From an uncultured Bacteroidales bacterium (GTDB taxonomy: Bacteria > Bacteroidota > Bacteroidia > Bacteroidales > JAAYJT01), in contig CAZJZG010000008.1 of the NCBI GenBank assembly GCA_964550455.1, positions 12,486 through 76,485 on the forward strand: a DNA stretch of 64,000 nt, written 5' to 3'. Every line of letters begins with the position of its first letter. The stretch's first letter is position 1. This document shows positions 1 through 64,000 of this stretch, in pieces. The notes below the pieces were generated by a model. That model ran no database searches. It was not told the origin of the DNA and worked only from the letters and a program-made list of their open reading frames with translations. Made by a program: the position numbers and the translations under genes.

Positions 1-294
1 TAAAACAATAATAGCCACTTTCATCTGTCGGACACTGATTTTCCCGCTCTGAACGGTTCTTTGTGGTCCTACCCGGTGTATATTATCAACTCCATGAGAT
101 GAATCACCATAATCATTTGCGAGATTTGAAAGAATTTGAAGGAAAAGTGTTGTTAGCAGCGCAAGAATAAAAACCGTCCAGTTTGTTACTCCATCAAAAT
201 AAGCGATAAAACCTCCAAGCAAAACGGTTGAAAGCGCTAAAGGCAGTGTACGTAGCCTGAAAGCAGAAATCCAGTATTTGAGTTTTAACGACAC
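1..294 (-). CDS. menA: 1,4-dihydroxy-2-naphthoate octaprenyltransferase (UbiA family), 5' part, runs off window start
   Basis: Manual translation from GTG at 294: MSLKLKYWISAFRLRTLPLALSTVLLGG...LQILSNLANDYGDSSHGVDN...VGPQRTVQSG. It has the RxRTLP and NxxNDYxD motifs of MenA and lies downstream of menB. Confidence 0.93.
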   Translation of the reverse strand, partial: MSLKLKYWISAFRLRTLPLALSTVLLGGFIAYFDGVTNWTVFILALLTTLFLQILSNLANDYGDSSHGVDNIHRVGPQRTVQSGKISVRQMKVAIIVL

Positions 295-350
295 CTAAGT
301 TACAATTATTTGAACCTCAATCCTTATTGAGCTTGTGAATATTCGGGTTG

Positions 351-358
351 CAAAAATA
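351..358 (-). promoter_or_regulatory. Bacteroidota -7 promoter element (TATTTTTG) upstream of menA
   Basis: Matches TAnnTTTG on the minus strand about 55 bp upstream of the menA start. Confidence 0.5.
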
Positions 359-607
359 CATGTATAACATGAATTTAAGGTATATTAATAGATTCAGATT
401 GAATAAAAATTTGAATTCAGGACTTCGGAAAATTAATCATGTATGCAGATAGTAGAAAAGCGAAGATTTAATGTGCAAAACACCAAGCGCTATTCTGGTT
501 TCCGGATTCAGAGAATGATTAATTAATTTTAGGGCAGCCATTTACAAAATCAAATGACCTGATAAAAGCAAATCAGCAATATTATCAACGGTTTACTATC
601 AACTCTG

Positions 608-1432
608 CTATGGGAACTTCGGGTATTTTTGAAAATCCGGTTTTCGTTTTTCAAGAAAAGCATTTTTCCCTTCCTGAGCTTCTTCGGTCAGATAATACAA
701 TAATGTAGCATTACCTGCTAATTCCTGTAAACCAGCCTGTCCGTCCAATTCAGCATTCAAACAATATTTGATCATACGTATTGCCAGAGGGCTATTCTGC
801 ATAATGTCCCTGCACCATTCAACCACCTCATCTTCAAGACATTCAAGTGCAACTACTTTGTTTACCAAACCCATTTCAAGAGCTTCCTTAGCTGAGTACT
901 GTCGGCACAAAAACCATATTTCCCTTGCTTTTTTCTGACCCACAACTCGGGCAAGATATGATGAACCAAAACCTCCATCGAAACTGCCAACTTTAGGTCC
1001 AACCTGACCAAAAATTGCGTTTTCAGATGCAATACTAAGATCGCAAACCACATGCAAAACATGTCCTCCGCCAATAGCATATCCGTTTACCATTGCAATG
1101 ACCGGTTTGGGAATAGACCGGATAAGTTTCTGAAGATCAAGCACATTCAATCTTGGCACCCCATCTTTGCCAATATAACCACCGTGACCTTTTACATTCT
1201 GGTCGCCTCCGCTGCAAAACGCCTTATCGCCTGCACCGGTTATTACCACAACTCCAATATCATTATTTTCACGGCAATGATGCATGGCATCAATCATTTC
1301 CTTAATTGTATCAGGAGTAAAGGCATTACGATAACGCGGACGGTTTATGGTAATACGGGCAATTCCTTCGAAAAAATCAAACATGATCTCTTCATATTCT
1401 TTTATGGTTGTCCAATCTCGTTTTTCAGTCAT
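608..1432 (-). CDS. menB: 1,4-dihydroxy-2-naphthoyl-CoA synthase
   Basis: Crotonase fold with [40 protein letters not shown] and C-terminal [21 protein letters not shown] overlap with menD. Confidence 0.97.
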
Positions 1433-3114
1433 GATCTCAAAAAATTAAAGTATTCTCTTAATATTGAAGCACTTATCTTGTTCACAGTTTTAATTTCAAG
1501 TAACGCAGGCATTGAAATATTGCTATTCAAAAACTCAGGAAGACAGTTTTTAAGGGTTTCTGAGTCAAAAGCCTGAAAATATTTCAGTCCGAACATTTCT
1601 GCAAGATATTTAATTTCAGGAACATACGGAGTTTCAATATAGGTTTCCATTTCTGGCATAGTATCAGGTCCTTCAATGATCCGGAAAATATTTCCACCTC
1701 CATTATTCATAACAATAATCCTAAGGTTCGGAGTAAGGTTATTATTCCACAACGCATTTGAATCATACAAAAACGCAATATCTCCGCTAAAAAGCACAGT
1801 AAGGGCACTATTTGCCCATGCCGCTCCTGCTGCAGTGGAAGTACATCCGTCAATTCCGCTAACTCCACGATTTCCGAAACATATTGTCTGCCCGGGTGCA
1901 TCAAAAAGCTGCAGATAGCGTACAGGAGTACTGTTACCTGCCTGGATCAGTGTCCCGTGAGGTATATGATCAAGTATGATTTCAAAAGCTTTTAGATCTG
2001 ACCATGAGTAGTTTTTCAAAAATTCTTTGTGTCTTGAAGCTCTCTTACCATGTTGTTCAAGCCATAGCTCACGATAACTACCTTTTGATTTCCGGATAAG
2101 AGGAAGAAAATCCCCAAAAAATGTTTCTGCTTTTACAGGGATGGTATGGCTAAGGCTTTTAAATGTATCAACATGAATATTCACGGGAGCAATGTGCCAG
2201 TGTGTTTTAGGCTTGTACCGCCTCAGCCATGCTTTTACTTTTCGTGAAACTATATGCCCGCCAATTGTAAGTAATAAATCCGGAATAAATTCGTGATCTG
2301 AGTTTTTTTCAAAACCGTCTATCAGACGGTCAATATTTTGCAAGAAGTATCTGCCATGCAAGTTTGAAGTTGACTCAGTAAGAACAACTGTTCCGGGATC
2401 TTCTGCCAACTGGTTTAAAGCCTGGTTCAAATCCGGATTTGGCGCAAGCATTCCGGCTATTACAAGCTTTGAACCTGTATTGTTCCATATATCTGCAAAT
2501 ATTTCAAGATCACTGTAACTGACTTTTGGTATGGTTCTTACCAACTGCATCAGAGATACCTCAGGCTGAGCAACGGTTTCTTCCTTATAAAGCGGCTCAC
2601 TGAGCGGGATATTTATATGAACCGGACCATCCACCGGAAACGTACAGGCATCAATGGCATCATTTATCAGCCTTGCGTTGTAACGAAGAGTGCTCTCGTT
2701 CCATGGTTCTGAAGGCAATTGTACACTTTTGCGGATATAATTAGAATACAAGCTATTTTGATTTATAGCCTGTCCATCGCCCTGGTCAATCCACTCAGGT
2801 GGACGATCGGCTGTAAGAATAAGAAGCGGAACCATCTGATAATATGCTTCTGCAATGGCAGGAGCATAGTTCAGTGCGGCAGTTCCCGAAGTGCATGCAA
2901 TTGCAACCGGAACCCTTTTCTGCTGTGCAATCCCAAGTGCAAAATAAGCTGCCGAACGTTCATCAACTACACTTAAACACTGAATTCCCTGACGGTTCAG
3001 GGCAGCAATAAGCGGTGCATTACGCGATCCGGGAGATACGACAGCAATATTAATGCCTTTGGCAGAAAGCAAACCGGCAAGTTGTATAAGTGATTCTTTG
3101 CCCTTGTACTGCAT
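1429..3114 (-). CDS. menD: SEPHCHC synthase (ThDP-dependent)
   Basis: [48 protein letters not shown] and [10 protein letters not shown] motifs. Confidence 0.96.
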
Positions 3115-3124
3115 GAAAAAATAT

Positions 3125-4222
3125 TTAAAGTGCTAATTTCTGTATTTTTTCTATAATAGCCATCAAAGTTAGGGCTTTCAATTCGGTTTCCTGCCATTCT
3201 TTTTCAGGAACCGAATCAGATGTTATGCCTCCTCCGACATATAAAACCATTTGCTCCTGTGAAATTTTCATGCAACGTAGATTTACAAACAATTCTGTTC
3301 TTTTTTCGAAACCAACAGGACCCAGAAATCCGGTATAGTATTCCCTGTCGTGCTTTTCAAATTGCTCTATCAGTTGCAAGGCTTTTTCGCGAGGCATACC
3401 ACAAACTGCCGGTGTTGGATGTAATGATTCTGCCAATAGCCCCAGTTTTGAAAGATGAGAGATATCAAAATGAAAAGTAGTACATAAATGCTCAACCTGA
3501 CCAGCAGCCATGGTAAAAGGCGCTGAAATGTCAATGTTTCCAGGATTCAGTGATTGGATTTTTTCATTAATGAACCTGGTAACAATAGCCTGCTCTTCAA
3601 TTTCTTTATCACCCCATGTTCCTTTAGAACCTACAGGGCGTGTGCCGGCAAGTGACATAGTTGTGCAATTATTGCCTGTACAGGATATCAAAGTTTCGGG
3701 AGTGGCTCCTATCCAGGTTCCATAAGGCGGAAAATGTACCAGATAAACAAAAGCAGAGGGATATTTCAGGCATAGGTCCCTGTATAGGGCGGGCAACCTC
3801 GTTAAAGAAATACTTTCGGTAATAATAGTTCGGGAAAGCACGACTTTATCAGCAATGCCGGCTTTGTGCTGCAAAATGAGTTCTTCAAGATTGTGCAAAT
3901 ATTCATTTTTGGAGATCTGGTAAGATATTTCATTGCTACTTTGAAAATTTAATACAGGCTTGGCGTCTAAGAAGCTAAAGCCATGATTCTCAACATTTTC
4001 AATGAGCGTAGTTTCTTGTAAAAATAATAAAGGGTATTTTTCAGATGGTTTAAAAGGAGAAAAAATAAAACCATTCTTTTCCACCCACTGTTCATTATCT
4101 ATAATTTCCAGATTCCCACCCATAAAAACAGAAGAGTCTCTATCGGGAAGCCGAAAAAATACCCATGCAGGCAGATTTTCAAATGTTTTGTTCTGAACCT
4201 GAATTTTAGCCCTGCTGTTCAC
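3125..4222 (-). CDS. menF: Isochorismate synthase (chorismate-binding enzyme)
   Basis: WIGATPETL, SLAGT, KEIEEQ, LHPTPAVCG, REYYTGFLG and YVGGGITSDS motifs; directly upstream of menD. Confidence 0.9.
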   Translation of the reverse strand: MNSRAKIQVQNKTFENLPAWVFFRLPDRDSSVFMGGNLEIIDNEQWVEKNGFIFSPFKPSEKYPLLFLQETTLIENVENHGFSFLDAKPVLNFQSSNEISYQISKNEYLHNLEELILQHKAGIADKVVLSRTIITESISLTRLPALYRDLCLKYPSAFVYLVHFPPYGTWIGATPETLISCTGNNCTTMSLAGTRPVGSKGTWGDKEIEEQAIVTRFINEKIQSLNPGNIDISAPFTMAAGQVEHLCTTFHFDISHLSKLGLLAESLHPTPAVCGMPREKALQLIEQFEKHDREYYTGFLGPVGFEKRTELFVNLRCMKISQEQMVLYVGGGITSDSVPEKEWQETELKALTLMAIIEKIQKLAL

Positions 4223-4325
4223 AACAATATTATTTTTTATAAAAAGGAATCGGATTTCCTACCAGTTCTGATTCAGAAAATGCTTAACAAATTCAAATTT
4301 TTCGAACCTGTAAGAACTGCCAATC

Positions 4326-4664
4326 CTATAATAATCTGGTTGTAGTTGTTGGTTTTGGAACCTTAACCACCATAATTCTTGCAATAGTGTCCGACTCGTT
4401 GTACAGACAGTGGACGATGTCTTTCGGACTTTCGACCAGAAGTCCGGCATTAATAGTCTGTCTTTCTTTTCCTACCATGATATCGGGAGTTCCTTCAAGT
4501 ACAAAAAAGAATACATCAACCGGCGTAATATGTGGTTTAAGCTTCTCACCCGGTTGAAGGGTAATGTGCATTACCTGAGCATCAGCAGTATCATACAATT
4601 GTCTGACATCTACCTTGTGAGGAGTATCCTTTATTTCCTGAGTTCTCCAATCTGTTATTTTCAT
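4326..4664 (-). CDS. Cupin-domain protein
   Basis: 112 aa with cupin beta-barrel pattern (LQPGEKLKPHITPVDVFFFVLEG...PKDIVHCLYN). Confidence 0.8.
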   Translation of the reverse strand: MKITDWRTQEIKDTPHKVDVRQLYDTADAQVMHITLQPGEKLKPHITPVDVFFFVLEGTPDIMVGKERQTINAGLLVESPKDIVHCLYNESDTIARIMVVKVPKPTTTTRLL

Positions 4665-4711
4665 TTCAACAATTCATTAAATATTAATATTCAGCACATT
4701 AACCTTAAATA

Positions 4712-5131
4712 TCATTTCCTTTTTTCTATTATCATCACTGTCAGCCTTGAAACACAAATCAAATGCTGCTCATCGTCAGTAATACGTATTTCCCATACAT
4801 GAAGCTTACGACTCCTTGCTATAATTGTTGCTTTGCCAAGCACAAAACCCTCAGTGGCTTTTCGCAGGTGGTTGGCGTTGATCTCAATTCCCACCGCAGC
4901 ATGGGTTTCATTGTTTATCAGCAGCATTGAGCCCATGCTACCAAGAGTTTCGGCAAGTGCAGCACTGGCACCACCATGAAGCAGCCCTGCCGGTTGCCTG
5001 GTACGATGGTCAACAGGCATGCTTCCGCAGATATAATCAGCGCCCAGCTCAGTATATTCAATATTCATTTGTTCCATCATTGTGCCTTTATTCATGGCAT
5101 TCAGTTCAGAGAGGCTAATTTGTGGCAACAT
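4712..5131 (-). CDS. menI: Hotdog-fold (PaaI) thioesterase, likely DHNA-CoA hydrolase
   Basis: MPVDHRTRQPAGLLHGGASAALAETLGS and GIEINANHL motifs typical of YdiI/MenI; inside the men cluster. Confidence 0.8.
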   Translation of the reverse strand: MLPQISLSELNAMNKGTMMEQMNIEYTELGADYICGSMPVDHRTRQPAGLLHGGASAALAETLGSMGSMLLINNETHAAVGIEINANHLRKATEGFVLGKATIIARSRKLHVWEIRITDDEQHLICVSRLTVMIIEKRK

Positions 5132-5152
5132 ATTGAAATAGTGTTTAATGTT

Positions 5153-6193
5153 TTAAATAATACTCATTTCTCCCCTCAAAGGAATTTGCAGAAGTCTCTC
5201 AATTTCTTTTTTGGTATAACCGCTGCCCAGCAAATACATAAGTTTGGCAATTGCCGATTCAGTAGTTATATCATATCCGCCAACAACACCAATTTTTCCA
5301 AGCTCAATACTGGTTTCGTATTTTCCTATCTCCACTGAACCACCTTTGCATTGTGTAACATTAAAAATTATAAGGTCCTTTTGTTCAATGGCATATTTCA
5401 GAGCTTTTATAAACCATACATCAGTCGGAGCGTTACCCGCGCCATAAGTCTCTAATATCAAAGCCCTTAATCCTTCAACCTCAATCATTGATCTTACAAC
5501 TTTTTCAGTAATGCCAGGAAACAGTTTTAAGATGGCAACATTGGAATCAAGCTTTTTATGAACCTTAAGTTTTTTAAAATTGGGTTTTTGAATATATGCC
5601 TCATTATAGCGGATATGAACCCCTACTTCCGCCAGAGGTGGGTAATTGCCCGATAAAAAAGCGTCGAAGTTTTCTGCATTGAACTTATTGGTACGATTTC
5701 CACGAAACAAACGGTTCTCAAAATAAATAACCACTTCAGGTACTATAGGCGCATTATCGGTTTGAGCTGAAGCTATCTCAATAGCATTAATAAAATTTTC
5801 ACGCCCATCGGTTCTTACCATGCCCAAAGGCAATTGAGAACCTGTGAAAACAACAGGTTTATTCAGGTTTTCAAGCATAAAGCTCAGTGCCGAAGCTGAA
5901 TAGGCCATGGTATCAGTACCGTGCAAGACCACAAAACCATCATATTTTTCATAATTTTCTTTAATAACACCGGCCAGTTTAATCCAGAAATCAGGATTTA
6001 CATTTGATGAATCAATTAACTGATCGAACGAGTATATATTAATACAGCAGTTCATATTGGCAAGCACCGGAATGCTATTGTAGAGGTTGTCAAAATCAAA
6101 TGGTTTCAGAGCATTACTCTCAGTATCGAGCACCATGCCGATAGTACCACCGGTATAAATAAGAAGGATTTGTGTTTTTTCAACCATAGTCAT
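5153..6193 (-). CDS. ansA: L-asparaginase type I
   Basis: IYTGGTIGM, LHGTDTMAY, TGSQLP and ETYGAGN catalytic motifs. Confidence 0.95.
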   Translation of the reverse strand: MTMVEKTQILLIYTGGTIGMVLDTESNALKPFDFDNLYNSIPVLANMNCCINIYSFDQLIDSSNVNPDFWIKLAGVIKENYEKYDGFVVLHGTDTMAYSASALSFMLENLNKPVVFTGSQLPLGMVRTDGRENFINAIEIASAQTDNAPIVPEVVIYFENRLFRGNRTNKFNAENFDAFLSGNYPPLAEVGVHIRYNEAYIQKPNFKKLKVHKKLDSNVAILKLFPGITEKVVRSMIEVEGLRALILETYGAGNAPTDVWFIKALKYAIEQKDLIIFNVTQCKGGSVEIGKYETSIELGKIGVVGGYDITTESAIAKLMYLLGSGYTKKEIERLLQIPLRGEMSII

Positions 6194-6978
6194 TAAGTGT
6201 TTTTAGCCGGAAGGGTGTTAAAAACCTGTAAGGCAGTTTTAGTAGTTATTTGGGCAACTGTTGATACGTCAATACCAAAGGTTTCAGCAATATGAGCCGC
6301 AATAAGCGGGATGTATGAGCTTTCGTTACGCTGACCTCTGTAAGGAACAGGACTGATAAACGGAGCATCGGTTTCAAGGACCAGATGTTCCAGTCCTATT
6401 TTGGAAATAGTTTCCTTAAGCTTTGAATTCTTAAATGTAACAACCCCTCCTATTCCAAGTTTGAAACCCATATCAACTATTCGCTTTGCCTGCTCGGGTG
6501 AACCTGAAAAGCAGTGAAAAACTCCTGTAAGGCCTGGATTATTAATTTCTCTTAAGATTAAAATTATCTCATCCATTGATTTACGAGAATGAATTACCAA
6601 TGGAAGCTTGTATTCCAAAGCCAGTTCAATTTGTCTTCTGAACACTTCTTCCTGCTCTTTACGAAAAGTAATATCCCAATAAAAATCAAGACCTATTTCT
6701 CCAACGGCACAATACCCTCCTTTGGCTAATCGGGATTCAATGATCTGTAACTCTTTCTTATAATTTTCTTTTACCGATGTAGGATGCAAACCCATCATAG
6801 GGAAGCAGTTTAAAGGGAAATCATCGCAAAGCCGGTGCATAGGTGTTATGGAACTGCTATCAATATTTGGCAGTAATAAATATTGTACGCCTTTATTTAC
6901 AGCGCGCATTACCACCTCATGACGGTCGTTGTCAAAGGCATTAAGATATAAATGAGTATGGGTATCAACGTAAAACAT
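6193..6978 (-). CDS. tatD: TatD-family hydrolase/DNase
   Basis: DTHTHL, GLHP, VGEIGLD, HSR, HCF and ETDAP motifs. Start moved to ATG 6978 (MFYVDTH) because the upstream in-frame ATG lies in the 98-bp duplicated segment. Confidence 0.93.
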   Translation of the reverse strand: MFYVDTHTHLYLNAFDNDRHEVVMRAVNKGVQYLLLPNIDSSSITPMHRLCDDFPLNCFPMMGLHPTSVKENYKKELQIIESRLAKGGYCAVGEIGLDFYWDITFRKEQEEVFRRQIELALEYKLPLVIHSRKSMDEIILILREINNPGLTGVFHCFSGSPEQAKRIVDMGFKLGIGGVVTFKNSKLKETISKIGLEHLVLETDAPFISPVPYRGQRNESSYIPLIAAHIAETFGIDVSTVAQITTKTALQVFNTLPAKNT

Positions 6979-6983
6979 GGGTG

Positions 6984-6991
6984 CAAAAATA
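6984..6991 (-). promoter_or_regulatory. -7 promoter element (TATTTTTG) 6 nt upstream of the tatD ATG
   Basis: TAnnTTTG match; spacing implies a nearly leaderless transcript. Confidence 0.5.
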
Positions 6992-7004
6992 GCAGAATTG
7001 CCAG

Positions 7005-7102
7005 TATCATGCAAAAAGCAGCAAACTTACTGACATAACTACCATTCCTGCTATTACTCCGTAAACTGTTAAATGATGTTCGCCGTATTCGCGTGCTGTT
7101 GG
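7005..7102. repeat. 98-bp direct repeat, copy 1 (duplicate of the zupT 3' end)
   Basis: tatcatgcaaaaagcagc...cgcgtgctgttgg is identical, by base-by-base reading, to 8261-8358. Confidence 0.97.
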
Positions 7103-7253
7103 ACTGCTTACTTTATTTATCAATGATTGATACCTGATAATCAAACTATTATCAAGGGAATACAGATTGTGAAATATTAAAACACAAAAGTAATTATGAT
7201 TATTTCATTTGAAGATTTTCGTAAAGTTTTAGACCTGAAATGCAAAATTCGCT

Positions 7254-7337
7254 TTCAATGTTTTCATCTATAATTGATGTACAATGTTTTGTACTGAATA
7301 CGATATGAATACAATTCTTTACAAGCAATTGATCCAT
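7254..7337 (-). pseudogene. tnpA: Truncated 5' fragment of a second tnpA copy
   Basis: MDQLLVKNCIHIVFSTKHCTSIIDENIE parallels the first 28 residues of the intact TnpA. Segment 7254-7433 aligns ungapped to 8016-8195 with 13 mismatches in 180 bp (manual count). Confidence 0.88.
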
Positions 7338-7351
7338 AACTTTAATATTAC

Positions 7352-7639
7352 GCCCTTTCAGGGCTTTGTTTTGACATACGTTTATAATCACAGGACTTCG
7401 TCCTGAGCTAATATATTACGCCCTTTCAGGGCTTTGTTTTAATATCCTGTTTATAATCACAGAACTATGTCTTGGGCTAAGTTATTTTGCCCTTTCAGGG
7501 CAATGTTTTGATATCCGGAAATTATCACAGGATTTTGGCCTTGGCTGGTATATCTAGCCCTGAAAGGGCTGAATACATCACCACAGGGAATTTACCCTGT
7601 GGATTTTCAATATTACTACTAACTAAGCCCTGAAGGGGC
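7352..7639. repeat. REP/BIME-like array: five GCCCTGAAAGGGC-type hairpins at 68-70 bp spacing with interleaved second hairpins
   Basis: gccctttcagggc at 7352, 7420 and 7489; gccctgaaagggc at 7557; gccctgaaggggc at 7627. Second hairpins caggac-ttc-gtcctg (7391-7405) and ccacaggg...ccctgtgg (7581-7602). Confidence 0.9.
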
Positions 7640-7646
7640 GTAATGC

Positions 7647-8099
7647 CTAATCCCACAGATATCGCTCATCATATTCCATTTTATAATTTTTTAAAAAAGC
7701 CAGATATTCATCCTGAAAAGACTTTTTTTGATGATGATTTCTTTGATTCGCAATATAATCATTAACTTTATCAATATCTTTTGGGTTAACCGAAAATGCC
7801 CCGTAACCATTCTGCCAGTAGAATTTTTTAAATTTATCATCTTTTGTCTTTATCCACTTTGAACTATGTGATTTTAGTTCCTCAAGTAGTTTCATTAGTG
7901 CCACTTTCTTTGAAAGCATGCAAAGTATATGAACATGATTGGTATACCCGCCTATTTTTATGGGATGACATTCCATTTTTTTGCAAATACCACCTAAATA
8001 AGCATACAATTCACCTTCAATGTTTTCATCTATAATTGATGCACAATATTTTGTGCTGAATACGATATGAATATAATTCTTTACAAGCGATTGACCCAT
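7647..8099 (-). CDS. tnpA: IS200/IS605-family Y1 (HUH) transposase / REP-associated tyrosine transposase-like
   Basis: MGQSLVKNYIHIVFSTK, HUH motif NHVHIL, LKSHSSKW, FYWQNGYGAFSV, catalytic Tyr in YIANQ, FQDEY. True start ATG 8099 (150 aa). Confidence 0.95.
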   Translation of the reverse strand: MGQSLVKNYIHIVFSTKYCASIIDENIEGELYAYLGGICKKMECHPIKIGGYTNHVHILCMLSKKVALMKLLEELKSHSSKWIKTKDDKFKKFYWQNGYGAFSVNPKDIDKVNDYIANQRNHHQKKSFQDEYLAFLKNYKMEYDERYLWD

Positions 8100-8113
8100 G
8101 ACTTTAATATTAC

Positions 8114-8194
8114 GCCCTTTCAGGGCTTTGTTTTGATATACGTTTATAATCACAGGACTATGTCCTGAGCTGATATATTTTGCCCTTTCAGGGC
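8114..8194. repeat. REP-like doublet upstream of tnpA
   Basis: gccctttcagggc at 8114 and 8182 (68 bp apart) with caggac-tat-gtcctg (8153-8167) between them. Confidence 0.9.
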
Positions 8195-8260
8195 TATAAT
8201 TCATTATCAATATTATTTTTACACTATTGAAACTTTTTCACAAAATACTTTTGGTATAAA

Positions 8261-8358
8261 TATCATGCAAAAAGCAGCAAACTTACTGACATAACTACCA
8301 TTCCTGCTATTACTCCGTAAACTGTTAAATGATGTTCGCCGTATTCGCGTGCTGTTGG
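8261..8358. repeat. 98-bp direct repeat, copy 2 (in-frame 3' end of zupT)
   Basis: Identical to 7005-7102; encodes the last 31 codons and the stop of the ZIP gene. Confidence 0.97.
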
Positions 8359-9087
8359 CAGCAGGTTATCAATTGAAATAAACACCATGATACCTGCTAC
8401 GGCGGCAAAAAGCACTCCAAAAACAATTTGATTGATGAATGGCAGAAGTATAAGAAACCCTATCAAAGCTCCTAATGGTTCGGCAAGACCGGAATAAAAT
8501 GAAAGTCTGAACGCCTTACCTCGATCACCAGTTCCGTAAAAAACAGGAATAGCCACGGCAATACCTTCAGGAATATTATGAATTGCGATAGCTATAGCGA
8601 TAGGAATACCAAGATTAATATCGACAAGGGCTGATGTAAATGTTGCCAGCCCTTCAGGGAAGTTATGAATTGCAATGGCTATTGCTGAAAACTTTCCGAG
8701 TCTTATAAGGCGGTCTTTCTTTTGTTCAGCAAGCTTTTCCAAATCCATCTCTTCAATTTTATGTATCTCATGTGGGTTTTCTACTTCAGGTACAAATTTG
8801 TCAATCAATCCGATGATAAGCATACCGCCAAAAAAAGCTACGAGAGTAGTTAAATATCCTGCCTGATTTCCCATTTCGGCAGTAAGCATATCTTTTGCTG
8901 TAAAAAATATTTCCACAAATGAAACATAGATCATGATACCGGCTGAAAAACCAAGCGATAGCGAAAGGAAGCGTGTATTGGTTGACCGGGCAAAGTAAGC
9001 TATAGCCCCGCCTATTCCGGTACTTAATCCGGCAAAAAGTGTGAGACCAAAGGCCAGAAGTATATGATTAAGGTCGAAATCATTCAT
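8263..9087 (-). CDS. zupT: ZIP-family zinc/divalent metal transporter
   Basis: Multi-TM protein with IAIHNFPEG, IAIHNIPEG, SGLAEPLGA and AGIMVFIS motifs. Confidence 0.93.
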   Translation of the reverse strand: MNDFDLNHILLAFGLTLFAGLSTGIGGAIAYFARSTNTRFLSLSLGFSAGIMIYVSFVEIFFTAKDMLTAEMGNQAGYLTTLVAFFGGMLIIGLIDKFVPEVENPHEIHKIEEMDLEKLAEQKKDRLIRLGKFSAIAIAIHNFPEGLATFTSALVDINLGIPIAIAIAIHNIPEGIAVAIPVFYGTGDRGKAFRLSFYSGLAEPLGALIGFLILLPFINQIVFGVLFAAVAGIMVFISIDNLLPTAREYGEHHLTVYGVIAGMVVMSVSLLLFA

Positions 9088-9319
9088 AATATATTTTTTG
9101 AAAAATACTTTTAACTAACGCAATGACCAGTAATTATGTTGCAATACCGGGATACACTGATACGAAAATACAGTTAAATAATGTTACAGTTTTACAATGG
9201 ATTGGTATCGAATAATCTCATTCTTATTTTTTCATGTTGTACCATTTAAGGATGTTTCCATGATTCAAAAAAACATTCGGAGTTAAATATAAAAACAAAA
9301 TCTTACAGGCTTATATTAA

Positions 9320-9354
9320 AAACAGGTCATTACTGATTAGCAATGACCTGTTTC
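9320..9354 (-). terminator. Intrinsic terminator after the POT transporter gene
   Basis: 12-bp stem aaacaggtcatt/aatgacctgttt with T-run on the minus strand. Confidence 0.75.
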
Positions 9355-9379
9355 GGGTTATAACTCATATTACAAAGTT

Positions 9380-11209
9380 TTATTCTTTTCTGTGGCCTGT
9401 AGCTCTTTCAAGTCGTTTCAGAATTGAAAAGATAAATACTGCTGAAAGGATACAAGAAACAATAAATATTGACCAAAGCTGCCATAATTCAAGTTTGCCC
9501 CAGAAATCACTTCCTATGAACAAGAATTTGTTTCCTACGGCGGTGGCAAGTAGCCAGCCACCTTGCATGAGACCCTGAAAACGAGCCGGTGCAACTTTTG
9601 AAACAAATGATAATCCCATAGGGCTCAGGAAAAGTTCAGCAATGGTAAGAATCAGATAAGTGCTTATCAGCCAGTAAGGCACAACCCTTGAAGAATCGGG
9701 TACGGGATTATACTTGGTAACACCATTTTCAACATACTGTAATTCATGTGGCGACACTAAACCAATTGATGCAATAAGGATAACTACGAACCCAATAGCA
9801 GCGATAATCATACCTATTCCAATCTTTTTAGGTGTTGATGGTTCCATATTTTTATTTCTCAGCCATGTAAATACAGCCATTACCGGGAAAGTAAGTGAAA
9901 CTATAAACAACGGGTTGAACGACTGGAATTTCTCAGGTTCAATAGGATTAATGGCAGGATTTCTTGCAATAAAATAACCTGTTAAAGCACCAAAAACAAT
10001 AGCCATGGCTCCACCTATAAGTCTATTTGAACCCTTTTTGTTGAAAATAAGCAATACTAATCCGGCAACTGCTCCTATAAATGCAAGCATTGATTCAAGT
10101 TTGAAAAAGATGTTTGTAAAAGGTCCTACATTTTTAACAGTATAGTCGCGTGCAAAGAAAGTAAGTGTAAGTCCATTTTGATGAAAAGACATCCAGAAAA
10201 ATATTACAACAACAAATACCAGTATAAGTGATGTTACACGCGGGCGTTCATCTTTGGTGGATATTTGGTACATCATTGCAACAAAACCAATAAACAGCCC
10301 AACTGCAGCACCCAAAGCCAAATCTTTCATCAAAACGAAGAAAATAACCGATGTAGCTACCATCAATCCTGCTGCAAGTAAAAAGCTAACAACATTAGCT
10401 TTAGCTTTATTCTGGGTATCTTCAGTTTTAGCAACTCTTTCAACGCTTGGTAAAAGTTTATTGAAAATAATATAAACCAGCATCGAAATAACCATTGCTC
10501 CGGCAGCTATCCCAAATGCATAATTGTATCCTTTTGAGAAAGCTGTAATATAGTTATCAGCAAAAGCATGCAGGTCTGTTACGATAGTACCGGAAACCTT
10601 ATTGGCAAGCTCCTGAAATTTAGTCATATCCTCTAGTGTTCCTGCCTCAAAAGCATGACACATAGCCGGAAGGCTTGCATCATGCTCAAACCCCTGAGTT
10701 CTCAGAAACCAGTTTCGGACTCCTGTTGCAGCATAAGGAGCGAAAAACGCACCAATATTGATCCCCATATAAAAAATCATAAAAGCAGTATCACGAACTT
10801 TTGAATAAAGAGGATTATCATACATCTGCCCTACTACAGCCTGAAGATTACCTTTAAAAAGACCATTACCCAGCGCAATGGTAAAAAGTCCGATAGCCGT
10901 AATTGCCAGAGGATTACCCGGTATTGCCATTAATATATATCCGGCAAACATGATAATGATACCCATCAGGATCACAAATTTATATTTCCTGGTAGCATCA
11001 GCAAGAATACCTCCTATAAGAGCCAGAGCATAAATACCGAAATAAAACCAGGAATAATAGTCACCAGCCTGAGATTCACTAAGCCCGTATCTGGCCTGCA
11101 AAAACAAAACCAGGATTGCCATCATGGTGTAAAATCCAAAGCGCTCTCCCATATTGGAGAAAAACGCAACCAATAACCCTTTTGGGTGTCCTTTCATCAT
11201 AGTTGTCAA
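9380..11209 (-). CDS. POT-family proton-dependent oligopeptide transporter
   Basis: GHPKGL, ExxERFxFY-like MGERFGFY, GNGLFKGN, FYMGINIGA, FQSFNP and ELFLSPMGLS motifs. Confidence 0.93.
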   Translation of the reverse strand: MTTMMKGHPKGLLVAFFSNMGERFGFYTMMAILVLFLQARYGLSESQAGDYYSWFYFGIYALALIGGILADATRKYKFVILMGIIIMFAGYILMAIPGNPLAITAIGLFTIALGNGLFKGNLQAVVGQMYDNPLYSKVRDTAFMIFYMGINIGAFFAPYAATGVRNWFLRTQGFEHDASLPAMCHAFEAGTLEDMTKFQELANKVSGTIVTDLHAFADNYITAFSKGYNYAFGIAAGAMVISMLVYIIFNKLLPSVERVAKTEDTQNKAKANVVSFLLAAGLMVATSVIFFVLMKDLALGAAVGLFIGFVAMMYQISTKDERPRVTSLILVFVVVIFFWMSFHQNGLTLTFFARDYTVKNVGPFTNIFFKLESMLAFIGAVAGLVLLIFNKKGSNRLIGGAMAIVFGALTGYFIARNPAINPIEPEKFQSFNPLFIVSLTFPVMAVFTWLRNKNMEPSTPKKIGIGMIIAAIGFVVILIASIGLVSPHELQYVENGVTKYNPVPDSSRVVPYWLISTYLILTIAELFLSPMGLSFVSKVAPARFQGLMQGGWLLATAVGNKFLFIGSDFWGKLELWQLWSIFIVSCILSAVFIFSILKRLERATGHRKE

Positions 11210-11251
11210 AGTTTTAAGTTAATAATCATTCAGATAAATTTAATTTGGGCG

Positions 11252-11259
11252 CAAAGCTA
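11252..11259 (-). promoter_or_regulatory. -7 promoter element (TAGCTTTG) of the POT gene
   Basis: TAnnTTTG match about 45 bp upstream of the start. Confidence 0.55.
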
Positions 11260-11417
11260 TGAAAAAAAACGATTTACTGAATGCGCCACTTATAACTTGC
11301 CCAGATTAAATAAACAGAACGAAACTGGATAACACAGCTAAATAAGTGCTGATTATACTATTTCTTGTCTTCATTAAAAAAATAAAGGACTTTTGTTAAA
11401 GTCAAAAAATATTTATG

Positions 11418-11425
11418 TAGCTTTG
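11418..11425 (+). promoter_or_regulatory. -7 promoter element (TAGCTTTG) of the T9SS/LTD gene pair
   Basis: TAnnTTTG match 90 bp upstream of 11516. Confidence 0.55.
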
Positions 11426-11515
11426 CAAGGAACAAACAACACATCTATTTAATCGCAATATTTCCATCATAAATATATATAGTCCAAAACCCACAAACTA
11501 ATTTAAATTTTAATT

Positions 11516-11971
11516 ATGAAGAAAACTCAGCTAAAACTACTCTGGTTGTTAACAGCATTCTTACTGCTATATCAGCCCAAAATCTGTGCTCAGGAATACA
11601 TGCGTATTAACCTGAAAAATGGCACAGTGATGTCATTTGCTTTATCGGACATTCAGAAACTCACATTTGATGTACAAACGGGTATTACTGAGCAAACTGA
11701 ACTTGTTAAGCAATTATTAAAGCTCAAAGCCTATCCCAATCCGGCTAAAGATCATGTAATTATTGAATATTCATTAATTGAACAGGGAGATGTATGGCTG
11801 GAAATTTTTAACTCCGTCGGAAACACTATCGTAAGCAAAACAATTGGATTGCAGTCACCCGGAAATCACCAGTATCAATGGTTATTGCATGGGGTTCCTA
11901 CCGGCCTTTATATATGCCGTATTAAACAACATAACCAAATCGTTAGTGAAAAAATTATTGTTAAGAAATAA
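11516..11971 (+). CDS. Small secreted protein with T9SS type A C-terminal sorting domain
   Basis: Signal peptide, ~27-aa module, TGITE linker, then CTD (AYPNPA...IFNSVG...GLYICRI...KIIVKK). Confidence 0.88.
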   Translation: MKKTQLKLLWLLTAFLLLYQPKICAQEYMRINLKNGTVMSFALSDIQKLTFDVQTGITEQTELVKQLLKLKAYPNPAKDHVIIEYSLIEQGDVWLEIFNSVGNTIVSKTIGLQSPGNHQYQWLLHGVPTGLYICRIKQHNQIVSEKIIVKK

Positions 11972-11982
11972 AAATTAGAAAA

Positions 11983-13380
11983 ATGAAAAAATTTACTTTT
12001 ACTCTTTTATGTTTTTTCCTGGCTGCTGCCAGCCTTTCAGCCCAAAAACTGAATATTTTTAAAAGCGATGGTACTATTATCAACGTTCCTTTAAACAGTA
12101 TTGACAGCATCACATTTTCAGACGAGATTCCTGCTGCCAGTGATATTCTTATGAACGAAATATATTCAAGAGGCACTGCCGATGATCCTGACTGGATTGA
12201 AATATACAATAAGTCAGATGCGCCTGTAGATATAAGCGGTTATAAAATTTATGACATTGGTGGATTTAGCGGATCTAAACCTAAAAAGGAATTTCCTGCC
12301 GGCTCAGTTGTTCCTGCTCATGGTTTTTATGTCATTATAACTGATAGAACCGATGATTCCTCAGATTTTGGTCTTTCAGCCAATGGTGAAGAAGTATGGT
12401 TCGAAGATGCAAGCGGAACTATTATTGATAATGTCACATTTGCTTATATGGATGTAACCCAGAGTTATGGCCGCCTGCCGGATGGATCGGCTAACTGGCA
12501 GTTGCTAAATATCATTACCAAGGGTGGATCCAATCAGAATACACTTACTGCAACCATTGTAATGAATGAAATATACTCAATGGGTACTAACGAAGATCCG
12601 GATTGGATTGAAATATACAACGCTTCGCCATTTGACTTCGATATAAGTGGATTTAAAATTTATGATGATGGTGGATTTAACGGAACCAAACCCAAAAAAG
12701 AATTCCCCGAAGGAACGATAATACCTGCAAATGGATTTTTTGTTATTGTTACTGATAAAACAGGCGATCCTTCAGATTTCGGACTTTCAAAAAATGGTGA
12801 AGAAGTATGGCTTGAAGATGCTGCCGGAGAAGTTATTGATAATGTAACTTTTCCTGCATTGACAGAAGATCAGAGTTACGGTCGCTTTCCTGATGGAACT
12901 GAAGACTGGCAAATTCTGAATACTGTTACTAAAGGTACTCCAAACAGCAATGTTACACCTTCGGTTTTATTTATGAATGAAGTCTTTTCACGTGGTACTG
13001 TCGAAGATCCGGATTGGATTGAAATTTATAACAGCTCATCAGGAGATATTGATCTTACCGGTTATAAAATTTATGACGTAGGAGGATATTCAGGAACTAA
13101 ACCTAAGAAAGAATTCCCCGAAGGAACAATAATTCCGGCTAATGGGTTCTATGTAATTATAGTTGATGATGATGATCCCAGCGGTTTTGGTTTAGGCAAA
13201 AATGGTGAGGAAATCTGGCTTGAAGATCCTAATGGCGTTGTAATTGATAATTATATTTTTCAGGCAATGGAAGAAACCCAAAGTTATGGTCGCCAGCCTG
13301 ACGGTACTGCTAATTTCTTTATCTTCATTGAAATTACAAAAGGTTCGTCAAATAATAATGCCGGTACTTTAGGCAAATAA
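11983..13380 (+). CDS. Secreted protein with three lamin tail domains (LTD)
   Basis: Signal peptide and three repeats of hMNEhYS.G....PDWIEIYN....DhsGYKIYD...FGLxxNGEEhWhED...QSYGRxPDG; no CTD. Confidence 0.88.
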   Translation: MKKFTFTLLCFFLAAASLSAQKLNIFKSDGTIINVPLNSIDSITFSDEIPAASDILMNEIYSRGTADDPDWIEIYNKSDAPVDISGYKIYDIGGFSGSKPKKEFPAGSVVPAHGFYVIITDRTDDSSDFGLSANGEEVWFEDASGTIIDNVTFAYMDVTQSYGRLPDGSANWQLLNIITKGGSNQNTLTATIVMNEIYSMGTNEDPDWIEIYNASPFDFDISGFKIYDDGGFNGTKPKKEFPEGTIIPANGFFVIVTDKTGDPSDFGLSKNGEEVWLEDAAGEVIDNVTFPALTEDQSYGRFPDGTEDWQILNTVTKGTPNSNVTPSVLFMNEVFSRGTVEDPDWIEIYNSSSGDIDLTGYKIYDVGGYSGTKPKKEFPEGTIIPANGFYVIIVDDDDPSGFGLGKNGEEIWLEDPNGVVIDNYIFQAMEETQSYGRQPDGTANFFIFIEITKGSSNNNAGTLGK

Positions 13381-13399
13381 TCCTTATTTTGAATTTTTA

Positions 13400-13437
13400 A
13401 AAATCAGGCGGTAAACTTAGATTTACCGCCTGATTTT
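13400..13437 (+). terminator. Intrinsic terminator
   Basis: 16-bp stem aaaatcaggcggtaaa/tttaccgcctgatttt, 6-nt loop, 20 bp after the LTD gene stop. Confidence 0.8.
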
Positions 13438-13602
13438 GTTTTAATATTTCTGAAAGTTGCTGTTTGATTTACAAAAAGTTCATGCCTTAAATATCTTCTT
13501 CGAAAGTCAAATATTTTACCTGTTAAAACCTTTGTAAATATATATCTGTGAATAAACATTACACTCTTTATAATTGTTAATCGGGATATATAAATCATCC
13601 AT

Positions 13603-14370
13603 ATGACTTTCAAAATTCTAAAAACCCAAAATCAGGATGGGATCTTTACTATTACCATCAGCCGTCCTGAAGCCTTGAATGCCTTGAACACAGCTTTCTT
13701 TGATGAAATGGACCATTTGCTTGATGATATTTCTAACGACGATTCAGTAAAAATCATCATTATTACCGGAGTGGGCAAGGCATTTGTTGCCGGTGCCGAT
13801 ATTGCCGAAATGGTAAACAAAAACAGCATTGAAGGAACAGAATTCTCTGTACGAGGTCAAAAGGTTTTCCGTAAAATGGAACACCTTGATAAACCCATAA
13901 TTGCCGCTATAAACGGATTTGCTTTGGGAGGCGGGTTAGAACTTGCACTGGCATGCGACATCAGGTTAGCTTCAGATAAAGCCAGATTCGGACAGCCAGA
14001 AGTAAATCTTGGTCTTATCCCGGGATTTGCAGCAACACAGCGGCTTCCTCGTTTGATAGGAACTGCAAATGCTTTATGGCTATTAATGACTGCTGAAATG
14101 ATTGATGCCGCCGAAGCTCTGCGTATAGGGCTGGTTCAGAAAGTATTTGTGCCAGAGGAACTAATTGAATCTGCAAACAAAATGGCACAGCTTATTCTGA
14201 GCAAAGGACCAAAAGCCGTTAAAAAAATTAAAAAAGTAGTTCGTAAAGGTATGGAAACCGATTTTGATTCGGGAAGTCAACTGGAAGCGCAGGAATTTGG
14301 CACTCTGTTCGGGAATGAGGGAGAAGAAGGGATGAGAGCCTTTCTTGAAAAACGAAAACCGGAATTCTGA
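13603..14370 (+). CDS. Enoyl-CoA hydratase (crotonase)
   Basis: AFVAGADI, NGFALGGGLELALACD and FGQPEVNLGLIPG motifs with both catalytic Glu residues. Confidence 0.93.
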   Translation: MTFKILKTQNQDGIFTITISRPEALNALNTAFFDEMDHLLDDISNDDSVKIIIITGVGKAFVAGADIAEMVNKNSIEGTEFSVRGQKVFRKMEHLDKPIIAAINGFALGGGLELALACDIRLASDKARFGQPEVNLGLIPGFAATQRLPRLIGTANALWLLMTAEMIDAAEALRIGLVQKVFVPEELIESANKMAQLILSKGPKAVKKIKKVVRKGMETDFDSGSQLEAQEFGTLFGNEGEEGMRAFLEKRKPEF

Positions 14371-14508
14371 TTTAATTTCTGCTTTTAAACTTTTCATTTT
14401 CAGGTTTTTTAAAGAAATGGATGAAAATTCAGACAAAACAACAAAACTATCCGGATCAAAAACACAACTGATAAACATAATACCATAATCCAAAACAAGT
14501 AAAATTCA

Positions 14509-15843
14509 ATGAAATACAATGAGAAACTAAGCAATGTTGTCGTCCTGGGGGCAGCAGGCAAAATGGGCAGTGGTATAGTACTTCTTACAGCTGTTGAAAT
14601 GGCCAATAATTGTTTTGCTGAGGGTAAAAGCACCGATGAGGTCAGCCTTCATGCAATTGATGTTTCAGCGCCGGCTCTTGGCGGACTGATGAAATATCTA
14701 AGAAGCCAGATTTTGAAAAACGCTGAAAAAATGACTGTACAACTGAGAAAGTGGTATGCCACAAACCCAAAACTTATTGAAAACGAAGATGTTATAAATC
14801 AATATGTAAATGATGTTCTGAGTGTGGTAAAACCTACAACCAGAATAGAAGCTGCTTATGATGCACAGCTTGTCTTTGAAGCAGTGAGCGAGAATCCTGA
14901 AGTAAAAGTGAAACTTTTCAGCAATATCAATCAAAACAACCCCTATAATCCATGGTTTCTAAGTAATACATCTTCTATTCCAATTAACGAACTGGATGAA
15001 AAAGCCGGTCTTAATGGTAATATCATAGGATTCCATTTTTACAATCCTCCGGCAGTTCAGAAACTCATGGAAATAATTCCATCAAAAAACACAAATCAGG
15101 AATTATTTGATTTTGCAGAAAAACTTGCTAAAAACCTTAAAAAAACCATTGTTTTTTCAAACGATGTGGCAGGATTTATTGGCAATGGCTTTTTTATGCG
15201 TGATATTATTCATGCAGTCAGCGAAGTTCAGAAGCTTAGTAACCAAATGTCGTTCACTGAAGCACTATATGTGGTAGATAAGGTAAGCAGGGATTTTCTT
15301 GTCAGGCCTATGGGTATTTTCCAATTATCAGATTATGTAGGAATTGATGTCTGCCTTTTTATCATGAAAGTAATGGATGAGCGGTTTCCCGGCGAAACAC
15401 TTCAAAGTCAGGCTCTGTCCGGATTTATGAAACTTGGCCTAAAAGGCGGTCAGTTCGCTGATGGGAGTCAGAAAGATGGGATTTTTAAATATACCAAAGG
15501 TCAGATCACAGAAATTTTTGATCTGGAAGCTAAGCAATACATTGATATTAAACCTGTTGCAGGATCCGGTGATAAATTTATCGGTGATATACCTCCAGGC
15601 TGGCAACCATGGAAAAACATAATTAAGATCCGTTCACGTGAAGAAACTCTAAAGCAGTATTTTAACGGATTAAAAAATATGGATACAAAAGGAGCCAAAT
15701 TAGCAGTATCATATGCACAAAAAGCCGGCGAAATTGGTAAAAAGCTGGTAAATGACGGTGTTGCACACAGCACTGAAGATGTAAACACTGTTATGACCAC
15801 CGGTTTCTTTCATGCCTACGGACCAGTGAATAATTATCTTTAA
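14509..15843 (+). CDS. 3-hydroxyacyl-CoA dehydrogenase, atypical long form
   Basis: VLGAAGKMGSG Rossmann motif, FEAVSE, SNTSS, GFHFYNP...MEI (His-Glu dyad), GFIGN and PMGIFQLSDYVGID. Confidence 0.85.
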   Translation: MKYNEKLSNVVVLGAAGKMGSGIVLLTAVEMANNCFAEGKSTDEVSLHAIDVSAPALGGLMKYLRSQILKNAEKMTVQLRKWYATNPKLIENEDVINQYVNDVLSVVKPTTRIEAAYDAQLVFEAVSENPEVKVKLFSNINQNNPYNPWFLSNTSSIPINELDEKAGLNGNIIGFHFYNPPAVQKLMEIIPSKNTNQELFDFAEKLAKNLKKTIVFSNDVAGFIGNGFFMRDIIHAVSEVQKLSNQMSFTEALYVVDKVSRDFLVRPMGIFQLSDYVGIDVCLFIMKVMDERFPGETLQSQALSGFMKLGLKGGQFADGSQKDGIFKYTKGQITEIFDLEAKQYIDIKPVAGSGDKFIGDIPPGWQPWKNIIKIRSREETLKQYFNGLKNMDTKGAKLAVSYAQKAGEIGKKLVNDGVAHSTEDVNTVMTTGFFHAYGPVNNYL

Positions 15844-15856
15844 AAGACTGATTATC

Positions 15857-17101
15857 ATGAAAAAATTAAGAAAAAGAATATTTCTGACAGCGGGATATAA
15901 TACAGTTTCGATAGGAACAGGCCGCAAAGAATTTAATCCTAAGAAACAAATGCCCGGACTTGAGCATTATATGAAAGAAGCAGGGCAGGCAAGTATTGCG
16001 GCTGTTGGCGGTGCTCAATATATTGACGAATGTGTGGTAGGCAATTTTATGTCGGCACGATTTAACAAGCAGGCTCATCTTGGTGCTTTTATGCCTATGA
16101 TTGATGAAGGATTACGTTACAAACCAGCCATGAGCGTTGAAGGTGCCTGTGCTTCCGGCGGATTGGCCTTACTTGCAGGAGTTCGCTCAGTACTGGCCGA
16201 AACTGCTGATATGGTTTTGGTAATAGGTGTTGAAGTTCAAAATTCAATGAAAGCAATTTACGGAGCTGATGTATTGGCCGGCGCAGGTTGGTTTCAGAAA
16301 AGAAAGGAAGGGCATGCCTATTTTTTCCCGGGTCAGTTCAGTAACCGCGCAGGAGCTTATTTTGATAAGTATGGCCGTGATTATGCCCGTAAAGGTTTTG
16401 CACGCTGGTACCGGAATGCTATTGAAAATGCCCGCCTTTGTCCTACAGCACAGGAATTTGAAAACAAAACTGAAGACCTTGAGAAACTGGCTCTTACCGA
16501 ACCAAATCCATCTGCTTTTACTGATTTTCTGAATGTTTTTGATTGCAGCAAGGTATCTGACGGAGCCTCATCAATAGTAGTAGCATCAGAAGAAGGGCTA
16601 AAAAAAGCCGGAATTCTGCTTTCTGAAGCCGTAGAAATAACCGGTTGGGGTCAGGCTGAAGAAGATATTACCAAAGAACCTGATGATTTAACCCGATTGA
16701 GCACTATGGCTGAATCGGTAAAGCAAGCATTGCAATCAGCCGGTATTACAATTAACGACCTTGCCACCATTGAGCTTCATGACTGCTTTACTATAGCCGG
16801 TATCCTTGCCATGGAAGCTATAGGCTTTGCAAAACAGGGAGAAGGTGCCCGCTTTGTAGCTGAAGGACATACATCCCGTAACGGTAAAATTCCGGTAAAC
16901 ACTACCGGCGGGCTAATTGGCTGGGGTCATCCTACCGGAGCTACAGGAGTTCATATGGCTGTTACAATCTGGGAACAACTGACCGGTAAAGCAGGAAAAG
17001 CACAAATTAAAATTTCACATGAACGCCCGTATGGGTTAAGTGTAAATATGGGAGGCGACGATAAATCACTGGTAGCACTTGTTTACCGAAAAGCAGAATA
17101 A
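15857..17101 (+). CDS. Thiolase of SCP2-thiolase type
   Basis: EGACASGG (catalytic Cys), DCSKVSDG, HDCF loop, GHP and NMGGDDK in place of the CxG motif. Confidence 0.88.
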   Translation: MKKLRKRIFLTAGYNTVSIGTGRKEFNPKKQMPGLEHYMKEAGQASIAAVGGAQYIDECVVGNFMSARFNKQAHLGAFMPMIDEGLRYKPAMSVEGACASGGLALLAGVRSVLAETADMVLVIGVEVQNSMKAIYGADVLAGAGWFQKRKEGHAYFFPGQFSNRAGAYFDKYGRDYARKGFARWYRNAIENARLCPTAQEFENKTEDLEKLALTEPNPSAFTDFLNVFDCSKVSDGASSIVVASEEGLKKAGILLSEAVEITGWGQAEEDITKEPDDLTRLSTMAESVKQALQSAGITINDLATIELHDCFTIAGILAMEAIGFAKQGEGARFVAEGHTSRNGKIPVNTTGGLIGWGHPTGATGVHMAVTIWEQLTGKAGKAQIKISHERPYGLSVNMGGDDKSLVALVYRKAE

Positions 17102-18210
17102 TGAATCAACACGGATCTGAGAACCTTCAACCATTACTTACCGGCTTTCAAATTGGCACTTACCATTTGAAAAATCGCCTTATAATGGCACCTCTTACCC
17201 GTCGAAGGGCTGGTGCAGGGAGTATTCCTGTTGATATGATGGCAGAATATTATGCACAGCGTTCGTCAGCCGGCTTAATCATCACAGAAGGAGCTCAGAT
17301 ATCTCCGCAAGGGGTTGGTTATTTGAACACACCTGGTATACACTCTGATGAACAGATTGAAGGGTGGAAAAAGATCACTAATGCAGTACATGAGAAGAAC
17401 GGATTGATATTCCTTCAGTTATGGCATGTAGGGCGGGTTTCACACTTTTCATTACAACCTGATAATAAACTTCCGGTAGCCCCGTCGGCTATAAGTCCGG
17501 GTGGAGAAATAGGAACCCCGCAAGGGAAAATATCTACCGAAATCCCTCATGCTCTCAGCATAAAAGAAATATCGGATATAATTGAAGACTACCGGAAAGC
17601 AGCTCTAAATGCTAAAGAATCCGGCTTCGACGGAGTAGAGATACACGCTGCGAACTCTTATCTTATTGATCAGTTTCTTCACGACAGTTCAAATATAAGA
17701 ACCGATCAATATGGGGGTTCTTTTACAAATCGTGCCAGTTTTCTTTTTGAAGTCCTCGAAGCTGTTATCAGCGTCTGGGGAAATAAGAGGGTTGGCATCC
17801 GTCTTGCGCCCTCTGGTACACGATATGACATGAACGATACTGATCCTGTAGGGTTATTTGATTTTGTTATCAATAAACTCAATGACTACGATCTTGCATA
17901 CCTGCATCTCATTGAGCCTTTGTTGCCTCTTGATGAACACCCTCATTATCTCAGGGAGGTAACCAAACATTACCGGAGAATCTATAACGGAACACTGATA
18001 GCCTGTGGGAAATTCACGCAGGAAAAAGGAAATGAGTATATTCGTGAACAATGGTCTGATTTGATTGCCTTTGGGAGACTTTTTATTGCCAATCCCGATC
18101 TTCCTGAACGATTTGAACATAATCTGGTTTTGAACCAACCCGATAATGATACGTTTTATACTGGTGGGGAAAAGGGTTATATTGATTATCCGTTCTATAA
18201 AAAAAGCTAA
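17101..18210 (+). CDS. Old Yellow Enzyme / alkene reductase (NemA-like)
   Basis: MAPLTRRRA, YYAQR, QLWHVGR, GVEIHAANSYLIDQFL, RTDQYGGS, FGRLFIANPDLP and YTGGEKGYIDYP motifs. Confidence 0.93.
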   Translation: MNQHGSENLQPLLTGFQIGTYHLKNRLIMAPLTRRRAGAGSIPVDMMAEYYAQRSSAGLIITEGAQISPQGVGYLNTPGIHSDEQIEGWKKITNAVHEKNGLIFLQLWHVGRVSHFSLQPDNKLPVAPSAISPGGEIGTPQGKISTEIPHALSIKEISDIIEDYRKAALNAKESGFDGVEIHAANSYLIDQFLHDSSNIRTDQYGGSFTNRASFLFEVLEAVISVWGNKRVGIRLAPSGTRYDMNDTDPVGLFDFVINKLNDYDLAYLHLIEPLLPLDEHPHYLREVTKHYRRIYNGTLIACGKFTQEKGNEYIREQWSDLIAFGRLFIANPDLPERFEHNLVLNQPDNDTFYTGGEKGYIDYPFYKKS

Positions 18211-18258
18211 TACTGTTAATAATTCATAACCAACCTGTTAATCCAAAACGAAAGAAAA

Positions 18259-19398
18259 ATGAACTTTGAATTCACCGAAGAACAACTAATGATTCGCCAG
18301 GCAGCCCGTGATTATGCTCAGCGCGAACTGATCGTTGACGTACTTGAACGCGACGAAAAAATGATTTATCCTGCCAGACACATCAAAAACCTTGCTGAGC
18401 TTGGCTTTCTCGGAATGCTTGTTGACCCCAGATATGATGGAGGAGGTATGGACACCATTAGTTATGTATTAGCTATGGAAGAAATATCAAAGGTTGATGC
18501 CAGCGTAAGTGTTATCATGTCAGTTAATAATTCGCTGGTATGTTATGGTATCCAGGAATATGGAACTGAAGAGCAAAAAGAAAAATATCTTAAACCCCTG
18601 GCTCGTGGCGAAAAAATAGGAGCTTTTCTGTTGTCAGAACCTGAAGCCGGTTCTGATGCGACAAGCCAAAAAACAACTGCCGAAGACAAAGGCGACTATT
18701 ATTTGCTGAACGGAACAAAAAACTGGATTACTAACGGAAATACAGCAGGAACTTATCTTGTTGTTGCTCAAACCCATCCTGAGCTAAGGCATCGTGGTAT
18801 CAATGTTTTCATTGTTGATCGTCATTCTTCCGGCATCAGCGTAGGTCCTCATGAAGATAAAATGGGAATGCGCAGCAGTGATACTCACTCAGTGATGTTC
18901 AATGATGTGAAGGTTCCAAAAGAAAACCGTATAGGTGAAGATGGTTTTGGGTTTAAATTTGCTATGAAAACCCTTGAAGGCGGACGTATTGGCATTGCAG
19001 CCCAGGCTTTGGGTATTGCAGCCGGAGCTTACGAAAGAGCAGTTCAATATGCAAAAGAACGTAAAGCCTTTGGTACTGAGATTGCAAACCACCAGGCTAT
19101 AGCTTTCAAACTTGCCGATATGGCTGTTAAAATTGAAAATGCCCGTAACCTTTGCCTTAAAGCTGCATGGCTTAAAGATAATCATAAGCCTTTTGGTGTA
19201 GTCAGCGCAATGGCAAAACTATATGCTGCTGATATAGCTATGGAAGTTACTACTGAGGCTGTTCAGATACATGGCGGATACGGTTATGTAAAAGAATATC
19301 ATGTTGAACGCCTGATGCGTGAAGCTAAGTTAACCCAGATTTATGAAGGAACATCAGAAATCCAGAAAATTGTTATTTCAAGGGATGTTTTGAAATAA
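18259..19398 (+). CDS. Acyl-CoA dehydrogenase (short-chain/butyryl-CoA type)
   Basis: LSEPEAGSDA, NGTKNWITNG, KMGMRSSDT, GGRIGIAAQALG, QIHGGYGY and IYEGTSEIQ motifs. Confidence 0.95.
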   Translation: MNFEFTEEQLMIRQAARDYAQRELIVDVLERDEKMIYPARHIKNLAELGFLGMLVDPRYDGGGMDTISYVLAMEEISKVDASVSVIMSVNNSLVCYGIQEYGTEEQKEKYLKPLARGEKIGAFLLSEPEAGSDATSQKTTAEDKGDYYLLNGTKNWITNGNTAGTYLVVAQTHPELRHRGINVFIVDRHSSGISVGPHEDKMGMRSSDTHSVMFNDVKVPKENRIGEDGFGFKFAMKTLEGGRIGIAAQALGIAAGAYERAVQYAKERKAFGTEIANHQAIAFKLADMAVKIENARNLCLKAAWLKDNHKPFGVVSAMAKLYAADIAMEVTTEAVQIHGGYGYVKEYHVERLMREAKLTQIYEGTSEIQKIVISRDVLK

Positions 19399-19488
19399 GC
19401 GGAAGTTGAGTATTTCGTTTAAACATTAATATTTCTGTTTCCAGAACCAATTTTTTAATCCAGAATCAATAAATATTTACCAATAATC

Positions 19489-20232
19489 ATGAAAATTTTA
19501 GTTTGTATAAGCAATGTTCCTGATACAACCACAAAAATTGTGATCGGTACAGATGGCAAAAACATTAATACGGCCGGAATACAATGGATTATCAATCCAT
19601 GGGACGAACTTGCCCTGACCCGTGCTCTGGAATTAAAAGATGCCGGTAAAATCAGTGAAGTCGTTGTTGCTAATGTTGGTACTGCCATTACTGAAGCCAC
19701 TCTGCGCAAATCACTGGCTACCGGTGCCGACAGAGCTATCAGGGTAAATACAGAACCCGCCGATGCCTGGACAGTAGCATCAAATCTTGCTGAAGTTGTT
19801 AAAAACGAGCCTTTTGATATTATACTTTGTGGTATTGAATCAAGCGATCATAATGGTTCTTCAGTAGGAGGCTTACTTGCAGGAATGCTTGATCTTAATT
19901 TAATTTCTTCAGTCTCAGGTCTTGATATTGAAAATGAGAAACTGACAGTACAACGTGAAATTGACGGAGGGAAAGAAATACTCGAAACTCAGGGACCTGT
20001 ATTACTGGTGATTCAAAAGGGAATTGCCATAGTACCCCGTATTCCTTCAATGCGTGGTATTATGCAGGCAAGGACCAAACCATTGCAAATTGTTGAAGCC
20101 ACAAGTTCTGAAAGCATGACGGAAACAATCCAGGTTACATTACCTCCTGAAAAGGGAAAATGTAAAATGATTGATGCTGAAAATGCCGGTGAAGTTATCA
20201 GGTTGCTCAGAGAAGAAGCTAAAGTACTGTAA
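19489..20232 (+). CDS. etfB: Electron transfer flavoprotein beta subunit
   Basis: ILVCISNVPDT, INPWDELAL, GADRA and PRIPSMRGIM motifs. Confidence 0.92.
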   Translation: MKILVCISNVPDTTTKIVIGTDGKNINTAGIQWIINPWDELALTRALELKDAGKISEVVVANVGTAITEATLRKSLATGADRAIRVNTEPADAWTVASNLAEVVKNEPFDIILCGIESSDHNGSSVGGLLAGMLDLNLISSVSGLDIENEKLTVQREIDGGKEILETQGPVLLVIQKGIAIVPRIPSMRGIMQARTKPLQIVEATSSESMTETIQVTLPPEKGKCKMIDAENAGEVIRLLREEAKVL

Positions 20233-20333
20233 ATAAAGTCTGAAGATAAAAAACGTTAGAATAAAAATCCCTTTTTTAGTGTTCAAATAACCAAAAGTTG
20301 ATTACACACATTTTTTAAATACCAAAATTCAAA

Positions 20334-21299
20334 ATGAACATTTTAATATATACAGAAACCCGTGAAGGAAGTTTTAAAAAACAAGGCTTTGAACTGATCT
20401 CGTATGCAAAAGCGTTAAGCGGCATGACAGGAGGAAAAGTCATATCACTCACCATTGGTAAAATAGCTGATGAAGAATTAAAGAAAGCTGCTGATTACGG
20501 CGCTTCACGAATAATTGCTCTCGAAGCTGATCAATTACCGGACAACAGGAATCTTTCGAAACTATTAATACAGTGGATTAAGCAAGCTAATGCAAAAGTG
20601 ATATTATTTGCCGACAATAATACAGGCAAAGCAATTGCACCGTTTGTTGCCGCCGGATTGAAAGCAGGCATAGCAACCGGAATTACAGGTTTACCGGAAA
20701 AAACTGATCCGTTTACTGTTACCAGAAAAATATACTCAGGAAAGGCTTTGGCTAAGATTCAGGTAAAAAGTCATTATAAAATATTACTTCTTGCTGCCAA
20801 TACTTTTGGGATCAATAACGACCCTGTTGTTCCCGTGATCGAAAGACATAATGTAGAAGCAGAATATTTTGAGTCGCCTAATAAAATCATTAGCACTGAA
20901 AAACAAACCGAAAAAACACTGTTAAGCGAAGCAGAAATTGTGGTTTCAGCAGGCAGAGGCATGAAAAGCCCCGATAATTGGGGTAGCATCGAAGAACTGG
21001 CTCAGATTCTTGGCGCTGCAACAGCATGTTCCCGTCCGGTTTCTGATGAAGGGTGGCGTCCGCATGGCGAACATGTAGGGCAAACCGGAAAGGTCATAAA
21101 CCCCAATATTTATTTTGCTTTTGGTATTTCAGGTGCCATACAGCATGTTGCAGGAATCAGCGGTTCTAAAGTTATTATAGCAGTGAATAAAGATCATGAA
21201 GCGCCAATTTTCAATGTTGCTGATTATGGCATTGTTGGAGATGTTAATCAGGTTCTTCCTAAAATGATAGAAGCAGCCCGAAAGATAAAAACTGAATAG
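20334..21299 (+). CDS. etfA: Electron transfer flavoprotein alpha subunit
   Basis: VVSAGRGM, ACSRP, VGQTG, GISGAIQHVAG and AVNKD...IF motifs. Confidence 0.94.
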   Translation: MNILIYTETREGSFKKQGFELISYAKALSGMTGGKVISLTIGKIADEELKKAADYGASRIIALEADQLPDNRNLSKLLIQWIKQANAKVILFADNNTGKAIAPFVAAGLKAGIATGITGLPEKTDPFTVTRKIYSGKALAKIQVKSHYKILLLAANTFGINNDPVVPVIERHNVEAEYFESPNKIISTEKQTEKTLLSEAEIVVSAGRGMKSPDNWGSIEELAQILGAATACSRPVSDEGWRPHGEHVGQTGKVINPNIYFAFGISGAIQHVAGISGSKVIIAVNKDHEAPIFNVADYGIVGDVNQVLPKMIEAARKIKTE

Positions 21300-21525
21300 A
21301 GTATCCGGTTCTTAATAATCGGGTTTAACCAATGAGCCAAATTAAATTGATTATCAGAACCTGTTAAATAAATGAATATGACTATGTTATTCGATTAATC
21401 AGCATTGTTTAAATGTTTAATGTGAAATTTTTCAGATTGGGAAATATAATTGGTAGTTAATAATTGAAAATCAGCTCTAAAACCTCGAGCTATCATATAA
21501 TCCAAAATCTGAAGAGAGTGGGATG

Positions 21526-21561
21526 AAGCTGTCTCTGTTTTATTTCAAGGCAGCTTTTTTG
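21526..21561 (+). terminator. Intrinsic terminator about 225 bp after etfA
   Basis: 9-bp stem aagctgtct/aggcagctt followed by a T-run. Confidence 0.6.
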
Positions 21562-21615
21562 TTTCTGCAATGTCTGACGTTATAGTGTAATTTATGTCAG
21601 GTTACACTTTTTGCG

Positions 21616-21623
21616 TACTTTTG
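21616..21623 (+). promoter_or_regulatory. -7 promoter element (TACTTTTG) of pheT
   Basis: TAnnTTTG match 38 bp upstream of ATG 21661. Confidence 0.55.
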
Positions 21624-21660
21624 TCGGCTTCAAAAACTAATCTTGTATCAGAACCAGAAT

Positions 21661-24135
21661 ATGAAAGTATCTGTAAATAAGCTTAAAGAGTACACAGGCA
21701 TTGATGCATCTCCTGAAATTATTGCCCAAATACTAACAAATTGCGGACTTGAAGTTGAAGGCACTGAAATTTTTGAAAGTGTAAAAGGCGGCTTGGCCGG
21801 AATTGTCATAGGTGAAGTAAGGGAATGCGTAAAACATCCTAATGCTGATAAATTAAGCCTTACAAAAGTTGATGTAGGCGGTGAACGTTTGCTCGATATT
21901 GTTTGTGGTGCTCCCAATGTTGCTGCCGGGCAGAAAGTTTTGGTAGCAGTTGAAGGAACTACCCTTACTATGGGTGAAACATCATTTACCATTAAGAAAA
22001 CCAAAATCCGTGGAGAATCCTCTGAAGGCATGATATGTGCTGAAGATGAGGTAGGATTAGGCGATTCGCATGAAGGAATTATGGTTCTGCCCGATGACGT
22101 AAGCGTTGGAATGCCTGCCTCATCATATTTCAATGTGAACCGGGATACCATTCTTGAAATTGGACTTACTCCGAACCGCTCTGACGCAACTTCACATATT
22201 GGTGTTGCCCGAGATCTTGTAGCCGCATGGAACACAATGCATTTTTCAGAACCTGAAAAACATATTGAACTCAAATTACCTGATATTTCTGAATTTAAAG
22301 TTGATAATCATGATCTTCCAATCAGGGTAAGTATTGAAGATGCTAAAGCTTGTCCTCGATATTCAGGAATTACAATTAGTGGGGTAAGTGTTAAGGAATC
22401 ACCGCAATGGTTACAGGATTTTCTAAGATCAGTTGGTGTTCGCCCAATAAATAATATTGTGGATATTACCAATTTTGTACTATTTGAGTTAGGACAACCA
22501 CTTCATGCTTTTGACACAAAATATATCAGCGGAAATCAGGTAATAGTAAAGCATTTGTCTGAAGGAAGCCTTTTTATTACCCTTGATGAGATAGAACGCA
22601 GGCTTAAAGCTACTGACCTGATGATATGTAACGATAGCGAAGGAATGTGTATTGCAGGCGTGTTTGGCGGGATAAAATCAGGGATAACTGAAAATTCCAG
22701 GGATATTTTCCTTGAGAGTGCATATTTTAATCCAGTAAGTGTTCGTAAAACCTCAAAACATCACGGATTAAAGACTGATGCTTCTTTTCGTTTCGAACGC
22801 GGTACCGATCCCAATATCACAGTTTACGCACTGAAACGGGCTGCAATGCTGATAAAAGAAATTACAGGCGCAAATATCTCTTCGGAAATTGAGGACATTT
22901 ATCCTGAAGTGATAATTCCTGTCCAAATCCTGGTAAAATATCAAAATATTGAGCGCCTGATCGGTAAAACTATTGAGCGTGAGATCATACATAAAATCCT
23001 GCACTGGCTCGGCATTAAGATCACTGCTCATGACGATGAGTCAATGTGGGTTGCTATTCCTACATATAAAACTGATGTTCAGAGAGAAGCAGACGTTATT
23101 GAAGAAATACTTCGCATATATGGCTATAATAATATTGAGTACGATAGTTCGCTACGTTCTTCTATTTCTGTTTCTGAAAAACCTGACCGTCACAGGGTGA
23201 AAAACACCGTAGCTGATTATCTGGCATCAAATGGTTTTTCGGAGATCATGTGTAACTCGCTTACCAAATCAGCTTACAGTCAGATATTTCCGTTTATTGA
23301 CGATTCAAAACATGTCAGAATTTTAAATCCTATCAGCCGCGATCTTGATGTAATGCGACAAACCCTTCTTTTTGGAGGATTGGAAACCATTGTATTCAAC
23401 ATACATCATAAAACACTTGACATGAAGCTGTTCGAATTTGGTTCGGAATACAAGCTTCAAAGCATTGAAACAAATACCCGCAATAATCTTGCAAAATATA
23501 ATGAGCATCAAAAGCTGGCAGTTTTCATCAGTGGAAATAAAAGTCCTGAATCATGGTACGTGAAAGAAGAAAAATCTGACTTCTTTCAGCTCAAGGCAAT
23601 AGTGCATGCGCTGTTACAACGTATTGGAATTAGCTCGGATAATTATGAAATTTCTGAAACTGATAATTCTTTGTTTGATTATGGTTTAAGCCTTATTTCA
23701 CAAAAACATGAATTTGCCAGATATGGAAGGCTTAAGAACAGTATTTTAGATCATTTTGATATAAGCCAGGAAGTATTTTATGCAGAAATTGACTGGGGGT
23801 TTTGTTTGAAAACAATTGCCGGAATTCCGCCACTGCGTTTTACTGAGATACCGCGTTTCCCCACAGTTCGCCGCGACATGGCCTTACTCCTCGATGAAGA
23901 AGTGAAATACAGCGATATAGAAAAACTTGCCATAGCAAATGGTGGGCGGCTTTTACAAAACATCAATCTGTTTGATGTTTATGAAGGTGAAAATATCGAA
24001 GCCGGTAAAAAGTCGTATGCCATAAGCTTTTTCCTGCGCGACGATAGCAAAACATTGAAAGATGAAGAAACTGACAAATTTGTGGAAAAACTAAAACGGA
24101 TATTCGAAAAGGAGTTGGGAGCCAGATTAAGATAA
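21661..24135 (+). CDS. pheT: Phenylalanyl-tRNA synthetase beta subunit
   Basis: KHPNADKL, VCGAPN, SEGMIC, TPNRSD, RPINNIVDITN, RFERG and C-terminal FDX-ACB (RFPTVRRD...KKSYA). Start set at ATG 21661. Confidence 0.97.
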   Translation: MKVSVNKLKEYTGIDASPEIIAQILTNCGLEVEGTEIFESVKGGLAGIVIGEVRECVKHPNADKLSLTKVDVGGERLLDIVCGAPNVAAGQKVLVAVEGTTLTMGETSFTIKKTKIRGESSEGMICAEDEVGLGDSHEGIMVLPDDVSVGMPASSYFNVNRDTILEIGLTPNRSDATSHIGVARDLVAAWNTMHFSEPEKHIELKLPDISEFKVDNHDLPIRVSIEDAKACPRYSGITISGVSVKESPQWLQDFLRSVGVRPINNIVDITNFVLFELGQPLHAFDTKYISGNQVIVKHLSEGSLFITLDEIERRLKATDLMICNDSEGMCIAGVFGGIKSGITENSRDIFLESAYFNPVSVRKTSKHHGLKTDASFRFERGTDPNITVYALKRAAMLIKEITGANISSEIEDIYPEVIIPVQILVKYQNIERLIGKTIEREIIHKILHWLGIKITAHDDESMWVAIPTYKTDVQREADVIEEILRIYGYNNIEYDSSLRSSISVSEKPDRHRVKNTVADYLASNGFSEIMCNSLTKSAYSQIFPFIDDSKHVRILNPISRDLDVMRQTLLFGGLETIVFNIHHKTLDMKLFEFGSEYKLQSIETNTRNNLAKYNEHQKLAVFISGNKSPESWYVKEEKSDFFQLKAIVHALLQRIGISSDNYEISETDNSLFDYGLSLISQKHEFARYGRLKNSILDHFDISQEVFYAEIDWGFCLKTIAGIPPLRFTEIPRFPTVRRDMALLLDEEVKYSDIEKLAIANGGRLLQNINLFDVYEGENIEAGKKSYAISFFLRDDSKTLKDEETDKFVEKLKRIFEKELGARLR

Positions 24136-24267
24136 GAAGAAAGAAGTGGGATAAGAAAGTAATGTAAGTCAGATCGGTAATATTATATAAAAAGCTTAAA
24201 TATAATAAGTTAAAAATTAAATTCACTCTTTAAAAGTATCATATTTATTTACTAAAAAATTTTTTTA

Positions 24268-25917
24268 ATGGAAAATAAAATTTCTTATTCAATAAACCCG
24301 GCTGGAGAGAAATTTCCGCTGCCACTGAAAAACGAATACGATCAGGAGTTTAAACGTGTGCAGAAATTAGTAGAAAAAGCTCGCAACGAAGGTAAAGAAA
24401 TAGTCGTGGTTATGGGTCTTGGCTTCGTTGGTGCAGTTATGGCTGCAATTGTTGCTGACACCACTGATGAAAATGGAAATAACACCAAATTTGTAATAGG
24501 ATGCCAGAGGCCAAGTACACGCAGCTACTGGAAAATTCCTATGCTCAACAAAGGCATCTCTCCTGTAAAAGCCGAAGATCCCGAAGTAGAAAAAATAATT
24601 CATCGCACTGTAGTTGAAAAACAAACCTTAGTAGCAACATATAACAGCGATTGCCTGAAACTTGCTGATTGCGTGGTTGTTGACGTTCAATGCGATTATG
24701 CAAAACAGGAACTCGGGAATATGCGTTCCGGCGAAGCTGATATGGCAGCTTTGGAAGCTACAATGAAAACAATTGGAGAAAAAATTCCCCCACACTGTCT
24801 GGTATTAATTGAAACCACTGTTGCTCCGGGCACTACAGAGTTTGTAGCCTGGCCAATTCTGAAAAAGGCTTTCGCAAAAAGAAAAATAAATTCTGTTCCA
24901 ATACTTGCCCACAGTTTTGAACGGGTTATGCCCGGTCGTGAATATGTATCGAGTATTCGTGATTTCTGGAGGGTTTGTTCCGGCTGTAATACCGAAGCAC
25001 GTAATAGGGTCGAAAAATTCCTTCATGAGGTTCTGAACACCAAAGATTATCCTTTAACCGTAATGGATCGCCCAATTGAATCAGAAACCACCAAAATTGT
25101 TGAAAATTCATATCGTGCTACTATTCTTGCTTATCTGAACGAGTGGAGTCTCTTTGCCGAACGCAACGGCGTTGACCTTATAAAGGTGATAAATGCAATA
25201 AAGATGAGACCTACCCACAGTAATATGATCTTCCCGGGTCCCGGTATTGGTGGCTATTGCCTTCCCAAAGATGGTGGGCTGGGTTATTGGGCTTACCGCC
25301 ATATCCTTGGATTTGAAGATGGTGATGATGTTTTCAGAATTACACCTACAGCCATTGATATTAACGATACACGTTCATTGCATGTAACACAGCTTGTCCG
25401 TGATGCATTACGTAATATGTCGCGCTATATTGCCGGCTCAGAAGTACTATTGTGCGGAGCCAGTTACAGGCAGGATGTTGGGGATACAAGATACAGCGGG
25501 AGTGAGCTTATTGTAAGAAGACTTACTGAAATGGGTGCCGATATGAAAGTGCATGATCCTTATGTTGAACATTGGTACGAACTTGAAAACCAGGATGAAT
25601 ATCCAGCGCCGGGACAATCATGGGGAAGGTTTTTCAGAAATCAGGAACACCTGAAAGAAACAACTGTTTTGAAAAACCTGCCTGAAGCACTTAAAGGCGT
25701 TGAAGCTATGATCCTTGCAGTACCCCACGAAGAATATATTAACCTCAATCCCGATGATATAGTAAAGTGGGCAGGACAAGCTATCGCCGTAATTGACTGT
25801 TTTGGAATATTAAGTGATGATAGGATCAGACGATATTTAGAATTGGGCTGTGAAGTAAAGGCACTTGGACGCGGTCATATTCAGCGCCTTAAGAAAGAAA
25901 TAAAAAATAAGGAATAA
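24268..25917 (+). CDS. Nucleotide-sugar dehydrogenase (UDP-glucose/GDP-mannose dehydrogenase family)
   Basis: GLGFVG Rossmann motif, ETT, KIVENSYR, GPGIGGYCLPKD (catalytic Cys), YRQDVGDTR and VHDP. Confidence 0.9.
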   Translation: MENKISYSINPAGEKFPLPLKNEYDQEFKRVQKLVEKARNEGKEIVVVMGLGFVGAVMAAIVADTTDENGNNTKFVIGCQRPSTRSYWKIPMLNKGISPVKAEDPEVEKIIHRTVVEKQTLVATYNSDCLKLADCVVVDVQCDYAKQELGNMRSGEADMAALEATMKTIGEKIPPHCLVLIETTVAPGTTEFVAWPILKKAFAKRKINSVPILAHSFERVMPGREYVSSIRDFWRVCSGCNTEARNRVEKFLHEVLNTKDYPLTVMDRPIESETTKIVENSYRATILAYLNEWSLFAERNGVDLIKVINAIKMRPTHSNMIFPGPGIGGYCLPKDGGLGYWAYRHILGFEDGDDVFRITPTAIDINDTRSLHVTQLVRDALRNMSRYIAGSEVLLCGASYRQDVGDTRYSGSELIVRRLTEMGADMKVHDPYVEHWYELENQDEYPAPGQSWGRFFRNQEHLKETTVLKNLPEALKGVEAMILAVPHEEYINLNPDDIVKWAGQAIAVIDCFGILSDDRIRRYLELGCEVKALGRGHIQRLKKEIKNKE

Positions 25918-25938
25918 AACAATTCCTGTATCACAACT

Positions 25939-25968
25939 ATTACTGCTCCTGTGGTTTGCGGCAGTAAT
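25939..25968. terminator. Hairpin between convergent genes, possible bidirectional terminator
   Basis: Stem attactgc/gcagtaat; overlaps the last fbp codons. Confidence 0.45.
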
Positions 25969-26998
25969 CGCAGTATATTCCTTTGGGACGACCAGAGTTT
26001 TCAAGGAACAGGCTCATAAATTCCATTGCCTTGTCAACCATTAACACCGAGCCTGTAAAGAACGGAACACGCTGATGCAAACTTTGGGGCTTGATCTCAA
26101 GAATACGTTTGAAACCATCGGTAGCCTTGCCTCCGGCTTGCTCGGCTATAAAGCCCACCGGGTTACATTCGTATAACAAACGCAGTTTGCCATCAGGATT
26201 TTTCTCGGTACCCGGATATATGTATATTCCTCCACGGATCATATTGCGATGAAAATCGGCTACTAACGAACCTATATAACGTGTTGAATAAGGACGGTTT
26301 GTACTTTTATCATGTTCCTGACAGTAATTAATATACTTCTTTACTCCTTCAGGAAAATAAATATAGTTAGCCTCATTTATTGAATACATAGCACCATATT
26401 CCGGAATTTTCATATCGGGATGCGACAACAGGAAAAGCCCTACTGAAGGGTCATAGGTAAAACCATTAACACCTTTTCCGGTAGTATAAACCAACATAGT
26501 AGAAGAACCATAGGTAATATAACCAGCTGCATGTTGCTCTACTCCGGGTTGCAGCAAATCTTCAATTGTTGCCCTGGTACCAACAGGCGAAATACGTTGA
26601 TAAACTGAAAAAATACTTCCAACAGGCACATTGACTTCAATATTACTTGAACCATCAAGGGGGTCAATTGCAACCACGTATTTACCCTTCATTGAAAATT
26701 CATCATCGAAAATAACAGGTTCTTCAAGTTCTTCCGAAACAATTGCACAGCACTGCCCGCCATTTTTCAATGCTTTGATAAAATGCTGATCGGCAAAAAC
26801 ATCCAATTTTTTCTGAACCTCACCCTGAACATTGCTTTCACCCGATTCTCCCAGAATATCAGTAAGTCCGGCTTTAGTTAATTCACGGTTTACAATTTTT
26901 GCTGCAATAGTCAGGTCGTTGATAAGCCGGGTAAATTCACCGGTGGCATAAGGAATTTCACATTGTTTTTGATGTATGAACTCAATAAGTGTCTTCAT
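25940..26998 (-). CDS. fbp: Fructose-1,6-bisphosphatase class 1
   Basis: MKTLIEFI start, [41 protein letters not shown] and EQAGG motifs. Confidence 0.96.
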
Positions 26999-27124
26999 AG
27001 TAATTGACGGTTTTAAAGCTGCAAAAATAAACAAACCTGATGATGTAATGCTTTTTCAGATCAGAACCGAAGAAGAATTTGTGATTTACTTTAAAAAAGT
27101 TAGTGAAGATTATAATCCTGTAAA

Positions 27125-28219
27125 TTATTCTTCTTTTTTGTTAAGGATTTCAGTTTGTATCCTGATTGATTCTTTATGAACCAGTTGCAAAATGTGAAGT
27201 AAAAAATCCCTGTTCATTCCATGTTTTCCTGCAGTTTCAAGCCTGCTGTTAATAAGCTCACGCCATCGCTCTATCTGCAGGATCGTAATATTATGATCAC
27301 GTTTATATTCACCCATTTCATGAACTATTTTCATTCGTTTGGCCAATATTTCAATCAACTGAGTGTCAATAATATCAATTTTCAATCTGAGCTCTTCAAG
27401 AATATTACTGAATTCTGGGCTGCCCTTCTCAATACGGATCGTGAGATCAATAAGAATCTTTGCCAGAGTTTCCGGAAGTATCTGCTGATTGCTGTCAGTA
27501 AGTGCCTTGTCAGGGTTATTATGAGTTTCAATCATTAGCCCGTCCATTTCAAGATCAAGGGCTTTTTGCGAAACTTCAGCAATCAGATAACGATTTCCAC
27601 AAATATGACTTGGATCGCAAAATATTGGCAAACCAGGCATCAGACGCATCAGTTCAATGGGAATTTCCCACCTCGGATTATTACGGTATGGTCCTTCATC
27701 GAAGCAATGAAATCCTCTATGCACAGCAGCAAGCTTAGTGATGCCTGCCTGATAAAAGCGTTCCAGAGCTCCAAGCCAGAGTTTAAGATCGGGGTTAAGC
27801 GGATTTTTTACTAACACAGGTATATCAGTACCGGTAAGAACCTCAGCAAGTTCCTGTATCGAAAACGGATTTCCGGTTGTACGTGCTCCAATCCAAAGAA
27901 TATCCATTCCATATTTTAAAGCCAGCTCAATATGAGCAGGTTTAGCTACTTCAACTGCAATTTTTAAACCTGTTTCCTGCTGAACCACCTGCATCCACTT
28001 TAAACCTTCCTCTCCCACCCCTTCAAATGCAGATGGACGGGTACGCGGTTTCCAGATACCAGCACGCATAGCTTTTACCTGAGGAATAAGAGCCAGTTGC
28101 CGCGCTATATCCAATACCTGTTCCCTGGATTCGGCACTGCACGGACCACTTATTACCGTGGGACGTTCATAATCTCCAAGCCATGAACTAAGAGGCTGTA
28201 TGACATAGGTTTCGCTCAT
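27125..28219 (-). CDS. Bifunctional DAHP synthase (I-beta) / chorismate mutase
   Basis: GPCSAES, RAGIWKPRTRP, WIGART, VKNP and DPSH motifs plus a C-terminal CM domain (LRLKIDIID...KRM...QIERW). Confidence 0.92.
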   Translation of the reverse strand: MSETYVIQPLSSWLGDYERPTVISGPCSAESREQVLDIARQLALIPQVKAMRAGIWKPRTRPSAFEGVGEEGLKWMQVVQQETGLKIAVEVAKPAHIELALKYGMDILWIGARTTGNPFSIQELAEVLTGTDIPVLVKNPLNPDLKLWLGALERFYQAGITKLAAVHRGFHCFDEGPYRNNPRWEIPIELMRLMPGLPIFCDPSHICGNRYLIAEVSQKALDLEMDGLMIETHNNPDKALTDSNQQILPETLAKILIDLTIRIEKGSPEFSNILEELRLKIDIIDTQLIEILAKRMKIVHEMGEYKRDHNITILQIERWRELINSRLETAGKHGMNRDFLLHILQLVHKESIRIQTEILNKKEE

Positions 28220-28225
28220 AAGCGG

Positions 28226-28233
28226 CAAAATTA
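28226..28233 (-). promoter_or_regulatory. -7 element (TAATTTTG) 7 nt upstream of the DAHP/CM ATG
   Basis: TAnnTTTG match; near-leaderless geometry. Confidence 0.5.
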
Positions 28234-28549
28234 CTCATTTAAAATTCCTATGTTATTAAATAACTTCAATAAAAATTATTCGTAAGCATCAAAACCATCA
28301 TTAACCATCTTCTTATTATTGAACTCAAAACAGTAATAAAAAACCATCTTGACCCGGGATAAAATCTCATTATGTGGAGATCTGGCAAATATGCTAGTTC
28401 AAAGCTTTACTCTACATAATAAGCTCTGCAAAATTCCGAAAATTGAGTTCAGAAAATCCTTATTCAATTTCTGACAAGGCAAATCAGCTTATTCCATAAG
28501 CTCAAAACAATACAATTTCATCACTGCTTCGAAACATCTCAGAAATCCA

Positions 28550-28557
28550 TATCTTTG
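28550..28557 (+). promoter_or_regulatory. -7 element (TATCTTTG) of the AOS-TDH operon
   Basis: TAnnTTTG match 30 bp upstream of 28587. Confidence 0.55.
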
Positions 28558-28586
28558 CAGCACTAAAAATTTCAAATTATTGAGTT

Positions 28587-29840
28587 ATGGATATTTTCGA
28601 ACGACGTTTAAACAATTACGGACCTCTTGGAATGTGGGCTGAAAAAGCTCATGGATATTATATGTTCCCAAAACTTGAAGGGGATATTTCAAACCGCATG
28701 GTTTTTCAGGGAAAAGAACGACTGGTTTGGAGTCTGAACAATTATCTGGGACTGGCAAATCATCCGGAAGTAAGAAAAGTTGATGCTGAAGCTGCTGCTA
28801 AATTTGGTCTGGCATATCCTATGGGTGCGAGAATGATGTCGGGTCAAACAGAATATCATGAAGAACTTGAAAAGCAACTTGCTGAATTTGTTGAAAAAGA
28901 AGATGCATATCTGCTGAATTATGGCTATCAGGGCATGGTTTCTATTATTGACTCACTTATTGACCGTAAGGATGTTGTGGTTTACGATTCTGAATCACAT
29001 GCCTGTATTATTGACGGTTTAAGAATGCACCTTGGAAAAAGATTTGTATTTCAGCATAACGATATTGAGAACTTTGAAAAACAATTGAATCATGCTAAAA
29101 AAGTAAGTGAACAAACCGGAGGCGGTATTCTGGTAATTACTGAAGGTGTGTTTGGTATGGCCGGCGATATGGGTAAGATTGACAAAATAGCTGAACTCAA
29201 ATTGAAATTTCGTTTCAGACTACTTGTGGATGATGCTCATGGGTTTGGGACAATGGGTGCCAAAGGAATGGGAACCGGTGAAGCCAAAGGTGTTCAGGAT
29301 CAGATTGATGTGTATTTTGCCACATTCGCCAAATCAATGGCAGGAATAGGGGCTTTTGTAGGAGGCGATAGTGATATTATCAATTATCTGCGTTATAATA
29401 TGCGTTCACAGATTTTTGCAAAATCACTTCCCATGCCTATTGTTATCGGTTCTTTAAAAAGGCTCGAACTACTTAAAACCCAGCCACAACTCAGAGAAAA
29501 ACTGTGGAATATTGCTAATTCTCTTCAGAACAAACTTCGTGAAAATGATTTTAATCTGGGTCGTACTGAATCGCCGGTAACTCCTGTATTTTTGCAGGGA
29601 GGCATCCCCGAAGCAACTCAACTGACTTATGAGTTACGTGAAAAATACAATATTTTCTGTTCTATAGTGGTATATCCGGTGGTTCCAAAAGATGTGATAA
29701 TGCTCAGATTGATCCCTACGGCAGCCCATACCCTTGCCGATGTTGATGAAACTGTAAATGCATTCATTGAAGTGAAAAATAATCTTCAGTCGGGTAAATA
29801 CGATAAAAACTATGTTCCTCAAATGAAAATCCATCCTTAA
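28587..29840 (+). CDS. Alpha-oxoamine synthase, most like cysteate acyltransferase SulA/CapB (sulfonolipid synthesis)
   Basis: AOS motifs NNYLGLANHP, MGARMMSG, HACIIDG, VDDAHG and TFAKS (PLP Lys). The N-terminus DIF.R....GPLG....AHGY..FPKLEG matches my recollection of Alistipes SulA rather than Kbl, BioF or SPT. Family confidence is high; specificity is moderate. Confidence 0.75.
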   Translation: MDIFERRLNNYGPLGMWAEKAHGYYMFPKLEGDISNRMVFQGKERLVWSLNNYLGLANHPEVRKVDAEAAAKFGLAYPMGARMMSGQTEYHEELEKQLAEFVEKEDAYLLNYGYQGMVSIIDSLIDRKDVVVYDSESHACIIDGLRMHLGKRFVFQHNDIENFEKQLNHAKKVSEQTGGGILVITEGVFGMAGDMGKIDKIAELKLKFRFRLLVDDAHGFGTMGAKGMGTGEAKGVQDQIDVYFATFAKSMAGIGAFVGGDSDIINYLRYNMRSQIFAKSLPMPIVIGSLKRLELLKTQPQLREKLWNIANSLQNKLRENDFNLGRTESPVTPVFLQGGIPEATQLTYELREKYNIFCSIVVYPVVPKDVIMLRLIPTAAHTLADVDETVNAFIEVKNNLQSGKYDKNYVPQMKIHP

Positions 29841-29852
29841 TCCCAAACATAT

Positions 29853-30803
29853 ATGGAAAAAATATTAATAATTGGTTGTTCCGGGCAGATTGGAACAGAG
29901 TTAACTCTTGAATTGAGAAAGATTTATGGCGATGCCAATGTTTTTGCTACTGACATAAAGGAAGCTCCTCCTGAAGTCCGCGATTCAGGACCTTTTGAGA
30001 TCCTTGATGTTCTTGACGAAAAACGACTTAATCATTTTGCAATCCGTCATAAAATCACTCAGGTTTACAATCTTGCTGCTGTGCTTTCAGGAAATGCCGA
30101 AAAAATTCCAATGCAAGCCTGGAATATTAATATGATCGCATTGCTGAATATTTTGGAATTAGGTCGTTCAATCCGGCTCAATAAGGTTTTCTGGCCAAGC
30201 TCAATTGCAGTGTTTGGACCTACTACTCCCAAGATCAACACTCCTCAGCTTACAATCACTGAACCCAATACTGTTTACGGTATAAGCAAGCTCGCAGGCG
30301 AGCGCTGGGGTGAGTATTATCATAAACGTTATTGCATTGATTTCCGCAGTGTCAGATACCCAGGACTTATTTCGTATAAAACCGAACCCGGAGGAGGAAC
30401 TACTGATTACGCCGTGGAAATTTATTATAAAGCAATTGAAGAAGGTAAATATGAATGTTTTCTGAAAGAAGATACAGGACTTCCTATGATGTTCATGCCT
30501 GACGCCATAAAAGCAACCATCAGCCTTATGGAAGCCGAAGCACATAAAATCACGGTTCGCTCAAGCTACAATATCGGAGGCATGAGCTTTACACCTCATG
30601 ATGTGGCTCAGTCTATTATTAAGCATATTCCCGATTTTGAAGTTACTTATAAACCCGATTTTCGACAGGCAATTGCAAATTCGTGGCCTACCAGCATTGG
30701 CGACGAAGTAGCACGTAACGACTGGGATCTGACTTATGAATACGACCTCGATTCAATGACTAAAGTAATGCTCAGAGAAATAAAGGCTAAGATGAATGGC
30801 TGA
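29853..30803 (+). CDS. tdh: SDR-type L-threonine 3-dehydrogenase
   Basis: IIGCSGQIG, WPSSIAVFG, YGISK, RYPGLIS, PGGGTTDYA and PDFRQAIANSWP match Flavobacterium-type SDR threonine dehydrogenase. Confidence 0.85.
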   Translation: MEKILIIGCSGQIGTELTLELRKIYGDANVFATDIKEAPPEVRDSGPFEILDVLDEKRLNHFAIRHKITQVYNLAAVLSGNAEKIPMQAWNINMIALLNILELGRSIRLNKVFWPSSIAVFGPTTPKINTPQLTITEPNTVYGISKLAGERWGEYYHKRYCIDFRSVRYPGLISYKTEPGGGTTDYAVEIYYKAIEEGKYECFLKEDTGLPMMFMPDAIKATISLMEAEAHKITVRSSYNIGGMSFTPHDVAQSIIKHIPDFEVTYKPDFRQAIANSWPTSIGDEVARNDWDLTYEYDLDSMTKVMLREIKAKMNG

Positions 30804-30847
30804 CAGTTGTTGTCTGTTCCGTAACAAAACGCTTGTAAAAATAATGA

Positions 30848-30883
30848 ATAGGGTTTGCATATACTTTCAGATGCAAACCCTAT
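30848..30883. terminator. Bidirectional terminator between tdh and mltF
   Basis: 13-bp stem atagggtttgcat/atgcaaaccctat. Confidence 0.75.
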
Positions 30884-30899
30884 AATTTTTTATCCGAAA

Positions 30900-32345
30900 T
30901 CAATTTTGAATTGCGGCTTTATAATGGTTGAACCGGCTAAGAATGTCGTTAACAAACCTGTATGATTCTTCGCCATAGCAATAACCATATTGTACTACTT
31001 CGTCGCTGTAGTATTCAGGTTTTGATTTATTTCTCAAATAAAAATCCACATTTCCATCCCAGATATTAGGATCTTTATTGTTTTTGGCTGCCAGACGCCT
31101 TGCATCGAACACATGAGCAAGTCCTGCATTATAGGCTGCAAGCACAAATTTTTGTCTTTCGGCAGGATCACTTATTTCTGATGGCATTTGTTTATCAAGC
31201 CATTTAATATAATGTACACCTGCTGCAATTTGTTCGTAAGCTGTTGAGGTGGAATCAATACCAAGTTCTTCAGCGGTTGAGGGCATCATCTGCATTATGC
31301 CAAAAGCTCCTTTATGTGAAACTATTTCGTGCTGAAATTTCGATTCCTGATAAATCAGGGAAGCAAGTAAACGCCAATCCCAGTTAATTGATTTACTATA
31401 TTTTTTGATTACTTCGTCATAACTTGAAATACGTCCTCCTTTGCGGGAATGAAATTCGCGCTGATCAGCACGCAACCCAAGCGGATTATTAAAATAACGA
31501 TCGTAAAGCAGGACAGCATAACTTGTTTTTGAAAATTCAAACCACCATTTATTTAAAGCTTCCAATAAATCAGTATCACCTCTTTTTAATGCCCAGCCAA
31601 TATTCTGAAAAAACCCAAGAGGAGTTTGTGTGTCAATATCATTATAATATTTTGCATTTACCGAAGATGTTTGCTCATCACTAATAGTATATTCTATTTC
31701 ACCGCGGGCAACCATTGTTATCAGATCTTCGGTACTTAAATCATTAACTGATACCACATTAATTTTAACTCCTGTTTCTTCCTGCAGATTTGCCAGCCGT
31801 TCAGCATAAGCCGAATTGTTCTGTATATAAACGGTTTTGCCTTCAAGGTCCAGCGGATTGCGTATGAGTTTCTTTTCGACTTCATCCCAGGTTCTCATTT
31901 TGCGCCAGTTTTCCGGTTTACGTTGCACAAGCATAAGTCGTGTCTGTAACATAGGTTCGGAAAATGCAACCATATCCCTGCGCTGATTTGTAATTACCAG
32001 TCTTTTGGCTATCAGATCATAAGTACCTGCATTGAGTTCCTTTATAGTTTCTTCAGGATTAGTATTCACTTGAATTTCAAGGTCAACACCAAGATATTCG
32101 GCAAACGAATGAAGCAGATCAAACTGATAGCCTCTGGGTTCGCCACGATACACAAAATAACTTGTTGAGTTCAAATCAGTAACAGCAATAAGTTTCCCTC
32201 TTTCAAGAATGGTTTCCAGACTTTGTTTTTCGGGAACTATTGGGCTTTGAATATCAGTAGATGTGTTGTTACAGGAAAAAAGGATGACAAAAGTTATTAA
32301 AAAGCTCAAAAACGTGGTCTTGTTTAATCTCTTTTTATTTACCAT
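30900..32345 (-). CDS. mltF: Membrane-bound lytic murein transglycosylase F
   Basis: N-terminal solute-binding domain (SYFVYRGEPRGYQFDL) plus SLT domain (DWRLLASLIYQESKF, GIMQMMP, AAYNAG); lipobox LFSC. Confidence 0.92.
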   Translation of the reverse strand: MVNKKRLNKTTFLSFLITFVILFSCNNTSTDIQSPIVPEKQSLETILERGKLIAVTDLNSTSYFVYRGEPRGYQFDLLHSFAEYLGVDLEIQVNTNPEETIKELNAGTYDLIAKRLVITNQRRDMVAFSEPMLQTRLMLVQRKPENWRKMRTWDEVEKKLIRNPLDLEGKTVYIQNNSAYAERLANLQEETGVKINVVSVNDLSTEDLITMVARGEIEYTISDEQTSSVNAKYYNDIDTQTPLGFFQNIGWALKRGDTDLLEALNKWWFEFSKTSYAVLLYDRYFNNPLGLRADQREFHSRKGGRISSYDEVIKKYSKSINWDWRLLASLIYQESKFQHEIVSHKGAFGIMQMMPSTAEELGIDSTSTAYEQIAAGVHYIKWLDKQMPSEISDPAERQKFVLAAYNAGLAHVFDARRLAAKNNKDPNIWDGNVDFYLRNKSKPEYYSDEVVQYGYCYGEESYRFVNDILSRFNHYKAAIQN

Positions 32346-32496
32346 AATTTAATGTTTAGTTCAACAAAATTCACCGCATTTAATTATTTGTTAAAAATTC
32401 TTAAAAAAACAATACAACGGCAAACATGAACTTTCCCCTTTATTTCTATATATATTTCTATTAATCTATTAAAATAGGGGTTAAAAAAAACGGCTG

Positions 32497-32504
32497 CAAA
32501 GATA
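32497..32504 (-). promoter_or_regulatory. -7 element (TATCTTTG) upstream of mltF
   Basis: TAnnTTTG match. Confidence 0.5.
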
Positions 32505-32684
32505 CAACTATTGTGTGAAATACAAATATTTTATCAATATACCTGTTTATCAATAGATTACGAGGGATTTTTAGATTAATTTATACGTTTTTAGTATAAA
32601 TACGCATCAGAAAAAGCCCTTAATTGAGCCGATTTCCCATTTTTTAACTTTAATTTAACCTAAATTCAGGGCTTTTTTATGTGA

Positions 32685-32724
32685 AAATAGCCTGATAAAG
32701 AGTAAAATATTTATCAGGCTATTT
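32685..32724 (-). terminator. Terminator after the second SOD gene
   Basis: 15-bp stem aaatagcctgataaa/tttatcaggctattt. Confidence 0.7.
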
Positions 32725-32775
32725 ATAATTCATTCATTATTACATAATACCGGGTCATAAAAAATTAACCCAATA

Positions 32776-33462
32776 TTATTTTATGGCTTTCTCGTAACGA
32801 CGGCTTACTTCATCCCAATTGACGATATTCCAGAAATTACTTATATAATCGCCACGAAGGTTCTGGTATTTCAGGTAATAGGCGTGTTCCCATACATCTA
32901 ATCCCAGTATTGGCACACCTTGTTTATCAACAACGTCCATCAGAGGGTTATCCTGATTAGCAGTTGAAGAAACAAATAATTTATCGCCCTTTTCAACGCT
33001 CAGCCATGCCCATCCGCTACCAAACCGTGTACGTGCAGCTTCTTCAAAAAGGTTTTTAAACTCCTGGAATGACCCAAAAGATGATTTAATGGCTTCAGCC
33101 AGTTTTCCTTTAGGCTCACCTCCGCCATAAGGCGACATAACTGCCCAGAAAAGAACATGGTTATAATGTCCTCCGCCGTTGTTACGAAGTGCAACAGGGT
33201 ATTTGCTCATAGAGACAAAAAGTTGTTCAAGGGATAGTTTCTCCACCTCTGTGCCTTCAATTGCTTTGCGATAATTATTAAAATAAGCTTTGTGATGACG
33301 CTCGTAGTGAATTTCCATTGTCATCTGGTCAATATAAGGCTCCAAAGCATTAAAAGAATAAGGCAACGGAGGGAATTCGTCTGCTTTCTGCGCATTACTT
33401 TCTGAAATCACAAAGCCATAAGCGAAAAATGCTAATAACAAAAGTTTGCTGATAGTTTTCAT
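32776..33462 (-). CDS. sod: Fe/Mn superoxide dismutase with N-terminal signal peptide
   Basis: [26 protein letters not shown] and DVWEHAYY motifs; [24 protein letters not shown] is signal-peptide-like. Confidence 0.95.
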
Positions 33463-33567
33463 AATTATTCAATTAATTAATTTACAATTAGTTGTCTTCA
33501 ATATTACTAATTTGAGATAATATATTCCTGTTTATTTTATTTTTCTCTGATCTCGGTTTTTTCCAAA

Positions 33568-33600
33568 AAAAAGCCGGACCTGTTGGCAGTATCCGGCTTT
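33568..33600 (-). terminator. Terminator between the two SOD genes
   Basis: aagccgga/tccggctt stem with a T-run on the minus strand. Confidence 0.7.
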
Positions 33601-33643
33601 CCCCATCATTAACCACGAGAAAACAAACAAATTAGGCAGGAGG

Positions 33644-34282
33644 TTAAATTCTGCCCAATGCCTTTGTATATTTTTCGCTTACTGCCTTCCAGTTAACCAC
33701 ATTCCAGAAATTAGCTATATATTCCGGACGGCGGTTCTGATATTTCAGATAGTAAGCATGTTCCCATACATCTAATCCCATAATTGGAATACCTGAATGT
33801 TCTGCAACATCCATGAGCGGATTATCCTGATTGGGAGTAGAAAGCACGAACAACGATTTATCTTTTTTCACAGTCAGCCATGCCCAACCGCTTCCAAAAC
33901 GGTTTGCAGCAGCATCACTGAATAATTCCTTGAATTTATCAAACGAACCAAAAGCCTTATTAATTGCTTCAGCAAGTTCACCATCAGGTGCTCCGCCTGC
34001 ATTTGCCGACATTATATTCCAGAAAAGATCATGATTATAAAAACCTCCTCCGTTATTTCTTACGGCTGCAGGAACTTTTGAAACATTGGCAAAAATTTCT
34101 TCAAGTGATTTTTCTTCTAACTCTGTACCTTTAATTGCTGCCATAAACTTATCGTAATAAGCTTTGTGATGCTTATTATAATGTATGTCCATAGTCATTT
34201 TATCAATGTATGGCTCCAAAGCATCATAACTATATGGCAAAGCAGGAAAATTCAATTCTTTTGATTTTGATTTTAACAACAT
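33644..34282 (-). CDS. sod: Fe/Mn superoxide dismutase (cytoplasmic type)
   Basis: [26 protein letters not shown] and DVWEHAYY motifs. Confidence 0.95.
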
Positions 34283-34481
34283 AAACAAAAACTAATTAAT
34301 AAAGTTCAACATGAGTGAGCTAATTTATACTCATTCTAAATAACAGGCCTGACTGTGGTTTGTTCAAAACAAGCATCACAATCATGTATTTTTTTATTAT
34401 TAAGCCTACACATCCCTGATATACAGCTCAATAACGGAGTGTAAAATTTTTAAGTTTGAAGGCTGGCAGCAAAAAAATTAT

Positions 34482-37400
34482 TTATTTGAAAGCTTTTTCG
34501 AGTAATCCATCACCTTTTAAGTTCATTCTATCAAAATAAGAAGGAACTTCTTTTCCGGTAAGCTTATCAACATAAAGCTTTGCAAGATACTGCCCCAGCA
34601 TAAATCCTTGTCCGCGTAAGCCAATTAACAGACCGGCATCTACGTCGAGCACCATTCTGGGTTCCACATAATAACCTGCCCACACTGCCTGAAAACCAAC
34701 AGACGAAAGGCTTGGTATCCAATTGGTAAACACCTCGGCAACTATCTCAATAAATTCTTTGGAATTGATTTTCAGGTTTTTATCAGTTTCCATTGGTTCA
34801 ATTTCTGGTGAGGCGCAGCCTATTACCTGTCCGGTTTCAGCAAGCTGCTGTCCGTATACTGCAGTAAAACCTTTATAGTTCCGGCGATCAATAAGCATTG
34901 GCAGAGGGGTATTGTTCACACCCATAAAAGGAAGACGGCGAGTTATAAAAGCCTGATGTTTTACGGGATACAAACCGGTTTCATGTCCAAGCTTTCTAGC
35001 AAAAACATCGCCTTCAGGTCCAAGTGCATTTACAAAGTGAGAGGTATGGAATTCGATATATTCTTTTTCATGATTCTGAACCAGAGCTATATAGGTTTGA
35101 CCATTCTTTGTAATATCTATAAGACGGCAGTCTTCAAGGATCTCACCACCGTTATCAATTCCTATACGCCGCACAAGATCAATAACACGTCCCGGTGTAG
35201 CCTGCCAACAATCCTCGGTCACCAATGCTGCAATATATGTATTAAGTGAAGTATTTATATAAGGAGTGATCTCTTTTTTAAACTGTCCCGGCTTTATCAT
35301 TTTAGCATTTGACCATGCCATTGAAGCTTCAAGAGAATTATACATTTCTTCGTCGTGAGCAAAAGTAACATAACGGATAGGCAGGAAATCAATGTTACTG
35401 ATTTTTTGTAGTTCTCTGAATATTTCAAGGTTATGCCTTGCTATATCAGAAAGTTCAGGAAGGCTGAAATTTGGCCTGCCACCTGCAATATTACGCCATG
35501 ATGCACCACGCCCGAAATTGATAAGAGTAGGCTTTAGCCCTGCTTCAGCCATATATCTGAATAAGGCGCTACCAGCGATTCCACCTCCGGCGATCAAAGT
35601 TTGAACTTTTACTTTCCTGGGGCTTTTTCCGGTTATATTGGTAATAATTTTGTCCTGAACCGTACGGGGATAAAGCTCACCCAATGAAACCTGATTTGAT
35701 AAGGGTCCGCGCGGAGTTGGTTCGCCAACTATAGAAATACCAGTACCTGCAAGAGTTTGTTTTAAACGTTTTATACAACGCTTACCGCGGCATGCACCCA
35801 TTCCAAGTCTGGTTGTATGCTTGACTTCATCCACCGAAATAAATTTACGATCACCAATTACATCAAGTATTTCATCTATTGCAACATCATCGCAATGACA
35901 AACATAGGTGTCCTCTTCCTTGCGATAGGTGGTTTTCTTCATTTTTAAAGGTTCGGGGTAATCTTTCTTAGCAATAAAACCCCTTACATTATTTAATGAT
36001 TCACCATGAACATCAAGAGATAAAACACGGGCAATATGAGTCTTATTTGGTTTTTTCAGAATTTTCTCAACAATACCATTACCAAGGATCTTCCCATTAT
36101 TATCTGCGAGATACACCTCAGTTTTTTCATCAACAAAATATTCGATAGGCAGGAAAAGCCAGTTTTTCTTTGGGTTATAACCAAAAATGGCAAGACCCGG
36201 ACATTGATAAACACAATCCATGCAACCAATACATTTATCAAAATCAATATAGGGAACCGTGCTGGTACTTGTCTTAGTTATGGCACCCTGAGGGCAGGCA
36301 AACTCACACGGATTGCAGGCAAAGCCATAAAGACAATCAATTAACACATAAGGCTTTCCATTCATTCTATCCGGTTCTGGACGATAAGGTTCTTTTATTA
36401 TCCTTAACGGATGTTGCTGTGAATCAATATATTCCTTTGACACTGCAAGATATGCATCATAATCGAAACGTTCATTCATTTCCTGAAGTATCTCGTAAGC
36501 TACCTGCTTGCCACGTAATACCGCCGATGTGCCTTCGCCAATGCGGATGGCATCTCCGGCTCCAAAGCATTTTCGTCCAAAAATATCATTGCCTTTAATC
36601 AAAAGCTGATCATCAGGTACAAGACCGGTACATATATTAATAGCATCAATCCCCTCTATTATTTTTTCAGTATCGGGAACGGGCCTAAAGTTTTTACATT
36701 CTGCAACAACAGCACCGGTTATTCCATCACGATTTTTATTGGGAATGGCTTTGAGTAGAATATGGGAAAGCAGGATGGGAATACCAAGCCGCCTTACTCT
36801 GTTTGCCTGAACCGGGAAACCGCCTTCAAACGGCTGTGCTTCAATAATTGCTTTTACTTTTGCTCCTGCCTGCATCAACTGGTATGAAGTAAGATATCCA
36901 ATATTTCCAGCTCCAACAGTCAAAATATTTTTTCCAAGTAGTGTAAACTCGTTATTCATCATTTTTTGAACAACGGCAGCAGTATATACACCCGGGAGGT
37001 CATCGTTCTCAAAAGTAGGCATAAAAGGTACTGCTCCTGATGCAACTACCAGATAATCAGCATCAATATAATAAATTTCATCGGTTTTGATATTTTTCAC
37101 AGCCAGTCGCTTACCTTCAAGAATATCCCAGACTGTAGAATTTAGAAAAATTCCCTCAAGACTATCACCTGCAAGAGTTTTCGCAATATCAAATCCACGC
37201 ATGCCTCCAAACTTTTTCTCTTTCTCAAAAAAGAAAAACTGGTGGGTTTGCATTAAAAACTGGCCTCCTATCTTATCATTGTTGTCAATAACGATATTTT
37301 CAATGCCATGTTTGTTAAGTTCCTCACGAACGGCAAGTCCGGCAGGTCCTGCTCCAATGATTGCCACCTGGGTTTTATATACCCAAAACGGAATATCCTG

Positions 37401-37715
37401 TCTGTAAACAGTTACAGAAGGTGAATAATCCCTGGGAATTTCCTTAACTTCTTTAACTCCATCAACCTTAGTGATACAAATTCTTTTAATTTGTCCGTCA
37501 ACCAGCATTTCGCAAGCTCCGCATTTTCCAATACCACATTCAAGGCTTCGTTCACGATTCTTCAAACTATGACTATGAACCGGAAAGCCTGCCTGATGTA
37601 ATGCTGCAGCAATGGTAAAACCTTTTTCGCTTTGAATGATCTGATCATTATACCTGAAACTTTGTTTTTCGTTAGCAGGAATTTCAAGAATTGGGTGTTT
37701 TTCAATCTTACGCAT
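34482..37715 (-). CDS. Multi-domain FAD/Fe-S oxidoreductase (fused HcnA/HcnB/ferredoxin/BFD/HcnC-like; sarcosine/proline dehydrogenase-like)
   Basis: [2Fe-2S] CGIGKCGAC...CIT; GAGPAG and GAGNIG Rossmann motifs; two [4Fe-4S] motifs (CLYGFACNPCEFACP, CIGCMDCVYQCP); BFD-like CHC...TRLGMGACRGKRC; DAO domain GGGIAG...GLRGQGFMLG. Confidence 0.85.
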   Translation of the reverse strand: MRKIEKHPILEIPANEKQSFRYNDQIIQSEKGFTIAAALHQAGFPVHSHSLKNRERSLECGIGKCGACEMLVDGQIKRICITKVDGVKEVKEIPRDYSPSVTVYRQDIPFWVYKTQVAIIGAGPAGLAVREELNKHGIENIVIDNNDKIGGQFLMQTHQFFFFEKEKKFGGMRGFDIAKTLAGDSLEGIFLNSTVWDILEGKRLAVKNIKTDEIYYIDADYLVVASGAVPFMPTFENDDLPGVYTAAVVQKMMNNEFTLLGKNILTVGAGNIGYLTSYQLMQAGAKVKAIIEAQPFEGGFPVQANRVRRLGIPILLSHILLKAIPNKNRDGITGAVVAECKNFRPVPDTEKIIEGIDAINICTGLVPDDQLLIKGNDIFGRKCFGAGDAIRIGEGTSAVLRGKQVAYEILQEMNERFDYDAYLAVSKEYIDSQQHPLRIIKEPYRPEPDRMNGKPYVLIDCLYGFACNPCEFACPQGAITKTSTSTVPYIDFDKCIGCMDCVYQCPGLAIFGYNPKKNWLFLPIEYFVDEKTEVYLADNNGKILGNGIVEKILKKPNKTHIARVLSLDVHGESLNNVRGFIAKKDYPEPLKMKKTTYRKEEDTYVCHCDDVAIDEILDVIGDRKFISVDEVKHTTRLGMGACRGKRCIKRLKQTLAGTGISIVGEPTPRGPLSNQVSLGELYPRTVQDKIITNITGKSPRKVKVQTLIAGGGIAGSALFRYMAEAGLKPTLINFGRGASWRNIAGGRPNFSLPELSDIARHNLEIFRELQKISNIDFLPIRYVTFAHDEEMYNSLEASMAWSNAKMIKPGQFKKEITPYINTSLNTYIAALVTEDCWQATPGRVIDLVRRIGIDNGGEILEDCRLIDITKNGQTYIALVQNHEKEYIEFHTSHFVNALGPEGDVFARKLGHETGLYPVKHQAFITRRLPFMGVNNTPLPMLIDRRNYKGFTAVYGQQLAETGQVIGCASPEIEPMETDKNLKINSKEFIEIVAEVFTNWIPSLSSVGFQAVWAGYYVEPRMVLDVDAGLLIGLRGQGFMLGQYLAKLYVDKLTGKEVPSYFDRMNLKGDGLLEKAFK

Positions 37716-37901
37716 ATTTTTATAATAGTTGTTTTTAAGAAATTTAAGTCAGACAAAAGTTAGGATAAGATATGCCTGTCAAATGATGGCGCTAAATTAG
37801 CTGAATTTATTATTTCAAATCATTTTATTTTAAAATTTGATTTAATATTTTGAATATCAACATTTATGACAAAATTTGGTCTATAAAGAAAAATTTTTTA
37901 A

Positions 37902-37909
37902 TATCTTTG
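37902..37909 (+). promoter_or_regulatory. -7 element (TATCTTTG)
   Basis: TAnnTTTG match 31 bp upstream of ATG 37940. Confidence 0.55.
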
Positions 37910-37939
37910 CAAAAACACATATATAAGATATTTAAAAAA

Positions 37940-38791
37940 ATGGAAAAAGTCAAAGTTCTTTATGTTTCGCACGACATCACTCCTTTTATGCAGGAAAGCC
38001 AAATTGGTCTAATCTCAAGACATCTGCCGCAGGGTGTACAGGAGCGAGGGCGTGAGATCAGAACCTTCATGCCGCGTTTTGGTAATATTAATGAGCGCAG
38101 GAATCAGTTGCATGAGGTTATTCGTTTGTCAGGTATGAATTTAATCATCAATGATAATGACCACCCGCTTATCATTAAAGTTGCTTCAATACAATTAGCC
38201 CGTATGCAGGTTTATTTTATTGACAACGAAGATTATTTTGACCGGAAATTTGTTTTCAGAGACAAATCAGGCAAATTTTTCAAGGATAATGACGAAAGGG
38301 CAATTTTCTTTGCCCGTGGTGTTTTGGAAACAGTTAAAAAACTTGGCTGGCCTCCTGATATAATACATTGTCACGGATGGATGGGCAGTTTGGTGCCGTT
38401 GTATGTAAAAACGGCTTTTCGTGACAACCCGGTATATTCTGACGCAAAGGTTATTTTTTCTTTTTATGATGATGACTTTGAAGAAATGCTAAATAAAGAC
38501 TTTGCAACAAAAATCAAACTTCCGGGAATAACTCTCAGGCATCTCAAACACTATAAGAAACCTTCATACGTTAATTTGATGAAAGCTGCTATTGATTTTT
38601 CAGATGCGTTGATTATGGGAAGCGAACAAGTACATCCTGAAGTTTATCAATACATGCTTAAATCAGATAAACCTATTCTTCCTTTTCAAACTGGAGATGA
38701 CTATATTGATGTTTACAATGAATTTTACAACGAGCTCCTTGTTGAGGAAGAAGCGGAGGAAGCCTCTGGTCGCAACAATAAAAAAATCTAA
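37940..38791 (+). CDS. Glycogen/starch synthase N-terminal-domain-only protein (Bacteroidota type)
   Basis: KVLYVS, RTFMPRFG, QVYFIDNEDYF, DNDERAIFF and PDIIHCHGW; ends before the C-terminal GT-B domain. Start set at ATG 37940. Confidence 0.8.
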   Translation: MEKVKVLYVSHDITPFMQESQIGLISRHLPQGVQERGREIRTFMPRFGNINERRNQLHEVIRLSGMNLIINDNDHPLIIKVASIQLARMQVYFIDNEDYFDRKFVFRDKSGKFFKDNDERAIFFARGVLETVKKLGWPPDIIHCHGWMGSLVPLYVKTAFRDNPVYSDAKVIFSFYDDDFEEMLNKDFATKIKLPGITLRHLKHYKKPSYVNLMKAAIDFSDALIMGSEQVHPEVYQYMLKSDKPILPFQTGDDYIDVYNEFYNELLVEEEAEEASGRNNKKI

Positions 38792-38812
38792 AAATCTTTT
38801 TCTTTGAAAAAC

Positions 38813-40114
38813 ATGATAAAACAAAGCATACAAGCATTTGTAATGCTAATTGCTATTGCAATATTCAGTGCATCATGTACTGATAATAACGATTTAATAG
38901 GTTTAAACATTCAACCTCCGGGTGAAGAGTTGAAGTATTTTGTTACCGATACTTTTTCGGTATTTGCATATTCTATCTTAGAGGATTCGGTTAGAACTGA
39001 TGAACTGGGCACGAGTTTATTGGGAAGCTTGTTTGATCCGGTTTTCGGAAAAACTACTGCCAGCATTTATACCGAATTAAGATTAACTTCTTTACAACTG
39101 AATTTTGGAGAAGGCGCTGTTATTGACTCCATAATTCTGAAAATGGCTTACGTAAGCGTATATGGTGATTCATCAGCTATGCAGACTTTCCGGGTTTACG
39201 AAATGACTGAGAACATTAATGTTGATAGCTCATATTACTCAAACAGGGTTACTGCCTATGGTTCACAAATCGGAATTGAACAGATAATACCTCCTGTTGA
39301 CAGCATCCCTGTTGATACCATTAAAGTAGCCCCTTATCTTAGAATCCCACTTAATGACGGTGGAATTCTGGCAGAAAAATTATTATCGGGTACCAGCGAT
39401 GATTATTCGACAAATGAAAAATTCCGGGAATTTTTCAAAGGTATTTATATTACAGCCGATCCGGTGGATGAAGCAGGAAAAGGTGCCCTGCTTACTTATA
39501 ATCTGATTAGCGATGCTACAACAATTACAGTTTATTATCACAATTTTGAGAGGGACTCATTAAAGTATAATTTCATTATCAGCAATGCCAGCGGACGTTA
39601 CGGACATTATAACCATTACGGATATGCTGATGCAGAAGAATCGTTGCGCCAGCAAATCATTTCGGGCGATACTACTTTGGGCAGCAATAAAATTTATCTG
39701 CAACCTCTTGGTGGAGTAAAAACCTATCTGCGCTTTCCTACAATTACTTCATTGGGAACAGATATTTCAATAAACGAAGCTAAATTGATTCTCACAAACA
39801 GTGACCCTGCTTCCGGGTTCACTCAACCATCTGGGCTATCAATTGGTAAGCTGACAGATGATGAGGGAAAAACCACCATATTAGATGATCAGTTTGAAGG
39901 TGATACTTATTTTGGTGGTTATTATAAAGATACGGAATACACTTTCCGCCTGAGTCGCTATGTTCAAAATCGTATTTTAAATAAGGATACGGAAGATTTT
40001 GGCCTGGCCTTGTTAGTTCCTGCGGCTTCAGCAGTTCCTCACAGAGTTGTATTAAATGGCACTAATACCGATGCCGGAAAAATCAGGCTTGTAATTACTT
40101 ATACGAAGCTTTGA
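38813..40114 (+). CDS. Lipoprotein, DUF4270-like
   Basis: Lipobox SASC, LLGSLFDPVFGKT, IDSIIL, YLQPLGG and C-terminal RLVITYTKL; usual partner of the preceding gene. Confidence 0.7.
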   Translation: MIKQSIQAFVMLIAIAIFSASCTDNNDLIGLNIQPPGEELKYFVTDTFSVFAYSILEDSVRTDELGTSLLGSLFDPVFGKTTASIYTELRLTSLQLNFGEGAVIDSIILKMAYVSVYGDSSAMQTFRVYEMTENINVDSSYYSNRVTAYGSQIGIEQIIPPVDSIPVDTIKVAPYLRIPLNDGGILAEKLLSGTSDDYSTNEKFREFFKGIYITADPVDEAGKGALLTYNLISDATTITVYYHNFERDSLKYNFIISNASGRYGHYNHYGYADAEESLRQQIISGDTTLGSNKIYLQPLGGVKTYLRFPTITSLGTDISINEAKLILTNSDPASGFTQPSGLSIGKLTDDEGKTTILDDQFEGDTYFGGYYKDTEYTFRLSRYVQNRILNKDTEDFGLALLVPAASAVPHRVVLNGTNTDAGKIRLVITYTKL

Positions 40115-40250
40115 TAAAGCAATTATCATTAAGAGCTGCCTCTTTTATCGAACTGTTACAAATATTGAACCCATGGTAAATATCAAAACACCATGGAAAA
40201 TGGACATGTTATAATAATTTCTTACAGAAATTAAAACCCGAATTGTTTCT

Positions 40251-41939
40251 TTAATTCTGTAAACCGGTTTGCTGTTGTGTGAAGATAAGAGGCTGAGACT
40301 CTGTTGGCAAAAGAATTGAATCAAGTTCTTTCAGTGTTTCCTTAGCTTTTAAATATGCTTTATCGTTTTCAAGATAAATGGGATAAAAACCGGCATCATC
40401 AAAGATGTTTCGGGCTATAAAAGCCTTAAGCATATGTTGGATCCTCTGTTTCGAACCCTGTACAGAAGCATTTGAGCTTTTAACATCCTGAGTTGAGGCA
40501 AACATTACAAAATCGTTGAAAATCTTATCAGTGATCTTAAAATTCTGAACATAATCATCAATATTTTTAAATTGATTTAATTTATCACGCTGTGCATCAG
40601 TATAATCAAAAGCAAACTGATAAATCAATCCCTGGTTCGAAACCATATTAAAAAAACGCAGTTTCTCATCATTTTCAATTGTTACATATACGTCGGGCAT
40701 TATCCCGCCTCCACCATAAACCGTTCTGCCTCCGGGAGTATCAAATTTTAATGAATCTTCAAATTTTATATTTGCCGGATCATCCAGTTCTCCATTGGCA
40801 TAGCGTTCATAAAAATCATGGAAATAATCTTCAGCATCTTTATCATAGGGTTTTTGAATACTTCTCCCTGTAGGAGTGTAATATCTTGCCACGGTAAGTC
40901 TTATTGCCGAACCATCAGTAAGGTTCAACTGCTCCTGAACCAGCCCCTTACCAAAAGAGCGTCTGCCAACAATTAATCCGCGATCATTGTCCTGAATGGC
41001 TCCGGCTATTATTTCGCTTGCAGATGCCGAACCTTCATCAATAATAATTACAATTGGCAGTTCTTTAAATAATCCTTGTCCGCCAGCTTTTGCAACCTGA
41101 CGGGGACGGTTATGACCTTCGGTATAAACAATAACCTGATCTTTCTCAAGAAATTCATCGGAAAGCTTAATTGCCGACTGAAGGAAACCTCCTGAATTAC
41201 CCCTCAAATCCAACAATAGCTTTTGCATTCCTTTAAATTTCAGCTGGTTTATTGCATTAAGCATTTCTCTGTGAGTTGTGGCTGAAAACTTGCTCAGCTT
41301 TATATATCCAATTGAATTATCAGCCATAAAAGCCACATCAACACTATAGGTAGGTATTACATCCCGTGTTATGATAAAATCAAGAACTCCGTCAGCTTTT
41401 CTGCGAAAAACACCAATTTTCACTTTCGAACCTTTTTCACCCTTCAGCATACGAACCAGATCGCGGTCTTTAATACCTACGCCTGCCACAAGACTATCAT
41501 CAACCCTTACTATGCGGTCGCCTGCCATTAATCCGGCTTTTTCAGAAGGACCACCAACAATGGTATGAATTACAGTACAGGTGTCTTTCTCTAACCTGAA
41601 TTGAATACCTATACCTTCAAAAGCTCCTAATAAAGGATCATTGACTTCGGCAAAATCCTCAGCATTTATGAATTGAGAATGTGGATCAAGATTTTTAAGC
41701 ATCCCTTCGATAGCATCGTTTTGTAACAATTCGCGATCAACCTGATCAACATAATCCTGAAAAATAAAACGCATCACATCGTTTATCCTATCATATCTGG
41801 TAAGCTGGATCAACGATATAGGAGTTTTACGATCCTGAGAAATACCAACCATTTTAAATCCAAGATAAATACCTGCAATAACAGCCAAAGCAATAATAAT
41901 GGGCAAATAAATAAAATATCGTGATGAGGGTACTTTCAT
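40251..41939 (-). CDS. S41 carboxyl-terminal processing protease
   Basis: LDPHS, GIGIQF, PDZ, GYIKLSKF, LDLRGNSGG, SASASEI, FGKGLVQ, ARYYTPTGRSIQ and GGGGIMPD motifs. Confidence 0.93.
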   Translation of the reverse strand: MKVPSSRYFIYLPIIIALAVIAGIYLGFKMVGISQDRKTPISLIQLTRYDRINDVMRFIFQDYVDQVDRELLQNDAIEGMLKNLDPHSQFINAEDFAEVNDPLLGAFEGIGIQFRLEKDTCTVIHTIVGGPSEKAGLMAGDRIVRVDDSLVAGVGIKDRDLVRMLKGEKGSKVKIGVFRRKADGVLDFIITRDVIPTYSVDVAFMADNSIGYIKLSKFSATTHREMLNAINQLKFKGMQKLLLDLRGNSGGFLQSAIKLSDEFLEKDQVIVYTEGHNRPRQVAKAGGQGLFKELPIVIIIDEGSASASEIIAGAIQDNDRGLIVGRRSFGKGLVQEQLNLTDGSAIRLTVARYYTPTGRSIQKPYDKDAEDYFHDFYERYANGELDDPANIKFEDSLKFDTPGGRTVYGGGGIMPDVYVTIENDEKLRFFNMVSNQGLIYQFAFDYTDAQRDKLNQFKNIDDYVQNFKITDKIFNDFVMFASTQDVKSSNASVQGSKQRIQHMLKAFIARNIFDDAGFYPIYLENDKAYLKAKETLKELDSILLPTESQPLIFTQQQTGLQN

Positions 41940-42008
41940 ATTTAAAAATCTGATTTAAGCTAAAACACAGATATAAAACGAGATATTGTAAGGTTTATTT
42001 AATAAAAC

Positions 42009-42040
42009 AAAAAAAGCTTTCGATAGTTGAAAGCTTTTTA
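42009..42040 (-). terminator. Terminator downstream of tRNA-Leu
   Basis: aaaaagctttc/gaaagcttttt inverted repeat. Confidence 0.75.
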
Positions 42041-42045
42041 TTTAG

Positions 42046-42129
42046 TACCCGGAGCCGGAATCGAACCGGCACGGGAATTACCCCATTGGTTTTTGAGACC
42101 AACGCGTCTACCTATTCCGCCATCCGGGC
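42046..42129 (-). tRNA. tRNA-Leu (CAA)
   Basis: GCCCGGATGGCGGAATAGGTAGACGCGTTGGTCTCAAAAACCAATGGGGTAATTCCCGTGCCGGTTCGATTCCGGCTCCGGGTA: acceptor stem, anticodon CAA, long variable arm, TTCGA loop; CCA not encoded. Confidence 0.96.
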
Positions 42130-42158
42130 TTTTTAAGAACAATTGTTTTAAAGTGGTG

Positions 42159-42166
42159 CAAAGATA
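42159..42166 (-). promoter_or_regulatory. -7 element (TATCTTTG) of tRNA-Leu
   Basis: TAnnTTTG match 30 bp upstream of the tRNA. Confidence 0.6.
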
Positions 42167-42315
42167 TAAAATTCCTGAATTCACAATTAAAAATAAAAAG
42201 AATCAGAAAAAGAATATTAACTTCCAATGAAATATTATAAACCTGATTATCAGGCTGTTGGAGTTTCCTTGTTTTTCATTTAACAAATTGTATTCGTAAA
42301 CAAAATAAAAATTTG

Positions 42316-42323
42316 TAGCTTTG
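42316..42323 (+). promoter_or_regulatory. -7 element (TAGCTTTG) of prs-rplY-pth
   Basis: TAnnTTTG match. Confidence 0.55.
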
Positions 42324-42366
42324 CCGCATTAATCTGACGGCATTATCTTCCCCAAAACCAATCATT

Positions 42367-43299
42367 ATGTTACCAATAGTTAATATATTTTCCGGAAGGG
42401 CTTCGCTGTACCTCGCAAAAAAAATAGCTGACAGTTATGGACAAAAACTAGGGGAAATAATTGTTACCGAATTCAGCGACAAAGAATTTCAGCCTTCTTT
42501 TGAGGAAAACATTCGGGGTCATGAAATCTTTATAGTACAATCAACTTTTGCACCAACTGATAATCTTTTTGAGTTACTCATGCTGATTGACGCTGCCAAA
42601 CGTGCTTCGGCAAAGAATATCGTTGCTGTGATCCCATATTTCGGATTTGCCAGGCAGGATCGTAAAGATCAGCCCAGGGTGTCAATTGCAAGCAAATTGG
42701 TTGCAAATCTTTTAACAGCAGCCGGAGTGCACAGAATCATAACCATTGACCTTCATGCTGATCAGATTCAGGGTTTTTTTGATGTGCCGGTTGATCATCT
42801 TTATGCATCATCAATTTTTGTTCCTTATATCAAAAAATTAAACTTGCCCAATCTGGTAATGGCATCGCCTGACACAGGAGGTACCCGCAGAGCAGCAGCC
42901 TATGCAAAAATGCTTAATTGCGGGTTTGTAATTTGTTATAAGCAACGGATTAAACCCAACGAAATAGATTATATGGGACTTATTGGAGATGTAAAAGGTA
43001 AGGATGTAGTTCTGGTTGACGATATTCTTGATACCGGAAACACCATAACCAGAGCCTCAGCCTTAATAATGAGAGAGGGAGCCAATAGTGTAAGAGGCTT
43101 TTGTACACATCCGCTTTTTACACGTCAAGCATACGAAAAAATTGAAAATTCAGCATTTACCGAAGTAGTTGTTACAGATACTATACCTCTTCGTAAACAA
43201 AGTGCCAAAATTAAGGTTCTTACTACTGCCGATTTATTAGCTGAAGTGATTTCAAGAGTACATAATTTTGAATCAATCAGTTCGTTATTTAGATTCTAA
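42367..43299 (+). CDS. prs: Ribose-phosphate pyrophosphokinase
   Basis: FSDKE, PYFGFARQDRK, DLHADQIQGFF, SPDTGG and VLVDDILDTG motifs. Confidence 0.97.
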   Translation: MLPIVNIFSGRASLYLAKKIADSYGQKLGEIIVTEFSDKEFQPSFEENIRGHEIFIVQSTFAPTDNLFELLMLIDAAKRASAKNIVAVIPYFGFARQDRKDQPRVSIASKLVANLLTAAGVHRIITIDLHADQIQGFFDVPVDHLYASSIFVPYIKKLNLPNLVMASPDTGGTRRAAAYAKMLNCGFVICYKQRIKPNEIDYMGLIGDVKGKDVVLVDDILDTGNTITRASALIMREGANSVRGFCTHPLFTRQAYEKIENSAFTEVVVTDTIPLRKQSAKIKVLTTADLLAEVISRVHNFESISSLFRF

Positions 43300-43326
43300 T
43301 TTTTTTAATTTAAAATTTTTTATCAA

Positions 43327-43947
43327 ATGAAAACAGTATCATTGAGCGGTTCCCTGAGAGGGAACGTAGGGAAAAAAGATGCTAAAAATGCCAGAAAAAA
43401 GGGGTTAGTACCTTGCGTACTTTATGGCGGAAAAGAACAAATACCTTTTTTTCTTGAAGAAAAAGCTTTCAAACCAATTCTTTTCACTCCTGATGCATTT
43501 GTTATTAATCTCAACATTAACGAAAAAACATATCAGGCAATATTGCAGGATGTTCAGTATCACCCTGTTACTGATTCTTTGCTTCATGCCGATTTTTATG
43601 AGATCACTCCCGGAAAACCTGTAAAAACTTCTATTCCACTCAGGTTTGTTGGAACTTCTATCGGAGTTCTACGTGGTGGTAAGATTGTGAAAAAGTTTAA
43701 CAAGCTTCTGGTAAAGGGATTGATTGAGAATATTCCGGAATTTATCGAAATTGATATTACTTCACTCGATATAGGAAAGTCAATAAAAATTGAAAATCTT
43801 AAAGTTCCTGATATTGAATTCCTTGAACCCAAGAGATCGTTGATTATTACTGTCCAGACTTCAAGAGTACTGACTGCTTCAACTGACGAAGAAACTGAAG
43901 GAGAAGCCGCTGAAGAAGGTTCAAAGGAAGGTGAAACAAATGAATAA
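43327..43947 (+). CDS. rplY: 50S ribosomal protein L25/CTC
   Basis: VPCVLYGG, QYHPVTD.LLHADF, GVLRGG and acidic tail. Confidence 0.95.
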   Translation: MKTVSLSGSLRGNVGKKDAKNARKKGLVPCVLYGGKEQIPFFLEEKAFKPILFTPDAFVINLNINEKTYQAILQDVQYHPVTDSLLHADFYEITPGKPVKTSIPLRFVGTSIGVLRGGKIVKKFNKLLVKGLIENIPEFIEIDITSLDIGKSIKIENLKVPDIEFLEPKRSLIITVQTSRVLTASTDEETEGEAAEEGSKEGETNE

Positions 43948-43995
43948 ATAAATTCCTGAAAAATCCTGAAGGATTTAACCCTGTATTTATCTGAT

Positions 43996-44035
43996 TAAGA
44001 ACATGTTTTGATATTTATATCAAAACATGTTCTTA
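43996..44035. repeat. 40-bp palindrome (19-bp perfect arms, 2-nt centre) between rplY and pth
   Basis: taagaacatgttttgatat-tt-atatcaaaacatgttctta. Confidence 0.9.
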
Positions 44036-44050
44036 TAAAAAATTATTTAA

Positions 44051-44614
44051 GTGAAATTTCTAATTACCGGATTAGGAAATATTGGCGATGAATACGCTGA
44101 AACACGCCATAATATTGGATTTGTAGTACTCGATGCGCTGGCTTCAAGTCTCGGTGCTACTTTTACATCCGGCAGGTATGCTGCAGTTGCCAGAGCTAAA
44201 TACAAAGGAAGAACACTTATAATGATAAAACCATCCACTTATATGAATTTAAGTGGGAAGGCAGTCAGATACTGGCTTGAGACCGAAAATATTCCCATTG
44301 AAAAATCATTGGTCATAAGTGACGATATTGATCTTGAGCCCGGACAGTTGCGAATGAAACCAGGAGGAAGTGGTGGTTCTCATAACGGATTGAATCATGT
44401 TATCGAAATTCTGGGAACTACCAGTTTTCCGCGTTTACGTTTTGGCATTGGAAGTGATTTTGCAAAAGGATATCAGGTAGAATATGTACTCGGACGCTGG
44501 ACAAGTTCAGAAGTTGAATTACTTAAGCCCAAAGTACTTGTGGCAGCGGATATGATAAAAAGTTTTGTAACCATTGGTGTTGACAGGACTATGAGTTCAT
44601 ACAACAATAAGTAA
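44051..44614 (+). CDS. pth: Peptidyl-tRNA hydrolase
   Basis: GLGNIG, TRHNIGF, KPSTYMNLSG, DDIDL, SHNGL and RLRFGIG motifs. Confidence 0.97.
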   Translation: MKFLITGLGNIGDEYAETRHNIGFVVLDALASSLGATFTSGRYAAVARAKYKGRTLIMIKPSTYMNLSGKAVRYWLETENIPIEKSLVISDDIDLEPGQLRMKPGGSGGSHNGLNHVIEILGTTSFPRLRFGIGSDFAKGYQVEYVLGRWTSSEVELLKPKVLVAADMIKSFVTIGVDRTMSSYNNK

Positions 44615-44620
44615 GATTTT

Positions 44621-45859
44621 ATGACCCGAAAAAAAACAGAGATAATGTCGCCGGCAGGTTCTTACGAAAGCCTGATGGCAGCTATTGCTGGTGGAGCAGA
44701 TGCTGTTTATTTTGGCATTGGAACCCTGAATATGCGGGCACGCTCATCAATGAATTTCAGTTTTGAAGATCTGGTTCAGATCACTGATATTTGCCGGGAA
44801 AACAACATACGAAGTTACCTGACTTTAAATACAGTGATCTATGATGAGGAAATGGAGTACATGCAAAAAATGATAGATGCTGCTTCCGAAAACGGGATCA
44901 GCGCCATCATAGCTTCCGATATTGCAGTTATGGAATACGCTCGTAGCCGGGGAATGGAGATACACATTTCAACACAATGCAATATCAGCAATTTTGAAGC
45001 TGTACGCTTTTATTCCCGCTATGCTGATGCAATGGTGCTTGCCCGTGAATTAAGCCTAGATCAGGTCAGAAATATCATCCAAAAAATAAAACAAGAAAAC
45101 ACTACAGGACCGTCAGGGAAAATGATTGATATTGAGCTTTTTATTCATGGTGCAATGTGTATGGCTGTTTCGGGGAAATGCTATCTGAGCCAGGATATGT
45201 TCAATAAATCGGCAAACCGTGGCGCATGTTATCAGCCATGCCGCCGCGAGTATAGAATACGCGATTATGACGATGAGGTGGATATGAATATTGACAATCA
45301 TTTCATTCTTTCACCAAAAGATATGAAAACCATTGATTTTCTTGATCAGTTGGTAAGCGCAGGAGTAAGTATTCTAAAAATTGAAGGTCGCGGACGTGCG
45401 CCTGAATATGTAAAAACCGTTACCAATTGTTATCGTCAGGCTGTTGATGCAATTGAAGAAGGAACTTTTGGACCTGAAAAATTGAAAATATGGAACGAAA
45501 GACTTGCTCAGGTTTATAATCGTGGATACTGGGAAGGCTACTATCTGGGAAAAACCTTGCCTGAATGGACTGATGCATACGGGTCGAAAGCTACTCAACG
45601 AAAGGCATACGTCGGGAAGGTAACCAATTATTTCTCAAAAGCAGGAGTGGCTGAAATAACTATAGAAAGCGGAGCTCTTAGTGTAGGTGATAAATTTCTG
45701 ATACTTGGACCTACTACCGGTGTAGCTGAAGGTATTGTAAGTGAAATAAGAGTTGATGAATTACCTGTAAACAAGTCAGTTAAAGGAGAAATTTGTTCAA
45801 TACCTGTAAATGAAACGGTTCGTCGCTCTGATAAACTCTATATTATTACTGAACGATGA
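44621..45859 (+). CDS. Peptidase U32-family protein (probable RNA hydroxylation factor)
   Basis: SPAG, GADAVYFG, HISTQ, LAREL, HGAMCMAVSGKC, ACYQPCR, LSPKD and KIEGR motifs. Confidence 0.9.
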   Translation: MTRKKTEIMSPAGSYESLMAAIAGGADAVYFGIGTLNMRARSSMNFSFEDLVQITDICRENNIRSYLTLNTVIYDEEMEYMQKMIDAASENGISAIIASDIAVMEYARSRGMEIHISTQCNISNFEAVRFYSRYADAMVLARELSLDQVRNIIQKIKQENTTGPSGKMIDIELFIHGAMCMAVSGKCYLSQDMFNKSANRGACYQPCRREYRIRDYDDEVDMNIDNHFILSPKDMKTIDFLDQLVSAGVSILKIEGRGRAPEYVKTVTNCYRQAVDAIEEGTFGPEKLKIWNERLAQVYNRGYWEGYYLGKTLPEWTDAYGSKATQRKAYVGKVTNYFSKAGVAEITIESGALSVGDKFLILGPTTGVAEGIVSEIRVDELPVNKSVKGEICSIPVNETVRRSDKLYIITER

Positions 45860-46701
45860 TGAAATGGATAAATCACCACACTCATAGTACATTTTGCGAT
45901 GGCAGCCAGGCTCCTGTTGAATATGTAAAAACTGCCATTGATAAAAATTTTTCTACCCTTGCCTTTTCAAGTCATGCACCCCTGCCATTTAAAAACAGTT
46001 TTGCACTTCAGAAAGACAAAGTTGATGAATACTGCAGCACTATTCGTTCGTTAAGTTATGAATATGCCGGACGTATTGAGATTTACCTTTCAATGGAAAT
46101 TGACTTTATTTCTGAGTTATCAGATGATTTTGAATTCTGGAAAAAACGTGCAGGATTAGATTTCGTTATTGGCGGAGTTCATCTTCTGCCTGCACCGTCA
46201 GGTAATGGATTATGGTTTATTGACGGACCTATACGCGATACTTTTGATGAAGGTTTCTTTAACCTGTTTGATGGTGATGCCAGGCTTGCGGTTCGAACCT
46301 ATTTTGAACAGATAAATATAATGGCTGAAACTCAGACACCTGATATCATTGCTCATTTCGATAAAATAAAAATGCATAACCAGGAACGATTCTTCAGTGT
46401 GGAAGATGACTGGTACTTGTCATTGCTTAGGGAATCTCTTGAAGTTATAGCAAAAAAAGGCTGTGTTGTTGAAGTTAATACACGAGGAATTTATAAAGCT
46501 CGTTGCAATGAATTGTTCCCAAACCTTAAAGCCCTGAAAATAATAAAAGAGTTGAATATCCCTGTTACTCTCAGCTCTGATGCTCATGCTCCTGAAGATC
46601 TGGACAAGGAATATCCTTTAGCCCTTGAAGTGATCAGGGCTGCAGGTATCAAAGAATTAATGGTTTTTAGTTTTGGAAAATGGAAAGCAATGGGTATTTA
46701 A
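45856..46701 (+). CDS. PHP-domain histidinol-phosphatase (HisJ family)
   Basis: HHTHSTFCDG, SSHAP, GGVH, AHFD, EVNT and SSDAH motifs. Confidence 0.8.
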   Translation: MMKWINHHTHSTFCDGSQAPVEYVKTAIDKNFSTLAFSSHAPLPFKNSFALQKDKVDEYCSTIRSLSYEYAGRIEIYLSMEIDFISELSDDFEFWKKRAGLDFVIGGVHLLPAPSGNGLWFIDGPIRDTFDEGFFNLFDGDARLAVRTYFEQINIMAETQTPDIIAHFDKIKMHNQERFFSVEDDWYLSLLRESLEVIAKKGCVVEVNTRGIYKARCNELFPNLKALKIIKELNIPVTLSSDAHAPEDLDKEYPLALEVIRAAGIKELMVFSFGKWKAMGI

Positions 46702-46741
46702 AAATCCATTATTTAGAAATATTACTTTATTCCGGCTCAGA

Positions 46742-47728
46742 TCAATAAGCCCATTTTAAGTAAATGGAACCCCAGGTGAAACCGGCACCGAAACTTGCAA
46801 GAATAATATTATCGCCTTTTTTAAGCTGATCTTCCCATTCCCACAGACAAAGCGGAAGAGTAGCCGCAGTAGTATTTCCGTATTTCTGGATATTGATCAT
46901 CACCTTGCTCTTTTCAAGCTTCATACGCTGGGCTGTTGCTTCAATTATACGCATATTTGCCTGATGAGGTACGAGCCATTGAAGGGTTTCGGAAGTAAGT
47001 CCGTTTCTTTTCATTATTTCCACTGAAACGTCAGCCATTTTCGATACTGCCCATTTAAAAACAGCCTGTCCTTCCTGGTAAATGAAATGTTCACGTGCAT
47101 CAACAGTTTCATGTGAAGCCGGTTTTTCAGAACCACCTGCTTTCTGATGCAGGTGTATTTTTCCAACACCGTCGCTTTGAAGGATTGAATCAATTATACC
47201 AACATCTTCGGTGGTGGGCTCCAGCAAAACAGCACCTGCACCATCGCCAAAAATCGGGCATGTGGCACGATCAGTATAATCAACAATTGATGACATTTTT
47301 TCGGCTCCCACAACAACTACTTTTTTGTGTGAACCTGATTCAACAAATTTTGAAGCTGTGACCAAAGCGTAAAGAAAACCGGAACAACCGGCGTTAAGAT
47401 CAAAACTGAATGCATTTTTTAGCCCGCATTTATCACTGATTATATTGCCTGTAGCCGGAAATTGCCTGTCGGGTGTAACTGTAGCACACACCAGCATGTC
47501 AACTTCATCAGGAGAAGTATTGGTTTTTTCAAGCAACTGGTTTACAGCCTTGTATCCGACTTCAGAGGCTCCTTTTTGTCCTTTGATAATGCGCCGCTCT
47601 TTAATTCCGATACGGGTCATTATCCACTCATCAGTAGTATCAACCATACGACTGAGTTCATCGTTTGTCAGAATGTAATCGGGTAAATTGGCACCAACTC
47701 CGGTAATTGCAGCTCTGATCTTGTTCAT
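46742..47728 (-). CDS. fabH: 3-oxoacyl-ACP synthase III
   Basis: NAGCSGF, FGDGAGA, PHQAN and GNTTAA (Cys-His-Asn triad). Confidence 0.97.
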
Positions 47729-47740
47729 AATTAAACAGAT

Positions 47741-48715
47741 TTAAATTTCGTCAGCTAATTTATTAGTTAATGAATGTTGAACTAATGCTTCTTTGATTTT
47801 TTGCGTCAATCCGGCTTCATGAACTTCCTTGGCAAGCAGGATCATATTTTTAATTGCCTTGTCATTTGAAATTCCATGACCCACTATCACAGTACCGTTA
47901 ACTCCCAGGATCGGGGTGCCGCCATAATTTTCATAATTAAACCTATCAAGGTATTCATCCCTTACTCCACGTTTAATCATAATCCGGTAAAGAGCTTCTG
48001 CCTGTTTTAAAACAATATTGCCCGTAAAACCATCGCATACAATAACATCAGCCTTATCTCTGAACAGATGCCGCCCCTCAATATTTCCCACAAAATTGAT
48101 TTTTTTGGATCCCTTCATCAAATTATAGACTGACTGAGATAATAGATTTCCTTTATTTTCTTCTTCACCTATATTGAGCAAACCAATTTTGGGATTCTGA
48201 ATATTATGGACAAACTCAGCATAAAGAGAACCCAAAATAGCAAATTGATATAGTACATCTGGTTTTGCGTCAGGGTTTGTGCCTACATCCAGTATTAAAT
48301 TAAACCCTCCTTCAACTTTAGGAACAATTGCAGTAGTTGTAGGTCTGATAATTCCCTGAATAGTATTCACTGAATAAATTGAGCCTACAAGCATAGCTCC
48401 GCTACTGCCGGCACTGGCAAAAGCATTTATTTCACCGGTTTTCATTAATTTAAAACCAACGGCAATGCTTGAATCCGGCTTCTGGACCAATGCTCTGGTT
48501 GGCGATTCACCCATTTCGATTACTTCACCGGCATGAACAATAATAAAGTCCTCAGGATTACTGTTCATGGCTTCCAGCTCATCACAAATAAGCTCCTTGT
48601 TGCCAATCAGAACAATATCATCGTCCTTACCTAAAACTTGTCTTGCCAGTATGGCACCAGAAAGATTTGCTTTGGGAGCAAAATCGCCTCCCATAACATC
48701 AAGCCCAATTTTCAT
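47741..48715 (-). CDS. plsX: Phosphate acyltransferase
   Basis: DVMGGDFAP, SAGSSGA, LDVGTN, GLLNIGEE, GNIEG and VCDGFTGN motifs. Confidence 0.95.
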   Translation of the reverse strand: MKIGLDVMGGDFAPKANLSGAILARQVLGKDDDIVLIGNKELICDELEAMNSNPEDFIIVHAGEVIEMGESPTRALVQKPDSSIAVGFKLMKTGEINAFASAGSSGAMLVGSIYSVNTIQGIIRPTTTAIVPKVEGGFNLILDVGTNPDAKPDVLYQFAILGSLYAEFVHNIQNPKIGLLNIGEEENKGNLLSQSVYNLMKGSKKINFVGNIEGRHLFRDKADVIVCDGFTGNIVLKQAEALYRIMIKRGVRDEYLDRFNYENYGGTPILGVNGTVIVGHGISNDKAIKNMILLAKEVHEAGLTQKIKEALVQHSLTNKLADEI

Positions 48716-48810
48716 AATTGTTATTTTTACTCACACTTAAACAAAATACAATGAAGCCAGGGCTGTTGCCAGGGCTGTTGTTGATTTTCTCAAAAAAGGC
48801 TTAGGATGGG

Positions 48811-48996
48811 TTAAGAGGCTACTTCTTTTTCAATAGTAAGCTTGCCCTTATAATAACCGCATTCAGAGCAAACTCTATGATAAAGTACAGGTGCACCACA
48901 ATTTGAACAAATAATAAGAGTGGGTTTTACTGCTTTGTAATGTGTACGTCTTTTGTCTCTTCTTGCTGAAGAAGATCTTCGTTTTGGATGTGGCAT
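48811..48996 (-). CDS. rpmF: 50S ribosomal protein L32
   Basis: MPHPKRR...RRTH, CSNC...HRVCSECGYY. Confidence 0.96.
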   Translation of the reverse strand: MPHPKRRSSSARRDKRRTHYKAVKPTLIICSNCGAPVLYHRVCSECGYYKGKLTIEKEVAS

Positions 48997-49015
48997 TTTA
49001 ATTAAATATTAATAG

Positions 49016-49531
49016 TTACTCCTTTAGTTTTTCTAAAACTCCCCAACGTGGATCAATCTGTTCCTTTGATTTATGTTCTGCTAATTTCTGCAATACTTCC
49101 GGATCACAATTACTTGTACCATCTTCATTTTCAGGGTGTATATGGCGCATAGGAACCGAAAGTACAATATATTCGTAAATATAATGTCCGATATCGAAAT
49201 GTGTTTCGCTATCAGGGATCACAATTACTTCATCACTTTCTTCATGGCTATCGTTGCCAAACTTCACAAAAAGCCTGTAATTTCCACTGATCTCGAGAGG
49301 AAAAACATCAAGACAACGATCGCAAACTACATCAATTGTTCCTGAAATGGTAAAAATAAAAATAAGCATGCGCTGCTGTTTTTCCATTTCTACCACTACA
49401 TGTATCAATCCATCCTTATATTCCGAATATTCAAACTCATCAAAGAACTTTTTGTCAATTTCAAACTCAAATCTGTGATTTCCAAGCTTTAAGCCGCTAA
49501 ACGATATATGAAGTTGACGTCTGTAATACAC
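49016..49531 (-). CDS. yceD: DUF177/YceD protein
   Basis: CDRCL and DPRW motifs; upstream of rpmF-plsX-fabH. Confidence 0.9.
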   Translation of the reverse strand: MYYRRQLHISFSGLKLGNHRFEFEIDKKFFDEFEYSEYKDGLIHVVVEMEKQQRMLIFIFTISGTIDVVCDRCLDVFPLEISGNYRLFVKFGNDSHEESDEVIVIPDSETHFDIGHYIYEYIVLSVPMRHIHPENEDGTSNCDPEVLQKLAEHKSKEQIDPRWGVLEKLKE

Positions 49532-49557
49532 ATTTAGGGGATTTTAATTAAGGGGTG

Positions 49558-49565
49558 CAAAATTA
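49558..49565 (-). promoter_or_regulatory. -7 element (TAATTTTG) of the yceD-rpmF operon
   Basis: TAnnTTTG match 27 bp upstream of the start. Confidence 0.55.
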
Positions 49566-49904
49566 GAAATAATATTTTGATTAGCAATTTGATGCATGAT
49601 GCAATTAACCTAAAAATGAAATTTAAAAGGTCCGGGGATTGATATATTTTTATCAACTTACACCATACATCCTGATTATCAATGAATAAAGCTATGCAAA
49701 AATAATATGACTTAAATAACAACTAATTTGTTTTTAAATGCTAATGAGACTGATTTTTTGAAAATTGAGTTTTATTTTACTAAACCCTGCCTTGCCCGGA
49801 ACCCAAAATATCAGTAAAAAAGCCTGAATGACTGCCATGACCAAAAGCCTTCCTCATTTAAACAATAAAATATCAAGATGATGATAAATACTAAAATTAC
49901 ATAT

Positions 49905-50603
49905 TTATAACCCTTTTACATTTGGTTTTCCGGCAACAAAATCTTTCAAATAAAAAGGTTCGAAATAAGCTACATCTTCAAAACGAGACAACTTAAAGTT
50001 TTCTGAAGCAATTTTACCCATATGTGCTGCCGAATTATGAAAATCAGGGATCAGATTCCAGTTTTGCCGAACCGATAAAACATCCAGGCATTTATCAGCA
50101 CCCTCACCAAAATAATAAACCGGTTTATCAACATCAAGCTGATTTAAAAAATCTTTATCAACAATAAGTGCATCAACCTGAACAAGGGGTGTGAGGTTCT
50201 TATCGTACACAGCAGTATAAACTTCCATACGCCGCGCATCAATCATTGGGCAAAACAAGGCATTGTCAGGAAGATCTTTTTGGTTCGAAATAAAACCAGA
50301 AGCCATGCATGCCAAAGTATCAGGTGCAATCAAAGGTATGCCAAGAGCGTAACATAAACCCTTTGCCGTTGAAACTCCAATCCTCAGTCCTGTATAAGAA
50401 CCGGGACCTTTGCTCACAGCTACGGCATCCAGGTGTGAATAATTATATCCTGATTCTTTAATCAGCTCATCAATAAATAGGTTCAAAACTGTGGAATGTG
50501 CATTTCTGATGAGCGACAGACGGCTATCCACAATTTCGCCATTGCTGACCAAAGCAACAGAACAGGCCTTTGTTGCAGTTTCAATACAAAGTATAAAAGC
50601 CAT
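49905..50603 (-). CDS. tsaB: tRNA threonylcarbamoyladenosine biosynthesis protein TsaB
   Basis: IETAT, GPGSYTGLRIG, IDARRMEVY and EPFYLK motifs. Confidence 0.95.
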   Translation of the reverse strand: MAFILCIETATKACSVALVSNGEIVDSRLSLIRNAHSTVLNLFIDELIKESGYNYSHLDAVAVSKGPGSYTGLRIGVSTAKGLCYALGIPLIAPDTLACMASGFISNQKDLPDNALFCPMIDARRMEVYTAVYDKNLTPLVQVDALIVDKDFLNQLDVDKPVYYFGEGADKCLDVLSVRQNWNLIPDFHNSAAHMGKIASENFKLSRFEDVAYFEPFYLKDFVAGKPNVKGL

Positions 50604-50606
50604 AAG

Positions 50607-51950
50607 CTATTTAGCTGTGAAAAGTTCAGTACGTTCCACTTTTTTAACTATATCACCATTTCTAAGGGTTGTGGAAATGGCGCGATATGGTCCGGTAATG
50701 ATTTCCTGTCCTTCTTCAATTCCTTCTGTGATCTGAATAAACATATTGTCCTGAATTCCGGTTTTGACTTCAGTTAGTTTTGCCTTATTATTTTCAAAAA
50801 CAAATATGTATTCTTTAAAATTATCATCTGTTTTGTCTGTTCGAACCGATTCATTGTCTTCTGATCTTGACTTGCTGTTCTGCAAAGTGTCAGAACGGGT
50901 TGTCACTGCCTGAATAGGAACAGAGAGCACACCATATTCAGTTTTAGTCTGAATATCCACAGTTGCCGACATTCCCGGACGAAACGGAGAATAATCGCTC
51001 ATTTTATCACTTAAAAGGTCGGAATAGCTTTCAGGAAGTATTCTGATCTTTACATCGAAATTTGTAACCTGGTCAGCACTAACTCCGGTAAGGTTTGCCG
51101 AAGTAGCAATGGAAGTAACAACACCTTTGAATTTGCGGTTCAGATAGGCATCTACTTCTATCATTGCCGTGTCGTTATGCCTTACTCTGACTATATCATT
51201 CTCTGCCACGCTTACAATTACTTCCATACTCGAAAGTCTTGCAATACGCATAATTTCAGTGCCGGCAAACTGTGATGTGCCAACTACTCTTTCTCCTTTC
51301 TCAACCGAGAGTTTAGAAATGGTTCCTTCAATAGGTGAAAAGATTGATGTTTTAGTGAGATTTTCACGAGCTTCCTTAACAGATGCTTCAGAGCTCTTAA
51401 CACTGTATTCAGCCGCAACAACATTCTGTTCGGCAGCTTCAACTTCCGATTTTGCAACCTGATACGATGCATTAGCCTGATCATAATCAGCCTGAGAAAC
51501 GGCATTTTGATCGAGTAATGATCTTGTTCTGTTATAGGTTACCTCAGCATTGATAAACTGCGCTCTGGTTTGTGCCAGGCGTGCTTTAGCATTTGCGAGG
51601 TTAGCCCTTTGCATATTGAGTGAAGCTACAATACGATCGTAGTTTGAAATATAAATCTCGGGGTTTATCTTGGCAAGAAGCTGACCCTGCAAAACAAAAT
51701 CACCTTCTTTAACATTTAATTCCACCACTTCGCCAGAAAGATCGGGCGACAGCTTCACCTCCACTTCAGGCTGAATTTTACCACTGGCAGCCACAATTTC
51801 AATAATAGTCCGCTTTTCAGCCTTTTCAACAGTAACTCTGATCCCGGGCTTATCTCCAATGAATCCTTTCTTTTTGGCTACTGCCAGAACAATCACCACA
51901 ACAGCTATTAGTCCTATAATGATTCTCAGCAAATTTTTCTTATTTTTCAT
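50607..51950 (-). CDS. Efflux periplasmic adaptor (MFP, MacA-like)
   Basis: N-terminal TM, ASGKIQP, biotinyl-lipoyl halves (V.EGD.V), coiled coil, IFSPIEG, PGMSA and VPIQAV. Confidence 0.9.
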   Translation of the reverse strand: MKNKKNLLRIIIGLIAVVVIVLAVAKKKGFIGDKPGIRVTVEKAEKRTIIEIVAASGKIQPEVEVKLSPDLSGEVVELNVKEGDFVLQGQLLAKINPEIYISNYDRIVASLNMQRANLANAKARLAQTRAQFINAEVTYNRTRSLLDQNAVSQADYDQANASYQVAKSEVEAAEQNVVAAEYSVKSSEASVKEARENLTKTSIFSPIEGTISKLSVEKGERVVGTSQFAGTEIMRIARLSSMEVIVSVAENDIVRVRHNDTAMIEVDAYLNRKFKGVVTSIATSANLTGVSADQVTNFDVKIRILPESYSDLLSDKMSDYSPFRPGMSATVDIQTKTEYGVLSVPIQAVTTRSDTLQNSKSRSEDNESVRTDKTDDNFKEYIFVFENNKAKLTEVKTGIQDNMFIQITEGIEEGQEIITGPYRAISTTLRNGDIVKKVERTELFTAK

Positions 51951-52082
51951 CTGACTGAAATTTTTGTCAAAAGTATTAAAAACGAATATATAATGTTAAA
52001 TAACGGCGGAGTTTTAATGCTATGATTAGCGTTCAATCCGAATATATAAGCATCTGATTTATTCATTCACTCCCACTCTTCA

Positions 52083-53507
52083 TCAAAGTGTAATCGGAAT
52101 GCCCATATAAAAGTCAAGTACCTTGGTTTTGAAAATATAATTGTATTTGGCTTGCAACATTTCCGACTGTGCCCGTTGTAATTCATTTTTAGCATTATTA
52201 TAATCAAGCGAAGTTAGCATGCCAAGATTGAAGCGTTGTTCGGCATATTTGAATGATTCTTCAGTAGCTTCAACCTTTTTTCCTGAAGCTGCATATTTTT
52301 TAAGTGATGCCGAAGCATCAGCCCAAGCCTGTTGTATAGTTTTATTCAACTGCAATTTAGCTGTTTCGTGTTCGTAGCTTGCATTCTGAATAGCCAGTTT
52401 TGCTTTTTCAATACTGCTTCGCACATACCACCCGTTGAAAATAGGTATACTCATCCTGAAATCAATAGTACGATTATTATTATCGTTAAATTGTTGTTTA
52501 AAAGGCTTTATTTCGTATTTGGAATATTGCGTATAATCAGTAAAAACAGGTACTTTCACATTATTAAACCATACATAGCCAAATTCGGTAGGAATAGTAA
52601 TTGCATCCTCGCCGATTTTTTGAGCACCGCTGAAACCTGTTCCCCATGATGCATTCATGCTAATTGAGGGACTTTGAGCACCACGGGCAATGGCAAGGTT
52701 TTTTACCGCACTTTCTACCTTAAGTTCGGCGCTTTTAATATTAGGTCTTTTCACAACTGCATTTGCAAAAATCTGCTCAGGTGTCATTGTCATGGTCTGA
52801 GATTCATACAATTCAATATCAGGTTTTAAAATTCTGAAATCCTGAACTGATGGCAGATCGAGCATTTGTGCCAGTGTCAGATAGGTTAAATCCAGATTGT
52901 TACGGGCTTCAACCATTTGAAGTTCTTCGGCAGCAGCCTGAGCTTCAATTGTTAATAAATCACCTTTTGCCAGAGTTCCGGCAGCAACAAGTTTCTCCAT
53001 ACGTACAACCTGCTGGCGGGTAATATTCAACTGATTTGTTGTATTTTCAAGCATTTCTTCGGCAAATAATATCTGAAGATATGCAGTGGCTATGTTCAAG
53101 GCGAGGTCGTCCATGAAACTATCGGCATCAAGCCGGCTTGCCATTGCATTTAACTGCTCCTGCCTTACTGTGTTTATTTTTTGAAACCCATTGAAAACAT
53201 TGAATGTGGATGAAGCATAAAAATTGTTTGATCTTACCCTTTCGGTAGCAAACTGGTTTGTAAACCGGTCAATTGCCTGCCCCCAGTTCCAACCGTGCGA
53301 GACATATCCGTTCAGGTTTGGCAGCAAATTTAACTTGCTTTGTAATAAACTGGCTTCGGCATTTTCAACACCAAGCATATATTGCTTGATCTGAATATTA
53401 TTTTCAAATGCATGTTGAATACAGTCTTCCAGAGTCCAGACTTTTTGAGCAAAAGACAAGAAAAAGAAAGAAACTGATAGGGTTAATGTTAGAAAAAGCT
53501 TTTTCAT
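52083..53507 (-). CDS. TolC-family outer membrane protein
   Basis: Signal peptide, WTLEDCI..A..NN, LLPNL, IPIFNG and RFNLG repeats. Confidence 0.92.
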   Translation of the reverse strand: MKKLFLTLTLSVSFFFLSFAQKVWTLEDCIQHAFENNIQIKQYMLGVENAEASLLQSKLNLLPNLNGYVSHGWNWGQAIDRFTNQFATERVRSNNFYASSTFNVFNGFQKINTVRQEQLNAMASRLDADSFMDDLALNIATAYLQILFAEEMLENTTNQLNITRQQVVRMEKLVAAGTLAKGDLLTIEAQAAAEELQMVEARNNLDLTYLTLAQMLDLPSVQDFRILKPDIELYESQTMTMTPEQIFANAVVKRPNIKSAELKVESAVKNLAIARGAQSPSISMNASWGTGFSGAQKIGEDAITIPTEFGYVWFNNVKVPVFTDYTQYSKYEIKPFKQQFNDNNNRTIDFRMSIPIFNGWYVRSSIEKAKLAIQNASYEHETAKLQLNKTIQQAWADASASLKKYAASGKKVEATEESFKYAEQRFNLGMLTSLDYNNAKNELQRAQSEMLQAKYNYIFKTKVLDFYMGIPITL

Positions 53508-53687
53508 AAACGACAGTTATAGATTGAGATATATATTCTTTGAGTTGCTTCTTATATCATGTCATTGATATTCTGAGTCTTACTTCTCCAAAACTAATTA
53601 TAACAAAAATAAAACAAAGGCTTTAATAATTATTTGACAAATTTACAACAGTAATGTTACAATTTCATTTGTTTTGAAAAAGGACGA

Positions 53688-53695
53688 TACTTTTG
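53688..53695 (+). promoter_or_regulatory. -7 element (TACTTTTG) of acpH
   Basis: TAnnTTTG match 20 bp upstream of the start. Confidence 0.5.
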
Positions 53696-53714
53696 CAAAA
53701 CTAAAATAAATTAA

Positions 53715-54305
53715 ATGAACTTCCTTTCTCACGCCTTTCTTTCAGGTAACAATGAAAATATTATTCTTGGCAATTTTATTGCTGACCATGTAAAAGGAAA
53801 GGCAATTGAAAAATATAATGATGGTATAAGGGTTGGCATAGATTTGCATCGCCGCATTGATTCTTTTACTGATTCACATCCCGTAGTCCGAAAAAGCATT
53901 AACAGGCTTAAAGATAGATTTGGCAGGTACTCGGGAGTTATTGTTGATATGTTTTACGATCATTTGCTTGCAAACAACTGGAAAGATTATTCGGCTATTC
54001 CGTTAAAAGAATTCACATTGAATATTTACCGGATTATTTTGAACAGTCTTACAATTCTTCCGCCCAGAACACGTGAAATGATGCCATATATGATCGAAGC
54101 TGACTGGCTTGCAAGTTATGCACAATTACAGGGTTTACACAAGGCTCTGTCGTTAATGTCGGAGCGTACAAAATATACCTCACGCATGGAACATGCAACT
54201 GAAGCACTAATACAGGATTATCAGGATTATAAAAATGAATTTCTGATATTTTTTGAGGATATCAGAAAAGACACAGCAAGCTTTTTCATTGAAAATGAAC
54301 TTTGA
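53715..54305 (+). CDS. acpH: ACP phosphodiesterase
   Basis: MNFLSHAFLS, GNFIADHVKG, LHRRIDSFTD and DMFYDH motifs. Confidence 0.93.
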   Translation: MNFLSHAFLSGNNENIILGNFIADHVKGKAIEKYNDGIRVGIDLHRRIDSFTDSHPVVRKSINRLKDRFGRYSGVIVDMFYDHLLANNWKDYSAIPLKEFTLNIYRIILNSLTILPPRTREMMPYMIEADWLASYAQLQGLHKALSLMSERTKYTSRMEHATEALIQDYQDYKNEFLIFFEDIRKDTASFFIENEL

Positions 54306-54348
54306 AAGTCTTTTTTTAAGAGCATTGAATCTCAATTTGGGTTCGAAA

Positions 54349-56250
54349 TCAATAGGCTCTGACGTTTCTTCCTTCAATGTAATTAATAAAAGACCGGTTC
54401 ACAACTTTATTTCCTCCCGGAGTTGGGTAATTACCTGTAAAATACCAATCGCCTTTATGGTTTGGGCAGGCTTCATGAAGGTTCTCAATAGTATTGAAAA
54501 CAACACTTACCTTTGCGTTTACAGAAGTAGGACGCACAAGTTCAGATATCTTTTCTGAAATCTGGTCAGCACTGAAAGGACGATAGATTTCTTTTACATG
54601 ATTAATTATTTCTTTCGCAGGTAAATTTTCCTGCTGTTTACATTTTCTGTAAACCTCGTTAATAATATGCGACTGATGACTTTCTCTCAATAATGCTATG
54701 GCAGCACGAAAAGCAATGAAATCGCCTAATTTAGCCATATCAATCCCGTAACAATCAGGATAACGTATTTGTGGCGCAGACGAAGCTATTACAATATGTT
54801 TCGGACCGAGACGATCAAGAATGTGAATTATACTTTTTCGCAATGTAGTTCCCCGAACTATTGAATCATCAAGTACTACAAGGGTATCAATTCCGGTTCT
54901 TACAATTCCGTAGGTAACATCGTAAACATGCGCCACCAGGTCGTCGCGCCCTATATCCTGGCTAATGAAAGTCCGCAGTTTATGGTCTTTTACTGCTACC
55001 TTTTCAACGCGTGGACTGAAAGATAAAATCTCATTTATCAGTTGCTCGTTCAGTTCGTTTTTATGTTGTAATAATTTTTCGCATTTTACTTTATTGCAAA
55101 ATTCGTTAAGAGCTTCCACCATACCATAATAGGCAACTGCAGCAGTGTTGGGGATATAGGAAAACACAGTGTCAGTCAAATTATAATCAACAGTTTTAAG
55201 AATGGTATGGGTCAACATTTTGCCAAGCTTTTTGCGTTCAAGGTAAATCTCAGCATCAGTACCCCTTGAAAAATATATTCGCTCAAACGAACATGGTGAT
55301 TTTTCAACAGGTTCAATACATTTGCTTTCAACCCAATATCCATTTTGCTTGATGATAAGCGCATGCCCGGGCTTAATTTCCCTGATTTCGCCAAACGGAA
55401 CACTAAAAGCTGTTTGAATTGCAGGTCGTTCAGATGTGATTACAATAACTTCATCATCAGCGTAATAAAATGCCGGACGAATGCCAGCAGGGTCGCGCAT
55501 TACAAAGGCATCACCATGACCAAGCATACCTACGATTACATAACCTCCATCCCAATTTGAAGTAGCATTTGTAAGTATTTTCTGAAGATCAAGATTTTCA
55601 GCAATATGAGCGCTTATCTCTTTTTTTAAATAACCTTTTTGCTTGAATTTTCGGTATAGTTCTTCATTTTCATAATCCAGAAAATGCCCGATCTTTTCAA
55701 GAATTGTTACAGTATCAGATGTTTCAAGTGGATATTGTCCTATCTCAACCAGCAAATCAAAAAGTTCGCCTACGTTGGTCAGATTAAAATTTCCTGCAAG
55801 AATAAGATTTCGGGTCTTCCAGTTGTTTTGCCTGATAAATGGGTGCACATTCCGTAAATCATTCTCACCGTATGTTCCATATCGAAGATGACCAAGAAAT
55901 AATTCTCCGGTAAAATCAATATTACTTTTCAGCCATTCCACATCCCTTAATCTGTCAGGATAGCTTTCTTTTATCTTGTTAATATTTTCAAACATCTGAT
56001 AAAAAATATCATTTACAGGCGTATCAGCCACTGAACGCATATGACTTATATATCTCTGACCCGGCTCTGTATCAAGCTTAATACCGGCAATTCCGGCACC
56101 ATCATGTCCGCGGTTATGTTGTTTTTCCATCAGCAGATGTAACTTGTTTAAGCCATAAAAAGCTGTACCATATTTAAATAAGTAATATTCAAGTGGTTTC
56201 AACAGCCTTATCAGGGCAATGCCACATTCGTGCTTAATTTGTTCGCTCAC
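54349..56250 (-). CDS. purF: Amidophosphoribosyltransferase (long Bacteroidota type)
   Basis: KHECG, QHNRG.DGAG, HLRYGT, GNFN, RDPAGIRP, CSFERIYFSR, DDSIVRGTT and SSAPQIRYP motifs. Confidence 0.93.
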   Translation of the reverse strand: MSEQIKHECGIALIRLLKPLEYYLFKYGTAFYGLNKLHLLMEKQHNRGHDGAGIAGIKLDTEPGQRYISHMRSVADTPVNDIFYQMFENINKIKESYPDRLRDVEWLKSNIDFTGELFLGHLRYGTYGENDLRNVHPFIRQNNWKTRNLILAGNFNLTNVGELFDLLVEIGQYPLETSDTVTILEKIGHFLDYENEELYRKFKQKGYLKKEISAHIAENLDLQKILTNATSNWDGGYVIVGMLGHGDAFVMRDPAGIRPAFYYADDEVIVITSERPAIQTAFSVPFGEIREIKPGHALIIKQNGYWVESKCIEPVEKSPCSFERIYFSRGTDAEIYLERKKLGKMLTHTILKTVDYNLTDTVFSYIPNTAAVAYYGMVEALNEFCNKVKCEKLLQHKNELNEQLINEILSFSPRVEKVAVKDHKLRTFISQDIGRDDLVAHVYDVTYGIVRTGIDTLVVLDDSIVRGTTLRKSIIHILDRLGPKHIVIASSAPQIRYPDCYGIDMAKLGDFIAFRAAIALLRESHQSHIINEVYRKCKQQENLPAKEIINHVKEIYRPFSADQISEKISELVRPTSVNAKVSVVFNTIENLHEACPNHKGDWYFTGNYPTPGGNKVVNRSFINYIEGRNVRAY

Positions 56251-56290
56251 AATTATTAAGTTAAAATTTATTTTCTTATACCAAAAACCT

Positions 56291-56298
56291 TATTTTTG
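56291..56298 (+). promoter_or_regulatory. -7 element (TATTTTTG)
   Basis: TAnnTTTG match 41 bp upstream of ATG 56339. Confidence 0.5.
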
Positions 56299-56338
56299 CA
56301 GAATTAAATCAATTTTTATAAATGCAAAATTAACTTTT

Positions 56339-57730
56339 ATGAAACGAACATTATTACTTTTTATGGTATTTTGTTTCAGTTCATTGGTTTACGGTCAGTA
56401 TATTACTCCTGGAACCGGTGTTAGCTGGACATTTAATGATCTTGTACAGGAATCGGGTGGTGTTGTTACCGTTGACAATGGAATTTTTACTGTACATCAA
56501 AATCTTACTGTTTCGCTTACCGACACTTTACGTGTTGTTGAAAATGAAACAATTAAATTCGATCCAACAATCCTTTTAACAGTAAAGGGCGTATTTATTG
56601 CTGATGCACCTGATCAGTCATTGTTTACTGTAAGTACTGAGGACCAGTTTTTCAAAGGATTCAGATTTGAAAGCTCGCATGCCTCTGTAATACGCAATTG
56701 CGTAATTGAATATGCCGGGGGAATTCAGATAATCGGTTCACAAATGTTGCTTGAAGGCAATACTATCAGATTTTTTAACCGTTCGAACACAACAGGTGCA
56801 ATACAGGTTTCAAACGGAAGGACCTGGATTAAAAACAATGAAATACATCAAAATCATGGTCCCGCAATTGCTTCAGCATCAAACGGTGCAGCAGCACCAC
56901 AAATTTTTAACAATAATATCTGGAGCAATAACACAGGTAATACCAATGCTCCGCAAATCAACCTTGGCAGTGCTTCAGGCGATACCATAAGAATAATAGG
57001 AAATACCATCATCGGACAATATCTTATGTCAGGAGGTATTGCAGTTTCTACTCTTATTGGTGGCGGATGTATTTCAATTGTCGAAGATAATTATATTGAA
57101 AACAACCGCTATGGTTATACTGCCATTGGAAACAATATTTATTCAATTGTTCGTAATAATCAGATCTTTGGTAATGACATACAAAATGACCCCAATCTTG
57201 GTGGTAGCGGACTGAATTTCAACGGTGGCACAACAAATACTGGTATTGTCAGCTTCAATGAAGTAAGCGGAAATCTCTGGGGGATCACATTACAGGGATC
57301 GGCTACTCCGAATCTTGGAGATATGAGCAATCCAGAAGTTTATCCCGGTGGAAACAAATTCTACGATAACGGCAATAACGGTCAGATCTTCGCAATGTAC
57401 AACAATACAGCCCAAAACCAGATAGCTCAGAACAACTATTGGGGCTATAATGATGTTGACTCAGTGGAAATGGTAATTGTACATCAGCCCGACGATCCTG
57501 CACTTGGATTTGTGGATTATCTGCCAATAATGGTCTTAAATCCGGTATTAACCGGCGATGCCAATTGTGACGGAGAAGTTGACGTGCTTGATATTATTTG
57601 CATTTCAAATTATATCCTTGGACATGACCCTGAGCCATTCTGTTTTGAAAATGCTGATATAAACGAAGATGGTATTATTGATCTGCTGGATATTATTCGT
57701 ACTGCAAATATAATCCTGCGCCTGGATTAA
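56339..57730 (+). CDS. Secreted right-handed beta-helix protein with C-terminal type I dockerin
   Basis: Signal peptide MKRTLLLF...VYG, Asn-rich PbH repeats, AQNNYWG, then GDANCDGEVDVLD...ADINEDGIIDLLD. Start set at ATG 56339. Confidence 0.8.
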   Translation: MKRTLLLFMVFCFSSLVYGQYITPGTGVSWTFNDLVQESGGVVTVDNGIFTVHQNLTVSLTDTLRVVENETIKFDPTILLTVKGVFIADAPDQSLFTVSTEDQFFKGFRFESSHASVIRNCVIEYAGGIQIIGSQMLLEGNTIRFFNRSNTTGAIQVSNGRTWIKNNEIHQNHGPAIASASNGAAAPQIFNNNIWSNNTGNTNAPQINLGSASGDTIRIIGNTIIGQYLMSGGIAVSTLIGGGCISIVEDNYIENNRYGYTAIGNNIYSIVRNNQIFGNDIQNDPNLGGSGLNFNGGTTNTGIVSFNEVSGNLWGITLQGSATPNLGDMSNPEVYPGGNKFYDNGNNGQIFAMYNNTAQNQIAQNNYWGYNDVDSVEMVIVHQPDDPALGFVDYLPIMVLNPVLTGDANCDGEVDVLDIICISNYILGHDPEPFCFENADINEDGIIDLLDIIRTANIILRLD

Positions 57731-58038
57731 CTTTCACCTCAGATCTGGATTCATACTTTTATAAATTCCTGCAAAACAATACTCTGACAAGGTAGTTGTT
57801 AATTGATGAAATTGCAGAGTTGTCTGTCAGAAAATTCATTTGGTTTCTGACAACTGTAATAATTATTATACAAAATCACGATAAAGTTCTGTTTTTATGT
57901 AATCAGACCCGATAAGTTTAACATTTTTACAAATACCTGGAATTTATAAAAATCATTTATCGTACTATCCCGGGATCAGAAATGAATAAAACTCAAACTA
58001 TACAAACTAATTTAAACTTTTTATCAAACACACTATAA

Positions 58039-59202
58039 ATGAGGCCAATGACCTTTCTGGTATTTTTTGCAATAGTTTTCGCTGTTTATTCTTCCATTAA
58101 TTATTATCTGTTTTCCAGATTAAACATGGTTTTCCCGGGCACTTCCGGAATCGCCCTGTATGTAAAAATAATTTTCTGGTTTTTGGTTGTTTCTTATTTT
58201 GCCGGGCGGTTTCTGGAAAAGATATGGCTTTCAAAAATCTCAATGGGCATTACAATTATAGGTTCGTACTGGCTGGCTGCCATGTTATATTTACTAATTA
58301 CCGTTTTACTGATTGATTTGATCCGCCTTGCAGGGTATTTTATCCCGTTTTTATCGTCCGGTATTTCAAACCATTTGCACGATGGGAAAAAATATTTGTT
58401 TTGGGGTTTAATTGCAGCCACCGGAACATTGATGACTTATGGTTATTTTAATGCCCGCAGACCATTGATAAGAGAGCTTGAGATCAGTATCCGTAAACAA
58501 GCCGGCAACAGAAAAGAGCTTAATATTGTAATGGGTTCCGATATTCATCTGGGTACAATGTTTACTAAAAAGCGTCTTCAGCAAATTGTAAATCAGATCA
58601 ATAGTTTAGAACCCGATATTATATTACTGGCAGGAGATATCATTGATGAAGACCTGAAACCTGTTATTCGTAAAGATTTAGGTTCGGAATTAAAAATGCT
58701 GAAAGCTAAATCAGGAGTTTTTGCAGTAACCGGAAACCATGAATATATTGGTGGAGTAAATCCGGCGGTTTCATATCTTGAAAGTCATGACATACAATTG
58801 TTACGAGACACTGCAGTATTGATTGAAAACAGCTTTTACCTTATCGGACGCGAAGATCGCAGTCATCGGGGATTTTTTGGCAAACAGCGTAAAGCTCTGC
58901 CTGATATAATGAAGGGGTTAAATAAGGATCTGCCCCTAATTCTTATGGATCATCAACCATTTAAACTTGAAGAATCTGTGGAAAACGGGATTGATGTCCA
59001 TCTGGCTGGTCATACCCATAACGGGCAAATATGGCCTCTGAATTATATTATTGATGCTATTTACGAAGTGGGTTGGGGTTATAAAAATAAATCCGGTACT
59101 CATGTTTATGTTTCTTCCGGTATAGGAACATGGGGACCTCCGGTTAGAATAGGGACCAGACCTGAGATAATTAAAATGAAACTGAATTTTAACAGCGAAT
59201 AA
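58039..59202 (+). CDS. Membrane-anchored metallophosphoesterase (YkuE-like)
   Basis: N-terminal TMs; SDIH, GDIID, GNHE, DHQP and GHTH motifs. Confidence 0.92.
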   Translation: MRPMTFLVFFAIVFAVYSSINYYLFSRLNMVFPGTSGIALYVKIIFWFLVVSYFAGRFLEKIWLSKISMGITIIGSYWLAAMLYLLITVLLIDLIRLAGYFIPFLSSGISNHLHDGKKYLFWGLIAATGTLMTYGYFNARRPLIRELEISIRKQAGNRKELNIVMGSDIHLGTMFTKKRLQQIVNQINSLEPDIILLAGDIIDEDLKPVIRKDLGSELKMLKAKSGVFAVTGNHEYIGGVNPAVSYLESHDIQLLRDTAVLIENSFYLIGREDRSHRGFFGKQRKALPDIMKGLNKDLPLILMDHQPFKLEESVENGIDVHLAGHTHNGQIWPLNYIIDAIYEVGWGYKNKSGTHVYVSSGIGTWGPPVRIGTRPEIIKMKLNFNSE

Positions 59203-59253
59203 TTATTTCATTATCTTTGAACCCGTGTCTATTTCATTATAAATCATGTTATT

Positions 59254-59712
59254 ATGATTGATTGTGTAGTACGTAAAGCAAATCCTCATGAATCTGATCT
59301 GATTGCTGGATTTCAGATTGCAATGGCAAAGGAAACCGAAGATGTGGCTCTTTCTGAACCAGTTGTTTCAGAGGGAGTTAAGGCTGTTTTTAAGAATCCA
59401 GGAAAAGGGCAGTATTATGTTGCTGAAATCAATAACGAAGTGATAGCCTGCATGTTAATAACTACTGAATGGAGCGATTGGCGAAATGGAACTTTTTTAT
59501 GGTTTCAGTCAATTTATGTAAAGCCTGAGTTCAGAGGCAAAAGTGTTTTCAAACAAATGTATAATCATATCAGATCGTTGGTTGAAGCTGATAAAAATTT
59601 GAAAGGACTCAGGTTATATGTATTTCACACCAACAAGAAAGCTCCGGCCGTTTATAAATCGGTGGGAATGGACGATGAGTTTTACCGGCTCTTTGAATGG
59701 GTAAAGCAGTGA
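59254..59712 (+). CDS. GNAT-family N-acetyltransferase
   Basis: EWSDWRNG, QSIYVKPEFRGKSVF, LRLYV and A..VY..VG motifs. Confidence 0.88.
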   Translation: MIDCVVRKANPHESDLIAGFQIAMAKETEDVALSEPVVSEGVKAVFKNPGKGQYYVAEINNEVIACMLITTEWSDWRNGTFLWFQSIYVKPEFRGKSVFKQMYNHIRSLVEADKNLKGLRLYVFHTNKKAPAVYKSVGMDDEFYRLFEWVKQ

Positions 59713-59758
59713 ATATAAACACATTGCTCTTGGTAAATCAGCTTATCTTTTTAAAATC

Positions 59759-60661
59759 TTAAAAACCTGAATCAGACTGAATAATCAGGTTTGTTACAGC
59801 TATTACATCAAGCAGATTAATGATGCCGTCACCATTTAAATCTGCATTTTCAAAACAGAATAGTTCCGGCTCGAATCCAAGTATTTTGTTCACAATTGTT
59901 ATTACATCGAAAATATTGATCAAACCATCGCAATTAGCATCACCTGGTAATACCGGAGAAGGAAAACTTACTTTTACTGCTCCCCATCCGCGGAAAGCCG
60001 GAGCCCACCATTGCTGAACTACCTGCCCCTGCTGATCGAATTTGTATATTTTCCCCAATTGATTTTCAACAGATTCTGCTGTCCAGAAATTTTCACCATC
60101 ATACCAAAGCCCCCGACAATCAGCACTGGGAGGAAAAAACTGATTCCCGGGAATCTCAACCAGATTAGGCCATCCCGAGAAATCATAGCATCTCACAAGA
60201 TTCTCATTACCTATCATCCAGTAATAACCATCCTTAAAAGTAGCCCCATAAACTGAATGAGCAAAAGACGCAGAACCATAACTATTGCCACTGATATCAT
60301 AACGATTCATTGACCACTCTTTCACATAGAAATACGTGCCGTCCCAGGCAAGCCCATAAAAATAATACAACGAGAAATCATGCATTATTAGAGTCAGGTC
60401 GCCGGTGAAAATATCCACCTTATAAATTCCGGGCATAAATGCTTCAGCAACATAAACTTCGTTATCAATTACAGTCATATCCATCCAGCGATAATTCATA
60501 TATTCATGATAAGTATGTACTGAACCATCCATATTAAGCACATAAATCCGTGAAAGAAAATCCTGTGAAGCTGTAAATACAATGTATTCCTGCTTTTGAG
60601 CAAACACACTACCCCAAAAGACTATTACGAAACAAGCAAAAAGTAAAGATCTCTTTTTCAT
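59759..60661 (-). CDS. Secreted beta-propeller-like protein with C-terminal type I dockerin
   Basis: Signal peptide, GLAWDG/GLWYDG repeats, then GDANCDGLINIFD...ADLNGDGIINLLD. Confidence 0.75.
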   Translation of the reverse strand: MKKRSLLFACFVIVFWGSVFAQKQEYIVFTASQDFLSRIYVLNMDGSVHTYHEYMNYRWMDMTVIDNEVYVAEAFMPGIYKVDIFTGDLTLIMHDFSLYYFYGLAWDGTYFYVKEWSMNRYDISGNSYGSASFAHSVYGATFKDGYYWMIGNENLVRCYDFSGWPNLVEIPGNQFFPPSADCRGLWYDGENFWTAESVENQLGKIYKFDQQGQVVQQWWAPAFRGWGAVKVSFPSPVLPGDANCDGLINIFDVITIVNKILGFEPELFCFENADLNGDGIINLLDVIAVTNLIIQSDSGF

Positions 60662-60817
60662 AACAGTTGTTTATTTTAAAGTTCACTTTCAATATTTTTT
60701 TTAAAAAAACGACATACAAAATTATAATTCTGACCCGATAAAAGCATCCCCCAAATATTATTCTATCTCTTTTTATATAGAGAAGCAGACATCAGGCTCA
60801 GAATTCTATTAAAAAAC

Positions 60818-60825
60818 TAACTTTG
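60818..60825 (+). promoter_or_regulatory. -7 element (TAACTTTG) of hisS
   Basis: TAnnTTTG match 27 bp upstream of the start. Confidence 0.55.
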
Positions 60826-60851
60826 CACACTCTTAACAAATTATATTATAA

Positions 60852-62216
60852 ATGTCGCTAAAACCCTCAATTCCAAAAGGCACCCGTGATTTTTTGCCTC
60901 TCGAAACAATCAGGCGCAATTATATTTTTGAAACCATACGTGATGTCTTCAGTTTGTTTGGTTATCAACCTATTGAAACACCGGCAATGGAAAACCTTAC
61001 TACTTTACTGGGAAAATACGGTGAAGAGGGCGATAAATTATTATTTCGAATTTTAAATTCAGGTGATTACCTGTCTGGCGTCAGCGATGAGCTGCTGGCT
61101 GAACGCAATATTGCCACACTAAGTTCCAGAATATGTGAAAAAGGACTGCGTTATGACCTTACTGTACCATTTGCACGTTTTGTTGTTCAGCACCGCAACG
61201 ATATAACATTTCCGTTCAAACGATATCAGATACAACCTGTATGGCGTGCCGACCGCCCTCAGAAAGGGCGTTATCGTGAATTCTTTCAATGTGATGCCGA
61301 CGTTATTGGCAGCAATTCCTTATTGAACGAAGTTGAGTTGATACAAATAATTGATCTGGTTTTTACAAAATTGGGGTTGAAAGTAGAAATACAGGTGAAC
61401 AATCGTAAAATACTGGCAGGCATTGCACAGGTATTAGGTATTGGCGATAAGCTTATTCCGTTTACGGTAGCAATTGATAAACTTGATAAAATCGGTACTG
61501 AGGGTGTGCTTGAAGAATTAAAAAGTCTGGGAATAGATTCTGATGCACTGAAAATGATCTTATCAGTACTGAAAATGAAAGGTGAAACCACAGCTTTGTT
61601 AGGTTCGCTAAAGCAAATCGTAAGCACTTCAGACCAGGGATTAAAAGGTATTGAAGAACTGGAAATGATATTCACGCACCTTAAAAGCCTTGATTTAAAT
61701 TCTGAAGTTATAGTTGGTCCTTCACTTGCACGTGGTTTGAATTACTACACCGGAGCTATTATTGAAGTTAAAGCTGCTGATATAAAAATTGGTAGCGTAT
61801 GCGGTGGAGGGCGTTACGACGACCTGACCGGTATTTTTGGTTTGCCAGGAATTTCGGGAGTTGGAATATCTTTTGGAGCTGAACGTATTTATGATGTGCT
61901 TGATGAACTGAATTTATTTCCAGACAACCTTGCCGGCTCGGCAAAAATCATGTTTGTGAATTTTGGAGGGAAAAGTATTGAAGAAAGTATTAAATATTCA
62001 GATGAACTCAGAAAAAAAGGAGTGGCATCAATACTCTATCCTGACGAGGCAAGGCTTAAAAAACAATTTGCTTATGCCGATTCACTGAACATTCCTTATG
62101 TTGCAATTATAGGAGATGAAGAAATAGAAAACAAAGTAATTAATATTAAAAATATGAAAACCGGAGAACAGGCAACTTTTAAAAATATTGATTTGTTTTT
62201 GCAAAATCCGGTTTAG
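60852..62216 (+). CDS. hisS: Histidyl-tRNA synthetase
   Basis: PKGTRD, LRYDLTVP, WRADRPQKGRYREFFQCD, ARGLNYYTG, GGGRYD and GAER motifs. Confidence 0.97.
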   Translation: MSLKPSIPKGTRDFLPLETIRRNYIFETIRDVFSLFGYQPIETPAMENLTTLLGKYGEEGDKLLFRILNSGDYLSGVSDELLAERNIATLSSRICEKGLRYDLTVPFARFVVQHRNDITFPFKRYQIQPVWRADRPQKGRYREFFQCDADVIGSNSLLNEVELIQIIDLVFTKLGLKVEIQVNNRKILAGIAQVLGIGDKLIPFTVAIDKLDKIGTEGVLEELKSLGIDSDALKMILSVLKMKGETTALLGSLKQIVSTSDQGLKGIEELEMIFTHLKSLDLNSEVIVGPSLARGLNYYTGAIIEVKAADIKIGSVCGGGRYDDLTGIFGLPGISGVGISFGAERIYDVLDELNLFPDNLAGSAKIMFVNFGGKSIEESIKYSDELRKKGVASILYPDEARLKKQFAYADSLNIPYVAIIGDEEIENKVINIKNMKTGEQATFKNIDLFLQNPV

Positions 62217-62256
62217 AAAATCCCAATATTGAATCTTAAATAGTAAAGAATTGAAA

Positions 62257-63783
62257 ATGAATAATATACATTACATCAATAATGACCTGCTGGATTTTGA
62301 AAGGATTGAAGAAATTTTAAAAAACAACTTCCATCTTGCGCTTGCTCCCTCAGCTAAAAACAGTATTGTAAAATGCCGGGAATATCTTGATAACAAGATA
62401 GAAAACTCTGATGATCCTATTTATGGTGTAAATACCGGATTTGGTGCATTATATAATGTTAAGATATCCAATGAAGATCTTTCAAAGCTTCAGGAAAATC
62501 TTGTAAAATCTCATGCTTGCGGAACAGGGAATGAAATACCCCGTGAAATTGCCAGATTAATGCTTCTGCTTAAAGTTCAGTCACTCTCATACGGTCATAG
62601 TGCTGTACAATTGGCAACAGTGAAACGTTTGATTGATTTTTTCAACAATGATGTAATTCCTGTAGTTTATGAATACGGCTCTTTGGGAGCTTCCGGCGAT
62701 CTTGCCCCACTGGCACATCTTTCACTTCCATTGCTGGGATTGGGAGAAGTATGGTATGAAGGCAGGAAGCAACCTGCAGGGAACATCATGAAAGAATTTG
62801 GATGGGAGCCTATAAATCTAAAATCAAAAGAAGGTTTAGCTTTATTGAATGGTACCCAATTCATGAGTGCCTACGGTGTACATTGCTGTTTGATGATCTT
62901 CCGTCTTTCCCGTCTGGCAGATATTATAGCCTCCATTTCACTTGATGCTTTTGATGGTAGAATTGAACCTTTTCATGAACTGATACAGCAAATACGCCCT
63001 CACAAGGGTCAGATAAAAACAGCCCGCCGCATTCGTTCGCTCCTTGAAGGTAGTGAAATGATATCACGTCATAAAGTTCATATTCAGGATCCTTATTCAT
63101 TTCGCTGTATCCCTCAGGTACATGGTGCAAGCAAGGATTCAATAAATTATGTTTCTTATGTGTTCAGAAAAGAAATTAATTCGGTAACTGATAATCCTAC
63201 TGTTTTCCCTGATGAAGACTTAATTATCTCAGCCGGTAATTTTCATGGACAGCCATTAGCACTGGCTTTGGATAATTTAAGTATTGCCGCTGCCGAGCTG
63301 GGAAGTATTGCCGAGCGCCGTACCTATCAGTTGCTGGCAGGTAAACGTGGGCTTCCTCATTTTCTGGTAGTAAACCCAGGTCTTAATTCCGGATTTATGA
63401 TTCCACAGTATACTGCAGCCTCCCTTGTCAGCAGGAACAAACAGCTTTGTACACCGGCTTCAGTTGATACGATTGAATCATCGCAAGGTCAGGAAGATCA
63501 TGTAAGTATGGGTGCCAATGCAGCTACAAAAACATTTATGGTGCTCGAAAATCTGAAACGGATTCTTGCAATTGAATTATATAATGCTGCTCAGGCTATG
63601 GACTTCCGAAGACCATTAAAAACTTCTCCGGTATTAGAAGAATTCCTTGCTGAATACAGAACCAGGGTAAATTTCGTACAGGACGATATCATTATGCATA
63701 ACGATATCAAGAAAACAATTGAGTTTCTTGATGAAGTGAATATTGAATTACCGGGTGAGGATGTAACAAATTATCAGTTGTAA
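62257..63783 (+). CDS. hutH: Histidine ammonia-lyase
   Basis: YGVNTGFG, MIO-forming GASGDLAPLAH, KEGLALLNGT, QDPYSFRC, NFHG and QEDHVSMG motifs. Confidence 0.97.
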   Translation: MNNIHYINNDLLDFERIEEILKNNFHLALAPSAKNSIVKCREYLDNKIENSDDPIYGVNTGFGALYNVKISNEDLSKLQENLVKSHACGTGNEIPREIARLMLLLKVQSLSYGHSAVQLATVKRLIDFFNNDVIPVVYEYGSLGASGDLAPLAHLSLPLLGLGEVWYEGRKQPAGNIMKEFGWEPINLKSKEGLALLNGTQFMSAYGVHCCLMIFRLSRLADIIASISLDAFDGRIEPFHELIQQIRPHKGQIKTARRIRSLLEGSEMISRHKVHIQDPYSFRCIPQVHGASKDSINYVSYVFRKEINSVTDNPTVFPDEDLIISAGNFHGQPLALALDNLSIAAAELGSIAERRTYQLLAGKRGLPHFLVVNPGLNSGFMIPQYTAASLVSRNKQLCTPASVDTIESSQGQEDHVSMGANAATKTFMVLENLKRILAIELYNAAQAMDFRRPLKTSPVLEEFLAEYRTRVNFVQDDIIMHNDIKKTIEFLDEVNIELPGEDVTNYQL

Positions 63784-63794
63784 CTACACCAAAA

Positions 63795-64000
63795 CTAAAC
63801 TTCTTTAATTTTCTGAAGATACTCACTTGGCGTCATTCCTGTAAGCTCTTTAAAATGAGAATTAAAAGAAGATTTTGAATTATATCCTACTATCCTGCTT
63901 ATACCTTCAATTGAATATAATTCAGTATTTTTTTCCTCTATTAATTTCTTAGCCTCATCTATTCTAAGTTCTCTGATATATTGCGAAAAGGTCTTGCCTG
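63795..64000 (-). CDS. AraC-family transcriptional regulator, C-terminal HTH (partial)
   Basis: Manual translation: GKTFSQYIRELRIDEAKKLI...SIEGISRIVGYNSKSSFNSHFKELTGMTPSEY; runs off window end. Confidence 0.9.
   Translation of the reverse strand, partial: GKTFSQYIRELRIDEAKKLIEEKNTELYSIEGISRIVGYNSKSSFNSHFKELTGMTPSEYLQKIKEV

Follow-up and report, generated by a model that had tools for sequence, protein, structure and literature searches.

A RAYT-like transposase module between zupT and tatD in a Bacteroidales bacterium is bracketed by a 98-bp duplication of the zupT 3′ end

Organization of the zupT–tatD locus

The window (the whole 64-kb stretch of DNA that was analysed) contains a direct repeat of 98 nt with 100% identity, located by repeat search at 7005–7102 and 8261–8358 with a spacing of 1256 nt. 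The two copies (denoted R1 and R2, or R for the repeat in general) enclose a 1158-bp cassette made up of an intact 150-residue Y1 (HUH) transposase, arrays of REP-like hairpins, the 5′ fragment of a second transposase and 143 unmatched nucleotides. All genes at the locus lie on the minus strand. Read along this strand, the order is a POT transporter, zupT, a 50-nt spacer, two REP-like units and the Y1 transposase, followed by two inverted REP hairpins, three REP units, the transposase fragment tnpA′ (7338–7246), the 143 nt (7245–7103), R1, tatD and an asparaginase gene. The original prediction had described identical 98-bp repeats around a 1158-bp cassette with tnpA, REP arrays and a truncated tnpA beside an intact zupT; the repeat search confirms the bracket, and the ORFs and profile matches agree with the content.

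zupT (8263–9087, minus strand, stop codon included) is intact and encodes 274 residues, as judged from the ORF, a Pfam Zip match and an NCBIfam ZupT equivalog match of 375.6 bits (cutoff 252). R2 (8261–8358, minus strand) is the functional copy of the repeat and covers the final 31 codons of zupT together with the stop and 2 nt beyond it. R1 (7005–7102, minus strand) repeats the zupT 3′ end as a non-coding pseudo-copy and immediately precedes the native leader of tatD (6193–6978, minus strand; YchF/TatD-family nuclease, TIGR00010, 235 bits), whose likely ATG (6978) comes 26 nt after R1. An extension of the 98-bp duplication into degenerate zupT sequence was considered and rejected: local and junction-anchored alignments compared with shuffles gave p = 0.16, 0.035 (40 nt) and 0.26 (60 nt), and the locus of a sister species (L005, see below) gives no signal.

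The zupT-side end of the cassette, U2 (8211–8260, minus strand), is a 50-nt spacer between zupT and the upstream REP-like array, and all but ~10 nt of it are homologous to the upstream flank of RAYT units from other phyla (blastn matches to L085, L086 and L089, from 8250–8234). The upstream array (8101–8210, minus strand; DNA fold z = −4.2) has two GCCCTGAAAGGGC hairpins with one CAGGAC/GTCCTG hairpin in between. The Y1_Tnp ORF runs from 8210 to 7647 and its likely start is at 8099, which gives a tnpA of 150 codons plus stop (7647–8099, minus strand). Downstream of the gene (7550–7646, minus strand; fold z = −4.8) the REP hairpins are inverted, with palindromes at 7627–7639 and 7557–7569 and a CCACAGGG/CCCTGTGG hairpin at 7581–7602. 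The second REP array (7339–7515, minus strand) has three units of 68–69 nt in the upstream orientation, with palindromes at 7489, 7420 and 7352, and is part of a second, partial transposase unit; tnpA′ (7246–7338, minus strand; tblastn match 7338–7243) supplies the 5′ end of this second copy, ~31 codons with 78% amino acid identity to tnpA. At the nucleotide level, the internal duplication pairs 7246–7461 with 8008–8223 (216 nt, 88%), and its best 188 nt have 15 mismatches, close to the 13 in 180 that had been counted earlier. The tatD-side end of the cassette (7103–7245, minus strand) is the 143-nt segment, which belongs neither to a transposase nor to REP sequences nor to zupT; its similarity to zupT upstream of R is not significant, and it is matched by its orthologues only and by no RAYT locus or other compared sequence.

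The palindrome GCCCTTTCAGGGC is found seven times in the cassette (six exact copies and one with a single mismatch), and no exact or one-mismatch copy lies outside the cassette within the 64-kb window. Elsewhere in the window there are only two matches with two mismatches, at 54569 and 56205, where 0.8 are expected by chance at up to two mismatches. No integrase is present, as had been stated in the original prediction: the Y1_Tnp ORFs are the sole ORFs between the repeats with a Pfam match, and relative to an empty site only 1256 bp are added.

In four metatranscriptomes RNA is absent over 7053–7286, and tatD and R are covered, a pattern compatible with a tatD transcript start inside R1. Metatranscriptome contigs from two of the four RNA runs join zupT, R and tatD; these are not counted as empty sites because the assembly graph may have collapsed over the untranscribed 7053–7286. 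A scan for sigma-70 promoters performed no better than on shuffles and the Bacteroidetes −33/−7 pattern is not enriched. R carries a −7-like TAAGTTTG box at position 73, which is a lead only.

The transposase and its relatives

The 150-residue protein matches Pfam PF01797 (Y1_Tnp; 1.2e-24, 87 bits, cutoff 23) and the NCBIfam IS200/IS605 model (69 bits). Its HUH motif NHVHIL aligns with DHIHIL of IS608 TnpA (PDB 2a6m), and the catalytic tyrosine segment DYIANQ with QYIENQ. Between the window and L005 the gene has a dN/dS of 0.27, which suggests purifying selection. The dS of tnpA (0.15) is below that of the flanking genes; this would also fit a somewhat later arrival of tnpA. Among ~7000 homologues the closest are 150-residue proteins, 72–77% identical, from Bacteroidota and Ignavibacteria, and several homologues are named ‘REP element-mobilizing transposase RayT’ by JGI. 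The Ignavibacteria homologues share one conserved location, with an M48 peptidase gene on one side and an acyltransferase/gatC operon on the other, and this syntenic position in many Ignavibacteria indicates that they are probably inherited vertically.

RAYTs have been described together with flanking REP/REPIN sequences (Nunvar 2010, PMC2817692; Bertels and Rainey 2011, PMC3116915; Bertels 2017, PMC5581495). The module resembles these systems in having a Y1 HUH transposase of ~150 residues and short palindromes with GC stems that are inverted on either side of the gene; GCCCTGAAAGGGC lies upstream and its reverse complement downstream of the transposase in the window and in L085, L089 and L187. 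tnpA also evolves slowly, with a dS below that of its neighbours, and Bertels 2017 (PMC5581495) reports slow evolution for RAYT groups 4 and 5. The cognate REPs of RAYT systems are dispersed over the genome in many copies; in the 64 kb of the window, no exact or one-mismatch copy of the palindrome lies outside the cassette. By sequence the protein matches IS608 TnpA rather than the solved Escherichia coli RAYT.

The NCBIfam equivalog match, the HUH and tyrosine motifs and the subterminal hairpins are shared with IS200/IS605 elements such as IS608 and ISDra2. However, the left- and right-end hairpins of IS200/IS605 elements lie on one strand, whereas those of the window are inverted; the tnpA of the window is apparently single-copy (one intact copy and one fragment in 64 kb) and its relatives are at fixed sites. 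The module is also bracketed by a 98-bp repeat, whereas IS200/IS605 chemistry makes no target duplications (PMC6006769; PMC5581495). The inverted hairpins, the lack of a second intact copy in the window and the bracketing repeat thus set the module apart from a mobile IS200/IS605 element, and the inverted REP palindromes on both flanks are those of a RAYT.

Homology at the nucleotide level between the window and other RAYT units spans ~8250–7556 only. The original prediction had suggested that other tnpA copies be inspected for long direct repeats in their flanks; in four other genomic contexts of transposases that are 72–77% identical and carry the same palindrome, no long bracketing direct repeats were found. 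No RAYT locus enclosed by a long duplicate of an adjacent gene's end came up in a term search of PMC5581495 or in the abstracts of PMC2817692 and PMC3116915. The 98-bp repeat is probably unrelated to transposition.

Assembly evidence, age of the insertion and probable loss of the cassette

The bracketed structure is not a misassembly. Three independent assemblies (L001, L002 and L004) have the filled arrangement, and so does L005, a MAG of a sister species that is ~92% identical in the flanks and was assembled at k = 127, a word length that exceeds the 98-nt repeat. The two R copies of L005 differ from each other at five positions, so they are two physical sequences. Near-unchanged sequence also occurs in public metagenomes from activated sludge, wastewater, digesters, bioreactors and soil. 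In eight of these the 98-nt unitig has 1.8–2.7 times the depth of the flanks and the cassette 0.8–1.4 times, as mean k-mer depths of short unitigs that are noisy at low coverage; the pattern fits two R per cassette-bearing chromosome. The public contigs were built at k = 31 and break exactly at the borders of the 98-mer. For the species of the window itself they are equally consistent with tatD-R-cassette-R-zupT and with an empty site accompanied by a circle in the same dosage, and since k = 31 depth is ambiguous by itself, the reality of the structure rests on the assemblies with k > 98 and on L005. An assembly artefact would require a chromosome with a single R, a cassette elsewhere or extrachromosomal, and assemblers that resolved a graph loop. 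The ambiguity of the k = 31 graph would allow this, as would the fact that SPAdes-type contigs are filled when the k141 MEGAHIT contig L003 is empty; yet L003 has SNPs of its own and thus stems from a different strain and not from the same data resolved otherwise, the filled L005 has two distinguishable R copies, and the cassette is near flank depth in eight samples from different studies. We regard an artefact as extremely improbable.

The L005 cassette is orthologous to that of the window and has the same two junctions; it has one REP unit more, and its transposase fragment is shortened by a further 135-nt deletion. Between the two species dS is 0.35 for zupT and 0.25 for tatD, and the divergence of the cassette (5.5–17%) is not lower than that of the flanks (3–13%). 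Recent exchange of the cassette between the species was rejected, as divergence shows no dip across it. Within R, the species differ at positions 30, 32, 56 and 91, and in each genome R1 and R2 carry the same base at these sites, which are all four of the interior differences between the species. The differences between R1 and R2 of L005 (5/98) are confined to the repeat edges (positions 1–3 and 97) and position 20; R1 and R2 of the window have none (0/98). The adjacent 97 nt of non-coding sequence are 17% diverged between the species. The R copies within a genome are thus more alike than the orthologous copies between species, the pattern of concerted evolution.

The orthologous structure, the same junctions and the four substitutions common to both copies show that the insertion is old: it predates the split of the two species (dS 0.25–0.35) and was already present in their common ancestor. 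Species-specific substitutions match in both R copies despite 17% divergence next to them, so gene conversion keeps R1 and R2 identical or nearly so. The original prediction had taken the identity of the flanking repeats as a sign that the flanking event is young; given the same junctions in L005 and the shared substitutions, this identity reflects gene conversion and not recency.

A relative without the cassette had been expected to have one copy of the zupT end, and such a site exists. In L101, from a more distant relative (ZupT 86% identical), zupT is followed by ~32 nt, tatD with a homologous leader and the asparaginase gene aspG; L101 is a contig built at k = 31, which cannot cross a repeated R. 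In still more distant relatives zupT lies beside arsC and a fumarase gene. The comparison indicates that the empty zupT–tatD site is the ancestral state. Within the species of the window, L003 (MEGAHIT k141) and 13 similar contigs also have a single R and lack the cassette. L003 is 99.5% identical to the window, carries its own SNPs and is sister to the filled strains, with a filled outgroup (L005). Because L005 is filled, the simplest history is an empty ancestor, one insertion before the split and a later precise loss in L003, and most likely the L003 lineage lost the cassette by recombination of R with R, although L003 may have retained the ancestral empty allele or acquired it again. These empty contigs, in a species whose sister species is filled, fit the earlier proposal that the cassette can be removed by recombination between the repeats. 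The converse arrangement, a relative with the duplication and no cassette, had been named as a case that would refute the original prediction; none of the 21 contigs of the species shows such an R-R allele, and neither do L005 and L101.

L103, a JGI contig without an intact transposase, has recombined between the two internal repeats and may represent a third allele or else a chimera due to low coverage. The depth of R minus that of the cassette, relative to the flanks, is ~1.0 in the four best-behaved of the eight runs and 1.25–1.54 in the others, and cassette to flank ratios range from 0.80 to 1.43 across the eight. In the deepest run, X26 (760×), the cassette is at 1.43 and R at 2.53 times flank depth, corresponding to ~0.45 extra R-plus-cassette units per chromosome. 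As far as unitig k-mer depth can tell, the spread is of the kind expected if R undergoes unequal crossing-over or gives rise to circles. A U1-R-U2 junction (U1 being the tatD-side cassette end), as expected of a circle or a tandem array, is absent from the JGI metagenome contigs.

Origin of the duplication

The reading we favour, and hold to be somewhat more probable than all others together, is an old insertion of a RAYT-like module accompanied by a non-transpositional 98-bp duplication, with gene conversion and recombination-prone repeats since then. The module, an IS200-type Y1 gene with inverted REP hairpins in ~1.3 tandem units plus 143 nt of unrelated DNA, would have entered the ancestral junction of zupT, ~30 nt and tatD a single time, before two Bacteroidales species split from their common ancestor. 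The insertion would have duplicated the last 98 bp of the zupT region, leaving zupT with a complete C-terminus (R2) and tatD with its native upstream sequence (R1). Intrachromosomal gene conversion has homogenized R1 and R2 ever since; crossing-over between R1 and R2 would have deleted the cassette in at least one strain lineage and probably alters the copy number of the unit in populations, and the internal repeats would recombine as well. Selection would keep only an outcome that spares zupT and the upstream context of tatD, and an insertion into a 26-nt intergenic gap probably survived because the duplication left the preceding gene with its end and the following gene with its upstream context.

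On its tatD side the cassette lacks an element end, since tnpA′ is truncated at codon 32 and followed by 143 nt of unrelated DNA. Because of this, and because the other genomic contexts have no long repeats, the duplication is most likely a one-off, illegitimate and non-transpositional event. Two routes are candidates: template switching during replication, in which a templated insertion would re-enter the original template 98 bp upstream, and homology-anchored illegitimate integration of a DNA fragment. In outcome the locus resembles the products of FoSTeS/MMBIR and of homology-facilitated illegitimate recombination, namely foreign or ectopic DNA flanked by a target duplication, with one end where homology would stop and the other at an arbitrary breakpoint. 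It differs from FoSTeS/MMBIR in that no donor template was found and no junction microhomology is evident; nor was a circle or other intermediate, or a donor locus for the duplication, encountered.

Duplications that restore the 3′ end of a gene are typical of tyrosine-integrase elements, and R1 and R2 resemble attR and attL in that a direct repeat restores the interrupted gene and recombination between the repeats can excise the insert. The locus could on this basis be the remnant of an integrase-borne element in the zupT 3′ end that decayed to ~1.2 kb, with the transposase as cargo or as a later arrival, and the unmatched 143 nt at one cassette end would suit such a remnant. The insert of 1.16 kb, however, has no integrase or other element gene, the identity of its repeats is held by long-term gene conversion, the zupT-side end is like a RAYT flank nearly up to the junction, which leaves ~10 nt for an element end, and phage, plasmid and viral collections give no match; this origin is quite improbable. 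Without an integrase, a 1256-bp circle of R plus cassette could have recombined, in the manner of Campbell, into the single R of an empty chromosome, and may still cycle between circle or tandem array and chromosome. The geometry, with a gene-restoring repeat that ends 2 nt past the stop codon, fits this scheme, empty alleles exist, and the surplus of cassette (1.43×) and R (2.53×) in X26 (760×) would follow from it. A circle that already carries R nevertheless presupposes both novel junctions and leaves their origin unexplained, the surplus depth could equally be tandem amplification, and the event is old and not recent; in addition, the JGI metagenome contigs lack a U1-R-U2 contig, R is absent from the viral contig collection and the cassette is unmatched in plasmid and phage collections. 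We consider a Campbell-type origin, which the original prediction had raised as a circle carrying host flank, unlikely.

The enzyme itself is an unlikely author of the duplication. In the corresponding scheme the Y1 (HUH) transposase would have cut at a hairpin in zupT and at the gene end, and replication-coupled insertion would have produced the 98-bp target duplication. The enzyme is intact and apparently under purifying selection, and the breakpoint inside zupT is at the 5′ loop edge of a small hairpin, TGCTG-CCAA-CAGCA; but this hairpin is weak (−4.8 kcal/mol and z = −2.0, a stability also reached by 8 of 200 shuffles), the four other contexts of the clade lack such repeats, the tatD-side cassette end is not a REP end, and IS200/IS605 chemistry yields no target duplications (PMC6006769; PMC5581495). 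The zupT-side end, moreover, is the natural flank of a RAYT unit, and the tatD-side end joins an arbitrary position in zupT, which speaks against an event made by the transposase. We rate the scheme as very improbable, and the HUH-coupled route raised in the original prediction is left unsupported on the same grounds, with homologous loci that have no long repeats and a tatD-side end that consists of a truncated gene and 143 nt of unrelated DNA. A 98-bp tandem duplication (R-R) that came first and received the cassette later, exactly at its junction, would start from a common kind of event, and its junction could have provided a target; two separate events would nevertheless have to hit precisely one nucleotide position, and the cassette-free allele is missing from the 21 contigs of the species, L005 and L101, so that we give this order of events hardly any weight. 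A broader proposal treats the 1256-bp unit of R plus cassette as an integrase-free, homology-driven module, in its stronger version with a duplication that the Y1 enzyme made at the zupT hairpin, and we find it doubtful at best. Were it true, RecA-type recombination at R would lead to a circle or to tandem amplification and to re-entry into empty chromosomes, and a domesticated transposase would persist in natural populations as a polymorphism of presence/absence and copy number.

The locus reveals no new mechanism of transposition or integration. What it indicates concerns the reading of such loci. The exact identity of flanking repeats is no clock, as gene conversion has held two 98-bp copies 1.2 kb apart alike across a species split, and a RAYT-type locus, of a kind normally taken to be fixed, can vary between presence and absence where chance repeats on its flanks permit its precise loss.

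Population and copy number of the locus

Metagenomes of soil, bioreactors, digesters, wastewater and sludge (runs X1-X36, which come from more than 10 studies dated 2016-2025) contain the same strain-level sequence of window 6000-9500. The flanking contig is 16,047 or 16,048 nt long in seven of the eight runs compared, and two haplotypes are present, separated by 7 SNPs over 3.5 kb. The host of this sequence is a nearly clonal, cosmopolitan Bacteroidales population. In the bioreactor sample X26, where the flank is covered 760x, the depth (k=31 unitigs) of the unit at 7103-8358 is 1.43x flank for the cassette and 2.53x flank for the 98-mer (the direct repeat R). This suggests approximately 0.45 additional R plus cassette units per chromosome, present as circles or as tandem copies.

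Recombinant contig and transcript coverage

The JGI metagenome contig Ga0116160_1068969 (L103:1-1619) switches from the full to the truncated transposase copy inside a 27-nt identical stretch, with the loss of 762 bp that include most of the intact transposase gene. Two readings are open for this contig: a chimera assembled at low coverage, or a natural third allele that lacks a functional transposase. RNA coverage is absent over window 7053-7286 in four metatranscriptomes, with the flanks on both sides covered. Two RNA assemblies join zupT, R and tatD across the repeat and one links 8100 back to 7339 via a common 36-mer; both kinds of join are probably graph collapses.

Sequence features of R and zupT

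The octamer TAAGTTTG lies at position 73 of R on the minus strand (window 7026-7033 and 8282-8289), fits the Bacteroidetes -7 promoter box TAnnTTTG and precedes the tatD ATG by about 45 nt. It may represent tatD's own native promoter, contained within R. Inside zupT there is a small hairpin, TGCTG-CCAA-CAGCA (window 8350-8365, minus strand), which is weak (z = -2.0); the boundary of R coincides exactly with the 5' edge of its loop. ZIP transporters have a known and ordinary internal symmetry, reflected in zupT by a 35-nt internal repeat (window 8564-8598 and 8651-8685, 83% identical) that encodes both HNxPEG motifs.

Related transposase units in Ignavibacteria

In Ignavibacteria, an M48 peptidase gene lies upstream of the transposase unit, and homology to the unit already starts within its 3' end as called, 45-60 nt before that end (L086:3846-3890 and L089:3870-3932, two loci with related Y1 genes). 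The last codons of the peptidase gene seem to be supplied by the transposase unit. These loci are a second case of the module being located on a gene end. When Bacteroidota and Ignavibacteria are compared (loci L085, L086, L089, L183 and L187), the entire non-coding flank of the unit next to the Y1 gene, together with the 13-nt palindrome GCCCTGAAAGGGC, is conserved at a nucleotide identity of about 72%, which is unusually high conservation for non-coding DNA.

Follow-up and report, generated by a model that had tools for sequence, protein, structure and literature searches.

A conserved pair of genes suggests an adaptor route to the cell surface for Bacteroidota proteins without a sorting domain

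The window analysed here, a stretch of 64,000 nucleotides of DNA from an uncultured Bacteroidales bacterium, contains two adjacent genes on the forward strand, which we refer to as the carrier (gene 1) and the partner (gene 2). An earlier note on this DNA described gene 1 as a signal peptide, a short module, a linker and a T9SS C-terminal sorting domain (CTD), and gene 2 as a signal peptide, a similar module and three lamin-tail domains (LTD) with no CTD, and it suggested that the small protein might co-export or tether its neighbour. The open reading frames, the domain scans and the 11-nt gap between the genes all agree with the coordinates and the architecture given there (Table 1).

Table 1. 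Features of the carrier-partner locus, with positions in the window.
Feature	Position	Strand	Description and basis
Possible Bacteroidota-type promoter	11392-11425	+	TTTG ... TAGCTTTG; ~90 nt 5' of gene 1
Gene 1, carrier	11516-11971	+	151-aa small T9SS type A CTD protein; ORF and PF18962/TIGR04183
Gene 1 signal peptide, residues 1-25	11516-11590	+	Putative cleavage between ICA and Q; from sequence and homologue alignment
A-type module, residues 26-52	11591-11671	+	QEYMRINLKNGTVMSFALSDIQKLTFD; homologue alignment and joint HMM
Gene 1 conserved linker, residues 53-72	11672-11731	+	..TELVKQLLKLK; homologue alignment
Type A T9SS C-terminal sorting domain, residues 73-151	11732-11968	+	Pfam, NCBIfam, AlphaFold, Foldseek
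A-rich spacer, 11 nt	11972-11982	+	Gene 1 TAA to gene 2 ATG; without terminator
Gene 2, partner (cargo)	11983-13380	+	465-aa predicted secreted protein without CTD; ORF and Pfam/NCBIfam
Gene 2 signal peptide, residues 1-20	11983-12042	+	Putative cleavage between ...LSA and QK; from sequence and partner alignment
B-type module, residues 21-46	12043-12120	+	QKLNIFKSDGTIINVPLNSIDSITF; partner alignment and joint HMM
Three tandem lamin-tail domains (LTD)	12130-13377	+	PF00932, three stretches
Terminator-like hairpin	13400-13437	+	16 pairs then T run; 20 nt past gene 2 stop

The CTD of gene 1 is matched by Por_Secre_tail (PF18962; 44.5 bits against a cut-off of 27, residues 73-149) and by TIGR04183 (45.1 bits against a cut-off of 23), and the Pfam and NCBIfam scans returned zero further domains beyond it. 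The N-terminus, MKKTQLKLLWLLTAFLLLYQPKICA followed by QE, displays the n, h and c regions of a putative Sec signal peptide by sequence reading, and the predicted mature protein begins with a glutamine, Q26, that is invariant in the homologue alignment. Gene 1 does not read as a lipoprotein, its cysteine being found at position -2 of the cleavage site and unconserved in the same alignment. The relatives of gene 1 form a conserved family of ~150 aa, in which the K48-L49-T50-F51-D52 stretch of the A-type module is invariant in 20 homologues; gene 1 carries the signature of the carrier class, I-[QR]-K-L-T-F, and its module scores 46.5 bits with the joint HMM described below. Within the linker, Q66, L70 and K71 are nearly invariant in the homologue alignment, and this region probably holds the putative sortase cleavage site. 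The remnant left on the surface would be ~45 residues long, from residue 26 to about residue 70, and not ~27 as had been supposed, since the conserved linker adds to the module.

Gene 2 matches PF00932 with 170.3 bits (cut-off 34.3, E=1.8e-50), the repeats start near residues 50, 187 and 324 with a period of ~137 aa, and the motif MNE[IV][YF]S..T..DPDWIEIYN recurs across them. Gln21 is invariant in the partner alignment, and the B-type module, with 38.1 bits to the joint HMM, contains K27, D29, G30, I40, D41 and S42, all invariant in 19 partners. No Por_Secre_tail, CHU_C or type B CTD was detected in gene 2 by Pfam and NCBIfam at E<=1, and a cryptic CTD was rejected, as both collections are negative across the partners as well; nor does gene 2 read as a lipoprotein, with no cysteine in the region of its cleavage site. 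The only terminator-like site in positions 11200-13620 is located downstream of gene 2, with none between the genes. The pattern TTTG-N17-23-TAnnTTTG occurs 6 times in the window against 5.3 expected, and the candidate promoter is therefore only a lead. We also considered that the two genes could be the halves of a split ancestral cargo gene, which was rejected on the grounds that the CTD gene comes first and that each gene has its own signal peptide and module.

The similarity of the two N-terminal modules was examined with module-only HMMs, from which the signal peptide had been removed, searched against the full set of 15,930 ORFs from the six frames of this genome. In both searches the other class came right after the HMM's own members and in register, with HMM-A matching the partners at C31 (E=0.0037) and C8 (E=0.16) and HMM-B matching the carrier at C31 (E=0.11). 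The pairwise likeness of module A and module B is weak (E = 0.004-0.16), and a joint HMM gives 26-50 bits for both classes over 44 pairs; chance likeness of two N-termini was rejected on the cross-matches and the joint HMM, and the shared module proposed earlier is upheld. Judged by these models and alignments, the A and B modules form one family of ~25-residue modules that splits into two distinct classes. The classes part most clearly at module columns 22-24, where the partners read D-S-[IVA] in 38 of 38 cases and the carriers [QRK]-K-[LI], with a mean charge of -1.0 for the partners versus +0.3 to +0.9 for the carriers. World-wide, D-S-[ILVM] occupies these columns in 149 of 165 modules against a background of 0.5% per position, and seven variants read E-S-I.

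The earlier note had proposed that carriers and CTD-less partners should be found together across Bacteroidota, and that the idea would fall if they were not. Loci with homologues of gene 1 come from 15 species, with two more in this genome, and in 17/17 of them a CTD-less gene with a signal peptide and a B module follows 10-13 nt downstream; the partner bodies include one, two or three LTDs, Fib_succ_major and others. Weaker matches to the carrier correspond to a small gene with two tandem modules and a CTD, followed by a module-bearing CTD-less gene in 13/13 cases. A second search began from the partner module and was unbiased with regard to carriers. Across 151 genomes of this order, 25 of the 27 genuine B-module genes have a gene of 150-185 aa with module(s) and CTD directly upstream, and at least 8 of these 25 junctions are 4-nt ATGA overlaps. 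In other classes, Ignavibacteria among them, a carrier-type gene is located upstream at five of six places, the sixth having a gene with modules and CTD directly downstream, and the pairing is also seen in Flavobacterium. Six metagenome partner proteins with differing body types were hand-picked from the world-wide matches, and five have a module(s)-plus-CTD gene upstream on their contigs; upstream of the sixth is a 602-aa protein with a C-terminus that is CTD-like by eye and a 4-nt overlap. The chance of such an adjacency is ~0.2% per gene, given that 5 of the CTD matches in this 2.96-Mb genome lie in open frames no longer than 200 aa. Pfam detects Por_Secre_tail in 33 of the 34 small genes but in none of the 31 partners, which come from other genomes. 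Co-occurrence is strongly positive across orders and classes, and so the proposal does not fall on this count. That the pair is peculiar to this genome was rejected by the loci in other species, orders, classes and metagenome contigs. Across Bacteroidota the two genes are kept together as a pair, with tight or translational coupling between them.

At least 626 protein clusters world-wide (50% identity) begin with the partner module, and their bodies are of dozens of types, among them LTD, FISUMP, LamG, beta-helix, lipase and CotH, which are typical extracellular domains. The partners have no lipobox, no CTD and no other secretion domain of NCBIfam. Among the best 150 world-wide B-module proteins a CTD is present in two. 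One, P0096, is itself a two-module carrier, and the other, P0091, contains B module, body, A module and CTD within a single chain. We rejected the idea that P0091 arose by a frameshift fusion and retains a relic signal peptide, the stretch 'MRILCV' being located in the body domain, which is paralogous to the 170-aa protein upstream, and the same sequence was found in two samples. The pairing is not strictly one to one: there are three partners to two carriers in this genome, two partners per carrier at four loci (L013, L051, L113 and L124), and unpaired singletons at G000 C6:38268-39116 and in G022. One genome of the same genus is without the cassette entirely, and the cassette is therefore accessory. 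An empty-site comparison with the same-genus genome G049 was uninformative because the flanks are not syntenic.

The genome encodes the machinery that a T9SS cargo would use, with SprA (TIGR04189, 2664 bits), two PorU sortase matches (NF033707, 1350 and 1165 bits) and 81 CTD matches. The CTD of gene 1 is predicted by AlphaFold with pLDDT 80-90, and its fold is similar to that of the mirolase CTD (8qb1_A; Foldseek rank 2, TM(target) 0.66, 89 columns, E=1.4e-3). The carrier module predicted alone has pLDDT 52-59 and a low-confidence helix as its third element, and a helix, again of low confidence, is predicted for linker residues 61-69. When the two proteins were co-folded with AlphaFold in a read-through device, each module was modelled as three strands (pLDDT 56-73, set against the values for the carrier alone), and the confidence stayed moderate, with a mean pLDDT of 61.6. 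The input was alignment A8; alignments A5 and A7, in which MAFFT had stacked partner modules on the carrier module, were left out. AlphaFold predicts, with low to moderate confidence, a three-stranded beta unit for the module, which the earlier note had likened to half of an Sm/SH3-like barrel that could hetero-oligomerise by strand exchange, and it gives weak hints that A and B may bind. No solved structure containing the module was found; its best structural match is the N-terminal hairpin of ribonucleotide reductase R1 (RNR R1), which is non-significant.

Taken together these data suggest, short of proof, an undescribed adaptor route to the cell surface of Bacteroidota, and the piggyback interpretation of the earlier note is partly supported. 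In the route that we propose, Sec export and signal-peptide cleavage would leave a three-stranded beta module at the mature N-terminus of each protein, and the A module would bind the B module heterotypically, with the basic [QR]-K dyad of the carrier facing the invariant Asp-Ser of the partner. The carrier CTD would then take the complex through the SprA translocon, and PorU would remove the CTD and fix the carrier remnant to the surface, where the partner would be held non-covalently. The class-specific charge pattern is compatible with such A-B binding, and the unequal numbers of carrier and partner genes suggest that one carrier may serve several partners. We give this adaptor route, with its binding, CTD-driven co-export and surface tethering, an even chance of being correct. 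A wider claim, that T9SS has a general second mode of cargo selection so far unrecognised, in which adaptors with A module(s) and CTD would carry otherwise tag-less, folded proteins from dozens of families across the translocon by a portable 25-residue B-type N-terminal tag and keep them at the surface, is put forward tentatively and with more doubt than belief. In the collection of papers that we searched, we found no paper on such a system or on piggyback, hitchhiker or CTD-less T9SS export, and no demonstration of T9SS export of a non-covalent complex.

Other explanations could account for parts of these observations. The two modules might, without binding to one another, be parallel tags for a common third partner, which could be a component of the T9SS or a receptor in the outer membrane or at the surface. 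In that case the carrier would act as a placeholder at the site, compete for it or prime it, and the partner would reach that site independently. The two classes have a fold-level motif in common, located in both at the mature N-terminus, which is in favour of this reading, and the excess of partners over carriers, both at individual loci and in the number of clusters world-wide, is in line with it. The sharp and consistent class difference at columns 22-23 is however left unexplained, as are the translational coupling and the near-absence of partner CTDs, and a tag-less partner would still need a route across the outer membrane. We regard this explanation as rather unlikely.

The same columns allow for a reading in terms of glycosylation. 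The O-glycosylation motif of Bacteroidota is (D)(S/T)(A/I/L/V/M/T) (PMC8550257), and the partner D-S-[IV] is such a sequon, therefore the class difference may reflect glycosylation and not an interface. The B module would be an O-glycosylated N-terminal cap or tag that helps to stabilise or sort proteins of the periplasm, of vesicles or of the secreted fraction. The small CTD protein next to it would be a diverged paralogue that is not glycosylated and does something unrelated at the surface, and the two genes would be neighbours as a legacy of duplication. The strong enrichment of D-S-[ILVM] world-wide is as expected from this, and the sequon is never present in carrier modules. Duplication alone, however, would not predict an adjacency kept in ~60 loci across classes, nor ATGA overlaps and unrelated partner bodies, and the E-S-I variants retain the charge but lose the sequon. 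Pairing and glycosylation are also not mutually exclusive, and we consider glycosylation in place of pairing to be unlikely.

Docking could also take place only after export, if the carrier is secreted and anchored by T9SS alone and the partner leaves the cell in vesicles, by lysis or through another secretion system, to dock afterwards in a cohesin/dockerin-like manner. Such docking would give the same adjacency and the same two-class pattern, and there is a precedent in cellulosomes, in which many bodies are docked by modules onto one anchored module. We find it quite improbable, as the partners show no alternative signal for outer-membrane export and a Sec-only protein would be periplasmic. 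Very improbable is a role of the small protein as a periplasmic regulator or chaperone, either a PorA-like reporter of T9SS or a holder of the partner module until carrier export: the CTD of PorA does signal to PorY in the periplasm (PMC12152298), and the carrier module is poorly ordered alone in the AlphaFold model, but the active part of PorA is the CTD, without a shared-module partner, whereas here it is the N-terminal module that is class-specific and conserved, and every carrier has a partner gene of its own coupled to it, of structural type and with a typically extracellular body.

T9SS substrates are today recognised by their C-terminal domain only. If the adaptor route is true, the CTD-defined catalogue of T9SS substrates would be systematically incomplete, and predictions of the Bacteroidota secretome would miss the class of surface proteins formed by the bodies and clusters listed above. 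The T9SS translocon would pass non-covalent complexes, and the A and B modules would constitute a compact, genetically encoded docking pair with which to display proteins at the surface. Should co-export turn out to be wrong, there would still be a conserved cassette with a two-class module, widespread and unannotated, to explain.

Gene 1 resembles type A CTD cargo that is attached via PorU/PorV, such as RgpB of P. gingivalis and mirolase of T. forsythia, in its type A CTD and, as read from the sequence, in a putative Sec signal peptide, but differs from it in a passenger of only ~45 residues with no enzymatic or adhesive domain, and in its obligatory pairing with a CTD-less gene that bears a sister module. 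PorA of P. gingivalis (PGN_0123), a small T9SS cargo whose CTD is regulatory, is found at the surface bound to A-LPS and to PorV (PMC12152298). Set beside gene 1 by its description, it is likewise a small CTD protein with a role other than that of an ordinary effector; unlike gene 1, it has 246 aa with a passenger of ~135 residues, acts on PorY via the CTD and has no adjacent partner sharing its N-terminal module. For type B CTD cargo and PorP/SprF-like genes (SprB/SprF; PMC9143113), a cargo-specific helper adjoins the cargo gene, as is the case here. In SprB/SprF, however, the CTD is on the cargo and the helper is an outer-membrane barrel, whereas here the CTD is on a soluble helper of 150-185 aa and the cargo is CTD-less; gene 1, a module with a type A CTD, is not a helper of the PorP/SprF type, and gene 2 has no type B CTD.

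The module itself shows weak, in-register matches to positions 33-61 of NF047433, the N-terminal domain of LA_0442/LA_0875 of Leptospira, in 18 of 150 partners (best E = 9e-5), with 14.8 bits for gene 1 and 11-15 bits in the genome. All scores are at or below ~20 bits against a cut-off of 43, and membership of this Lepto_7_Nterm family was rejected on score, leaving a resemblance only; to our knowledge, Leptospira has no T9SS. The arrangement is also similar to cohesin-dockerin display, where a short portable docking module is found on many bodies and a complementary module on a surface-anchored protein. The sequences are unrelated, with no cohesin or dockerin (PF00404) detected by Pfam in the two genes, 150 partners and 34 carriers; both modules here come from one ~25-residue family and sit at the start of the mature protein, and anchoring would rely on T9SS/A-LPS in place of SLH or sortase. 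The proposed mechanism shares its logic with Tat 'hitchhiker' export, for example of hydrogenase small and large subunits, in which a signal-less protein crosses a membrane folded together with a signal-bearing partner, by way of a translocon able to accept folded substrates. Peroxisomal piggyback import follows the same logic (PMC9251779). Both differ from our proposal in the membrane, the machinery and the signal, and their partners are subunits of one enzyme, whereas the adaptor route would employ a minimal adaptor dedicated to the task, together with a portable module that serves dozens of unrelated bodies.

Gene 1 and gene 2 have the architectures described in the earlier note, except that removal of the CTD would leave a carrier remnant of about 45 residues instead of about 27. 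On the criteria tested gene 1 is a type A CTD protein, and gene 2, in which neither a type A nor a type B sorting domain was found, lacks the feature that defines T9SS cargo. Proteins of the gene 1 type (signal peptide, A-type module or modules, type A CTD) are referred to here as carriers and those of the gene 2 type (signal peptide, B-type module, variable body) as partners. No terminator-like hairpin is present at the junction of the two genes, and the candidate promoter upstream is a lead only, since the window holds no excess of such motifs.

Features of the gene 1/gene 2 locus (window positions) and of loci with small CTD proteins of a second kind
Feature	Position	Strand	Description
Gene 1 (carrier)	11516-11971	+	151 residues: signal peptide, module, linker, type A T9SS CTD
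Gene 1 signal peptide			end reads ...KICA/QE
Gene 1 module			27 residues, QEYMRINLKNGTVMSFALSDIQKLTFD
Gene 1 linker			20 residues, between module and CTD
Gene 1 type A CTD			PF18962, 44.5 bits; TIGR04183, 45.1 bits
Gene 2 (partner)	11983-13380	+	465 residues; starts 11 nt past the gene 1 TAA
Gene 2 signal peptide			end reads ...LSA/QK
Gene 2 module			QKLNIFKSDGTIINVPLNSIDSITF
Gene 2 D-S-I	12103-12111	+	residues 41-43; same column in all partners
Gene 2 body			three lamin-tail domains (LTD, PF00932), 170 bits, three stretches
Terminator-like hairpin	13400-13437		16 pairs, 3' of gene 2
Bacteroidota-type promoter motif	11392-11425		candidate, upstream of gene 1
Second-kind pair, source genome contig C46	11051-11515	-	beside 9613-10947 (+)
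Second-kind pair, source genome contig C3	90388-91146	+	directly after 86999-90328 (+)
Second-kind locus, L051	8978-9445

The window is part of contig C8 of a 2.96 Mb assembly, and the locus has its closest public relatives in Bacteroidales MAGs (L001, L002). The organism uses the T9SS heavily: the type A CTD model matches its genome 81 times, and SprA (2664 bits) is encoded together with two PorU sortases. A motif scan of the genome gave five N-terminal modules, two of them the pair in the window. Another adjacent pair lies on contig C31, where a 151-aa module and CTD protein is followed after 12 nt by a 281-aa protein with a module and a Fib_succ_major domain (PF09603), and contig C6 encodes an unpaired paralogue of this C31 partner. 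Neither carrier nor partner is found in a genome of the same genus (G049), which makes the cassette accessory. In that genome the beta-oxidation operon has different upstream neighbours.

The gene 1 family is conserved over about 150 residues, with K48-L49-T50-F51-D52 of the module invariant. Searching one-genome-per-species contigs returned fifteen full-length homologues, from Bacteroidales, Lentimicrobiaceae and one Ignavibacteriaceae, which together with the two loci of the source genome give 17 carrier loci. In 17/17 the next same-strand gene starts after 10-13 nt, and its product has a signal peptide, a B-type module of the pattern L.I[HY]K[TS]DG...IDSITF and a CTD-less body made of one, two or three LTDs, of Fib_succ_major or of another domain. 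Close homologues of gene 1 were few when the carrier N-terminus was compared with 151 genomes of the same order, and the weaker matches there defined a commoner sister family of 160-185 aa with two tandem modules and a CTD, immediately followed by a module-bearing CTD-less gene in 13/13 loci.

A search that starts from the partner is unbiased as to carriers, and the profile of the partner N-terminus matched 626 clusters among 1.84 billion representative proteins at E <= 0.001. The B module lies nearly always just behind the signal peptide, in some proteins as two or more tandem copies, and the bodies in the best 150 of the 626 include Fib_succ_major (34), Lcl_C (14), fn3-like (11), Laminin_G_3 (10), PKD, Cthe_2159, FGE-sulfatase, an endonuclease and others. 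A CTD is present in just two of these 150: P0096, itself a two-module carrier, and P0091 (L120:4001-4900; also L121), whose single chain has a B module and a ~115-aa body as well as an A module and a CTD. This composite is present in two metagenome samples and is followed by a B-module Fib_succ_major gene; its body is a paralogue of a 170-aa protein encoded two genes upstream. Genuine B-module genes occur at 27 places in the 151 same-order genomes, and at 25/27 the gene directly upstream is 150-185 aa long and has module(s) and a CTD-like end, with a 4-nt ATGA overlap at the junction in at least 8 of the 25; the exceptions are limited to the C6 paralogue and one truncated gene. The arrangement recurred at 5/6 places of other classes in a phylum-wide sample, the sixth having a gene for modules, body and CTD directly downstream, and in a Flavobacterium MAG two partners come after a two-module carrier. 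Six proteins that differ in their bodies, hand-picked from the world-wide list, were traced to metagenome contigs, and a small module(s) and CTD gene was upstream in 5/6. The sixth, P0148 (L130:2501-3916), overlaps by 4 nt a neighbour of 602 aa (L130:696-2504) whose C-terminus is CTD-like by eye, with no Pfam family on record, and whose N-terminus has no recognisable A module; this may be a variant arrangement with a full-size cargo in the role of carrier.

By Pfam, 33/34 small neighbours and 0/31 partners have a CTD. Only five CTD matches fall in open frames of <=200 residues in the source genome, which puts chance adjacency at ~0.2% per gene. The adjacency of carrier and partner is near-obligatory, and often translationally coupled, and the co-occurrence of module and CTD genes with CTD-less module and body genes, proposed as a check in the earlier note, was borne out. 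Single carriers with two partner genes, flanking or in tandem (L013:5066-7316, L113:1266-4954, L124:1859-4539 and L051:6013-8939), indicate that several partners may share one carrier.

With signal peptides removed, the two modules were compared across classes over the 15,930 six-frame ORFs of the genome. Partners ranked next after carriers with the A-module HMM (E = 0.0037 and 0.16), a carrier ranked next after partners, in register, with the B-module HMM (E = 0.11), and a joint 27-column HMM gave 26-50 bits for both classes over 44 pairs. In the joint alignment, columns 22-24 of the partners read D (100%), S (100%) and I/V/A (38/38), those of 39 carrier first modules Q/R/K, K (87%) and L/I, and those of 14 carrier second modules are R-rich; carriers thus have [QR]-K-L in place of D-S-[IV]. 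At column 22 partners have a mean charge of -1.0 and carriers one of +0.3 to +0.6; at column 23 the values are 0 and +0.9. World-wide, D-S-[ILVM] occurs in 149/165 modules and E-S-[IV], with the charge kept, in seven. Judged from sequence, the class difference could reflect complementary surfaces for heterotypic A:B pairing. We regard it as unlikely that both modules bind one common third partner. The partner D-S-[IV] equals the general O-glycosylation sequon of Bacteroidota, (D)(S/T)(A/I/L/V/M/T) (PMC8550257), and could therefore be a putative glycosylation site, a reading compatible with a pairing surface. That the B module is an O-glycosylated tag and the small CTD neighbour unrelated is, set beside the adjacency, a shade less probable again.

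AlphaFold, with 20 homologues, predicted the CTD of the carrier alone with confidence (pLDDT 80-90), resembling the solved CTD of T. forsythia mirolase (8qb1_A; TM 0.66 on target), and the module only weakly (pLDDT 52-59), as a hairpin and a low-confidence helix. At one locus, L003, carrier and partner genes share a reading frame, and only one TAA and four codons lie between them; with this TAA read as Gly, the mature carrier, 5 residues and the partner preprotein could be modelled as one chain from a block-structured alignment. Both modules were then three-stranded (E2-8, E13-17 and E21-27 in the carrier; E153-158, E163-167 and E171-178 in the partner; pLDDT 56-73), a weak hint that fits their mutual stabilisation. 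None of the PDB chains has this module. Over its first 20 residues the B module shows a non-significant similarity (E about 0.6) to the hairpin at the N-terminus of ribonucleotide reductase R1 from E. coli (QNLLVTKRDGSTERINLDKI; 2xax_A etc.), which is structurally analogous to the K.DG hairpin.

Based on the architectures, the adjacency, the CTD-less partners, the division of the modules into two classes and a T9SS in the genome, we propose that T9SS cargo is selected by a separate adaptor. Carrier and partner would both reach the periplasm via Sec, where their N-terminal modules would pair, A with B; the carrier CTD would engage the SprA translocon, which accepts folded substrates (PMC9251779), and the complex would be exported; PorU would cut off the CTD and link the ~45-residue remnant to the surface, with the partner held on it non-covalently. 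We give this whole route an even chance of being correct, and the piggyback reading of the earlier note is supported in part, through the genomic co-occurrence. Separate export of the partner, with docking only afterwards, seems to us improbable, and lower still we place a carrier that acts as a PorA-like periplasmic regulator or holdase (PMC12152298).

Small CTD proteins of a second kind, with a mature N-terminus ..LSWTVGE..(10)..L[TN]QGF[HN]Q, neighbour large CTD-less Fib_succ_major-type proteins starting ..F[KT]YQAV[LA]R.. (table), and the two together resemble a further adaptor-partner pair built on another module. Aldo/keto-reductase-like proteins with a B module (P0042, P0053, P0056, P0058, P0060, P0065, P0077, P0081 and P0141), all on short contigs, have a signal peptide end ..NVQC/QKAE and are possibly lipoproteins because of this Cys, in which case the same module would be anchored in another way.

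A full-text literature search gave nothing relevant on piggyback, hitchhiker or CTD-less T9SS export. The Leptospira family NF047433, the N-terminal domain of the LA_0442/LA_0875 paralogues, bears a weak resemblance, in register, to gene 1 residues 26-51 and to the partner modules (18/150 partners, best E = 9e-5), all matches being below the cut-off. We know of no T9SS in Leptospira. In type B cargo with PorP/SprF helpers (PMC9143113) the CTD is on the cargo and the helper is a barrel, unlike the arrangement here. With no sequence relationship to any of them, the proposed system is alike in its logic to Tat hitchhiking, peroxisomal piggyback import (PMC9251779) and cohesin-dockerin display.

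What the first reader, a model, noticed from the sequence alone, without database searches (positions are those of the whole stretch)
28587..30803. SulA/CapB-like sulfonolipid acyltransferase co-transcribed with an SDR threonine dehydrogenase
Seen: an AOS gene followed 12 bp later by a Tdh-type SDR, with one promoter motif and one terminator. Established: Tdh normally pairs with Kbl. Capnine synthesis needs a cysteate acyltransferase plus an SDR reducing a 2-amino-3-keto product, the same chemistry as Tdh in reverse. The AOS matches my recollection of Alistipes SulA, not Kbl. Inference: either the Tdh-like SDR serves as the 3-dehydrocapnine reductase, or this SulA-clade enzyme has Kbl activity. 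No cysteate synthase is visible in the window.
Basis: partly seen in the sequence, partly recalled or inferred. Interest (0 to 1): 0.55.

Follow-up and report, generated by a model that had tools for sequence, protein, structure and literature searches.

The report
Sulfonolipid synthase–threonine dehydrogenase two-gene operon
An uncultured wastewater Bacteroidales bacterium has an ordinary sulfonolipid-starting enzyme and an ordinary threonine dehydrogenase fused into one small operon, an arrangement almost confined to its genus, and nothing in either sequence points to new chemistry.

Summary
ORF 28587-29840 (417 aa) is followed after 12 nt by ORF 29853-30803 (316 aa), between a divergent upstream gene and a convergent downstream gene.

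Gene 1 is a cysteate fatty-acyltransferase (CFAT/SulA/CapB):
- It matches Alistipes SulA (7U7H) at E 6e-181 and Capnocytophaga CFAT (28EH) at E 1e-179. SPT and Kbl structures score only 205-235 bits.
- All cysteate and PLP contact residues are kept.

Gene 2 is a standard SDR-type L-threonine dehydrogenase. It scores 426 bits against Flavobacterium TDH (2YY7) and keeps all 56 family-invariant positions.

- The genome has two Kbl genes that pass the curated cutoff, a cysteate synthase, and five unassigned classical SDRs of the type known to reduce 3-ketocapnine.
- Where both genes were placed (about 85 of 400 phylum genomes, about 115 of 200 order genomes), they are unlinked.
- CFAT→tdh adjacency occurs in all 9 genomes of this genus and in one unrelated lineage (AU test p = 3e-5). 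Elsewhere tdh usually sits beside kbl.

One metatranscriptome contig (28575-30854) spans both genes.

Most likely this is a lineage-specific operon of two unrelated pathways. Interest is low. The recurrence in two lineages is the only unexplained point.

The parts
28550..28557 (+). TATCTTTG, a Bacteroidota -7-type promoter motif 30 nt upstream of the CFAT start codon
   Evidence: Sequence and pattern scan, which shows no enrichment over chance. The RNA contig of run X15 begins at 28575, 18 nt downstream of the motif.
28587..29840 (+). Cysteate fatty-acyltransferase (CFAT/SulA/CapB), 417 aa. This PLP-dependent alpha-oxoamine synthase catalyses the condensation step of sulfonolipid (capnine) synthesis, after cysteate synthase supplies cysteate.
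   Evidence: PDB 7U7H E 6e-181 and 28EH E 1e-179, aligned end to end without gaps in the core. It keeps N51, G80, A81, Y112, G113, Y114, H138, C140, D215, H218, T246, K249 and K279. It falls in the CFAT clade (SH-aLRT 99), apart from SPT and Kbl.
29841..29852 (+). 12-nt intergenic spacer
   Evidence: Sequence. The spacer is 12-30 nt in the eight other genomes of the genus.
29853..30803 (+). NAD-dependent L-threonine 3-dehydrogenase of the extended-SDR (GalE-like) type, 316 aa
   Evidence: PDB TDHs: 2YY7 426 bits, 3WMW 371 bits, 3A1N 299 bits. Pfam PF01370. All 56 near-invariant TDH columns are kept, including G8/G11/G14, S79, S116, S117, Y142, K146, G180-D185 and W278.
30848..30892 (.). 13-bp perfect hairpin plus U run between the convergent tdh and mltF-like genes. 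It is a probable bidirectional terminator.
   Evidence: Fold: -22.9 kcal/mol, z -3.4, 0 of 200 shuffles as stable. RNA contigs stop at 30854 from the left and start at 30893 from the right in run X15.

Best explanation
This is a small operon of two canonical enzymes that belong to different pathways.

- Gene 1 condenses cysteate with a fatty acyl thioester to give 3-ketocapnine, the committed step of sulfonolipid synthesis. The cysteate comes from a cysteate synthase on contig C20.
- Gene 2 oxidises L-threonine to 2-amino-3-ketobutyrate. The Kbl enzymes encoded on contig C53 then cleave that product to glycine and acetyl-CoA.
- The ketone of 3-ketocapnine is most likely reduced by one or more of the genome's classical SDRs, as in Alistipes and Chryseobacterium.
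- The juxtaposition arose when tdh left its usual place beside kbl and landed behind the CFAT gene in the ancestor of this genus.

Shown here: the identities, the residues, the distribution, and an RNA contig across both genes. Inferred: all activities, and the absence of shared chemistry. Whether co-expression is selected for remains open.
For: **Identity of gene 1.** 605 and 601 bits to the two solved CFATs, against 235 bits to SPT and 207 bits or less to Kbl structures. NCBIfam Kbl, SPT and BioF models all score far below their cutoffs. It keeps 124 of 126 columns that are near-invariant in 88 other CFATs, including every first-shell residue defined in PMC13692747 and the SulA Lys281 discriminator of PMC9304779. 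The CFAT, SPT and Kbl clades each have SH-aLRT support of 99.

**Identity of gene 2.** Strong matches to characterised SDR-type TDHs. All 56 near-invariant columns are kept in the window's protein and in 8 of the 9 proteins of the genus. Only 4 sites are genus-specific, all in variable columns. The stem branch of the genus is 0.11, which is not accelerated.

**Other pathway parts are present elsewhere in the genome.**
- Kbl1 scores 625 bits and Kbl2 574 bits against a cutoff of 460.
- Cysteate synthase TIGR03844 scores 466 bits against a cutoff of 325.
- There are 7 adh_short SDRs, 5 of them unassigned.

**Distribution of the adjacency.**
- Phylum sample of 400 genomes: 0 of about 85 genomes with both genes placed have them adjacent.
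- Order sample of 200 genomes: only this genus and G417, among about 115 genomes with both genes.
- 80 nearest CFAT loci: 1 adjacent, L108.
- This genus: 9 of 9.
- Elsewhere tdh lies next to kbl in 18 of the 28 non-genus TDH loci examined.

**Transcription.** RNA contig 28575-30854 in run X15.
Against: - The same CFAT→tdh order arose a second time, independently. It is seen in G417:C443 and L108. Their TDHs fall in the other deep TDH clade, and the AU test rejects a single origin (p = 3e-5). That is more than expected for two arbitrary genes.
- Within the genus the pair stays together while the flanking genes differ.
- No enzyme activity was measured.
- Three of the four RNA runs give no contig across the junction, and contigs cannot prove a single transcript.
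Confidence: 0.8

Rival explanations
1. The pairing is selected for co-expression through metabolism rather than shared substrates. Threonine breakdown supplies acetyl-CoA (and NADH or glycine) when the cell builds acyl chains for sulfonolipid, so tdh was recruited into a lipid-building transcription unit.
For: The arrangement arose twice independently. In the second lineage the cluster continues with holo-ACP synthase and an AMP-forming acyl/acetyl-CoA ligase (L108), or with Kbl and an ADP-forming acetyl-CoA synthetase (G417). SulA uses acyl-ACP (PMC9304779). The pair is kept in the genus despite changes in the flanks.
Against: About 200 genomes with both genes placed have them unlinked. Kbl, which is needed to release acetyl-CoA, is not in the operon here. 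No regulator or riboswitch lies upstream. The AcpS and ligase genes of L108 also flank kbl in this genome and in G425, so they are the normal neighbours of the threonine cluster rather than of CFAT.
Confidence: 0.1
2. The Tdh-type SDR doubles as, or has become, the 3-ketocapnine reductase. It would run its usual chemistry in reverse on the 2-amino-3-keto product of the neighbouring CFAT.
For: Both substrates are 2-amino-3-keto/hydroxy compounds. The genes are tightly co-oriented and an RNA contig spans them. The adjacency recurs independently. Published reductase screens searched only 3-KDSR-like classical SDRs, so Tdh-type enzymes were never tested (PMC11211663).
Against: - No conserved TDH position is changed and no rate acceleration is seen.
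- The two CFAT-linked lineages share no convergent substitutions at conserved sites.
- Known reductases are classical SDRs scattered in the genome, and several are redundant. This genome has five unassigned ones.
- Linkage is missing in nearly all sulfonolipid-capable genomes.
- By my own reasoning from SPT-type stereochemistry, 3-ketocapnine presents the mirror arrangement at C-alpha relative to L-2-amino-3-ketobutyrate, and it carries CH2SO3- plus a C15 chain where TDH binds COO- and a methyl group.
Confidence: 0.07
3. The SulA-clade enzyme here also acts as Kbl for the neighbouring Tdh.
For: The AOS→tdh layout mimics kbl→tdh operons such as that of G127.
Against: Two Kbl genes pass the curated cutoff elsewhere in the genome, and every genome of the genus has at least one. 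Gene 1 scores 290 bits against a Kbl cutoff of 460. It has the full cysteate pocket. Tested CFATs gave little or no product with glycine, tested with long-chain acyl donors (PMC13692747).
Confidence: 0.02

Closest known systems
Alistipes finegoldii SulA (PDB 7U7H; PMC9304779) and Capnocytophaga ochracea CFAT/CapB (PDB 28EH; PMC13692747)
   Same: Full-length, essentially gap-free alignments (E 6e-181 and 1e-179). The PLP lysine, the Lys281-equivalent (K279) and all cysteate-contact residues are kept.
   Different: Those genes, like nearly all CFAT genes surveyed, have no tdh beside them. This one has G316K on a non-pocket position and Y for F at position 112, which is the majority state among CFATs.
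Flavobacterium frigidimaris L-threonine dehydrogenase (PDB 2YY7) and other SDR-type TDHs (3WMW/3WMX Cupriavidus, 3A1N Thermoplasma)
   Same: Same length and fold family, with all family-invariant motifs kept: GxxGxxG, SS, YxxxK, GGGTTD and WP.
   Different: Genomic partner. These TDHs typically sit with kbl; the Cupriavidus tdh-kbl operon is described in PMC9814548. Here the upstream AOS gene is a CFAT and kbl is on another contig.
Canonical tdh-kbl gene pair of Bacteroidota
   Same: An extended-SDR tdh lies directly next to an alpha-oxoamine synthase gene, sometimes co-oriented with a very short spacer (for example G127).
   Different: There the AOS is a Kbl that passes the curated cutoff (about 55-65% identical to this genome's Kbl1). 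Here it is a CFAT only about 31% identical to Kbl.
3-ketocapnine reductases (KCR/CapC; PMC11211663)
   Same: NAD(P)H-dependent SDR-superfamily enzymes that act on a 2-amino-3-keto lipid.
   Different: They are classical short-chain SDRs related to 3-ketodihydrosphingosine reductase and are unlinked to cfat. Gene 2 is an extended SDR (PF01370) with no adh_short match.

Membership tests
Cysteate fatty-acyltransferase (CFAT/SulA/CapB) | Groups with biochemically characterised CFATs, apart from SPT, Kbl and BioF | tested here: met
   605 and 601 bits to 7U7H and 28EH, against 235 bits or less to SPT and Kbl structures. The CFAT clade has SH-aLRT support of 99 with a stem of 2.5 substitutions per site.
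Cysteate fatty-acyltransferase (CFAT/SulA/CapB) | PLP lysine and catalytic scaffold (His, Asp, His, Thr) | tested here: met
   K249, H138, D215, H218 and T246 align to COCFAT K250, H139, D216, H219 and T247.
Cysteate fatty-acyltransferase (CFAT/SulA/CapB) | Second-protomer lysine (SulA K281 / COCFAT K280) that distinguishes CFAT from SPT, plus sulfonate contacts (N52, G81, A82, M277, F278) | tested here: met
   K279, N51, G80, A81, I276 and F277 are present. Ile is the commonest residue at the M277 position among 88 CFATs (PMC9304779; PMC13692747).
Cysteate fatty-acyltransferase (CFAT/SulA/CapB) | Cysteate supply in the same genome (cysteate synthase) | tested here: met
   TIGR03844 scores 465.6 bits against a cutoff of 324.9, at G000:C20:36183-37388.
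Cysteate fatty-acyltransferase (CFAT/SulA/CapB) | Cysteate-dependent formation of 3-ketocapnine | not testable with these tools
   Needs an enzyme assay or LC-MS.
Glycine C-acetyltransferase (Kbl), for gene 1 | Score above the curated equivalog cutoff | tested here: not met
   NF005394 scores 289.6 against a cutoff of 460. TIGR01822 scores 244.4 against 493.
SDR-type (GalE-like) L-threonine 3-dehydrogenase | Extended-SDR fold with a GxxGxxG NAD site and a Ser/Tyr/Lys catalytic set | tested here: met
   PF01370. G8/G11/G14, S116/S117, Y142 and K146 are present.
SDR-type (GalE-like) L-threonine 3-dehydrogenase | Close similarity to characterised TDHs and retention of family-invariant columns | tested here: met
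   2YY7 scores 426 bits over residues 3-309. 56 of 56 near-invariant columns are kept, including S79, GGGTTD 180-185 and W278-P279.
SDR-type (GalE-like) L-threonine 3-dehydrogenase | Kbl partner encoded in the genome | tested here: met
   Two Kbl genes lie on contig C53, scoring 625 and 574 bits against a cutoff of 460. They are not adjacent to tdh.
SDR-type (GalE-like) L-threonine 3-dehydrogenase | NAD-dependent oxidation of L-threonine | not testable with these tools
   Needs an enzyme assay.
3-ketocapnine reductase (KCR/CapC), for gene 2 | Classical SDR related to 3-ketodihydrosphingosine reductase | tested here: not met
   Gene 2 has no adh_short (PF00106) match and is an extended SDR. The seven adh_short genes of the genome lie elsewhere.
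3-ketocapnine reductase (KCR/CapC), for gene 2 | Reduction of 3-ketocapnine | not testable with these tools
   Needs co-expression or an in vitro assay as in PMC11211663.

The most novel reading that the evidence does not exclude
In two separate Bacteroidales lineages a threonine dehydrogenase was recruited behind the sulfonolipid condensing enzyme because it serves that pathway. It could do so either as an extended-SDR type of 3-ketocapnine reductase not yet recognised, or by docking onto the Kbl-like fold of CFAT as TDH is reported to do with Kbl.
Probability: 0.07. Interest if true: 0.6.

Novelty: new member of a known kind. Interest (0 to 1): 0.22.

Why it matters
If the ordinary reading holds, the value is practical. 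It assigns a full early sulfonolipid pathway (cysteate synthase plus CFAT) to an uncultured Bacteroidales genus found in activated sludge and wastewater. It also warns annotators that an alpha-oxoamine synthase next to tdh is not necessarily Kbl. Only if the threonine dehydrogenase proved to act on 3-ketocapnine would it add a new enzyme type to a pathway whose reductase step is still poorly defined.

Tried and rejected
- **Sigma-70 promoter scan.** Not informative for Bacteroidota. Its terminator scan missed the real hairpin because the loop is 10 nt.
- **TAnnTTTG motif count.** Not enriched, so the single motif is weak evidence.
- **Rfam scan of 28000-31100.** No riboswitch or leader was found. 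The only match is a sub-threshold snoRNA chance hit.
- **Literature.** No paper in the library holds both 'threonine dehydrogenase' and 'sulfonolipid'. None of the three sulfonolipid enzyme papers mentions threonine. PMC9364336 (the Flavobacterium johnsoniae CFAT paper) is not held. Papers listing TDH substrate-contact residues were not found, so conservation across 28 TDHs was used instead.
- **Neighbourhood of the cysteate synthase.** No SDR or other lipid gene lies beside it.
- **RNA runs X16, X17 and X18.** No contig bridges the junction. The X17 contig starts at 29844, inside the spacer. Uncovered parts and contig depths are not evidence either way.
- **Complex prediction of CFAT with TDH.** Not run. 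The report does not claim binding, and the tool's own guidance says neighbourhood alone is not reason enough.
- **Kbl replaced in situ by CFAT in this genus.** Considered and not pursued. In this genome kbl1-acpS-acs-kbl2 is intact on C53 without tdh, so tdh moved rather than kbl being overwritten.
- **Earlier scan notes.** They list many stand-alone CFAT-like genes without tdh neighbours. This agrees with the survey here but is not independent evidence.
Full report
**1. What is in the sequence**

- Two co-oriented ORFs lie at 28587-29840 (417 aa, P0001) and 29853-30803 (316 aa, P0002), separated by 12 nt.
- The upstream gene is divergent (DAHP synthase/chorismate mutase, 27125-28228). The downstream gene is convergent (SBP_bac_3 + SLT, MltF-like, 30900-32345). 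Genes further out are housekeeping: pheT, a UDP-sugar dehydrogenase, FBPase and two SODs. The pair is therefore a self-contained unit.
- A TATCTTTG motif sits 30 nt before the first ATG. TAnnTTTG occurs no more often in the window than chance predicts (71 against 84), and two further copies lie inside gene 1.
- A perfect 13-bp hairpin with a U run follows gene 2 (30848-30892; z = -3.4).

**2. Where the organism lives, and transcription**

- The stretch occurs in activated-sludge, wastewater and digester metagenomes, and in six metatranscriptomes.
- In run X15 a single 2280-nt RNA-library contig covers 28575-30854, from just after the motif to the hairpin. A separate contig starts at 30893 on the other side of the hairpin.
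- The other three RNA runs cover both genes in pieces that do not bridge the junction. One piece starts at 29844, inside the spacer.
- Both genes appear in RNA-library contigs from these communities. A bicistronic transcript is likely but not proven, because contigs cannot show a single molecule and DNA carry-over is possible.

**3. Gene 1 is a cysteate fatty-acyltransferase**

- It aligns end to end with A. finegoldii SulA (7U7H, E 6e-181) and C. ochracea CFAT (28EH, E 1e-179). The best SPT structure reaches 235 bits and Kbl structures reach 207 bits or less.
- NCBIfam equivalogs for SPT, Kbl and BioF all score far below their cutoffs.
- The residues that contact PLP-cysteate in the 28EH complex (PMC13692747) map here to N51, G80, A81, Y112, G113, Y114, H138, C140, D215, H218, T246, K249, I276, F277 and K279. 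K279 corresponds to SulA Lys281, which PMC9304779 names as the residue separating SulA from Spt.
- In an alignment with 88 other CFAT-clade proteins, 126 columns are at least 97% invariant. The nine proteins of this genus keep 124 of them. The exceptions are T185S in one genome and G316 changed to K/R/N, which is not a pocket residue.
- A tree with SPTs labelled by NF047600 above its cutoff and Kbls labelled by NF005394 above its cutoff gives three clades, each with SH-aLRT 99. P0001 falls in the CFAT clade.

**4. Gene 2 is a standard SDR-type threonine dehydrogenase**

- It matches F. frigidimaris TDH (2YY7, 426 bits), engineered TDHs (up to 469 bits), and the Cupriavidus, Thermoplasma, mouse and trypanosome TDHs. 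It carries PF01370 and no adh_short domain.
- Twenty-eight TDHs from other lineages are 46-70% identical to it. They share 56 near-invariant columns, including the Rossmann glycines, S79, S116/S117, Y142, K146, GGGTTD 180-185 and W278-P279. The genus keeps all of them, apart from one Y266F in one genome.
- Only four sites are genus-specific, all in variable columns. The three residues shared with the second CFAT-linked lineage are also at variable columns.
- In the TDH tree the genus is nested among same-order TDHs, with a stem of 0.11 substitutions per site, no longer than its neighbours' branches.

**5. The rest of the two pathways is present elsewhere in the genome**

- The genome (2.96 Mb, 96.5% complete) has two more AOS genes on contig C53. 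Both pass the Kbl equivalog cutoffs (625 and 574 bits against 460). They sit in a kbl1-acpS-acetate-CoA-ligase-kbl2 cluster.
- A cysteate synthase (TIGR03844, 466 bits against a cutoff of 325) lies on C20, with no lipid gene nearby.
- Seven classical SDRs are present. One is FabG and one is FabI-like, leaving five unassigned.
- The experimentally shown 3-ketocapnine reductases are classical SDRs of this kind. Several are redundant within one genome, and they are not clustered with cfat (PMC11211663).
- No SPT was found in this genome with the P0001 query.

**6. How widespread the pairing is**

| Sample | Result |
|---|---|
| 400 genomes across the phylum | CFAT-clade genes (E < 1e-125) in about 150; TDH (E < 1e-60) in 118; none of the roughly 85 genomes with both placed has them adjacent (nearest 20 kb) |
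| 200 genomes of the order | Of about 115 with both genes, only this genus and G417 have them adjacent |
| 80 CFAT loci closest to P0001 in the species collection (mostly Bacteroidales, Marinilabiliaceae, Lentimicrobium and Prolixibacteraceae MAGs) | 1 (L108) has tdh downstream |
| All eight other genomes of this genus (CFAT 78-97% identical, TDH 76-97%) | All have CFAT→tdh with 12-30 nt spacers, although the flanking genes differ in five of them |

- Outside the genus, tdh lies next to a Kbl that passes the curated cutoff in 18 of the 28 TDH loci examined, either co-oriented or divergent.
- G425 shows tdh divergent from kbl1-acpS-acs-kbl2, the same cluster that this genome keeps on C53 without tdh.

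**7. A second, independent occurrence**

- G417:C443 reads (partial) CFAT→tdh→kbl→ADP-forming acetyl-CoA synthetase.
- L108, a Bacteroidales MAG 84-88% identical in DNA to G417:C443, reads CFAT→tdh→acpS→AMP-dependent ligase.
- A second, 85% identical copy of the CFAT gene's 3' end in the G417 bin (C700) suggests two co-binned populations.
- These TDHs belong to the other deep TDH clade. Forcing all CFAT-linked TDHs into one clade costs 204 log-likelihood units (AU p = 3e-5). The group was defined after the tree had been seen.
- Given that one case was the reason for looking, a second independent case among a few hundred lineages is mildly surprising. By my rough estimate the chance is a few per cent. 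This is the only feature that ordinary drift does not comfortably explain.

**8. Interpretation**

- Both proteins are unremarkable members of their families. Their normal partners are present, and their linkage is missing almost everywhere that both occur.
- The simplest account is that tdh, which is mobile relative to kbl in this part of the order (it is 'alone' in G437, G438, G429 and G432), came to lie behind the CFAT gene in the genus ancestor. It has stayed there as a two-gene transcription unit.
It is not favoured, for these reasons:
  - The pocket residues are unchanged.
  - There is no convergence between the two linked lineages.
  - Reductase candidates are abundant in the genome.
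  - The substrate differs in size, charge group and (by my own reasoning) C-alpha handedness from 2-amino-3-ketobutyrate.
- A softer metabolic or regulatory link, with threonine-derived acetyl-CoA and ACP activation co-expressed with sulfonolipid synthesis, is compatible with the second lineage's cluster. But those extra genes are the normal neighbours of kbl, not of CFAT.

**9. Novelty**

The enzymes are known kinds. The operon layout is unreported in the library searched and is rare, but it is probably incidental. The finding is rated as a new member of known kinds, with low interest. There is a small residual chance (about 7%) of a genuine functional link that a simple co-expression assay would settle.

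Noticed in passing
G000 contig C53, about 9870-15040 (loci L002/L003), outside the window: The cluster reads kbl1 - holo-ACP synthase - AMP-forming acetate-CoA ligase - kbl2. Both AOS genes pass the Kbl equivalog cutoff. Kbl2 is a long-stemmed, very conserved paralogue (82% identical to the copy in another family, G425, against about 58% for Kbl1), which may have a different role. The same double-Kbl layout occurs in G438, G406, G407 and G425.
   Followed up: partly
G417:C443 and G417:C700 (L004, L005): The bin holds two versions, 85% identical, of the 3' end of the CFAT gene and the spacer that follows it. They probably come from two co-binned related populations (700 contigs, 3% contamination). 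Copy counts from this MAG should be read with care.
   Followed up: partly
Genus-level comparison (G404, G405, G407, G408 against G000): Some genomes of the genus carry a Bacteroidota-type serine palmitoyltransferase as well as CFAT. The G407 copy scores 678 bits on NF047600 against a cutoff of 640. None was found in the window's genome, so sphingolipid capacity seems to vary within the genus while sulfonolipid capacity is constant.
   Followed up: partly
window 32776-33462 and 33644-34288 (- strand): Two tandem Fe/Mn superoxide dismutase genes. The first has an N-terminal extension about 16 residues longer than the second.
   Followed up: no
window 34482-37715 (- strand): A 1077-aa single-chain fusion of 2Fe-2S, FAD/NAD reductase, 2x[4Fe-4S], BFD-like 2Fe-2S and DAO flavoprotein domains.
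   Followed up: no
window 30848-30900: RNA-library contigs from the two convergent genes stop on either side of the same hairpin (30854 and 30893 in run X15). This fits a shared bidirectional terminator.
   Followed up: partly
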